A stretch of 36,963 nucleotides of DNA from Candidatus Fervidifonticultor sextus (GTDB lineage: Bacteria; Sysuimicrobiota; Sysuimicrobiia; Sysuimicrobiales; Humicultoraceae), in assembly GCA_031459875.1 (NCBI GenBank), contig JAVKHQ010000026.1, positions 1 to 36,963 on the forward strand. Direction: 5' to 3'. Position 1 is the stretch's first letter. Every line of letters begins with the position of its first letter. Shown here piece by piece: positions 1 through 36,963 of the stretch. Made by a program: the position numbers and the translations under genes. The notes beneath the pieces were generated by a model. That model saw only the letters and a program-made list of their open reading frames with translations. It was not told the origin of the DNA and did no database searches.

Positions 1-143
1 GGGGGGGGGGTGGGCGCGGGTGTTGGGGCGGGCGTGGGTCCCGGCTTGAACACCGTCTGGCCCACGGCCAGGTGACTGGATGAGAGTGAGCCAGAGACAA
101 GCATCAGTGTGGCGACAAGGACGCAGGCAACGCGCGAATGCAT
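1..143 (-). CDS. Secreted protein with Pro/Thr-rich linker, N-terminal fragment (runs off the left edge)
   Basis: Not in the ORF track. On the minus strand, GAGGAGG (156-150) lies 6 nt before ATG at 143. It reads MHSRVACVLVATLMLVSGSLSSSHLAVGQTVFKPGPTPAPTPAPTPPP..., i.e. a signal-peptide-like segment followed by PTPA repeats, open to the edge. Confidence 0.85.
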   Translation of the reverse strand, partial: MHSRVACVLVATLMLVSGSLSSSHLAVGQTVFKPGPTPAPTPAPTPP

Positions 144-205
144 CGTGTGCCTCCTCAGTGCAGAGCCCCCCGAGGAACGAGGACGTGCGCAGAAAAGGGA
201 GAGGC

Positions 206-299
206 CCCTCTTCGGCAGCCCGGCTGTCTTGAGCCTGTCTGCCCAAGACCCGTGGCTTTGCGCCCTCGAATCGCTTCGAGTTTGCCGCTTGTCGGAGGG
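206..299 (-). ncRNA. c-di-GMP-I (GEMM-I) riboswitch aptamer
   Basis: Minus strand reads CCCUCCGACAAGC-GGCAAAC-UCGAA-GCGA-UUCGAG-GGCGCAAAGCCACGG-GUCUUGGGC-AGACAG-GCUCAAGAC-AGCCGGGCUGCCGAAGAGGG. It has the GGCAAAC, CGCAAAGC and AGCCGGGYUGCC motifs, a P2 stem with a GNRA loop, a long P3 stem and a plausible P1. It lies between a promoter and an RBS. Confidence 0.92.
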
Positions 300-315
300 T
301 TCCAGACTTGTTTTC

Positions 316-344
316 ACTTTATCACATACCCTCGGTGTTGTCAC
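316..344 (-). promoter_or_regulatory. Sigma70-type promoter for the riboswitch and secreted-protein transcript
   Basis: Minus strand GTGACA (344-339), a 17-nt spacer ending in TGa (extended -10), then TAAAGT (321-316). It sits in an AT-rich patch; the -10 box ends about 17 nt upstream of the aptamer. Confidence 0.6.
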
Positions 345-519
345 TCCAGACCATCGAGGGGCCTTCCTGGCGCATCGGTTCGCCGATGAAGACTTTCAGC
401 GAACTTCCTACCACTTCCACCAAATATGCCATGACAGCGACCCCGAACCATCCCAGGAAGGTCCACGCGGCGTTGAAATCCGGTCAGCGCGCGCTTCCGA
501 GTGAGAGGAGATGTGATTG

Positions 520-1443
520 ATGAGGGTCGGGGTAGAACCGAAACGCATCGGGCAGATCGATGTGGAACCTCTCCCCATGCCGCGCGTCCGCCTGTGGGCT
601 TTGGTGCGGCTGGGCCGGCCCAAACAGTGGACGAAGAACGGGTTGGTGTTTGGCGCGCTGCTGTTCTCGGGTCGCCTGGTCGAGGCGGCTTCGGTCCAAC
701 TCGCCTTGTGGGCGTTTGTCGCGTTCTGTCTGGCATCGTCGGCTGTGTACTCTCTGAACGATGCGCTGGACGCACCGGAAGACCGCCTCCACCCCCGCAA
801 GCGCTACCGGCCGGTGGCCGCCGGTATCATCAGCCCGGGACAGGCGATTGCTGCGGCCGTCCTGCTGGGTCTGATGGGCGCGGGTCTGGGGTTCCTGGTG
901 AACCCGGCGTTGGGCCTGATCGTGGTCCTCTACCTTTTCGTCAGCACGCTCTACAGCCTGCGGCTGAGACACGCGGTGCTGCTGGACATCCTGGCCGTCG
1001 CCGCCGGCTTCGTGCTCCGCGCAGTGGGCGGGGCCGAGGCCATCGGCGTCCAGATGTCCCTGTGGTTCATCGCCTGTGTCCCCCTGCTCTCGCTCCTCCT
1101 GGCAGTGGGCAAGCGGCGGCACGAACTCATCTCGATGGATGACCCGGTCCGCCACCGCGGGGTCCTCAGCGAGTACCCTGCGCAGTTGCTCGACCAGTTG
1201 ATCGCCGTGCTCAGCGCGGCGATCATTATGGTCTATCTCCTGTACGCAATGGACTCGGCCAAGCCGTACCCGCTAATGCTGACCAGCCCGCTGGTGATCT
1301 ACGGCGTTTTCCGGTACCTGTATCTGGTCTACCACCGAGACGAAGGCGGGAGTCCGGATGAGTTGCTGCTGTCCGATGCCCCGTTGCTGATTGCGGTGGC
1401 GGCATGGGGCCTCGCAGCGGCGGCGGCGATCTACCTGGTGTAG
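520..1443 (+). CDS. UbiA-family decaprenyl-phosphate phosphoribosyltransferase (DPPR synthase-like)
   Basis: RPKQWTKN, YSLNDALDAPEDRLHPRKRYRPVAAG, LDILAVAAGFVLR, GKRRHEL and YGVFRYL...GGSPDELLLSD motifs; multiple TM segments; GAGGAG RBS at 505-510. Confidence 0.9.
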   Translation: MRVGVEPKRIGQIDVEPLPMPRVRLWALVRLGRPKQWTKNGLVFGALLFSGRLVEAASVQLALWAFVAFCLASSAVYSLNDALDAPEDRLHPRKRYRPVAAGIISPGQAIAAAVLLGLMGAGLGFLVNPALGLIVVLYLFVSTLYSLRLRHAVLLDILAVAAGFVLRAVGGAEAIGVQMSLWFIACVPLLSLLLAVGKRRHELISMDDPVRHRGVLSEYPAQLLDQLIAVLSAAIIMVYLLYAMDSAKPYPLMLTSPLVIYGVFRYLYLVYHRDEGGSPDELLLSDAPLLIAVAAWGLAAAAAIYLV

Positions 1444-1563
1444 GCCCGTCAGGGATGGGACCGTCGCGGCGGGATGTACGAGATGGCCAGTGGAGGGAAG
1501 ACAGCGGCCCCTCTCTGCGCGGACTGGCGACCGAAAAGGACATGGACACGTCTGGAAGTGCCC

Positions 1564-3237
1564 GTGAGCACCAAGTCGCTCGCTGGCTCGAACTTCGGGA
1601 GGGTGATCGTCATTCCTGACCTGCTGGCTCTTCCCAGACTGTTTGCCAATCTGGACCGTTTCCTCGGCCGGCATCTCACGCTGGATCAGACCAAGGCCGT
1701 CATCCGGCGGCGCCTGGAGACGCGGGAGGAGCGGTTCCTGGATCATGTCTCGCGGTACATCTACGGCTATCCTCGGAGCCCCTACCTGCCGCTGCTGCGC
1801 CTGGCCGGATGCGAGTTCGGCGATCTGCGAACGATGGTCCGCCAGCGGGGCCTCGAAGGCGCACTGGCGTCGCTGCGGGACGCCGGCGTCTACGTGTCCT
1901 TCGAGGAGTTCAAGGGCAGGAAGCCCGCCGTCCGGGGCGGGCACACGTTCCACTTCACGCAGCGCGACTTCGACAATCCCTTCCGGGGAGCCGAGTTGAA
2001 GGTCCTCACCGGCGGTTCGCGGAGCGCCGGTGCGCCGATCCACGTGGCCCTGGACACCATCGCGGAGAACCGGGTCCACTGTTTCAACCTCATGCTGGAG
2101 TCGGCGGGTGCGCGGCGGGGACCGTTGATCACCTGGCTTCCGGGCTTTCCGTCGGGTTCAGGGTTCTTCCTCTGGATGGGATTGACCCACATCGGCCGGC
2201 CGCCGATCCGGTGGTTCGCCATGTACGATCCCAGGCGTCCGTCCGTGGGCTGGCAGCAGCGTGCGATCCTGCCGCTGGCGCGGCTCATTGCCAGGCGTCA
2301 CGGACTGCGCATGCCGATGCCCGAGTTCACTCCGGTGTCGGATGCCTCGCCCGTGCTGGAGGCCCTGATCGACGCCAGACGGCGCGACGGTGGGTGCGCG
2401 TTGATCACGACGTCCAGCGCAGCCGTTCGAGTGGCGGGCCTGGCCTCCCGGTTGGGGGAGTCCCTGGAGAACATCAAGATCCTGGTGGGCTCCGAGCCCC
2501 TGACGCCTGGAAAGGCCGAGGAGATCCGGCGGACCGGTGCGTCAGTCCACGTACGATACATCTTCACGGAGGGCGGTGCCGCAGGTACGGGGTGCGGCAA
2601 CCCGTCGGCGCCCGACGACATGCACTTCATGGCCGACAGTTTTGCCCTCATCCCGCACCGCCGGCCCATGGAGGGCGTCGGGTCCCTCGACACCTACATG
2701 TTCACATCTCTGTTGAACTTTGCGCCCAAAGTGATGCTGAACGTCGAGAGCGACGACTTCGGGGAGTTGACCGTCAGGCGCTGCGGCTGTCCGCTGGACG
2801 ACCTGGGGCTACACCACCATCTTGCCTACGTTCGGTCCTTCACGAAACTCACCGGTGAAGGAGCGAAGGTCCTGGCCACGGACTGCGTCCGCATCATCGA
2901 AGAGGTCCTCCCCCGGGAGTTCGGCGGGACCAGCGTTGATTACCAGTTGCTGGAAGCTGAGGACGACCGGCGCGTGACGCGGCTGTTTCTCGTGGTGAGC
3001 CCCGAGGTGGGACCGGTAGACGAGCAGAAGGTCCTGGAGCGCTTCACCAGCGAATTGCTAAAGGTCCCCTTCAGCGGTGTGCCGGGTACGTGGTTTCAGG
3101 ACCAGACCATCCGGGTCGTCCGGCGCCGCCCGGTAGAGACGCCGTCGGGCAAACTGCTCCCGTTTCACACCCAGGCGCTGTCGCTGCTTCAGGATCGGAT
3201 AGCCGCTGGCGGCAGCGCCCGGGGCGTGGCCCGGTAG
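1564..3237 (+). CDS. Adenylate-forming enzyme, PaaK/CapK-like (phenylacetate-CoA ligase family)
   Basis: Degenerate P-loop LTGGSRSAG, GSEPL, YIFTEGG, ESDDFGELTVRRCGC and C-terminal TPSGKL. Start uncertain (1474, 1564 or 1603). Confidence 0.7.
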   Translation: MSTKSLAGSNFGRVIVIPDLLALPRLFANLDRFLGRHLTLDQTKAVIRRRLETREERFLDHVSRYIYGYPRSPYLPLLRLAGCEFGDLRTMVRQRGLEGALASLRDAGVYVSFEEFKGRKPAVRGGHTFHFTQRDFDNPFRGAELKVLTGGSRSAGAPIHVALDTIAENRVHCFNLMLESAGARRGPLITWLPGFPSGSGFFLWMGLTHIGRPPIRWFAMYDPRRPSVGWQQRAILPLARLIARRHGLRMPMPEFTPVSDASPVLEALIDARRRDGGCALITTSSAAVRVAGLASRLGESLENIKILVGSEPLTPGKAEEIRRTGASVHVRYIFTEGGAAGTGCGNPSAPDDMHFMADSFALIPHRRPMEGVGSLDTYMFTSLLNFAPKVMLNVESDDFGELTVRRCGCPLDDLGLHHHLAYVRSFTKLTGEGAKVLATDCVRIIEEVLPREFGGTSVDYQLLEAEDDRRVTRLFLVVSPEVGPVDEQKVLERFTSELLKVPFSGVPGTWFQDQTIRVVRRRPVETPSGKLLPFHTQALSLLQDRIAAGGSARGVAR

Positions 3238-3249
3238 CTGGCAGGACGC

Positions 3250-4500
3250 ATGGGGTCGTTGCTGACGGCAATCGGCAGCCACGGGGCCGGGCACGTGCGC
3301 CGGCTGCTCGGCTGGATGGCGCGACGGCTGGTTCCTGAGGCCGAGCCGGCGGCCGTGCTGCCGTTCCTGCGCCGCTGGGCTGTGGCTCGGATCAAGGCCT
3401 TCCAGCGGCGACGCGGGTTGGTCAGAGGGATGGCGATCGTCTCTCCCCGGGGGGGGCGGCTTTGGGCTGTTGAGCAGGACGTCCCACTGCCCGGGCCGGG
3501 GGAGGTGCTGGTCCGCGTTGCCGCGAGCGTCGTCAGCCCGGGGACCGAACGCGCCTTCTTTCTCCGACTGCCCAACGCGGTGCCCACGTATCCGTACTAT
3601 CCAGGCTACTCGTTGGCTGGCGAAGTCGTCGCCGTGGGTCGCGGCAGCCGGCACCGCCCAGGCGACCGGGTTGCCCTGGCGGCGCCTCACGCCAGTCTGG
3701 CGCTCGCGGCGGACGCCCAGGTGTTCCCGGTCCCGCCAGAGGTCCCGCTTGAGGAGGCGGCGTTCGTACAGCTGGGCATCATCGCGCTTCAGGCTGCGGC
3801 CAAGGCGCGAATCCGAGCCGGGGAATCCGTGGTGGTGTTGGGGTTGGGGCTGATCGGGCAACTCCTGCTGCAGTGCTGCGCCAGCGTCGCTTCCTCTGTC
3901 ACAGCGGTGTCCCGCACGACGCGGCGCATTTCGGATCAGGTGCGCGCCGTGGCCGACCGGGTGATCGTGATCGAGCACGGCGGGACCGAGGTTCTCGATA
4001 CTGTGGGCGCTTCGGTGACCTTCGACGCCACGGGTGCTCCCGACGGTATCCCGGCGGCCCTGCGGTGCACGGGGCGAGGCGGGCGCATCGTCCTGGCTGG
4101 CAGCACCCGCGGGGTGACCGAGCGGGTGGACTTCGGCCTGATGGCGGACAGGCAGGTGACGATCATCGGCGCGCACATCAGCAGCCTCTCTTTGGCCGAG
4201 CGGCGGTCGCTGGCCGACGCCTTCTTCGCCATGCTGCAGGACCGCCGTCTCGACCTCGCGACGCTCATCACCGAGCGTGTCCACCCCCTTGAGGCCGAGT
4301 GGTTCTATCGCCGGCTGGCCGGGGGAGCCGACGCGACGGTGGGCGCGGTCCTGGACTGGAGCCGGCTCGGTGCATCCGAGGGTATGCGCCGCGCGCACGT
4401 GTTCACGCCGCCCGACCTGGCGCCGCTGCGACGTGGCCGGCTGGTCCTGGCGCCGCTGTCGGCGAACGGGACGCGCTGGGCAGAAGGTGCCGCTCCGTGA
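3250..4500 (+). CDS. MDR-superfamily (zinc-type ADH-like) oxidoreductase
   Basis: EVLVRV...VSPGTE, YPGYSLAGEVV, Rossmann GLGLIG and FDATG; SPGTE/GYS subtype lacking the classical Cys/His Zn ligands. Confidence 0.85.
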   Translation: MGSLLTAIGSHGAGHVRRLLGWMARRLVPEAEPAAVLPFLRRWAVARIKAFQRRRGLVRGMAIVSPRGGRLWAVEQDVPLPGPGEVLVRVAASVVSPGTERAFFLRLPNAVPTYPYYPGYSLAGEVVAVGRGSRHRPGDRVALAAPHASLALAADAQVFPVPPEVPLEEAAFVQLGIIALQAAAKARIRAGESVVVLGLGLIGQLLLQCCASVASSVTAVSRTTRRISDQVRAVADRVIVIEHGGTEVLDTVGASVTFDATGAPDGIPAALRCTGRGGRIVLAGSTRGVTERVDFGLMADRQVTIIGAHISSLSLAERRSLADAFFAMLQDRRLDLATLITERVHPLEAEWFYRRLAGGADATVGAVLDWSRLGASEGMRRAHVFTPPDLAPLRRGRLVLAPLSANGTRWAEGAAP

Positions 4501-5597
4501 GGACGGTCGCGGTACCCCTGCGGCCTCCGGTCCGTTCCGTCTCGGGCCCGTTGCGGATGGCCGTGATCGGCTGCGGTGAGCGAGGCGCCGGGTGCTGCAG
4601 GGCCGTGGCGCAAACAGGCAACAGTCGTCTGGTCATGGTCATGGACGCGAGCCCACAGCGGGCACGCGAGGTCGCGCGCGGCCTTGACGTTCCTTGGACG
4701 ACCAGCCTGGAAGAAGTGCTGGCCCGTGACGACGTGGAGGCTGTGGTGATCTCGACCCCGCACCACCTCCATGCTCCACAGTCGCTGGCCGCTGTGCGGG
4801 CCGGCAAGCATGTCGTGGTCGAGAAGCCCCTGGCGACCTCGCTGGAGGATGCCGCCGCCGTAGCCGTCGCGGCCCGGGGAGCCGGTGTCTCCTTCTCTAT
4901 CAATCTCTCGTACCGCTACCTGCCCCACGTGGCGAAGGCCAGGAGCCTGATTGAGGCGGGCGTGCTGGGTGACCTCTACGGTGTCTCGCTGATCTATCAG
5001 AAGGAACGCTTCGCGGACTACTGGGAGGGACGCCTGGGCGGCGCCGGTTCTGACTGGCGGATGCGGCGCGAGACGAGCGGCGGCGGAATCCTGATCAACC
5101 TGTTGATCCACTTCATCGATTTGCTGCGCTATCTTCCCGGGTTGGACCTCGTCGAGGTGTCGTCGGCTCAGGCGACCATGGAGGGCCCCGGCGAGGTCGA
5201 AGATGTCACCGCGCTGTGGCTCCGCTATGCTAACGGGGCGCTGGCGACGGTGAATGCCAGTTCGTGCGCCCGCGGGGCCGACATCGTGGAGTTTCGGTTG
5301 TGGGGGCGGGACGGGCACCTTTCGCTCACTCCACCCTACCAGTTCTACTCGCTGCGCCTGGTGGACGGAAAGCGGCCGGGACAGTGGCACAGGTTCTCGG
5401 GGACTCCCGGCCTGGCCCAGCGGGATGTGGAGTACTTTCGGCGCTTCGCCGACCGCGTGCTGCGCGGCGAGCCCCAGGACGTCACGGTTGACGACGGGCT
5501 GGCGGCCCAGGCGGTGGTGGAGGCTGCGTACCGGTCGGCGCAATCCGGCCGGGCCGAGAAGGTGGAATGGCGGCCGGAGCGCCCCGGCGGGTCTTGA
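4497..5597 (+). CDS. Gfo/Idh/MocA family oxidoreductase
   Basis: AVIGCG, ISTPHHLH, GKHVVVEKPLA and GGGILINLLIHFIDL motifs; GTG start overlaps the upstream stop (GTGA). Confidence 0.9.
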   Translation: MRTVAVPLRPPVRSVSGPLRMAVIGCGERGAGCCRAVAQTGNSRLVMVMDASPQRAREVARGLDVPWTTSLEEVLARDDVEAVVISTPHHLHAPQSLAAVRAGKHVVVEKPLATSLEDAAAVAVAARGAGVSFSINLSYRYLPHVAKARSLIEAGVLGDLYGVSLIYQKERFADYWEGRLGGAGSDWRMRRETSGGGILINLLIHFIDLLRYLPGLDLVEVSSAQATMEGPGEVEDVTALWLRYANGALATVNASSCARGADIVEFRLWGRDGHLSLTPPYQFYSLRLVDGKRPGQWHRFSGTPGLAQRDVEYFRRFADRVLRGEPQDVTVDDGLAAQAVVEAAYRSAQSGRAEKVEWRPERPGGS

Positions 5598-6478
5598 GGT
5601 ACACCGGCGCACGGGACCGGGGCGGCGCCTTCGTCGTCACGGAAGAACCACCGCGAACGGTGGAAGCCGACCAGGTCCTCGTGCGGTGCGTGTGCGCGGT
5701 GGTGGACCTGGAGCCGCTATGGATCACGCGTGTCCCTGGCGTCCCGGTGGCTTCGTTCCTGGGGCGCGTGGTGGAGTCCGCGTCCCCCGACGGCCCCGAC
5801 CCCGGCGCGCTGGTGGTCGGCACAGGGCCTCTGGGTGAGGTCGTCGCGGTGAGGCGGGAGAGCGTGTGGACCGTCGCCGGGGAGATGCCACCGGAGCACC
5901 TGGCGCTCCTGCCCCAGGCGGCGGCGGTCCTGAAGGCCGTGGGGGAGGCGGGCATCAGGATGGGCGACCGGGTGGTCATCTCCGGCGGCGGCGTGGCCGC
6001 GGGGCTGGCCATGGAGGTGGCACGCCTCTACGCGGGCAGGTGGCCCGAGACGATGCCGGCCGCCTCGTCGCGCCACAGCACACCCGGTTCGCCGGATGCC
6101 GGGGCGTGCGACGTCCTCATTGACACCACGGCCGACGCCGCGGCGTGGGCCTGGAGGCTCGGACTCCTCCGCGTGCAGGGCGTCGCGCTGCTCCTCCTGC
6201 CCCCGGGTGTCTGGGTGCATGCCTTCGACTTCTATCCAATGGTGCACCGGCGCTCGCTGTCGCTGCTGGTCAGGAGGGTCCCGGAGGCGGACGGGCGTCC
6301 GGCTGCCACCGACGCCATCACCACGGCCGGTCGTCTGATCCGCCAGGGCATTCCGACTGTGGGTGAACGTTTTTATACAGTTCGCCTGCCGGGCGGGGCC
6401 GCCGGCGCGGATGTCATCAACCTGACCGGGATGGGGGATGCCGCCGGGCTGCTCTGCAGGTTCGAGGGCCCGGGGTAG
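5594..6478 (+). CDS. Divergent MDR-fold protein (possibly catalytically degenerate)
   Basis: DQVLVRC, GRVVE, GIRMGDRVVISGGG and DVLIDTT echo the MDR layout; TTGA overlap with the upstream stop; nucleotide-binding motif eroded (GGGVAA). Confidence 0.6.
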   Translation: MRYTGARDRGGAFVVTEEPPRTVEADQVLVRCVCAVVDLEPLWITRVPGVPVASFLGRVVESASPDGPDPGALVVGTGPLGEVVAVRRESVWTVAGEMPPEHLALLPQAAAVLKAVGEAGIRMGDRVVISGGGVAAGLAMEVARLYAGRWPETMPAASSRHSTPGSPDAGACDVLIDTTADAAAWAWRLGLLRVQGVALLLLPPGVWVHAFDFYPMVHRRSLSLLVRRVPEADGRPAATDAITTAGRLIRQGIPTVGERFYTVRLPGGAAGADVINLTGMGDAAGLLCRFEGPG

Positions 6479-6541
6479 GTATGCTGACATACCCATCACT
6501 GCCATCTGGCCTGATCTGGCGCACCTGGTGATTCAGAAGGT

Positions 6542-8311
6542 ATGACCTCTACGGATGCCGCCCCCGCAGGATCGCGCGCTGGGCCGCCTGGGCGGGCGGT
6601 TTCAGGGGAAGCTGTCGCGGTCCCCTTGGCGGTGGCGGCAGGTGCCCTCTACGCGTGGGCCGGCCGCCACGCGATGAACGCCGACGGGATCTCCTACCTG
6701 GACATGGCCGACGCGTACCTGTGGCGCGACTGGCCCAATGCCATCAGCACTGTCTGGAGCCCGCTGTACGCCTGGTTGCTGGCGGCGGGCCGATTGGTGC
6801 TCGGGGCCGGTCCGGCATCGGAGTTCCCAACCGTGCAGGCCGTGAACTTCGTCATTTTTCTGGTCTCCGTTGCGGCCTTCGGGTTCTTGATGCGCTCTCT
6901 GCTGCGCTACCGACGAACGGTGCCGTCCGCTGCCCCGGTGTCGGCGTCGGTTTCCGACCGGGCTCTGCTGGCGGCCGGCTACGCGGTGTTCGTCTGGTCG
7001 GCGCTCGACCTCATCGGGGTGAACCTGGTTACGCCGCATCTCACGGTGGCGGCGCTGATCTCCCTGGCCGTCGGGCTGTTGCTCAGGATCGCCATGGGGC
7101 GCGCCGGCATCGGCGTCCACCTCGGCCTGGGTGTGGTCCTGGGGCTGGCCTACCTGGCGAGGACGCCGATGGCCGCACTGGCGCTGGTTATGTTGGGTTT
7201 GGCGACTGCGGCTGGGTGGCGGCATGCTGCGGGGTGGCGCAGACTGTCTGATCCTGCAGCGGCCCTCGCCGCGTTTGTGGTTGTAGCGGGGATCTACGCC
7301 GTCCCCCTCTACTTCATGAAAGGGCAGATGCCGCTGGGGGATTTCCCGAGGATCAACTACGCGTTCTGGGTCAACGGCTACCCCCGCCAGCACTGGCAGG
7401 GCGATCCCCCCGGAAGCGGCACGCCCAGACATCCGACCAGGAAACTGTGGACCAAGCCGGCCGTCTACGAGTTCGGCGAGCCGGTCGGCGGGACCTACCC
7501 GCCGTGGTACGACCCGTCATACTGGTACGCCGGGATCCAGCCCCGGTTCGACCCGGTCGGGCACGTGCGGGTGCTGCAGCGTAGCGTCCAGATCGAGTCG
7601 CTCCGGGACGCAATCGACCACTGGGTGCCCAGCGTGATCTTCGCCGTCGTCGCAGGGCTCTATGCGGGAGCGAGAGGCTGGCTGACCTGGCGGGGCCTCG
7701 TGGCTCACCGGTACCTCCTGATCCCGGCCGTGATCGGATTCGGTCTGTTCGCTCCCGTCCAGTTGATCCCCCGCTATGTGGGCGGGTTCGTGCCGCTGCT
7801 CTGGCTGGGGGTGATGGCCGCCTTGAACCCCTCCAGCTCCAGGTGGGCGCGGCGCACCGTGCAGGGCCTCGCGGTGGCAGTGCTGGTTTTTCATGCCGGA
7901 CTGGCCGCTCCGGGGATCGCGAAGAGGGGCCTTGCCGTCGCCGTCGAGGCTGTCTGGGGCACGCCCGCCTCAACGGATGTTCACTGGCAGGTGGCCTCGG
8001 CACTGCACGAGATGGGCATCGGGCCTGGAGCGCGCGTGGCCGTGCTCGGGTCCGGGTTCAACGCGTATTGGGCGCGGCTTCTGCGGGCCAAAATCATCGC
8101 CGAGATCCCTGTGGATGCCGCCGCCGACTACTGGGCCGCAAGCGGGCAGACCCGCGCGCGGATCGCCCGCCTGCTGGCGGACGCAGGTGCCGAGGTCCTG
8201 GTGGCCTCCTCCCGGGTGCTGCCTTCGTCGGTCGGTCCGGGGGAACTGGCTGCGATGGGATGGCGACGGGTCGGTGAGACCGACTTTCACGCGCTGTTCC
8301 TGCCCAGGTGA
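6542..8311 (+). CDS. Polytopic membrane protein, probable GT-C glycosyltransferase (paralog A)
   Basis: DGISYLDMAD...WSPLY after the first TM segment, many TM segments, external loop HWQGDPP...GTYPPWYDPSYWY, C-terminal extracytoplasmic domain; paralog of 27947-29731. Confidence 0.65.
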   Translation: MTSTDAAPAGSRAGPPGRAVSGEAVAVPLAVAAGALYAWAGRHAMNADGISYLDMADAYLWRDWPNAISTVWSPLYAWLLAAGRLVLGAGPASEFPTVQAVNFVIFLVSVAAFGFLMRSLLRYRRTVPSAAPVSASVSDRALLAAGYAVFVWSALDLIGVNLVTPHLTVAALISLAVGLLLRIAMGRAGIGVHLGLGVVLGLAYLARTPMAALALVMLGLATAAGWRHAAGWRRLSDPAAALAAFVVVAGIYAVPLYFMKGQMPLGDFPRINYAFWVNGYPRQHWQGDPPGSGTPRHPTRKLWTKPAVYEFGEPVGGTYPPWYDPSYWYAGIQPRFDPVGHVRVLQRSVQIESLRDAIDHWVPSVIFAVVAGLYAGARGWLTWRGLVAHRYLLIPAVIGFGLFAPVQLIPRYVGGFVPLLWLGVMAALNPSSSRWARRTVQGLAVAVLVFHAGLAAPGIAKRGLAVAVEAVWGTPASTDVHWQVASALHEMGIGPGARVAVLGSGFNAYWARLLRAKIIAEIPVDAAADYWAASGQTRARIARLLADAGAEVLVASSRVLPSSVGPGELAAMGWRRVGETDFHALFLPR

Positions 8312-8323
8312 GGGAGGGCGGGC

Positions 8324-9247
8324 TCAGGCCGCCGACCGGGCGAGCGTCCGGAACGAGTCGGCGATGATCTGGTTGTCGGAGAAGCGGGGACGCCAGGCGA
8401 AGTGGTCCAGTGTGCGTTCCAGCGAGAGCACGAAGTCCCTGCCCAGTGTCAGGTACTGCTCGGGGTGCAGTGGCCCCAGGCGCAGTCGGTGGAGGGCCGC
8501 GCACGCTGCGACCGCCAGCCGTTCGGGTACCGGGACGAAGACGGGCGTGGTCCCCAGGCACCGGGCTGCCACGGCGATCTTCTCGCGGAGCGTGGAGACC
8601 TCCAGCGAGCCGGCGTTGAAGGTGCCCGGGATGTCGCGGTGCAGCGCCTCGACCACGAGGTCGGCGAAGTCTTCCACGTGGAGCATCTGGTACAGGTTGT
8701 CTCCCGAACCAAAGAGGACGATGGGCACCCGCGCCTGGGCCAGTCTGGCCAGGGTGGCGAAGAGGCCCAGGCGGCCCGGTCCGCCGATGACCCTGGGCCG
8801 GAGGATCGTGACGACCGGAATCCGCTCGGCGGCCGCGCGGACCAGCGTCTCGGCCTGGCGCTTGGAGCGGCCGTAGTGCCCCACGGGTCGGAGCTCTGCG
8901 GATTCCGGGATCGGGCAGCGGTCCGGGATGCCGTAGACCATATCCGTGGAGATATGGATGAACTTGCGGACCCCGACGTTGACGCAGGCGTCGAGGAGGT
9001 CTTGAAGGACCACGACATTTCCCCGATGGAACGTCTCGTAGTCGTACAGGTTGCGGCCTCGGGTGAAGAGCTGGACTGCGGCACAGTGGATCACCGTCCG
9101 GACCCGGGCGAAGTCGGGCGAATGGATCACCCGGTCGATGGGCAGACCGAGCTTTGTGTCGCAGCGGATGACGCCGTTGAGGCGGCGGGCGATTGCCCCG
9201 CCCACGAACCCTTCGGAGCCGGTCAGGAGGACGTGCCCGTAGTCCAC
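8324..9247 (-). CDS. NAD-dependent epimerase/dehydratase (extended SDR)
   Basis: LTGSEGFVG, IHCAA, HISTDMVYG, YGRSK and LRPRVIGGPG motifs. Confidence 0.9.
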   Translation of the reverse strand: MDYGHVLLTGSEGFVGGAIARRLNGVIRCDTKLGLPIDRVIHSPDFARVRTVIHCAAVQLFTRGRNLYDYETFHRGNVVVLQDLLDACVNVGVRKFIHISTDMVYGIPDRCPIPESAELRPVGHYGRSKRQAETLVRAAAERIPVVTILRPRVIGGPGRLGLFATLARLAQARVPIVLFGSGDNLYQMLHVEDFADLVVEALHRDIPGTFNAGSLEVSTLREKIAVAARCLGTTPVFVPVPERLAVAACAALHRLRLGPLHPEQYLTLGRDFVLSLERTLDHFAWRPRFSDNQIIADSFRTLARSAA

Positions 9248-9252
9248 AGGCC

Positions 9253-9624
9253 CTACGCCTGGCCGCGGGCCAGGAACAAGACCCCGAGCACGATCAGGGC
9301 GACGGCCAGGAGTTTGTTGGCCGTGAGCGGTTCACCGAGCAGCACGGTGGCGGACAGCACCACCATGACATACCCCAGGCTCTGCAGCGGATAGGCGATG
9401 CTGACGGGCAGCCGGGAGAGTACCACCAGCCAGAGGCCCAGGCTGAGGATGTAGCAGGCGAGCCCGCCGAGAATCGGCGGGCTGGTCATCAACCCGGGCA
9501 GCAGGGATGCAAACTGCCGCGCCGAGGTCACTCCGCCTTCGACCCCGTGCATGGCGCTTCTCAGCAGGAGTTGCGCCCCGGCGTTGAGGGCAACGGCGGC
9601 CAGCGCCAGCGCGAATTCAGCCAT
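9253..9624 (-). CDS. EamA/SMR-family small membrane protein, ArnE/ArnF-like polyprenyl-P-sugar flippase candidate
   Basis: 123 aa with four TM segments; AQLLL, WLVVLSRLPVSIAYPLQSLGY and LLGEPLT motifs; AGGAGG RBS at 9636-9631. Confidence 0.8.
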   Translation of the reverse strand: MAEFALALAAVALNAGAQLLLRSAMHGVEGGVTSARQFASLLPGLMTSPPILGGLACYILSLGLWLVVLSRLPVSIAYPLQSLGYVMVVLSATVLLGEPLTANKLLAVALIVLGVLFLARGQA

Positions 9625-9643
9625 TTGAGCCCTCCTGACCAGC

Positions 9644-11218
9644 ATGGGACACAACATTCTGACCCCACACCGCGATTCCTCGTTGGTCGCCCCGGAGGAC
9701 CTCGCCGGACGGCAGGGCATCCTGCTGCTGGCGATTCTGTTTGGGCTGTCCTACCCCCAGTTCCCGCTCTACCACGACACGCAAAACCAGTACTTCTTTC
9801 ACGGGCTGGTGCGCGCTGGCGTGGGCCTGCTGCGATGGGACTGGCTGGCGGGCACCGCCGACGTCTGGCCGGTCTTCAGCGCGCTGGTGACCTTGACCTA
9901 CCGGTACCTGGATGTGCGGATGTTCTACGGCTATTTCTTTGTCCTTCTCGGCGTGTACGCCTATACGATGTGGGGGATTGTCGCCTCGGTATGGGTCGGC
10001 TTGCGTGCCTGGCCCAAGACCGTGATGTTCTTTGCCCTGCTCGCGGCGCTTCACTCCCCCTGGGTCGGTCAGCTCTCGACCGCCGCGGTGGGATTCAGCG
10101 TCGGGGCACAGCTGACCTCCGGCGTCGCACTGCAGGAGCTGCTGGGCCGCATGCTCCAGCCCAGCACCTTTGGGGTCTTCCTGCTCGTCTCCGTCCTGGC
10201 GTTCCTGCGGGGCAAGCCGCTGCCTGCGCTCATCTGGGCGGCCCTCGCCGCGACGATCCACCCGACCTATATCCTGACGGCAGCGGTGCTGATTCTTTCA
10301 TATCTTGTCATCCTGTGGCGGCGTGGGCAGCGGTTTCACGCGCTGGCGTGGCTGAGCCTGTGGGCCCTGGTGCTGCTGCTACCGGTGCTGATCTACGTGG
10401 TCGTCGCCTTTCGCCCGACTTCTGCGGACCTCGTGGCACAGGCACAGGCGATTCTGGTCCACTATCGGTTCCCGCACCATGCCTATCCAGCACGTTGGTG
10501 GGGCCCCATGGTCTACGTAAAAGTGGCGGTGGTGATGGTGGCGCTGGGCCTCGTCCGGCGCAGCGATCTGTTCATCATCCTGCTGGCGCTCTCGGGCGGT
10601 GCCGTGGGCCTGACGGTGCTCCAGGTGCTGTCCGGGAGCGACAGGCTGGCCCTGCTCTTCCCCTGGCGACTCTCGGTGGTGCTGATGCCGCTGGCCGCCG
10701 CACTCACGGCGGCGGGGCTCGTCTCGTGGGGGATGGATCGGGTGACGCGACGATTCCCTGGGACCGTGCGCCTGGCGGCGGGCTGCGGTGTGGCGCTGCT
10801 GATGGTACTGACGGCGACCGGCATCCAGGAGACGTGGCGCCGGTTCACGCCCGGCGCCCCCGACCATCGGACTGCGCTGTTCGAGCACGTGCGCAAGACG
10901 AAGTCACCGGGCGGGCTCTACCTGATCCCACCGTACTGGGACAACTTTCGTCTTGCCACCGGAGCGCCGGCCTTCATTGACTGGGATTTCATCCCCTACG
11001 ACGACTGGGCCGTCGTGGAGTGGTACCGGAGATTCCGGCAAGCGGATGCCTTCTACAAGGCCACCGGTGGGGAGCGGTGTCGGATCCTACGGGACCTCGC
11101 GGCGCGGGAGCGCGTCACGGATGTCGCGCTGAGGGGCCAAAGCCTGGAGGCCTGCGGTCCCTGGCAGCTGGTGTTCCACTCGGGCGACCACCGGCTCTAC
11201 AGGTTGGGGCCTCAGTGA
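9644..11218 (+). CDS. Polytopic membrane protein (DUF6798-like), probable GT-C glycosyltransferase
   Basis: NQYFFHGL...DWLAGTADVWPVFS, IHPTY, HYRFPHH, FPWR and C-terminal FRLATGAP...EWYRR motifs; start uncertain. Confidence 0.6.
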   Translation: MGHNILTPHRDSSLVAPEDLAGRQGILLLAILFGLSYPQFPLYHDTQNQYFFHGLVRAGVGLLRWDWLAGTADVWPVFSALVTLTYRYLDVRMFYGYFFVLLGVYAYTMWGIVASVWVGLRAWPKTVMFFALLAALHSPWVGQLSTAAVGFSVGAQLTSGVALQELLGRMLQPSTFGVFLLVSVLAFLRGKPLPALIWAALAATIHPTYILTAAVLILSYLVILWRRGQRFHALAWLSLWALVLLLPVLIYVVVAFRPTSADLVAQAQAILVHYRFPHHAYPARWWGPMVYVKVAVVMVALGLVRRSDLFIILLALSGGAVGLTVLQVLSGSDRLALLFPWRLSVVLMPLAAALTAAGLVSWGMDRVTRRFPGTVRLAAGCGVALLMVLTATGIQETWRRFTPGAPDHRTALFEHVRKTKSPGGLYLIPPYWDNFRLATGAPAFIDWDFIPYDDWAVVEWYRRFRQADAFYKATGGERCRILRDLAARERVTDVALRGQSLEACGPWQLVFHSGDHRLYRLGPQ

Positions 11219-11544
11219 TGGTCTTCGCAGTACGTTCAAGTACGAGAACACGGCCCGCGTGACCATTATGAACTCCACCGGGCACCTGGACACCGAGTTC
11301 GGTCCGCTGCTGCGGGCGCGGTCGTGCTTCCGTGGAGGAGTTCGAGATTGTCTGCGGCGGGCCGGTACGCGCGAGTCGCTGGAATTGTGTGCTACCAGGG
11401 AATCCCGGGGCTCTTGCCAGCGCCGGGGCCGAGACGTTCGCCTGCGGCAGGGTCAAATTCGACGGTCGCCGCGTGCCGATGGGGCTTCGGCCCCTCCGCT
11501 GAACAGCGGTGAGGGCCATGTGGGTCCCGCCGAGGAACCAGCCT

Positions 11545-11619
11545 TTGTCGGAGGCGCCTGAAGACTACGCCAATCTTGGGCCGCTCGACGGGGTGCTGAA
11601 GAAGATCGGACGGAAGTGA
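11545..11619 (+). pseudogene. 3' remnant of an ABC substrate-binding-protein gene
   Basis: Reads SEAPEDYANLGPLDGVLKKIGRK-stop. This matches the C-terminus of the SBP at 12607-13587 (SENREDYTDLQHLQAVLARIGRK-stop) at 13 of 23 positions without gaps. Its stop overlaps the GTG at 11616. Confidence 0.75.
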
Positions 11620-11627
11620 ACTCCACC

Positions 11628-12536
11628 ATGGCTGACTGGATCGCCTATTGGAATGGGCGGTTTGTCCAGGACGGCGAGATCGCGATTTCGCCGGCGGACC
11701 GCGGGTTTACGCTGGGGGATGCAGTCTACGAAGTAACACGCACCTACCGGCACCAGCCCTTTCACCTCGACCGGCACCTGGACCGGCTCTATGCGTCGCT
11801 GGCGTATGTGGAACTGGACCCCGGACTCGACCGCGGGGAAATGGCGGACCTGACGTATGCCGTGCTCGACCGGAATCGCATTCACCTCGGACCCGACGAC
11901 GATGTGCTCCTGACGCACCGCGTCACTCGCGGGCCGGCCGGTCCGCTCTTCGAGGGGCTGCCTCCGGGGCCACCGACGGTGCTGATCACCTGCAGACCCG
12001 TACAGTTCGCGCGATTCGCCCGCCTCTACGACGATGGGGTGGAACTTGCGACGCCGAGGGTTCGGATGCCGATATCAGGAGGCATCGATCCGCGGGTCAA
12101 GAGCCAGAGCCGGCTGCTGATGGCCCTCGGGGGTGTGCAGGTGGCGAGGGAGGGGGGTCCGGTGATTCCGCTCTTTGCGGATGTGCACGGGTACGTCACA
12201 GAGACCGCCTTGAGTAACATCTTCTTCGTATTGTGGGACCACCTGGTGACCCCGCCCGATGCGGTCGTTCTCGGAGGTATCACGCGCCAGGTGGTCATCG
12301 AGCTCGCCGAGACCCTCGAGGTTCCGGTCGTGCGCCGGCGGATTCATCTTCAGGAGATATCCGAGGCCTCGGAGGCGTTCGTCACCTCAACGAGCGTGGG
12401 GTTGCTGCCGGTGAGCTCGGTCAACGGCCGGCCTCTGGCACTGGTGCCGGGAGCGACGACGCGGCGTCTGACCGAGGCGTTCAGCCGATATGTGGGCGTT
12501 GACATCGTGGCACAAAGCCGCGCCCACGTGGCGTGA
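11628..12536 (+). CDS. Aminotransferase class IV (IlvE/D-amino-acid transaminase/PabC fold)
   Basis: DRGFTLGDAVYEVTR, HLDRL, PLP lysine in RVKSQSRL, VTETALSNIF, VLGGITR and EAFVTST; alternative start GTG 11616. Confidence 0.9.
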   Translation: MADWIAYWNGRFVQDGEIAISPADRGFTLGDAVYEVTRTYRHQPFHLDRHLDRLYASLAYVELDPGLDRGEMADLTYAVLDRNRIHLGPDDDVLLTHRVTRGPAGPLFEGLPPGPPTVLITCRPVQFARFARLYDDGVELATPRVRMPISGGIDPRVKSQSRLLMALGGVQVAREGGPVIPLFADVHGYVTETALSNIFFVLWDHLVTPPDAVVLGGITRQVVIELAETLEVPVVRRRIHLQEISEASEAFVTSTSVGLLPVSSVNGRPLALVPGATTRRLTEAFSRYVGVDIVAQSRAHVA

Positions 12537-12606
12537 GGACCAATCGTCAGAGTCATCCGGCAAGTCGCACGGTACGTTCGCGTCCTTCCCAAGGAGGATG
12601 ACAGTG

Positions 12607-13587
12607 ATGAGACTGCGTTGTCTTGTGGCGTTCACGCTCTTCGCGATCCTCGCCTGCACGGCCGCGCCTGCGCTGAGCAGGGAGGCGCGCCTGACCTTCG
12701 GGTTTGCGGGGGTCAAGCAGCTCCACTACACGGCCACGCTGATAGCCCTCGACCGACTCCGGGACCGCGGCTACGAGCCCGTGTCGGTGTTTTTCCCCAG
12801 ACCCGAACTCGCCGCCCAGGCCCTCATTCGCGGCGAGGTGGACCTGGCGCGGCTGGACAGCATTACCGCCTCCAACGTCATCGCCCGGGGGGCGCAGATC
12901 AGCATGGTGGCGGCGCCGGGGCTGAGCGAGTGGGTGCTGGTCACTCCGAAGACCATTGCGACCCCACAGGCCCTGGCCCGGAGGCGGATCGCGGTGCACA
13001 GCGTGTCTTCCATGTCCAACGGGGTGGTTCAATACGCGATCAAGAAGCACAGAATCGCCGATCCGCAGATCCTCATCATCCCAGGGTCGCCGGCCCGTGC
13101 CCAGGCCCTCCTGCAGGGCGAGATTGACGCCACCTCTCTGTTCCTGATCGACGCCATCCGGTTGCAGATGCTGGCCCCGGACCGCTTCCACATCCTGGTG
13201 GACTTCAAGGACCTGCCGGTGGTGGACTCGGTCGTGGTGGCCAGGCGCGAGTGGCTGGCCGGTCGCCAGCCGGAAGTCCAGGACTTCGTGCGGGTCCTCC
13301 TGGAGACCCATCGTCGCATCACCGCCGGCGCGGAGTGGGCCGTCGCCAGGACCCTGCACCTGTTCCCCGACCAGGACCCGGCGTTCGTGGCAGCCGCGGT
13401 GCGGGCCTATGCCGCCCGAGGCATCTGGGACGTCAACGGCGGGATCGGAGGCCTGACGAAGGCGCCGGAGATGGTCCGGTTCCTCAAGACGCTGGAGATG
13501 CTGCCCGCCTCGGCTTCGGAGAACCGCGAGGACTATACGGATCTGCAGCACCTGCAGGCGGTGCTGGCCAGGATTGGCCGGAAGTAG
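12607..13587 (+). CDS. ABC transporter substrate-binding protein (NitT/TauT/SsuA-like), system 1
   Basis: AAGGAGG RBS at 12591-12597; signal peptide; ALIRGEVD and RAQALLQGEIDAT motifs; linked to permeases and an ATPase. Confidence 0.85.
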   Translation: MRLRCLVAFTLFAILACTAAPALSREARLTFGFAGVKQLHYTATLIALDRLRDRGYEPVSVFFPRPELAAQALIRGEVDLARLDSITASNVIARGAQISMVAAPGLSEWVLVTPKTIATPQALARRRIAVHSVSSMSNGVVQYAIKKHRIADPQILIIPGSPARAQALLQGEIDATSLFLIDAIRLQMLAPDRFHILVDFKDLPVVDSVVVARREWLAGRQPEVQDFVRVLLETHRRITAGAEWAVARTLHLFPDQDPAFVAAAVRAYAARGIWDVNGGIGGLTKAPEMVRFLKTLEMLPASASENREDYTDLQHLQAVLARIGRK

Positions 13588-13615
13588 CCCGGAGCCTCGA
13601 CCGGAAGGGTGCTGC

Positions 13616-14371
13616 ATGCGACTGAGCGGCCGGGTGGCGATCATTACCGGCGGCGGCCTGGGAATCGGCCGCGCCTACGCCCTGGGGTTCGCCCGCGAAG
13701 GTGCCGCGGTCGCGGTGGCGGATATCGACGCTGCCGCGGCGGCGGCGGTTGCGGCGGAGATCGGCGGCCGAGGCGGCCGGGCGATTCCGATCCCGGTTGA
13801 CGTGGCCGACGACGAGGCCGTTCGGCGGATGTGCGAGGAAACCGCCGAGGCCTTCGGCGGGATCGACATACTGGTGAACAACGCGGCGCTGTTCGCGGCC
13901 CTGGAGCGCAAACCGTTCCACGCCATCACCCCCGAGGAATGGGACCGGGTGATGGCGGTGAACCTGCGCGGGGTGTTCCTGTGCTGCCGGGCCGCGTACC
14001 CCTACCTCAAGGCGCGCGGCGGCGGATCTATCATCAACATCACGTCGTCGAGCATCTTCACGGCCCGCAACCGTCTGGCCCACTACGTGGCCGCGAAGAT
14101 GGGCGTCGTGGGGCTCACGCGGGCGCTCGCCCGCGAGATGGGCGACGACGGCATTCGGGTCAACGCCGTCGCGCCGGGCGTGACCGCCTCGGGAACTAAC
14201 GAGCGCATCAGTCCGCCGGAGGCGCAGGCGGCGGCGGCGGCAGAGCGCTGCCTCAAGCGCATCCAGGTTCCCGAGGACCTGGTGGGCACGGTGCTGTTCC
14301 TGGCTTCGGACGAAGGCGCCTTCATCAGCGGGCAGATGATCGTCGTAGACGGCGGGCGGGTATTCCATTGA
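13616..14371 (+). CDS. Classical SDR oxidoreductase
   Basis: TGGGLGIG, VADID (acidic residue, NAD-preferring), LVNNAA, HYVAAK and RVNAVAPG motifs. Confidence 0.93.
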   Translation: MRLSGRVAIITGGGLGIGRAYALGFAREGAAVAVADIDAAAAAAVAAEIGGRGGRAIPIPVDVADDEAVRRMCEETAEAFGGIDILVNNAALFAALERKPFHAITPEEWDRVMAVNLRGVFLCCRAAYPYLKARGGGSIINITSSSIFTARNRLAHYVAAKMGVVGLTRALAREMGDDGIRVNAVAPGVTASGTNERISPPEAQAAAAAERCLKRIQVPEDLVGTVLFLASDEGAFISGQMIVVDGGRVFH

Positions 14372-15195
14372 ATGGGATCGCGGCTGAACAGGCCGCCGCC
14401 GAGCCCATCCGGACCCGGCGCGATGCCCTGAAACGCATCGCCTTCCGGAGGCGGGCCGTTCTGTATCCGGTGGCCCGTGCGCTCTCCGTCCTGGTGCTCC
14501 TGCTCGCCTGGGAGGGGGCCGGGCGCCGGGCCGCGGGGAGTTTCACCTTGCCCCCGGTCACGGCGGTGGCGGCGGCCCTGGCCGGGCAACTGGCCGACCC
14601 CCGGTTCTGGAGCGCGGCGGCCGTGACGCTGCAGGCGCTGTTCGTAGGCTTCGCCCTGACGATGGCCGTCGGCATCCCAGCCGGCCTGATCGTCGGCCGC
14701 GTCCCGGTGGTCGGCCGCCTGGTCAACCCGTATCTCCAGTTCCTGCTGGCCGTGCCGGCCTCGCCGCTCGTACCGCTGTTCGTGATCGTCTTCGGCATCG
14801 GGCTGGCGGCCCGGGTCGCCACGGTCGTGACCTTCGGGGTCGCCATCCTGATCGTCAACACCGCCGCCGGCGTCCGGCTAACGCCGCCGTCGCTGGTCCA
14901 GATGGCCGAGTCGTTCGGGGCCGCCCCGGTCCAGGTGTTCCGGCGGGTGGTGCTCCCGGCGGCGCTGCCGGGCATCGCAGCCGGCCTGCGCCTGGCCGCC
15001 GGGCGTGCCGTGGTCGGCATGGTCGTCTCGGAACTCATCATCATCTCGGTAGGGCTGGGCCGCCTGATCAGCCAGTACAGCGCGACCTTCGACGCGGCCA
15101 ACCTGTACGCGGTGGTCATCGTCATCCTGTCCATCGGCGTGGCCGTCGCCCGCGGCATGAGCGAGGTCGAACGGAGGGCCGTGCGGTGGCGGTGA
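14368..15195 (+). CDS. ABC transporter permease (NitT/TauT type)
   Basis: TM segments; EAA-like MAESFGA...FRRVVLPAALP and VVSEL. Confidence 0.9.
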   Translation: MNGIAAEQAAAEPIRTRRDALKRIAFRRRAVLYPVARALSVLVLLLAWEGAGRRAAGSFTLPPVTAVAAALAGQLADPRFWSAAAVTLQALFVGFALTMAVGIPAGLIVGRVPVVGRLVNPYLQFLLAVPASPLVPLFVIVFGIGLAARVATVVTFGVAILIVNTAAGVRLTPPSLVQMAESFGAAPVQVFRRVVLPAALPGIAAGLRLAAGRAVVGMVVSELIIISVGLGRLISQYSATFDAANLYAVVIVILSIGVAVARGMSEVERRAVRWR

Positions 15196-15968
15196 ACGGT
15201 GAGGTGGTCATCCAGGCCGTCGGCATCGGCAAGCGCTTCAGGGCCGTCACCGGGGACGACCTGATCGCGCTGGAGGGCGTCTCGTTTGCGGTCCGTCCGA
15301 ACGAGTTCGTCAGCATCATTGGCCCTAGCGGGTGCGGCAAGACCACGCTGCTGCGGATCCTGGACGGCCTGGTCCCGCCGGATGAGGGCGAGGTCCGCAT
15401 TCGGGGCCAGCGGATCACCGGCCCGGGTCCAGACCGGGCCATGGTCTTCCAGGATTTCGCCCTGCTCCCCTGGGCCACGGTCGAGGACAACGTGGCCTTT
15501 CCCCTGGAGATCCGGGGTGTGCCGCTTCAGGAGCGCCAGCGCCGCGCTCGGGAGGCCATCCAGCTGGTGGGGCTCGCGGGCTTCGAGGCGTACTACCCGC
15601 ATAGCCTCTCCGGCGGCATGCAGCAACGGGTCGGGCTGGCGCGGGCGCTCGTGGTGGATCCTGAGATGTTGTTGATGGACGAACCCTTCGGCGCCCTGGA
15701 CGCGCAGACGCGGCACCTGCTCCAGGACGAACTGCTGACCCTGTGGCAGGCCCACCGGAAGACCGTGGTCCTGGTCACCCACGACATGGAAGAAGCGGTG
15801 TACCTCTCCGACCGGGTCCTCCTGATGGGACCGCGGCCTGGCCGGATCGCCCGCGAGGTCGAGGTCCCGCTGCCCCGGCCGCGCGACCATACGGTCCGCC
15901 GGACCGCCCAGTTCGCGGAACTCGTCGAATGCGTGTGGGACACGCTGCGGGCCTTCGCACGGCCATGA
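15192..15968 (+). CDS. ABC transporter ATP-binding protein (NitT/TauT type)
   Basis: GPSGCGKT, VFQ, LSGGMQQR, LLMDEPFGALD and VTHD motifs. Confidence 0.95.
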   Translation: MNGEVVIQAVGIGKRFRAVTGDDLIALEGVSFAVRPNEFVSIIGPSGCGKTTLLRILDGLVPPDEGEVRIRGQRITGPGPDRAMVFQDFALLPWATVEDNVAFPLEIRGVPLQERQRRAREAIQLVGLAGFEAYYPHSLSGGMQQRVGLARALVVDPEMLLMDEPFGALDAQTRHLLQDELLTLWQAHRKTVVLVTHDMEEAVYLSDRVLLMGPRPGRIAREVEVPLPRPRDHTVRRTAQFAELVECVWDTLRAFARP

Positions 15969-16732
15969 AGAGATCGCGTGACCTCTTCCACTGGGTGCTA
16001 CATCGCGCGCCGTGGACGATCTCGGTGGCGCCGGTGCTGGCCCTGTGGGAGGTCGTCGGCCGGCTGCGGCTGTTTGCGTTCGTCACGCCGCTGACCGATG
16101 TGGCGCGGGCCGGGCTACTCCTGGCTGGCCGCGGGAGCCTTCGGGCGGACCTGGCCCTGACGGTCTCCGCGGTGCTGGTGGGATTCGGCCTGGCGGTCGC
16201 CGCGGGGGTGGCAGTCGGCGTCTTGATGGGACGCTACCGGCTGGCCGAGGCCGTCTTCGGCCTGTACGTGGATATCTTCCAGAGCACGCCGGCGGCGGCC
16301 AAAGTGCCAGTCCTGGTGCTGCTCTTCGGCCTGGGCCGCGGCAGCATCGTGGCCACCGTGTTCCTGTTCGCGTTCTTCGTGATCACGGTCAACGTGTACA
16401 CTGGCGTCCGGCAGGTCAGCCCCACGTTGGTGGAGATGGCCCGCTCCTTCGGCGCGGGCGAATGGACGCTGATTCGCCGCGTGATTCTGCCGGCCGCGCT
16501 GCCGCTGGTGATGGCCGGGCTCCGCATGGGTGTCGGGCGGGCCGTCAACGGGGCGGTACTCGGTGAGATGCTTATCTCCATCGTGGGGATCGGCGGACTG
16601 CTGATGTACTATGGGAGTTCGTTCCGCGTGGATTTCCTCTACGCCCTCATCCTGCTGGTAGTGGCTTTGGCCGCCGTGCTCATGGGGGCCGTGCATGCAA
16701 TCGAGCGGCGGCTGATCCGGTGGATGCGGTGA
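15965..16732 (+). CDS. ABC transporter permease (NitT/TauT type)
   Basis: ATGA overlap with the ATPase stop; EMARSFGA...RRVILPAALP; TM segments. Confidence 0.9.
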   Translation: MKRSRDLFHWVLHRAPWTISVAPVLALWEVVGRLRLFAFVTPLTDVARAGLLLAGRGSLRADLALTVSAVLVGFGLAVAAGVAVGVLMGRYRLAEAVFGLYVDIFQSTPAAAKVPVLVLLFGLGRGSIVATVFLFAFFVITVNVYTGVRQVSPTLVEMARSFGAGEWTLIRRVILPAALPLVMAGLRMGVGRAVNGAVLGEMLISIVGIGGLLMYYGSSFRVDFLYALILLVVALAAVLMGAVHAIERRLIRWMR

Positions 16733-16775
16733 GGAGACGTAGAGGCTCGGACGATCCGGTGAGGAGGCGCACGCC

Positions 16776-17606
16776 ATGACCTACGAGACCATCCTGGTCC
16801 ACCGGGACGGCGGGATTGTTACCGTGACGCTGAACCGGCCGGCCAAGCGCAACGCCATGAACCCGACGCTACACCATGAGATGCACGATGCATTGACTCG
16901 TTTGGCGGATCAGGAGGACGTTCGCGTGCTGATCCTTACCGGCGCCGGCGAGGCGTTCTCCGCGGGCATGGACCTCAAGGAGTACTTCTACGACCTGAAG
17001 GACCGGCCGCACGAGGTGGACCGCATCCGGGTCATCTCGCAGGAGTGGCGCGACCGGAAACTGCGCCTGTTTCCCGCGCCGACCATCGCCATGGTGAACG
17101 GCTACTGTTTCGGCGGTGCCCTGCCGATCGTGGCTTCCTGCGACCTGGCGCTCGCCGCCGAAGAGGCCACCTTCGGCCTCTCCGAGATCAACTTCGGGGG
17201 CATCCCGGCCGGCCCGGTCGCCTGGGCGGTGGGCAACGTGCTCCACGAGCGCGACGCCCTCTGGTACATGCTCCTGGGCGAACCCTTCGACGGCCGGCGC
17301 GCGGCGGAGATCAGGCTGGTCAACAAGGCCGTCCCACGCGACCGGCTCCGAGAGGAGACCCTGATGGTCGCCCGGGCCCTGGTAGGCAAGGACCGTCACG
17401 CGCTGCGGCTGACCAAGGAGTTGTTCCGGCACTCTCGCGGAATGGAGCGCGACGCCGCGCTGGCCTTCGCCAACGCCAAGGTGCGAGAACTGACCCTGTT
17501 GCAGGACGGCCAGTGGATCGAGCAGGGAATCGGACACTTCCTGAAGGGCCAATACCGTCCCGGGCTTGCCGAGGCTCCGGGCCAGCCGGGCAGCGACCCG
17601 GACTGA
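16776..17606 (+). CDS. Crotonase-family protein, p-hydroxycinnamoyl/feruloyl-CoA hydratase-lyase (HCHL)-like
   Basis: LNRPAKRNAMNPTL, AGMDLKEYF, AMVNGYCFGG, FGLSEINFG and the C-terminal EQG...F...PGL typical of the HCHL clade; GAGGAGG RBS. Confidence 0.85.
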   Translation: MTYETILVHRDGGIVTVTLNRPAKRNAMNPTLHHEMHDALTRLADQEDVRVLILTGAGEAFSAGMDLKEYFYDLKDRPHEVDRIRVISQEWRDRKLRLFPAPTIAMVNGYCFGGALPIVASCDLALAAEEATFGLSEINFGGIPAGPVAWAVGNVLHERDALWYMLLGEPFDGRRAAEIRLVNKAVPRDRLREETLMVARALVGKDRHALRLTKELFRHSRGMERDAALAFANAKVRELTLLQDGQWIEQGIGHFLKGQYRPGLAEAPGQPGSDPD

Positions 17607-17633
17607 CATCGCATACGAGGGGAGCGTCGAGCC

Positions 17634-18479
17634 ATGCCTCCAACGCCTCCGGATGGGGTCGGCCAGACGGTGTCCGGCCACGAACTGACCTACGCAACAT
17701 ATCTTTGCCTCGATGAGCTCATGGAGCTCCAGCGAGGACGCACCGGGTCCCACGATGAGTTGCAGTTCATCGTGGTCCACCAGGTCTTCGAACTCTGGTT
17801 CAAGCTGCTGCTGCACGAACTGCGGGCCATCCGCTCGGCCATGCAGCTGGGGGACCTCCGGGGCGCCAACCGGCTGCTGCGCCGGGCCCACGAGATCCTC
17901 CGGATCCTGATCGCCGCCTTCCCCCTGCTGGAGACGATGCGGCCGGCCGACTTTTTGGAGATCCGCGGTGAACTCAAGGAGGCCAGCGGGTTCCAGAGCC
18001 GGCGGTTTCGCGAAATCGAGTTCATCTCGGGGCTCAAGGACGAGCGCTACGTCCGGGTCTTTGAGGACGACCCCGAGGACCAGGCGGTGCTGCGGGCCGC
18101 GCTGCAGGAGCCGACCCTGTGGGACGCCTTCGTGGGTCTGGTCAAACGCAAGGGCTATCCGGCGCAGAGCGATGAGGAGATCATCCAGGCCATCATCGCC
18201 ATTCACGTGGGCGACCGCCACCCCGCCATGGACGCCCTTGTGGACGGCCTGCTGGAGTACGACCTCCTGTTTGCCCAGTGGCGTACGCGGCACGTGCTGA
18301 TGGTGGAGCGGATGATCGGGGCGAAACCGGGGACCGGCCAGAAGCAGGTGACGCGGGTGGCCGGCGCCGGCTATGCCCTGGCCTCGGGCGTGGACTACCT
18401 GAAGACCACCCTGCACAAGCGCTTCTTCCCGCTCCTCTGGCAGGCGCGCACCTTCCTGGGCCGCGGAGGACCTGCGTGA
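17634..18479 (+). CDS. kynA: Tryptophan 2,3-dioxygenase family heme enzyme
   Basis: YATYL, HDELQFIVVHQVFELWFK, ASGFQSRRFREIEF, WRTRHVLMVERMIG (proximal His), GTG...SGVDYL and FFPLLW motifs. Confidence 0.9.
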   Translation: MPPTPPDGVGQTVSGHELTYATYLCLDELMELQRGRTGSHDELQFIVVHQVFELWFKLLLHELRAIRSAMQLGDLRGANRLLRRAHEILRILIAAFPLLETMRPADFLEIRGELKEASGFQSRRFREIEFISGLKDERYVRVFEDDPEDQAVLRAALQEPTLWDAFVGLVKRKGYPAQSDEEIIQAIIAIHVGDRHPAMDALVDGLLEYDLLFAQWRTRHVLMVERMIGAKPGTGQKQVTRVAGAGYALASGVDYLKTTLHKRFFPLLWQARTFLGRGGPA

Positions 18480-19633
18480 AGCCGCTCTCGCGCCGCGCGC
18501 AGGGCGTGCGGCCGTCCGGGATCCGCCAGATGATGGAGCGGGCGCGCCAGATCCCTGACGTCGTCCATCTGGAAGTGGGCGAGCCCGACGCGAACACGCC
18601 GGACCACATCATCCAGGCCGCGGCGGAGGCGGCCCGCGCGGGCTTCACCAGGTACACGCCGTCGGCGGGCCTGCCCTCGCTACGCGAGGCGCTGGCCCGC
18701 AAGTTGTCCGCGCAGAACGGGCTGCCGACCCATGCCGACCAGGTGGTCGTCGCGCCCGGCTCGGTCTTCGCCCTCGCCGCCGCCATGCTCGCGACCGTCG
18801 ATCCGGACGACGAGGTCCTGGTGCCGGACCCGGGGTGGCCCAACTACACCTCGGCCCTGCAGGTGATCGGGGCGCGCATCATCCCCTACCCCCTGCCGCG
18901 CCAAACGGGCTACCTGCCAGACCTCCCGGCCCTGCGTCGCCTGGTGACCGCGCGGACCAAGGCGATGATCGTCAATTCGCCCAGCAACCCGACCGGCGCG
19001 GTCTTCCCGCGGGAGACGGTCCGGGCGCTGACGGACCTGGCGGCTGAGTCGGACCTCTACCTCATCGCCGACGAGGTCTATGAAGAGTTTGTCTTCGAGG
19101 GCGAACACGTCTCGCCCGCCCTGTTCGACCCCGACGGCCGGGTGATCAGCGTGTTCGGGTTCTCCAAGACCTATGCCATGACGGGGTGGCGCCTGGGGTA
19201 CGCCCGGGCGGCCACGGCGGTCGCCGAGATGATGACCAGGCTGGCGGAGCCGTTCGTCTCCTGTCCCTCGTCGGTGGCGCAGAAGGCGGCGGAGGCGGCC
19301 CTGGCCGGACCCCGCACCGAGGTGGAGCGCATGCGCAAGGCCTACCGCCGCCGTCGCGACCTGGTCGTCGCGATCCTCGAGCCGGAAGGGCTCCTGGCCT
19401 CGGTCCCCCGCGGAGCGTTCTACGCGCTGGTGGACCTCTCGCGGATCGCGATGGATTCCTTCGCCCTGGCCGCGCAACTACTGGAAGAGGAGCGCGTGGC
19501 GACGGTACCCGGAGAAGCTTTTGGCCAGAGCGGAGCCGGGCTCGTGCGCATCTCCTTTGCCGCCGAACCGCGGTTGCTGGAGGAAGGGTGCCGGCGGATC
19601 GTGCGCTTTGCGACCCGGCGGGTGGGCGTGTGA
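18476..19633 (+). CDS. PLP-dependent aminotransferase class I/II (candidate kynurenine aminotransferase)
   Basis: LEVGEPD, YTPSAG, NSPSNPTG, ADEVY and GFSKTYAMTGWRLGY motifs; GTGA-coupled to kynA upstream and kynB downstream. The substrate is an inference. Confidence 0.9.
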   Translation: MKPLSRRAQGVRPSGIRQMMERARQIPDVVHLEVGEPDANTPDHIIQAAAEAARAGFTRYTPSAGLPSLREALARKLSAQNGLPTHADQVVVAPGSVFALAAAMLATVDPDDEVLVPDPGWPNYTSALQVIGARIIPYPLPRQTGYLPDLPALRRLVTARTKAMIVNSPSNPTGAVFPRETVRALTDLAAESDLYLIADEVYEEFVFEGEHVSPALFDPDGRVISVFGFSKTYAMTGWRLGYARAATAVAEMMTRLAEPFVSCPSSVAQKAAEAALAGPRTEVERMRKAYRRRRDLVVAILEPEGLLASVPRGAFYALVDLSRIAMDSFALAAQLLEEERVATVPGEAFGQSGAGLVRISFAAEPRLLEEGCRRIVRFATRRVGV

Positions 19634-20304
19634 GCGCGCGCGCGGCGGCCAGCACGCTCTACGACATCTCACGCCCGATCTCGCCGGCGATCGCCGTGTG
19701 GCCGGGCGACCAGACATTCCGGGTGCGCTGGACGATGCGCCTGGCCGCCGGTGATGCCTGCAACGTGGCCGCGGTGACCATGAGCGTGCACACCGGCACG
19801 CATGCCGACGCGCCCTACCACTTCGATGAGCAGGGGGCGGCCATTGCCGACGTGCCCCTCGAGCCCTACGTGGGTCCGGCGACCGTCGTGGAGGCCGCCG
19901 GCGGGTCCATCGACGTCGACACCCTGGACGGGCTCGACCTGGCGCGCATCCGGCGGATCCTCTTCAAAACCGGGGCCAGCGGATTGCCCGAGTTCCGGTG
20001 GGACACCGAGTTTACCTATCTGACCGAGCGGGCGGCGCGACGGCTGGCCGACTGCGGCGTGCTCCTGGTTGGCACCGACGCGCCGTCGGTGGACGCCCAC
20101 GACAGCAAGACGCTGGCGGCGCACCGGACCCTGGCCCGCGGCGGTGTGGCGATCCTGGAGTCGCTCCACCTGGCGGCGGTGCCGCCGGGCGAGTACGACC
20201 TGATGGCGCTGCCACTCAGGCTGGTGGGGCTCGATGCCTCGCCGGTGCGCGCGGTGCTCCGGCCGCTGGCTGCGCCGGACGCGCGCGACCTCAAGGGGGT
20301 GTGA
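19630..20304 (+). CDS. kynB: Cyclase-family arylformamidase (kynurenine formamidase)
   Basis: DISRPI...WPGD, HTGTHADAPYH metal motif, GTDAPSVD, AHR, ILESL, LPLRL...DASPVRAVL; two genes downstream of TDO. Confidence 0.85.
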   Translation: MSARAAASTLYDISRPISPAIAVWPGDQTFRVRWTMRLAAGDACNVAAVTMSVHTGTHADAPYHFDEQGAAIADVPLEPYVGPATVVEAAGGSIDVDTLDGLDLARIRRILFKTGASGLPEFRWDTEFTYLTERAARRLADCGVLLVGTDAPSVDAHDSKTLAAHRTLARGGVAILESLHLAAVPPGEYDLMALPLRLVGLDASPVRAVLRPLAAPDARDLKGV

Positions 20305-20309
20305 CGATC

Positions 20310-21290
20310 ATGTTCCGAAGAGTGCTGGCCGTTGTCCCGCTGCTGCTCCTCCTGATCGGATCGGCAGCCGAATCTGCACCCGGAGGGCCGGTGGAGATCC
20401 GATTGGGCCACGGGTTCGCCGCCGAAGAACAACTCTGGCTGATGGCCGCCCGACCGGACATCGCGCCCAACCAGGGCAAGGCTTATACCCTGAAGCTGGT
20501 CGCATTCCGGGCCAGCGCCGACCGCCTGACCGCCTACGAGGCCGGCCAGCTCGACGGCGGGACCATCTCGGGTCCCACCTCGCTGTTTGCCGCGGAGCAG
20601 GGCCTGCCGCTCAAACTGGTGGCCAGCGTCTCGCGCGAGGTGCCGGGCGGCAACTGGCACAACACGACCTACCTGGCGCTGGCAGACTCGGGCATCCGGT
20701 CCCCGCGGGACCTGCGGGGCAAGACGATCGGCATCGTGGACTTCAAGAGTGCGACCGACCTGTGGGCACGCACCGCGGTGGCTTCGGGCGGGCTGGACCC
20801 CAACCGGGACGTCCAGTACGTGGTCGTCCCGTTCCCGGCCATGGGGGAGGCGCTGCGCGCCAGGCGCATTGACGTCGGCACCTTCCCCAACCCCTTCTAC
20901 ACGGTGGAGCGGAGCCGGGGCGGCGTGGTGGAGGTCTTCACATCCAAGACCGGCGTCCCGTTCGACGAGGAGTTGATCCTGCTGTTCTTCCGCCCCGAGT
21001 TCGTCCAGCGGAACGAGGCCGCGGTCCGGGCGTTCCTGCGCGACTTCGTGGCGGCGACCCGATGGTATCTGTCCAATCCCCGAGAGGCGCGCCAGGCGCT
21101 CATTGACCGGCGCTTCGTCCTGACGCCGGCCGCCATCTACCTGGACATGCAGGACTACTACCGGGAGCCGACGGCCCGGATTACCGTGGAGGCGTTGCGG
21201 AGGGTCCAGGAGCTCCACCTGAAGGTGGGCTGGCAGTCCAGAGCGCTGGACCTGCGGAAACTGGTGGACAACTCGCTGCTACCCTACTAG
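20310..21290 (+). CDS. ABC transporter substrate-binding protein (NitT/TauT/SsuA-like), system 2
   Basis: Signal peptide; DLRGKTIG and VPFPAMGEALRARRID motifs; first gene of an SBP-ATPase-permease-permease set. Confidence 0.88.
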   Translation: MFRRVLAVVPLLLLLIGSAAESAPGGPVEIRLGHGFAAEEQLWLMAARPDIAPNQGKAYTLKLVAFRASADRLTAYEAGQLDGGTISGPTSLFAAEQGLPLKLVASVSREVPGGNWHNTTYLALADSGIRSPRDLRGKTIGIVDFKSATDLWARTAVASGGLDPNRDVQYVVVPFPAMGEALRARRIDVGTFPNPFYTVERSRGGVVEVFTSKTGVPFDEELILLFFRPEFVQRNEAAVRAFLRDFVAATRWYLSNPREARQALIDRRFVLTPAAIYLDMQDYYREPTARITVEALRRVQELHLKVGWQSRALDLRKLVDNSLLPY

Positions 21291-21333
21291 GTTCCATTCA
21301 TCCGGTCGCCTGAACCTGGCACTGGAGTATCCC

Positions 21334-22140
21334 GTGCCGCTCCTCGAGGTCACCAACCTGTCCAAGGTTTACGGCAACGGCCGCGGCCGGCTGGAGGCCA
21401 TCCGCGACCTGACCCTCACCATGGAGGAGGGGGAGTTCGTGGCGGTCGTCGGTCCCAGCGGCTGCGGCAAGAGCACCTTCCTGCACATCCTGGGCGGGTT
21501 CATCCCGCCCAGCGACGGGTCCATGCGGGTGGCCGGGCGGGCCGTGCGCGGTCCGGGTCCGGACCGGGGGGTGATGTTCCAGGAACTGGCTCTCTTCCCG
21601 TGGCGGACGGTGTTGGGCAACACCGTGTGGGCGCTCGAAGTGCAGGGGTACCCGCGGCCGGAGCGTGAGGCGATCGCCGAGCGCTACCTGTCGCTGGTGG
21701 GCCTGCTGCCGTTCAAGCACGCCTATCCCTGGGAACTCTCAGGCGGGATGAAGCAACGGGTGGCGCTGGCTCGGGTGCTGGCCTTCGACCCCGCGGTCCT
21801 ACTCATGGACGAGCCTTTCGGGGCCCTCGACGCCCAGACGCGGGAACTGCTGCAGGAAGAGCTGCAGCGCATCTGTTTCGAGACCGGCAAGACCGTGCTC
21901 TTCGTCACCCACGACATCGAGGAAGCCGTCTACCTGGCCGACCGTGTGATCGTCTTCTCAGCGCGGCCCGGCCGCGTCAAGGCTACGGTGCCGATCGCGC
22001 TGGCGCGGCCCCGACGCCTCGAGGTCAAGAAGAGCGGGGAGTTCGTGGCGTACCGGAATCAGCTCTGGGACCTGCTGCGCGAGGAGGTCCTGAAGGCCCG
22101 TCAGGAGGCGGAGGCGGGCCAGGCGGCCGGGGATGGCTGA
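21334..22140 (+). CDS. ABC transporter ATP-binding protein (NitT/TauT type)
   Basis: GPSGCGKS, LSGGMKQR, LLMDEPFGALD and VTHD motifs. Confidence 0.95.
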   Translation: MPLLEVTNLSKVYGNGRGRLEAIRDLTLTMEEGEFVAVVGPSGCGKSTFLHILGGFIPPSDGSMRVAGRAVRGPGPDRGVMFQELALFPWRTVLGNTVWALEVQGYPRPEREAIAERYLSLVGLLPFKHAYPWELSGGMKQRVALARVLAFDPAVLLMDEPFGALDAQTRELLQEELQRICFETGKTVLFVTHDIEEAVYLADRVIVFSARPGRVKATVPIALARPRRLEVKKSGEFVAYRNQLWDLLREEVLKARQEAEAGQAAGDG

Positions 22141-22987
22141 CCTCTCTCCCCAGCGGGTCCTGCCCGCAGCGGCCGTCCGATCGCCGGGGTGGGGCGCGGG
22201 GGTCGGGCTGGTGGGACGGATCCGCGCCCTGGCGGTCTCCCTGGCCGCGCCCGCCGTCCTGCTGGCCGTCTGGGAGGGCCTGGCGTCCCTGGGCGCGCTG
22301 CCTGCGTTCCTGGTCAGCCCCAGGATCGTCGCCAGGGAACTGGCAGCCCTGGCGGCCAGCGGTGACCTCTTCGAGCACGCGTCGGCCAGCCTCTACCGCT
22401 CGCTGGTCGGGTTTGCCATGGGCTCCGCGTCGGGACTGGCGCTGGGGTTGCTCTCGGGGGTCTCGCCTGTGGTGGCCGGGTTCTTCGACCCGCTGGTGTC
22501 GCTGACGAACCCCGTGCCCAAGGTGGCGACCCTGCCGATGCTGGTGGTCTGGTTCGGGATCAGCGACCTCTCCAAGATCCTGCTGATCGCCGTCTCCTGT
22601 TTCTACCCGTGTTTCATCGCCGCCTTCCACGGGGTCCGGTCGGTCGATCCCCTGTGGATCTGGGCGGCGCGGAACATGGGGGCGCGCCCGTCACAGGCCT
22701 TCTTCAGGGTCGTCATGCCGGCGACCGCGGCGCAGATGTTCAACGGGTTGCGGGTGGCGCTGGCCCTCTCGTTCATCCTGATGCTGGCGTCCGAGTTGAT
22801 GGGGTCGTCCAACCGCACCGGGCTGGGCTTTCTGCTCCTCTCCGCCGACGCCGGCGGCCGCTTCGACCTGATGTTCGCGGCGATCGCGGCGATCGCGATG
22901 GTAGGACTCGTCTGTGACCGGCTGCTGCTGACGGCGCGCCGGGCGCTGGTGCACGGCGAGCAGGAAGGCGGAGGCACACATGGTTAG
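22133..22987 (+). CDS. ABC transporter permease (NitT/TauT type)
   Basis: PVPKVA, WFGI and AARNMGA...FFRVVMPA motifs; TM segments. Confidence 0.9.
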   Translation: MADLSPQRVLPAAAVRSPGWGAGVGLVGRIRALAVSLAAPAVLLAVWEGLASLGALPAFLVSPRIVARELAALAASGDLFEHASASLYRSLVGFAMGSASGLALGLLSGVSPVVAGFFDPLVSLTNPVPKVATLPMLVVWFGISDLSKILLIAVSCFYPCFIAAFHGVRSVDPLWIWAARNMGARPSQAFFRVVMPATAAQMFNGLRVALALSFILMLASELMGSSNRTGLGFLLLSADAGGRFDLMFAAIAAIAMVGLVCDRLLLTARRALVHGEQEGGGTHG

Positions 22988-23774
22988 CTTGCTGACCTGG
23001 CCGCGCGCCTGGCTGTCCCGCACCTACTCCATCTTCATCGTGCTGGGGCTGTGGGAACTGGTGGCGCGCTCCGGATGGGTCAACCCGCGGCTCTTCCCCA
23101 GCCTGGCGGCTGTCGCCGAGCAGGTCTGGGTACTGGCAGCCAGCCAGATGCTGGTCGTGCACGCGACGGCCACGCTGTTCCGCGTGTTCGCGGGGTTCGG
23201 GGCGGCGGCCGTGCTGGGCGTCGGGCTGGGGTTCCTGATGGCCCGCTACGAGGTGTTCGGCCGCCTGGTGGAGCCCATGTTCTCGTTCGGGTATCCCGTG
23301 CCCCGGGTGGCCCTCTACCCGATCTGCATCTTCCTCTTCGGGATCGGGCACCTCTCGAAGGTCGTGCTGGTCGCCCTGGAGTGCCTGTATCCGATCGCCA
23401 TCAAGACGTACTACGGCACCCGCGCGGCCAACCGGCTGTACCTGTGGTCGGCGCAGAGCATGGGCGCGTCGCGCGCACAGGTGTTCCTGAAGGTGGTCCT
23501 GCCGGCGGCGGCGCCGTCGGTCTTCACCGGGTTCCGCATCGCGCTGCCGATCGCCATGGTCATCGTCATCGTGACCGAGATGATCAGCTCGACCCGCGGG
23601 TTGGGCTGGCTCATCACCTACGCGTCCGCCTCGTTGTCGAGGGCACAGGTATTCGCCGGCGTGGCGGCGGTCGCGGCGATCGGGTTTGCGCTGGACCGCA
23701 CCCTTGCGGTTGTCCGCAACCGGCTCATCTTCTGGGAACGGGAATCGCTGTCGCTGGTCGACGGGAGCCAATGA
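22980..23774 (+). CDS. ABC transporter permease (NitT/TauT type)
   Basis: PVPRVALYP, SAQSMGAS...KVVLPAA and TEMI...GLG motifs. Confidence 0.9.
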   Translation: MVSLLTWPRAWLSRTYSIFIVLGLWELVARSGWVNPRLFPSLAAVAEQVWVLAASQMLVVHATATLFRVFAGFGAAAVLGVGLGFLMARYEVFGRLVEPMFSFGYPVPRVALYPICIFLFGIGHLSKVVLVALECLYPIAIKTYYGTRAANRLYLWSAQSMGASRAQVFLKVVLPAAAPSVFTGFRIALPIAMVIVIVTEMISSTRGLGWLITYASASLSRAQVFAGVAAVAAIGFALDRTLAVVRNRLIFWERESLSLVDGSQ

Positions 23775-23796
23775 GGAGAGAGGGAGCATATCGCCC

Positions 23797-24651
23797 GTGA
23801 CGGCCCGCCCACCCTGCCGCATCCGCCGTCCCGGTCACGTCGCCATCGCCGTCCCCGACGTGCCCCTGGCGCTGGACTACTACACGCGGGTCCTGCGTAT
23901 GGTGCGCGTCGAGGAGAGCGACGGTGTGGTCTACCTGCGGTCGAGGTTCGAGCACCACTGCCTGGAGTTGCACCGGGCGGAAGCCCCCGGGCTGCGGCAC
24001 GCCGGGTGGGAGACCGACAGCGACGAGGCCACGGAAGCGCTCCGGGCGCACCTGGCGGGGCTCGGGGTCCCGGTCCGCGAGGCCCCGCCGGAGCCCGGGC
24101 GGCGCGGCATGGCCTTCCAGTTCCAGGACTCCAACGGCCTGTGGCACGAGGTCTACCGCGCGATGGATCGGGTGCCGGCCCTGGTGGCCGACGGGCCGTT
24201 CCCAATCCTGCGCCAGGCGCACTTCGCCTTCAACACGCCCGACGTGGACCGGGAGCTGGCGTTCTTCAAGTCGGTCGGGTTCCGGGTCTCCGACTGGCTG
24301 CCGGGGCTGCAGGGCTCGCTGCGCTGCAACCCCGACCACCACGGGATCTCGCTGTTCAAGTTCGAGCGGCCCGGGCTGCACCACCACGGCTACGACATCG
24401 GGACCTGGGAGAACCTCAAGGTCATCCTGGACTGGATGGCCTTGCAGGGCGCGCCGGTGGAAGTCGGTCCGGTGCGGCACGCGACGGGCAACAACATTTC
24501 GGTCTACATCCGCGACCCCCACCGCATTCGCGTCGAGCTCTACTGTGAGATGGAGCAGATTACCGACGACGAGGACCACGAAGCCCGTCGGCATCCGCAC
24601 GTGTTCGACCTCTGGCAGCAGAAGCCTCCGCCGCCCGGCTTTCGAGAGTAG
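23797..24651 (+). CDS. Two-domain VOC-family extradiol (catechol 2,3-type) dioxygenase
   Basis: GHVAIAVPD, AHFAF (His), RCNPDHHGI, LHHHGY (His) and GPVRH...YIRDP...VELY (His/Tyr/Glu) match the type I extradiol pattern. Confidence 0.85.
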   Translation: MTARPPCRIRRPGHVAIAVPDVPLALDYYTRVLRMVRVEESDGVVYLRSRFEHHCLELHRAEAPGLRHAGWETDSDEATEALRAHLAGLGVPVREAPPEPGRRGMAFQFQDSNGLWHEVYRAMDRVPALVADGPFPILRQAHFAFNTPDVDRELAFFKSVGFRVSDWLPGLQGSLRCNPDHHGISLFKFERPGLHHHGYDIGTWENLKVILDWMALQGAPVEVGPVRHATGNNISVYIRDPHRIRVELYCEMEQITDDEDHEARRHPHVFDLWQQKPPPPGFRE

Positions 24652-24669
24652 AGCCCAGGAGGGACTCGC

Positions 24670-25986
24670 ATGCCATCCCTGGAGACCACGAGCGAACGGG
24701 GAGACGGACAGGACACGATGAATCGGCTCTGCGGCGTTCGGCCGGATCGGGGCGAGATTCCCGCGTTCATCTTCGCAGACCCCGAGGTTTACCGGTTGGA
24801 ACTGGAGCGGATCTTCACCCGGTGCTGGCTGTTCGTGGCGCACGAGTCGGAGATCCCATCGCCCGGCGACTATGTGACCCGGTTCATGGGTGAGCACCCG
24901 GTGATCGTCGCCCGCGACGAGGACAGTGTGATTCGCGTCCTGCTCAACGTCTGCCGCCACCGCGGGATGCGGATCTGCCGGGCGGATCTGGGCAACGCCT
25001 CGCACTTCCGCTGCCCATACCACGGCTTCACCTACAAGAACACCGGTGAGTTGATTGGGGTGCCGTTCGAGCGCGAACTCTACGGTGACGTGCTGGCAAA
25101 GGAGCGGATGGGCCTGATCCGGGCCAGGGTGGAGTCCTATGCCGGGCTGGTCTTTGCGACCTGGGACGAGCAGGCGGAGCCGCTGCGGCAGTACCTGGGG
25201 CCCATGACCTGGTACCTGGACCTGCTGGCGGGCCGGGCCGAGATGGAAGTCGTCGGGCCGCCCCACCGGTACGAGATGGCGACCAACTGGAAATTGCCGG
25301 CTGAGAATGCCGCCTCGGACGCCTACCACACCATGCACACCCACGCCTCCATCGCCGAGATCGGCCTGACCCCGGCCGTGACCTGGGCTAAGGACGGCTA
25401 CCACATCAGCGCCGGCAACGGACACGGCGTGATGATCGGCGCCCCCACCCGCCGGTTCATTTTTGCCGAAGATCTCATCCCGGAGTTCGAGCGGCGCCTC
25501 AGCCCCGCGCAGATGACGGTGCTACGGCAGATGGCGCACATGCCGGGCACGGTCTTTCCAAACCTCTCCTTCCTGATTTCGGCGGTGACCTTCAAGGGTC
25601 GGTTCATCTCGCACACGGAGTTGCTGTTCTGGCAGCCCAAGGGGCCCCACCGGATCGACGCCTACTCGTGGTTTCTGGTTGAAAAACACGCGCCCGACTG
25701 GTGGAAGGAGTTGTCCCGCCAAGCGTTCATCGTTACGTTCGGCCCTTCGGGGATGCTCTCACAGGATGACAGCGAGAACTTCACCCAGATCGCCCGCAAC
25801 GTCCGCGGCCCGGTGGCCGGCCGCCTGGCGTTCAACTACGAGATGGGACTGCACCGCGCTCCGATGCAGGATTTCCCGGGCCCCGGGCAGGTTTACGAAG
25901 GGAAGTACAACGAGGCGAACGCCCGCGGCTTCTACGCACGGTGGCTGGAGTTGATGCGCGACGGCGGCCCGCGTCCGGGCGCATAG
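24670..25986 (+). CDS. Rieske ring-hydroxylating dioxygenase, alpha subunit
   Basis: Rieske motif CRHRG...CPYH; mononuclear Fe site NWKLPAEN..SDAYH..HTH and QDDSEN; overall pattern resembles Gram-positive PhtAa/NidA-type enzymes. Confidence 0.95.
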   Translation: MPSLETTSERGDGQDTMNRLCGVRPDRGEIPAFIFADPEVYRLELERIFTRCWLFVAHESEIPSPGDYVTRFMGEHPVIVARDEDSVIRVLLNVCRHRGMRICRADLGNASHFRCPYHGFTYKNTGELIGVPFERELYGDVLAKERMGLIRARVESYAGLVFATWDEQAEPLRQYLGPMTWYLDLLAGRAEMEVVGPPHRYEMATNWKLPAENAASDAYHTMHTHASIAEIGLTPAVTWAKDGYHISAGNGHGVMIGAPTRRFIFAEDLIPEFERRLSPAQMTVLRQMAHMPGTVFPNLSFLISAVTFKGRFISHTELLFWQPKGPHRIDAYSWFLVEKHAPDWWKELSRQAFIVTFGPSGMLSQDDSENFTQIARNVRGPVAGRLAFNYEMGLHRAPMQDFPGPGQVYEGKYNEANARGFYARWLELMRDGGPRPGA

Positions 25987-26027
25987 CGGTCGACGAGGGC
26001 CCTTCCTGGGGAGGCAGTGTTATTGTT

Positions 26028-26531
26028 ATGGAAATCACACCGCAGATCCGCGAAGAGCTCTTGGAGGTGCTCTACCTCGAAGCGGAACTGTTGGATGAGG
26101 GTCGGCTCGACGAGTGGCTAGACCTGCTGGCCGAGGACGTCGCGTACCGGATGCCGATCCGGCTGACGCGAGAGCGGGCGCGCTCCGACGATTACTCGAC
26201 CGACACGCAGTTCTTCTGGGACGACCGCGCCTCGCTGGCGCTGCGGGTGCAGCGGCTGCGGACCGAGTTTGCCTGGGCCGAGGACCCTCCCTCCCGCACC
26301 CGCCACTTCATCTCCAACGTGCGGGTCCGTCCCGCCGGCGGTGATGAGGTCGAGGTGCGCAGTTGCGTGCTGATTTACCGGAACCGGGGCGAGACCACGG
26401 AGTTCGACCTGATCAGCGGAGAGCGCCAGGACGTGTGGCGGCGCGCTGGCGGCGCATGGCGGCTGGCCCGGCGGGTCTTCATGGTGGACCAGGCCACCCT
26501 CGGAACCCGAAATCTCGCGATCTTCGTGTGA
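26028..26531 (+). CDS. Ring-hydroxylating dioxygenase, beta subunit
   Basis: EAELLD...WL, YRMP, WAEDPPSRTRH, GERQD and RNLAIF motifs. Confidence 0.95.
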   Translation: MEITPQIREELLEVLYLEAELLDEGRLDEWLDLLAEDVAYRMPIRLTRERARSDDYSTDTQFFWDDRASLALRVQRLRTEFAWAEDPPSRTRHFISNVRVRPAGGDEVEVRSCVLIYRNRGETTEFDLISGERQDVWRRAGGAWRLARRVFMVDQATLGTRNLAIFV

Positions 26532-26551
26532 GGCAACAGGCGAGGATCGGC

Positions 26552-27931
26552 ATGTGGCCCTGGCGTTCTGACGACAGGGTCCTGGTCTGGCTCGCCGCGG
26601 CGTTCTCGCTGAGCGTCCTGTTGAGCATGGCGATCACGCTCGGGCTGGTCGCCGCAGGAGAGCCCCTCGCGCGCGCGGCGGGGGCCACGGCCCCCGCCGA
26701 AGCCGGTCGGCTGCTTGCAGCCACCCATGTGGACTCGCTCCGGCCAATGATCGCCGCCTACGAGAGGAAGACGCAGGCCCCCAGCGGCGATCTGTACGCG
26801 GTGTTCTTCGCCGAGGGGGTCAAGTTCCAGTATCCCCCTGCGTCGCTGCTGATCTTTGACCTGTTCCCTCGCGCGATGACCCGCCTGGTCGACGGGCGGA
26901 TCACCGGAGACATGCGGCGGTGGTGGACGTGGCTCTCGCGTGCGGCGGTGGCGCTGACCCTGCTGGGCTCGGCCGCGATCCTGGAGATCGGCGTGCGCCG
27001 GCAGGCGCCGGGCGGCCCTCCGCGGCCGGGCCATACGGCGGTACGGGTCGGGCTCTCACTGGCGCTTGGGGCGATGTTCTACCCCGTGACGAAGGCCTAC
27101 AGCCTGGGACAGATCCAGGTATTCCTCAACGCGCTGATCGCCTTCGCCGTGCTGGGCTACCTGGTGGAATGGCGGATGCTGACCGGAGGGTGCCTGGGCC
27201 TCTGCTGTCTGGTGAAGCCGCAGTATGGGTTCGTCCTGCTCTGGGGACTGGTGAGGCGACAGTGGCAGTTCTCGCTGGGATTCGCGGGCGTCCTCATCCT
27301 TGGGCTGATCGTCTCGCTGGTCCGGTTTGGCCTGAGCGATCACCTGGGCTACCTCGACGTCGTTCGTGAACTCTCGCGCGTGGGCGAGGCCTACTGGGCC
27401 AACCAGAGCGTCAACGGCCTGCTGAACCGGCTGCTCGGGACCGGGAGCGCCGCACAGTTCTCCCGGACAGAACTCCCACGCTACCACCCTGTGGTGTATA
27501 CGCTCACCATCGTCAGTGCTGGGACGATCTTGATGCTCGCACTCTGGGCTCGCAGAAGAGGTCCTCGCCGTGACGGCGGCGTGAGTGATCTGGGGGCGGT
27601 GCTGGTGGGGGTCACTATGGCGTCACCCATTGCGTGGGAGCATCACTACGGAGCGCTGCTGCCGATCCTGGCGGCGGCCCTGCCGGGGCTAATTGCCGTC
27701 CGGCCGTTCGGGCGCGCGACAGGCCTGTGGCTTGCGCTCGGCTATGCGGCCGTGGCGAACGTCATGCAGCGGCCCGCCCTGCTGTTCGGGAGCCCTTGGC
27801 TCGGCCTGGCCGGCTCCCACCTGTTCTTCGGCAGTCTGATAACCTTCGTGCTGCTCTTGCGGCTGCGCTCGTCTTGGCAAGACGATCGGCCCGGTGGGCG
27901 CCGCCAGGAGCGTGTGCCCGCGCTCGCCTGA
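26552..27931 (+). CDS. GT87-like (DUF2029/PimE-type) membrane glycosyltransferase
   Basis: KFQYPP, GQIQVF, LVKPQ, NQSVNG and SPIAWEHHY motifs; multiple TM segments. Confidence 0.85.
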   Translation: MWPWRSDDRVLVWLAAAFSLSVLLSMAITLGLVAAGEPLARAAGATAPAEAGRLLAATHVDSLRPMIAAYERKTQAPSGDLYAVFFAEGVKFQYPPASLLIFDLFPRAMTRLVDGRITGDMRRWWTWLSRAAVALTLLGSAAILEIGVRRQAPGGPPRPGHTAVRVGLSLALGAMFYPVTKAYSLGQIQVFLNALIAFAVLGYLVEWRMLTGGCLGLCCLVKPQYGFVLLWGLVRRQWQFSLGFAGVLILGLIVSLVRFGLSDHLGYLDVVRELSRVGEAYWANQSVNGLLNRLLGTGSAAQFSRTELPRYHPVVYTLTIVSAGTILMLALWARRRGPRRDGGVSDLGAVLVGVTMASPIAWEHHYGALLPILAAALPGLIAVRPFGRATGLWLALGYAAVANVMQRPALLFGSPWLGLAGSHLFFGSLITFVLLLRLRSSWQDDRPGGRRQERVPALA

Positions 27932-27946
27932 CGGAGGGCTGTGCGA

Positions 27947-29731
27947 GTGCGCCCTGAGGTTTCGACCCAACGGCAGGAGAAACAGGATCTGCATCCGTTG
28001 ATCGCGCTTCTCGCCTGGATGCCGCCGCAGGTTGGCGTGCTCGCCGCCGCCGTGCTCGGCGCGGTGGCCGCGTGGGAGGGCCGGTTCGACATGGATCCCG
28101 ACGGGGTGTCGTACCTGGACATGGCCGACGCCTATGCGCGGCGCGACTGGCAGAACGCGCTGAACGGCGTCTGGAGCCCCCTTTACTCCTGGATCCTGTT
28201 GCCCTTCCTGCGGGGGCTGCGGCCGGACGGCTACTGGGAGTTTCCCCTTGTCCACGCCGTCAACTTCCTTCTGTACCTCGGCGCGCTGGCGGCCTTTGCG
28301 TACTGCCTCGGGCAGATCGTGGCCTACCGGCACTGGCGTGCGGCCGGGGGTCCCGGGCGGTCGACCGAGCCATCCCTGCCGGACCGAATTGTATACGCGA
28401 CGGGGTATGCGGTCTTCGTGTGGGGATGTGTGGTCTCCATCAGGGTGAGCCACGTGGGGCCGCATGTGGCGCTCGCGGGCCTGACGTTCCTGGTCACCGG
28501 ACTCCTCCTGCGCCTTCGGATGCATCCGGATGAATGGCGGAGTTGGGCGGCGTTGGGATTTGCGCTGGGGTTGACCTACCTCGCCAGGACGTCGGCCCTC
28601 GCCTTTGTCGCGGTATTCTTCGGCTTTGCGCTGCTGCGGCTGCCCGCGGGATGGCTGCGCGCCAGAATGACCGCTCTGCGTCCGCTGCTCGCCCTGGGAG
28701 TCTTCGCCCTGGTCGCCGGCGTGTACGCGGTTCCGCTCCTTGCGGTCAAGCGGCAGTTTCCCGGGAGCGACCTGGTGAGATTGAACTATGCCTGGTACGT
28801 CAACGGCGTTCCGATCTTGCACTGGCAGGGTGATCCGCCCTACGGCCGCCCGGTCCATCCCACGCGGGTGCTGTTTGAACGCCCGACGGTGTACGAGTTC
28901 GATGGACCGGTGGGGGGGACCTATCCCCCGTGGTACGATCCCGCCTACTGGTACAGGGGGATCGAGCCCCGCTTCAGCCTGAGGGGACACCTCTGGCGTC
29001 TCCGAGAAAGCGTGGGCACCGACTCAGGCTATCATGCGATTCCTTTCTCGTGGTCGTTTGGGGCTCTGGCGTACATCCTCGCTGCCGCCTTCTTGCTGCG
29101 CCGGGGACTGTTCTCATGGCACCGCTGCAAGGAGTACGCGGAATTATACGTTCCGACCCTTCTGGCGCTCGTGTCGTATCCGGTCCTCACCATCTTGCCG
29201 GAACGGTTCCTCGGAGCCTTCCTGCCGCTGCTCTGGATGGGCACGATCGTCTGCGTCTCGTGGCCTGCCGACCGGCCCGACCGCGCCAGGAGCGCGACCG
29301 CAGCGGTCTATGGGATTCTTGTGTTTCATCTTGCGATCTCCACGGTGATGGTCGGCGCTGTGGCGGTGAAGGGTCTGGTGGTGCCGCCCCGTCCCACGCA
29401 CTGGCGCATCGCCCAGGCTCTGCACAGTCACGACATTCCCCCGGGGAGCAAGGTGGCCGTGATGGGCCGGGCGAGGCACGCGCACTGGGCCAGGCTGGGG
29501 CGGATGCGCATCGTGGCGGAGATCCGCATCCGCGGGGGTGCAGCCCACGAGTTCTGGGAAGTCACCGACGACCGGCGGTATGAACTTCTGACCAGGCTGC
29601 AGGCGGCCGGTGTGCACGCCGTCGTGGTGGATCCCGCTGCGCGGCCGGACCCCGCCATCCCTGACGATGTCGGGCCATGGGCCTGGATGGAGCTGAAGGA
29701 GACCGGCCACCTCGTGCTGGTCCTTCGCTGA
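27947..29731 (+). CDS. Polytopic membrane protein, probable GT-C glycosyltransferase (paralog A')
   Basis: DGVSYLDMADAY..RDW.NA..VWSPLY and HWQGDPP...GTYPPWYDPAYWY; collinear with 6542-8311; GGAGGG RBS at 27933-27938. Confidence 0.65.
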   Translation: MRPEVSTQRQEKQDLHPLIALLAWMPPQVGVLAAAVLGAVAAWEGRFDMDPDGVSYLDMADAYARRDWQNALNGVWSPLYSWILLPFLRGLRPDGYWEFPLVHAVNFLLYLGALAAFAYCLGQIVAYRHWRAAGGPGRSTEPSLPDRIVYATGYAVFVWGCVVSIRVSHVGPHVALAGLTFLVTGLLLRLRMHPDEWRSWAALGFALGLTYLARTSALAFVAVFFGFALLRLPAGWLRARMTALRPLLALGVFALVAGVYAVPLLAVKRQFPGSDLVRLNYAWYVNGVPILHWQGDPPYGRPVHPTRVLFERPTVYEFDGPVGGTYPPWYDPAYWYRGIEPRFSLRGHLWRLRESVGTDSGYHAIPFSWSFGALAYILAAAFLLRRGLFSWHRCKEYAELYVPTLLALVSYPVLTILPERFLGAFLPLLWMGTIVCVSWPADRPDRARSATAAVYGILVFHLAISTVMVGAVAVKGLVVPPRPTHWRIAQALHSHDIPPGSKVAVMGRARHAHWARLGRMRIVAEIRIRGGAAHEFWEVTDDRRYELLTRLQAAGVHAVVVDPAARPDPAIPDDVGPWAWMELKETGHLVLVLR

Positions 29732-29785
29732 CCAACGCACCGGTCCGGCTGGCGCGATGATCCGCAAGCCAGGTGTGGAGGAGTG

Positions 29786-30028
29786 ATGATGGCCCCACGC
29801 GACGATGCTCCGGTCATCGAGTTGAGCAACGAGTTCGCCACGATCAACATCCGCAAGGTGAGCACGCGGAACGGCGAGCGTCTGGAAATTGCCGCCCCCC
29901 GTCTAGGGTACCGGATTCTCCTCGACGCCCTGGCGCTGGAGAGCCTGACGTGGCAGACCATGGACACCTTCAGCCGGTTCCTCCAGACGCCGTTCGGACC
30001 GGTGGACGGACCCGGGCACGGATCCTGA
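29786..30028 (+). CDS. Small (~80 aa) conserved protein associated with ring-hydroxylating dioxygenase operons
   Basis: NEFA...TRNGERL.I.AP......LDALALESLTWQ...FS..L..P resembles the small ORF I recall between the beta-subunit and dihydrodiol dehydrogenase genes of actinobacterial phthalate dioxygenase operons; strong GGAGGAG RBS. Confidence 0.75.
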   Translation: MMAPRDDAPVIELSNEFATINIRKVSTRNGERLEIAAPRLGYRILLDALALESLTWQTMDTFSRFLQTPFGPVDGPGHGS

Positions 30029-30029
30029 G

Positions 30030-30797
30030 ATGCGCCTGGCCGGCAAGGTCGCGATCATCACCGGCGCCGGCGGCGGGATCGGCCGCGAGGGCGCGCGGCT
30101 CTTCGCGGCGGAAGGCGCCAAAGTGGTCGCCGTTGACATCCGGGCAGATGCCGTCGAGGAGACGGCCGACGCCATCTGGCGGTCCGGAGGGGAGGCCGTT
30201 GCCGTCGAGGGCGACATCGCCGACGCCGAGGTCCACTCCCGCTCGGTCCGGACGGCGCTGGAACGGTTCGGTCGGCTTGATGTCCTCTACTACAACGCCG
30301 GGATGGTCAGGCGCGGCCCCGGAGGCGACGTCGGCCTTGAAGAGATCACGCTGGACGTGTGGGACCGGATCCTGGCCGTGAACCTCACCGGCGTGTTCCT
30401 GGGATGCAAGTACGGGATCCCCGAACTGGTGAAGTCCGGCGGGGGGTCGGTGATCATCACCGCGTCTGTGGGCGCCCTGGTCGGCCAGCGGGCGCACAAC
30501 CACGCCTACGTGGCCTCCAAGGCCGCTCTGGTGGGGCTGACCAGAAACCTGGCCCTGGAGTACGCTCCCCGCGGGGTGCGCGTGAACTGCATCTGTCCGG
30601 GACAGATCCATACCGACATGATGGCGCACTACTACGACGACCCTGTGGCACGACAGCAGTTCATAGACTGGACGCCGATGGGGCGGTTCGGCGAACCCCG
30701 CGAGATCGCGCAGGTAGCGCTCTTTCTGGCCTCCGACGAGTCGTCGTTCGTGACCGGGGCGGTCGTGGTCGCAGACGGCGGTTGGACCGCGCTCTAG
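30030..30797 (+). CDS. Classical SDR (candidate cis-dihydrodiol dehydrogenase)
   Basis: TGAGGGIG, AVDI, YNAG, AYVASK and RVNCICPG motifs; starts 1 nt after the small-protein stop. The substrate is inferred from context only. Confidence 0.9.
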   Translation: MRLAGKVAIITGAGGGIGREGARLFAAEGAKVVAVDIRADAVEETADAIWRSGGEAVAVEGDIADAEVHSRSVRTALERFGRLDVLYYNAGMVRRGPGGDVGLEEITLDVWDRILAVNLTGVFLGCKYGIPELVKSGGGSVIITASVGALVGQRAHNHAYVASKAALVGLTRNLALEYAPRGVRVNCICPGQIHTDMMAHYYDDPVARQQFIDWTPMGRFGEPREIAQVALFLASDESSFVTGAVVVADGGWTAL

Positions 30798-30829
30798 CCA
30801 TGACCATCACATCGTCGAGGAGTGTGTCC

Positions 30830-32344
30830 GTGAACGACGCCATGGACCGTCCGCACTATCACCCGAGGGGCTCGGGTGTTCTCTTGATTTCCTCGCCCCA
30901 CGCCCTGGTGTGGCTCATCATGGGCCTCGCCCTGGTGCTGCGGCTCCTCTATCTGGGCCGCGACAGCCTCTGGATCGACGAGGCCCTGAGCGTGGTCAAA
31001 GCCCGGCTACCGTGGCCGGCGTTCCTCGGCTACGTCATCCGTTACGATCCCAGCATGCCGCTGTACTACGCGCTGCTCCACCTCTGGCTGTACCTCGGCG
31101 ACAGCGAGTTTGCCATCCGGCTGCTCTCGGTGATTCCCGCCGTGCTGACCATTCCGGTGTTGTACGCGCTGGGCTCGCGTCTGTTCGGCGCGCGGGTGGG
31201 GGTGATAAGCGCGCTTGTGCTGGCGCTCAACGCGTTTCACCTGAACCACTCCCAGGAGGCACGCACCTACAGCCTGCTGGTACTGCTGGTGACGCTCTCG
31301 TCGCTGTGCTTCGTGCGGGCGGTGGAAGAGCCGTCCAGGCGGCGCTGGGTCTGGTACGCGGTGGTGAGTGCAGCAGCGGTGTACGGCCACCTGTTTGGGG
31401 CGCTGGTCCCCGTGGCCCACGGCACGGCCTTGCTGTTCCGGCGTTTCCGAGAGGTCCCGTGGAGATCGGCGCTGGGGAGCGCGGCCGCCGTTGGCCTGCT
31501 GGCCGCGCCCCTGGGGATGGTGCTGCTGATCCGGGACGTGTGGGAGTTGGGCTGGTACGACCGCCAACCCGGACTGCTCAGCATCGTGCGGCGATTCTAT
31601 GTCCTCACCGGTGGTGCCGTGCCCTTGTTGGTCTATGGCGCGGCGGCGCTGGTGGCGACCTGGGTGGCGGTAGGTGCCTGGCGCGGGGAATGGGGATCAG
31701 TCCGGGCCTGGCGATTGGGAGTGGTCTATGCGTGGCTGGTCGTCCCGGTGGCGCTGGCGTTCGTCGTCTCGTTCTACTCGCCGGTATTCATCTCGCGCTA
31801 CCTGATCATCGTCCTCCCGGCGCTGGTGCTGCTGGCCGCCGTCGGTCTGGATGCGCTGCCTTCCCGGCAACTGGTGGCCGCCGCGGCGGTCGTGTTCGTG
31901 ATGGTTTCGGGACAATCCGCGGTGGCGTACTACAGGGAGCCGCCGCTGGAGAACTGGCGGGACGCGGCTCGGCACGTGCTCTCGCAGGCCCGGGACCAGG
32001 ACGCGGTGATCGTCTACATCGCCGAAGCGCGACCGGCCTTCGAGTACTATCGGGATAGGCTCAGGGGGGATGGCGGTGGTCCGACGGTGGCGTTCCCTCC
32101 GCCTGCACCGGGTATCGGGCTCGCGCCCACCTGGACCGAGCGGAAGCCTGACGCCGTCCTGCTGAACGAGGTGGCCCGACGCTACCGGCGGGTCTGGCTC
32201 GTGCTCAGCCACGATGAGGTGGAAGGGTTGGGCCGCCAGGAGGCCAGTCGCGCGATCCAGGCGTTCCTGGCCAGCCGATATCCGTTCAGGAGCGAGACGC
32301 GGTTCGAAGATGTGCGCGTGGTGCTGTTTGGAAGGAATCCGTGA
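30830..32344 (+). CDS. GT39/GT83 (PMT/ArnT-like) membrane glycosyltransferase
   Basis: SLWIDEALSV, PLYYALLHLW, EFAIRLLS, SQEARTYSL and RYL motifs; GAGGAG RBS at 30817-30822 (alternative start 30800). Confidence 0.85.
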   Translation: MNDAMDRPHYHPRGSGVLLISSPHALVWLIMGLALVLRLLYLGRDSLWIDEALSVVKARLPWPAFLGYVIRYDPSMPLYYALLHLWLYLGDSEFAIRLLSVIPAVLTIPVLYALGSRLFGARVGVISALVLALNAFHLNHSQEARTYSLLVLLVTLSSLCFVRAVEEPSRRRWVWYAVVSAAAVYGHLFGALVPVAHGTALLFRRFREVPWRSALGSAAAVGLLAAPLGMVLLIRDVWELGWYDRQPGLLSIVRRFYVLTGGAVPLLVYGAAALVATWVAVGAWRGEWGSVRAWRLGVVYAWLVVPVALAFVVSFYSPVFISRYLIIVLPALVLLAAVGLDALPSRQLVAAAAVVFVMVSGQSAVAYYREPPLENWRDAARHVLSQARDQDAVIVYIAEARPAFEYYRDRLRGDGGGPTVAFPPPAPGIGLAPTWTERKPDAVLLNEVARRYRRVWLVLSHDEVEGLGRQEASRAIQAFLASRYPFRSETRFEDVRVVLFGRNP

Positions 32345-32371
32345 CCGCGCGCGGGACAAGGGGCAACGACA

Positions 32372-33376
32372 ATGGCGAAGGTGCAGCATGAGACACGGAC
32401 GACGGCGGACCCCGGTCCCGCCCGAACCCGGATTGGCCTGTCCATTGTGATTCCCTTCTTCAACGAGGAGGGGAACATCCGTCCCCTCCATCAAGCCATC
32501 GTGCAGGCCCTAGCCGACTATGAGGGCGCCTACGAGGTCATCGCGGTCGACGACGGCAGCACCGACACGACGCTGGCGCGGCTCGAAGCGATCCATGAGG
32601 AGGACCCCCGGTGGACCGTCATCGCCTTGCGGCGCAACTTCGGCCAGACCGCAGCGCTCTCGGCGGGGTTCGACCACGCCAGGGGAGAGGTCATCGTGAC
32701 CCTGGACGGCGACCTCCAGAACGACCCGAGGGACATCCCCCGGCTCCTGGAACTGAGCGCCCGCTACGACATCGTCAGCGGGTGGCGCGTTGACCGGAAG
32801 GACCCGTTCCTGACCAGGCGGCTCCCCTCGATGCTCGCCAACCGGTTGATCTCCGGCATCACGGGCGTGCGGCTGCACGACTACGGCTGCACGTTGAAGG
32901 CCTACCGCCGCGAGGTGATCGAGGGCCTGAGGCTCTACGGCGACATGCACCGGTACATCCCCGCCATCGCCTCGTGGATGGGCACGTCTGTAACTGAGCT
33001 GGAAGTCCGGCATCACCCGCGGCGGTCGGGAGTGTCCAAGTACGGCCTGCGCCGCACCCTGAAGGTGGTGCTGGACCTGATCACGGTCAAGTTCCTCTTG
33101 AGTTTCGCCACCCGGCCGATCCAGGTATTCGGGCTCTTCGGCCTCATCTTGGGGGGCCTGGGGGTGGCGGTGGGAGGGTACCTCGCGTACATCAAGTTCG
33201 TCCTCGGCGAGAGCATCGCCCAGCGTCCGTTGTTGTTGTTGAGCGTGCTGCTGATCGTCTTGGGCGGGCAGTTTATCGGGATGGGGTTGGTCTGCGAGTT
33301 GCTGGTCAGACTCTACCACGAGAGCGTGGGGAAGCCGATCTATCGGGTGAACAGGATCCTCAGGAGAGCGACCTGA
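32372..33376 (+). CDS. GT2 polyprenyl-phosphate glycosyltransferase (ArnC/GtrB/DPM-like)
   Basis: IPFFNEE, VDDGSTD, RNFGQTAA, DGDLQNDP, DYGCTLKAY and HRYIP motifs; two C-terminal TM segments. Confidence 0.93.
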   Translation: MAKVQHETRTTADPGPARTRIGLSIVIPFFNEEGNIRPLHQAIVQALADYEGAYEVIAVDDGSTDTTLARLEAIHEEDPRWTVIALRRNFGQTAALSAGFDHARGEVIVTLDGDLQNDPRDIPRLLELSARYDIVSGWRVDRKDPFLTRRLPSMLANRLISGITGVRLHDYGCTLKAYRREVIEGLRLYGDMHRYIPAIASWMGTSVTELEVRHHPRRSGVSKYGLRRTLKVVLDLITVKFLLSFATRPIQVFGLFGLILGGLGVAVGGYLAYIKFVLGESIAQRPLLLLSVLLIVLGGQFIGMGLVCELLVRLYHESVGKPIYRVNRILRRAT

Positions 33377-33386
33377 GGGTGCCGGG

Positions 33387-34346
33387 GTGGGCGTCCGTCG
33401 AAGCCTCGTCCTGCGGCTCGCCGTCAGCCTGGTCCTGGTGGGAGCGCTCCTCTGGAGGACCGATCGGGCCAGGCTGGCCACGACCATCGGCGCCCTCGAT
33501 CTGGTGCTCTTTGGGGCGGCAGCGATGTGCTACGTGGTCGCGCAGGGCGTGAGCACGCTCCGCTGGCAACTGCTGTTGCGCGCCGAAGGCATCTCCGCAT
33601 CCCTCGGGAGGCTGTTCGTCTTCTACCTGGAAGGTATGTTTCTCAACCTGTTCCTGCCGACGCTGATCGGAGGCGATGTGGTCAGAGCGCATCGGGTCTA
33701 CGTGCACACGGAGCGGAACGAGGCGGCTGTGGCCTCCATTCTTGTCGAGCGGCTCAGCGGAATGGCCGCCCTGCTGGTCATCGCCTGGGGCAGCCTGGCC
33801 CTCGGGCCCCAGACGGTCGCCGCAGGCCCAATTCTTGGGGTAAGCATCATGCTGGGGTTGGGCCTCGTGGTGATGTTCAACCGGTCTGCGAAGTCGGTGG
33901 CGCGGCGTGTGCTCGGGCGTCCGGCCTTTGTGCGGCTCGAGGAAGGGATCACGGCGTTCTATCGCGCGCTGGTCAGGTACCGGTCCCGCCCTGGAATCCT
34001 GGCGCAGGTCTTCGGGATTTCCCTGGGGGTTCAGGCACTCGCCATCTTCGCCTGTTTCCTGGTGGGGCGCTCGCTGGGACTCTCAGCCCCCTTCGGCCTC
34101 TACCTTGCCCTGATCCCGCTGGCCACCATCGCGGCCATGGTCCCTGTGAGCCTTGGCGGTCTGGGGGTGCGGGAGGGAGCGATGGTCTATCTTTTCGGAA
34201 ACGCCGGCGTGCCTGTTGCGGACGCGCTGGGCCTCTCCCTGGGCTGGTTCCTTGCGACCATCGTATGCAGCGCTCCGGGGGCGCTGGTGTTTGCCCGCCG
34301 GGGTGCGGGGAGAATGCCGGCTGTCCCGCAGCCAGCAGGACGCTAA
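33387..34346 (+). CDS. Lysylphosphatidylglycerol-synthase TM domain / AglD-C-like flippase-type membrane protein
   Basis: LRWQLLL, GMFLNLFLPTLIGGDVVR, SILVERL and PVSLGGLGVREG motifs. Confidence 0.88.
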   Translation: MGVRRSLVLRLAVSLVLVGALLWRTDRARLATTIGALDLVLFGAAAMCYVVAQGVSTLRWQLLLRAEGISASLGRLFVFYLEGMFLNLFLPTLIGGDVVRAHRVYVHTERNEAAVASILVERLSGMAALLVIAWGSLALGPQTVAAGPILGVSIMLGLGLVVMFNRSAKSVARRVLGRPAFVRLEEGITAFYRALVRYRSRPGILAQVFGISLGVQALAIFACFLVGRSLGLSAPFGLYLALIPLATIAAMVPVSLGGLGVREGAMVYLFGNAGVPVADALGLSLGWFLATIVCSAPGALVFARRGAGRMPAVPQPAGR

Positions 34347-34445
34347 GACCCGTACGCCACCCACAGACCTGAGGGTGCGACCGCCGACCGGTCGGGACTG
34401 TGCCTGAGACATAGCGATGTCCAGTGTCAGACAGTGGCCAGATCG

Positions 34446-35711
34446 ATGAAGATTTTAGTTGTGGGAGGAGTCCTCCCGTGGCCGGAAGTCTCAGGATTGG
34501 CCATCCGTCTCGCGAACGTGCTACGCGGCCTCGCAAGGGTCGGCGACCTCGACGTCTTTCTCGTGCCCGGTCAGGACCGGTGGGAGTTGCCCGTAATCCC
34601 TCCCGACGTGCCGGTACGGCGTTTCCACGTCGTGGCGCGGCCGTCGGGGAGTTTCGCACTCCCTGAACGTCTCGTGTGGTGGCTGGGAGGACGGCTGCCC
34701 AGCCACTTCGTCGGCCGCGACTATCGGGAGGTGCAGGCACGTTTCCGGGCGTGGACTTCCGAGCGCTACGACGTGGTGTGGTTCAGTACACTCAGAGCCT
34801 ATGTGCCGCTGAAGCCGGTCGTGGATGCGCCAGCCATTGTGGATTTTGACGACCTTGAAGACCGCAAACTGATCGAACGCCTGACGCTTCTCAACGCGGC
34901 CCGGGACCCGCAAGCGCCCGGGGGACTCGCGGCGTGGCGGGATGTCCTCGTCGGCATGCAGGCCAGGAAGAACGCCCGGCTCTGGCGAGACCTTCAGCGC
35001 TCTGCAGCCCGCTCGGTGGAAGCCGCTGTGGTCTGCAGCGACCTTGATCGGCAGTACCTGGGGGCCCCCAACGTGTACGTCGTCCCCAACGGATACGCGT
35101 TTCAACCCCATCCCGTAGGGCGGGAGGGGGTTGGGTTGCCTCCAGTCATCATGCTTCCGGGAATGTTCCGCTACCCGCCCAACGCAGACGCGGCCTGCTG
35201 GCTCGTCGGGGCGATTGCCCCCATCGTGCGACGTCGTGTGCCGCACGTACAGGTCAGGCTGGTCGGGCTGGCCAACGAGCGCGTGCAGAACCTCCACCGG
35301 CCGCCCGAAGTGATTGTGACGGGGTTCGTTCCGGACATCCGAGCGGAACTGGCCCGCGCCGATGTGATTGCCGTTCCGATTCGCTATGGCGGCGGCACGC
35401 GAATCAAGATCCTCGAGGGGTTCGCTCACCGGATTCCCGTGGTGTCGACGTCCAAGGGAGCCGAGGGGATCGACGCAGTGAGCGGTCGAGAGCTGCTCAT
35501 CGAGGATACCCCGGACGCGTTCGCTGACGCCTGTGTCAGGTTATTGACGGAACCACAGTCCCGCCGGGTGATGGTCGAGGCGGCCCATGCTCTGTTCAGG
35601 GAGAAGTACCTTTGGGACCGCATCCACGGAGAGATCGCCAGGCTTGCCGAGGCGGTGGCCCGACGTGCTCCATTTTCGCAGCGGCTCTGGATAGGCGCAG
35701 GCTATGCCTAG
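34446..35711 (+). CDS. GT4-family glycosyltransferase
   Basis: MKILVV, DFDDLE, VCSDLD, VVPNG, GMFRYPPN and GGGTRIKILEG...PVVST..GAEG motifs. Confidence 0.9.
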   Translation: MKILVVGGVLPWPEVSGLAIRLANVLRGLARVGDLDVFLVPGQDRWELPVIPPDVPVRRFHVVARPSGSFALPERLVWWLGGRLPSHFVGRDYREVQARFRAWTSERYDVVWFSTLRAYVPLKPVVDAPAIVDFDDLEDRKLIERLTLLNAARDPQAPGGLAAWRDVLVGMQARKNARLWRDLQRSAARSVEAAVVCSDLDRQYLGAPNVYVVPNGYAFQPHPVGREGVGLPPVIMLPGMFRYPPNADAACWLVGAIAPIVRRRVPHVQVRLVGLANERVQNLHRPPEVIVTGFVPDIRAELARADVIAVPIRYGGGTRIKILEGFAHRIPVVSTSKGAEGIDAVSGRELLIEDTPDAFADACVRLLTEPQSRRVMVEAAHALFREKYLWDRIHGEIARLAEAVARRAPFSQRLWIGAGYA

Positions 35712-36624
35712 AGTCGCCGTCGTGATTCCTACGCGGAACCGCCCCGCGTTTCTTGAGGAAGCGGTTGCCAGCGTGCTGGGCCAGGACTATCGCGACCTCG
35801 AGGTGCTTGTGGTAGATGACGGATCCGAGGATCCGGGCGCAAACATCAGGGTGGTCGAGCGATGTGACGGGCCCGTCCGGTACGTTCGGCGGGAACGCCG
35901 CGGCGGCCCGTCTGCGGCGCGCAACACCGGGATCGCGGCGTCTGATTCGGAGTTCGTGGCCTTCCTCGATGACGATGACGTGTGGTTGCCTTCCAAACTG
36001 GGCCGACAGGTTCGCGTGTTCGACGGCGGGCCGCCGGGCCAGGACCGCCTGGGCGTGGTCTACTGCGGTCACCTGTGGATCGAAGCGACGAGCGGTCGGG
36101 TGCAGGTCCGACGGATGCCCCACATCCGGACCACCGAGGACCTCTTTCGAGCCCGATACAACATCATCCAGACGGTGCTGGTGAGGCGGTCGTGCATCGA
36201 GGAGGTTGGCGGTTTCGATGAGAACATGGCGTTTCAGGAGAACCTCGAGTTCCTCGTTCGGGTCAGCCAGCGCTGGCACTTCGGGCGCGTGGACGAGGAG
36301 CTGGTGTGGTGCCGGACGCATTCCGGACCCAGAACCGGCGATGACCTGGGAGCGATCATCGACGGGTACAGGAGGTTGCTGACCACCGCCCGCGCTGCCG
36401 GCATGGCGCCTTCGGTCCTCCACGGCGACTACTACCGGCTGGGCCGGGCCTTGATGGCCGCGGGTTCCATGGCGGCTGCCAGAGAGTATCTTGCAGAGGC
36501 CGTCAGGGGGGCGCCGTACACGGCGAAAGGACGATACGCGGCATTCCTGGGTTTGTCGTACGTCGTCAGGGCCTTCACCCCGAGTCTGCGCGAGGCGTTC
36601 GTGCGATCATCGCGGAGAAGGTAG
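35704..36624 (+). CDS. GT2-family glycosyltransferase (GT-A, soluble)
   Basis: VVIPTRNR, VVDDGS, GPSAARNTG, AFLDDDD and VGGFDE motifs. Confidence 0.92.
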   Translation: MPRVAVVIPTRNRPAFLEEAVASVLGQDYRDLEVLVVDDGSEDPGANIRVVERCDGPVRYVRRERRGGPSAARNTGIAASDSEFVAFLDDDDVWLPSKLGRQVRVFDGGPPGQDRLGVVYCGHLWIEATSGRVQVRRMPHIRTTEDLFRARYNIIQTVLVRRSCIEEVGGFDENMAFQENLEFLVRVSQRWHFGRVDEELVWCRTHSGPRTGDDLGAIIDGYRRLLTTARAAGMAPSVLHGDYYRLGRALMAAGSMAAAREYLAEAVRGAPYTAKGRYAAFLGLSYVVRAFTPSLREAFVRSSRRR

Positions 36625-36650
36625 TAGCCTGGGTTTCGGGAGGCAAACGT

Positions 36651-36963
36651 ATGTCGATCACTCACCGCGTACTGGCCTGGATCGTCTCCTCCGCCCTGCT
36701 GGCGACGCCGGCTCTGGCGGCAGCAGACCGCGTCCTCACTCCGACTGTCGTCTACGTCCCCGAAGAGTACCATAGCGGGGGTGCCTACACCGCCATCCAG
36801 GCCGGCCCTGATGGGACCGTGTACATCGGCACGACGATCTACAACGGCTACGGGCACCTGCTCGCCTACTCGCCGCGCACGGGACGGTTCGAGAGCCTCG
36901 CCGAGATGTCGGCGGCCACCGGGGAGCGCCTGCCGGGGCCGGCCGGTCAGGCGAAGGTCCACA
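36651..36963 (+). CDS. Secreted protein, possibly beta-propeller, N-terminal fragment (runs off the right edge)
   Basis: Not in the ORF track. GGGAGG RBS at 36638-36643. It reads MSITHRVLAWIVSSALLATPALAAADR... (AxA signal peptide), then AGPDGTVYIGT...LLAYSPRTG blade-like segments, open to the edge. Confidence 0.8.
   Translation, partial: MSITHRVLAWIVSSALLATPALAAADRVLTPTVVYVPEEYHSGGAYTAIQAGPDGTVYIGTTIYNGYGHLLAYSPRTGRFESLAEMSAATGERLPGPAGQAKVH

Follow-up and report, generated by a model that had tools for sequence, protein, structure and literature searches.

Some biosynthetic gene clusters are known to make use of the kynurenine pathway; the quinolobactin cluster, for instance, combines tryptophan 2,3-dioxygenase (TDO), a formamidase and a kynurenine aminotransferase, and quinolobactin is reportedly made from xanthurenic acid (title of Matthijs et al. 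2004, cited in PMC5897657). For the uptake of aromatic acids, PatDABC is known as an ABC transporter that imports phthalate in Rhodococcus jostii RHA1 (PMC10973024). On the degradative side, no assignment of genes to kynurenate 7,8-hydroxylation was found in the literature that we searched.

We analysed a stretch of 36,963 nucleotides of Candidatus Fervidifonticultor sextus (the window). Its gene content, based on Pfam and NCBIfam, shows a single co-directional string from 12598 to 30797, entirely on the + strand. We read this string as catabolic and as assembled from two modules that are found apart in relatives. A preliminary description had delimited the locus to 17634..30797; the gene content reported there is retained, but the functional unit starts 5' of 17634 and takes in a crotonase, which had been omitted, and a first ABC system with the dehydrogenase SDR1. 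The features are as follows.

12598..13587, + strand: SBP1, NMT1/THI5-like binding protein of the first ABC system (PF09084), AAGGAGG before the ATG at 12598
13574..14371, + strand: SDR1, classical short-chain dehydrogenase within the first ABC system (PF13561, PF00106)
14368-15195, + strand: perm1a (PF00528/PF00005 in the perm1a-ATPase1-perm1b block, 14368..16732)
15186-15968, + strand: ATPase1 (same block)
about 15965-16732, + strand: perm1b (same block)
16776..17606, + strand: HCHL-type crotonase, p-hydroxycinnamoyl-CoA hydratase/lyase family (NF006588)
17634..18479, + strand: TDO (PF03301, 155.9 bits)
18476..19633, + strand: AT1, class Ib aspartate/aromatic-type aminotransferase, candidate kynurenine aminotransferase (PF00155, 251 bits)
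19630..20304, + strand: KynB-type cyclase/arylformamidase (PF04199; TIGR03035)
20310-21290, + strand: SBP2, NMT1/SsuA-type binding protein of the second ABC importer (signal peptide read)
21334-22140, + strand: ATPase2 of the second ABC importer (Pfam/NCBIfam)
22133-22987, + strand: perm2a of the second ABC importer (Pfam/NCBIfam)
22980-23774, + strand: perm2b of the second ABC importer (Pfam/NCBIfam)
23797..24651, + strand: type I (two-domain VOC) extradiol dioxygenase (PF00903 twice)
24670..25986, + strand: Rieske oxygenase alpha subunit (PF00355, PF00848)
25941..26531 (start at 25941 or 26028), + strand: Rieske oxygenase beta subunit (PF00866, 145 bits; NF007479)
about 26528-27931, + strand: inserted GT87-like glycosyltransferase (PF09594; insert pair 26528..29731)
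27941-29731, + strand: inserted 596-aa membrane protein, second member of the insert pair
29786..30028, + strand: 80-aa protein conserved after Rieske beta, GGAGGAG before the ATG
30030..30797, + strand: SDR2, candidate cis-dihydrodiol dehydrogenase (PF13561, PF00106)
30860..30878, + strand: terminator-like hairpin 3' of SDR2 (8 pairs, 6 G-C, T-rich tail)

The number of terminator-like sites in the region, 11 against 7.8 ± 2.6 expected, is not above chance. The GTGA overlaps that had been described between TDO, AT1 and KynB were read directly in the letters: GTG 18476-18478 overlaps TGA 18477-18479, GTG 19630-19632 overlaps TGA 19631-19633, and both GTGs are in frame with AT1 and KynB, respectively. 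In three other samples from the same study, contigs span these two junctions as well as KynB/SBP2, permease/VOC and Rieske beta/GT87. As also stated before, the kyn genes are followed in the same direction by an ABC importer, the extradiol dioxygenase and the two Rieske subunits.

Such a gene set could lead from tryptophan through kynurenate to ring cleavage. TDO would open tryptophan to N-formylkynurenine, KynB would remove formate, and AT1 would transaminate kynurenine to a diketo-acid that self-cyclises into kynurenate. Kynurenate, made internally or imported by an ABC system, would then be cis-dihydroxylated on its benzene ring by the Rieske oxygenase, rearomatised by SDR2 to the catechol 7,8-dihydroxykynurenate and cleaved by the VOC enzyme; a later step, on a CoA ester of the side chain left by ring fission, would fall to the crotonase. 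All these substrates, and the role of the crotonase, are our inference.

The classes agree with those first proposed, with families and catalytic residues verified for TDO, the VOC enzyme and Rieske alpha. TDO, the only one in the genome, matches TIGR03036 over its full length with 207 bits, below the cut-off of 390.7, and the columns of the distal His, the substrate Arg and the proximal His are conserved (compared with 2nox and 2nw7). KynB scores 218.2 bits against TIGR03035 (cut-off 223.05) and, among 34 genomes of the family, is present only in G000, G004 and G008. AT1 scores 286 bits against the Thermus AspAT and 262 bits against the P. horikoshii aromatic aminotransferase; aspartate-type aminotransferases have reportedly been identified as kynurenine aminotransferases (title of Han et al. 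2001, cited in PMC11354673). Since six other aminotransferase matches are present in the genome (28-41% identity) and AT1 belongs to an 11-member clade (support 99/95) in which 8 sequences adjoin TDO or KynB, it is a dedicated paralogue rather than the housekeeping copy. Kynureninase had been said to be missing from the window, and indeed it is; a search of the whole genome (96.19% complete) with TIGR01814 at E <= 0.001 also gave 0 matches. Enzyme families, catalytic residues, gene order and this absence are direct observations.

The VOC enzyme, whose start was placed from start candidates and a 290-aa orthologue on the metagenome contig L057, matches the HpaD and C23O NCBIfam models below their cut-offs, with the metal and catalytic residue columns conserved (compared with 1mpy and 1f1r). 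Rieske alpha carries CXH-X17-CXXH at residues 95-118 and the iron motif DAYHTMHTH. Its best solved relative is the Rhodococcus naphthalene dioxygenase 2b1x (383 bits), followed by phthalate 3,4-dioxygenase (291 bits) and HcaE (282 bits). Rieske beta exceeds the NF007479 cut-off (176.8 bits against 145). No Reductase_C domain was detected anywhere in the genome, nor any gene for a ferredoxin or a reductase within the window; the electron-transfer partners must be encoded elsewhere in the genome. The 80-aa protein has no Pfam or NCBIfam match; it has 173 homologues, some of them named 'dihydrodiol dehydrogenase' by their sources, and occupies the equivalent position in plasmids of Thermus oshimai and Thermomicrobium roseum. 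SDR2 has generic SDR matches only, as does SDR1 in NCBIfam, and SDR1 is not kept at the equivalent position in G008 or G009.

The 'later' SDR of the preliminary description is SDR2, separated from Rieske beta by the GT87-like gene and the 596-aa protein. Only the window and G004 have this pair inserted upstream of the small gene; it is missing from that position in L005-L009 and G008, and is outside the pathway. Because Rieske alpha, beta, the small gene and SDR2 directly adjoin one another in five relatives (L005, L006, L007, L008 and L009), SDR2 belongs to the Rieske unit, a point in favour of the proposed route; in L005-L009, G001, G009 and G021 its orthologues (66-72%) come directly after Rieske beta and the small gene.

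The crotonase scores 306.7 bits against NF006588 (cut-off 276), 230 bits against PDB 6p5u and about 214 bits against the HCHL 2j5i, and shares about half of its residues with solved CoA-dependent HCHLs, as read from the printed alignment. It adjoins TDO, AT1 or KynB in G004, G008, L057, L058 and L063 (77-93% identity) and is the tightest partner of TDO and AT1. No CoA ligase or transferase for it was seen in the window. Some crotonase-fold enzymes, such as 6-oxocamphor hydrolase, cleave beta-diketones without CoA. The AT1 product, 4-(2-aminophenyl)-2,4-dioxobutanoate, could accordingly be cleaved before it cyclises by a C-C hydrolase, perhaps the crotonase acting CoA-free, to anthranilate and pyruvate; the Rieske enzyme would then form catechol and the VOC enzyme would be a catechol 2,3-dioxygenase. 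The tight partnership just described and the resemblance of the VOC enzyme to catechol 2,3-dioxygenase and homoprotocatechuate dioxygenase fit this bypass of kynureninase. In addition, in G001, of a sister genus and without a kynureninase-like gene, TDO has 2-aminobenzoyl-CoA-type genes as neighbours, along with an aminotransferase and an amidase; therefore a kynureninase-free route to anthranilate may exist in the family. In G001 and G002 TDO lies beside an AMP-ligase, followed in the Pfam-annotated G001 by acyl-CoA dehydrogenase, RidA, a crotonase and an FAD/OYE fusion, neighbours that point to anthranilate rather than kynurenate. However, the crotonase at our locus exceeds the curated HCHL cut-off and resembles CoA-dependent HCHLs, Rieske alpha is far nearer to the naphthalene, phthalate and HcaE enzymes than to anthranilate dioxygenase models (155 and 145 bits only), anthranilate dioxygenase needs no diol dehydrogenase whereas SDR2 is a fixed partner, and the genome lacks a DmpG-type aldolase for a catechol meta pathway. 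We therefore regard the bypass as improbable.

Two modules that can be separated make up this mosaic locus. Module A comprises the first ABC system, the crotonase, TDO, AT1, KynB and a 'type i' extradiol dioxygenase; module B comprises the second ABC importer, Rieske alpha and beta, the 80-aa protein and SDR2. Orthologues of SBP1 and of perm1a/ATPase1/perm1b (62-76%) adjoin the crotonase or its cluster in G008 and G009, whereas in G001 and G021 the Rieske/VOC module opens with orthologues of the second importer (64-78%). In G000, G004 and G008 the modules interleave, beyond mere abutment: in the window the module-B importer sits between KynB and the type-i VOC, and in G008 the order is AT1-KynB-crotonase-SBP2-SBP1-ATPase2-permeases-VOC-Rieske-small-SDR2.

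The expected co-occurrence of TDO, aminotransferase, KynB, Rieske and VOC genes in other genomes was found in part. TDO-AT1 adjacency recurs in other lineages (G009, L057, L058, L059), and L057 carries crotonase-TDO-AT1-VOC without gaps, the VOC being an orthologue, but complete linkage of kyn and Rieske genes occurs in one genus only (G000, G004, G008). Elsewhere the modules are partly unlinked: G009 has the TDO-AT1 pair and the Rieske cluster on different contigs, G001 has them 0.9 Mb apart, module B is likewise far from TDO in G002 and G003, and G021 (98% complete) and G022 have module B without TDO, AT1 or KynB. The module-B substrate therefore need not derive from tryptophan. L057 and contig C3 of G009 show module A with its own VOC and crotonase and no Rieske genes alongside. 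As G009 has two VOC copies, one (71%) near crotonase, AT1 and TDO and the other (62%) with the Rieske genes, the VOC-Rieske adjacency in the window's genus could be secondary; this genus lost the module-B-type VOC and has the module-A-type directly before the Rieske genes instead.

These arrangements would suit two unrelated modules in one operon, one converting tryptophan to kynurenate or a different product of kynurenine, either to salvage nitrogen or for export, the other degrading an aromatic acid (unrelated to tryptophan, for example a phthalate-like, naphthoate-like or other heteroaromatic carboxylate) brought in by its own ABC importer. We presume that PatDABC and the ABC systems of this locus belong to a common transporter family. 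Phthalate 3,4-dioxygenase is the second-best solved relative of Rieske alpha, a PhtC-like decarboxylase matches weakly in G009 (72 bits, cut-off 200), and module B is accompanied by an Opp-type ABC system and an M20 deacylase in L007, L008 and G001, and by HydA/B and an LLM oxidoreductase in L009 and G009. Against this stand the interleaving, the replacement of the VOC in the window's genus, the VOC directly after AT1 in L057, and the phyletic pattern. Among 94 genomes of the phylum, with a Rieske orthologue defined by identity >= 70%, TDO is present in 22 and adjoins a kynureninase-like gene in 14; a Rieske orthologue occurs in 1 of these 14 (G008) and in 7 of the 8 that have TDO but no kynureninase-like gene, related genomes being few and not independent. 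AT1 and crotonase orthologues are both present in four genomes (G000, G004, G008, G009), all with the Rieske enzyme, and so in only 4 of the 10 Rieske genomes. On balance, two unrelated modules seem rather unlikely, though a serious competitor.

Additions to module B in relatives include caprolactamase-like HydA/HydB, a DHDPS-like protein, an LLM oxidoreductase and a molybdenum hydroxylase; this genome lacks HydA/B and the DHDPS-like enzymes. Among solved structures, SBP2 comes closest to the pyrimidine-binding ThiY 3ix1, a weak match (E 2e-8). Because of this match, the naphthalene-dioxygenase relative and the HydA/HydB-type additions, module B appears to be of bicyclic or N-heterocyclic flavour, which we count in favour of the kynurenate route.

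Crotonase, TDO, AT1 and VOC could also serve to build a quinoline or similar small molecule from tryptophan, for example a pigment, a chelator or an envelope decoration, in the manner of the clusters mentioned at the outset. Genes for envelope glycosyltransferases do surround the module in the window, G008, G009 and L057/L058, and the flanks are orthologous: on the upstream side, L057 and L058 show 71% and 79% identity to window 1474-3237, and in both L057 and G009 VOC is followed by a GT2 gene. However, common flanks may merely reflect the shared ancestry of close genomes, the window showed none of the NRPS, methyltransferase, ligase or exporter genes typical of such clusters, the two importers, whose binding proteins have signal peptides, suggest uptake, and extradiol cleavage would destroy the quinoline nucleus. 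We give biosynthesis hardly any weight.

The kynurenate route is thus a good lead rather than a finding, with a probability that we place slightly short of even: the enzyme classes are as first stated and several checks are favourable, but the modules are separable and their linkage is limited. As a candidate, this locus of a hot-spring bacterium may represent the genetic basis, long missing, on which bacteria break down kynurenic acid.

The window corresponds to contig C19 of a 3.05-Mb genome that is 96.19% complete. Gene calling with Pfam and NCBIfam profiles, with inspection of the start sites, gave the following co-directional string, which contains the set of genes listed in the preliminary description.

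12598-13587, + strand, ABC binding protein SBP1
13574-14371, + strand, short-chain dehydrogenase SDR1
14368-15195, + strand, permease perm1a
15186-15968, + strand, ATPase1
about 15965-16732, + strand, permease perm1b
16776-17606, + strand, HCHL-type crotonase
17634-18479, + strand, TDO
18476-19633, + strand, class I aminotransferase AT1
19630-20304, + strand, KynB-type formamidase
20310-21290, + strand, ABC binding protein SBP2
21334-22140, + strand, ATPase2
22133-22987, + strand, permease perm2a
22980-23774, + strand, permease perm2b
about 23797-24651, + strand, two-domain VOC dioxygenase
24670-25986, + strand, Rieske alpha subunit
ending at 26531, + strand, Rieske beta subunit
26528-27931 (start approximate), + strand, GT87-like gene
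27941-29731, + strand, 596-aa multi-pass membrane protein
29786-30028, + strand, 80-aa gene
30030-30797, + strand, short-chain dehydrogenase SDR2

The two GTGA overlaps described between TDO and AT1 and between AT1 and KynB are real and in frame on direct reading. Five junctions of the string are bridged by contigs that come from three further samples belonging to the same study; these contigs, taken from three DNA runs, are short and bridge single junctions, none of them covering the whole stretch. A promoter scan of the region found no promoter, and the terminator-like sites in it do not exceed chance in total. A class IV aminotransferase gene (11616-12536) was considered as a member of the unit and left out, its orthologue in G008, a genome of the same genus, lying about 9 kb away among polysaccharide genes.

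On both sides the string is flanked by genes of the envelope glycosyltransferase type: at 1-12536 and 30910-36963 we observed UbiA, GFO/IDH/MocA, DUF6798, GT87, PMT_2, GT2, LPG_synthase_TM and GT1 genes. Orthologous flanks surround the crotonase-TDO-AT1-VOC set on metagenome contigs and in the related genome G009 (loci L057, L058 and L139). In L057 and L058 these flanking genes have their orthologues well outside the cluster of the window (1474-3237 and 35704-36537), and the module has therefore resided in this envelope-gene neighbourhood for some time. That the string itself would have a biosynthetic role seems to us very improbable.

The TDO matches PF03301 with 155.9 bits (cut-off 34.9); its alignment to the equivalog TIGR03036 runs from position 5 to 263 of 264 and scores 207.3 bits, below the cut-off of 390.7. 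Alignments to 2nox and 2nw7 indicate that it keeps the distal His (FIVVHQ), the Arg (EIRGEL before SGFQS) and the proximal His (WRTRHV), which we take, from the Xanthomonas TDO, to be the distal histidine, the ligand of the substrate carboxylate and the proximal haem histidine, respectively. A single copy of TDO is present in the genome. We rejected a reading of the TDO-like gene as a tyrosine hydroxylase with a DOPA-cleaving VOC enzyme as its partner, because these residues are conserved and because in 14 genomes the orthologues stand beside kynureninase. The formamidase aligns with the full length of TIGR03035 (218.2 bits, 5 bits under the cut-off of 223.05) and matches PF04199 with 78.5 bits (cut-off 23.1). 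A plasmid search with TDO gave a best match of 46%, in Nonomuraea, without related neighbours.

AT1 belongs to PF00155 and is of the class Ib aspartate/aromatic type, with 286 bits to the Thermus AspAT. Its fold and family, together with a supportive gene context, make it a candidate kynurenine aminotransferase. Six further aminotransferase matches, 28-41% identical to AT1, were detected in the genome by tblastn. In a tree of 27 rows, one clade of 11 (support 99/95) contains all eight kyn-linked sequences, i.e. those beside TDO or KynB, and three sequences linked to another M20 peptidase. At loci L060-L062, aminotransferases 62-68% identical to AT1 are paired with an M20 peptidase; the neighbours of the pair in L061 are an ornithine-cyclodeaminase-like gene, an amidohydrolase, an amidase and a peptide-type binding protein. 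This arrangement looks like a different use of the same aminotransferase clade. The M20 deacylases of L060-L062 gave no BLASTP match at 1e-5 to the Rieske-adjacent M20 proteins of L007, L008 and G001, so these families provide no link between the AT1-like and the Rieske loci.

The absence of kynureninase, first noticed for the window, extends to the genome: TIGR01814 had no match at E <= 0.001 in this 96.19%-complete assembly, and tblastn with the kynureninase of G008 retrieved only matches of the class V aminotransferase type (24-28% identical).

The Rieske pair matches PF00355, PF00848 and PF00866; the alpha subunit carries the C95-R-H...C-P-Y-H118 and D-A-Y-H-T-M-H-T-H motifs and the beta subunit is separate, as in enzymes of the alpha3beta3 type. 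Among solved structures, alpha is closest to the Rhodococcus naphthalene dioxygenase 2b1x (383 bits), followed by phthalate 3,4-dioxygenase (291) and HcaE (282); its scores against anthranilate dioxygenase models are far lower (155 and 145 bits). The affinities of alpha, which favour naphthalene, phthalate and HcaE over anthranilate models, speak against a kynureninase bypass leading to anthranilate and catechol, as does the absence of a DmpG-type aldolase from the genome, and we consider such a bypass improbable.

A scan of species-representative genomes with Rieske alpha yielded 16 loci. In L005-L009, whose alpha subunits are 70-78% identical to that of the window, an orthologue of SDR2 (68-72%) lies a few hundred bases past beta, and the gap is occupied by the 80-aa gene. 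The enzyme that the preliminary description had mentioned as a later SDR is, in fact, a true partner of the oxygenase, with which it forms a contiguous unit in these five loci. The GT87-like and 596-aa genes (26528-29731) are found inside the unit only in the window and in its closest relative (L004/G004, 88%), and therefore represent an insertion. By profile SDR2 is a generic classical SDR: no BphB-, NahB- or HcaB-type model was among the 25 NCBIfam families listed, and the 22 related PDB entries are either generic or have other substrates. Its conserved position after Rieske beta makes it a candidate cis-dihydrodiol dehydrogenase.

The 80-aa protein has no match in Pfam or NCBIfam. We found 173 homologues, labelled by certain sources 'dihydrodiol dehydrogenase', an activity for which the protein is far too small. 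The same place behind Rieske beta is occupied by homologues on Thermus oshimai and Thermomicrobium roseum plasmids; direct comparisons between Armatimonadota, Thermus and Thermomicrobium gave 58-97% identity, and others (61-97%) occur in Streptomyces, Nocardia, Hydrogenibacillus and Chloroflexota. The gene lies at 29786-30028 in the window, 11786-12049 in L006, 13649-13903 in L144 and 13934-14191 in L145.

No dedicated ferredoxin or reductase gene is present in the window, and no Reductase_C domain was found in the genome. The two small soluble Rieske ferredoxins of the genome are encoded at G000:C23:50000-68000 (L137), one in a suf operon (SufB-SufD-Rieske-SufS-NifU) and the other immediately ahead of nuo genes; no other obvious candidates exist for donating electrons to the three oxygenases of the genome. 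A further two Rieske alpha/beta pairs, with 30-33% identity to that of the window, lie at G000:C66:38000-52000 (L138), likewise without ferredoxin or reductase genes nearby.

In the VOC dioxygenase, alignments to 1mpy and 1f1r indicate that all six columns are kept, namely the 2-His-1-Glu triad and the catalytic His, His and Tyr, roles that we assume by reference to XylE and HPCD. The crotonase, which the preliminary description had missed, scores 306.7 bits against the HCHL model NF006588, above the equivalog cut-off of 276, and aligns over its full length with solved HCHLs. Its probable substrate is a CoA ester at a later stage of the pathway. None of the scanned ORFs of the window encodes a CoA ligase or transferase partner; in G009 a family III CoA-transferase gene lies about 6 kb upstream of the crotonase. 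In T. roseum the same Rieske core is accompanied by two crotonases and an AMP-ligase, which makes CoA-dependent steps plausible.

Gene order in relatives shows that the string is a mosaic of two modules: module A (the first ABC system, crotonase, TDO, AT1, KynB and a VOC enzyme of its own type) and module B (the second ABC importer, the Rieske pair, the 80-aa protein and SDR2). For module B, orthologues of SBP2, ATPase2, perm2a and perm2b (64-78%) occur in G001, G021 and L009. They are followed by a weakly DHDPS-like 350-aa protein, a VOC enzyme 58-64% identical to that of the window and caprolactamase-like HydA/HydB, and, in G001 and L009, also by a GntR regulator. In G001 the same strand continues with an Opp-type ABC system, an M20 deacylase, Rieske alpha/beta, the small gene and SDR2. 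Contig C5 of G009 carries the module-B core together with an LLM oxidoreductase and a molybdenum hydroxylase. For the DHDPS-like protein we do not claim a hydratase-aldolase of the NahE type, its family matches being weak (26-31 bits).

Module A is found on contig C3 of G009 as SBP1-perm1a-ATPase1-perm1b-crotonase, two unrelated genes, a VOC gene (71% to that of the window) and GT2 genes; about 13 kb further on, AT1 (63%) adjoins TDO. In a metagenome scan with AT1, 80 loci were kept, four of which have kyn-type neighbours: crotonase-TDO-AT1-VOC in L057 (78, 63, 69 and 70% identity, respectively), crotonase-TDO-AT1 in L058, TDO-AT1 in L059 and perm1b-AT1-KynB-crotonase-SBP2 in L063. The other 76 loci, many of them on short contigs, have no kyn-type neighbours at the thresholds used. 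TDO, AT1 and KynB are the constant neighbours of the crotonase.

The two modules interleave within the genus of the window. G008, for example, reads perm1a-ATPase1-perm1b-AT1-KynB-crotonase-SBP2-SBP1-ATPase2-perm2a-perm2b-VOC-Rieske alpha-beta-small gene-SDR2. The VOC gene directly before the Rieske genes is of the module-A type in this genus, and neither the DHDPS-like protein nor an orthologous HydA is present.

Several arrangements argue against a single pathway. In G008 TDO sits elsewhere, as TDO-kynureninase-AMP ligase; in G021 module B occurs in the absence of TDO; in G009 each module has a VOC enzyme of its own. In G001, which belongs to a sister genus and has no kynureninase-like gene, TDO (locus L042, G001:C1:1127000-1146999) lies beside an AMP-ligase, an acyl-CoA dehydrogenase, RidA, a crotonase and an FAD-monooxygenase/OYE fusion, a set that we take to be a 2-aminobenzoyl-CoA route, and which is adjoined by a divergent aminotransferase-amidase pair. 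Tblastn against G002 gave the same TDO with aminotransferase (38%) and crotonase (28%) matches. L042 may be another kynureninase-free route to anthranilate. Because of the arrangements in G008, G001/G002, G021 and G009, the join of kyn and Rieske genes is firm in one genus only. That two unrelated modules merely share one string would agree with these arrangements; we regard it as rather unlikely.

The phyletic pattern bears on the same question. In a sample of 94 genomes of the phylum, TDO is present in 22 and a Rieske orthologue, defined as an alpha subunit at >= 70% identity, in 10. A kynureninase-like gene, under the curated cut-off in every case, was found in 21 genomes, directly beside TDO in 14. 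A Rieske orthologue occurs in one (G008) of the 14 genomes in which TDO adjoins a kynureninase-like gene, in seven of the eight with TDO and no such gene, and in two (G021 and G022) of the 72 without TDO; the exception among the eight, G024, is unpublished and fragmented. Within the family (34 genomes), KynB was found in 3, an AT1 orthologue in 5 (one just 51% identical), the crotonase in 4 and the VOC enzyme in 11. All four genomes that contain both AT1 and the crotonase have a Rieske orthologue, a count drawn from two genera only, whose members are not independent. Such an asymmetry is expected if module A feeds module B.

With the canonical kynA-kynB-kynU operon the string shares translationally coupled genes for TDO, whose catalytic residues are conserved, and for a putative KynB-type formamidase; the ordinary TDO-kynureninase pair is found in 14 genomes of the phylum, whereas here a class Ib aminotransferase stands between kynA and kynB and kynureninase is absent. 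The classical quinoline pathway of pseudomonads comprises kynurenate 7,8-hydroxylase, 7,8-dihydrodiol dehydrogenase and 7,8-dihydroxykynurenate 8,8a-dioxygenase; its enzymology reportedly goes back to Horibata et al. 1961 and to Taniuchi and Hayaishi 1963, the latter cited in PMC5610271. The Delftia acidovorans group is reported to use this route. By analogy, these three reaction types would map one to one onto the Rieske dioxygenase, the SDR and the extradiol dioxygenase that are neighbours here, although the host is an uncultured hot-spring member of the Armatimonadota and the substrate is putative.

The upper naphthalene pathway of Rhodococcus (NarAa/NarAb dioxygenase, cis-diol dehydrogenase, extradiol dioxygenase, hydratase-aldolase) follows the same logic of dioxygenation, dehydrogenation and extradiol cleavage, and the weakly DHDPS-like protein of the relatives adjoins their VOC gene. 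Plasmid NarA-like genes are about 46% identical to Rieske alpha, and identities of 46% or less are too low to indicate orthology with naphthalene dioxygenases. Unlike the Rhodococcus pathway, an importer of the NMT1/SsuA type is present here, and lactamase-like or molybdenum enzymes are present in relatives, which points to a polar, probably nitrogen-containing acid and not to a hydrocarbon. As for HCHL-based ferulate/coumarate catabolism, feruloyl-CoA synthetase and vanillin dehydrogenase are not beside the crotonase.

An uncharacterised cluster on the megaplasmid of T. roseum DSM 5159 (L145, record positions 316349-341584) contains, in order, genes for GntR, a DHDPS-family protein, the Rieske alpha and beta subunits, a protein of 85 aa, an SDR, a molybdenum hydroxylase, an amidohydrolase, two crotonases, an SsuA-type ABC system and an AMP-ligase. 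The Rieske core is common to it and the window, the small protein is 60% identical and the accessory genes are alike, but alpha is just 42% identical and no TDO, aminotransferase or formamidase occurs within the 25 kb shown. Belonging to a cultured thermophile, this cluster is open to bench study.

Taken together, the simplest account of all these associations is the route from tryptophan through kynurenate to ring cleavage that had been proposed for the window, an account that we hold tentatively and with slightly less than even confidence. TDO and KynB would open tryptophan, AT1 would convert kynurenine to kynurenate, and the benzene ring of kynurenate would then be dihydroxylated by the Rieske oxygenase, rearomatised by SDR2 and cleaved by the VOC enzyme; external kynurenate or related acids would also enter through the importer. 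The proposal stands as regards the enzyme classes, the lack of kynureninase and the Rieske-SDR unit; it is weakened by the confinement of the full kyn-Rieske join to one genus. It is also sharpened on three counts: the unit extends further than described, the SDR does belong to it, and two modules make up the locus as a mosaic.

A stronger version, in which all enzyme roles are assigned jointly and the 60-year-old quinoline pathway gains its first genetic handle in the string and its relatives, is doubtful. It would imply a dedicated kynurenine aminotransferase in place of kynureninase, a kynurenate 7,8-dioxygenase made of the NarA-like Rieske oxygenase and its 80-aa companion, SDR2 as the dihydrodiol dehydrogenase, the module-A-type VOC enzyme as the 7,8-dihydroxykynurenate dioxygenase, and an HCHL-type crotonase by which the side chain left by ring fission would be removed as acetyl-CoA. 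Other thermophiles with this Rieske core would, in that case, belong to a wider family of quinoline-carboxylate degraders that has gone unrecognised.

Among the end products of tryptophan breakdown in animals, kynurenic acid is a major one, and bacteria are known to degrade it. In the literature searched, which largely excludes subscription journals, no paper ties kynurenate to a Rieske oxygenase or names genes for 7,8-hydroxylation, and no reference sequences were found for kynurenate 7,8-hydroxylase, its dihydrodiol dehydrogenase or 7,8-dihydroxykynurenate dioxygenase. In an excerpt of a 2024 review (PMC11354673), Horibata et al. 1961 is the sole work cited for bacterial kynurenate degradation. 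For three enzyme activities that lack assigned genes, the locus offers a lead that can be tested. If the modules are unrelated, it would be an ordinary mosaic of aromatic-acid catabolic genes. If the kynurenate route is true, the three activities would gain sequences, kynurenate degraders would become recognisable in genomes and metagenomes, and bacteria would have a second way of using tryptophan without kynureninase.
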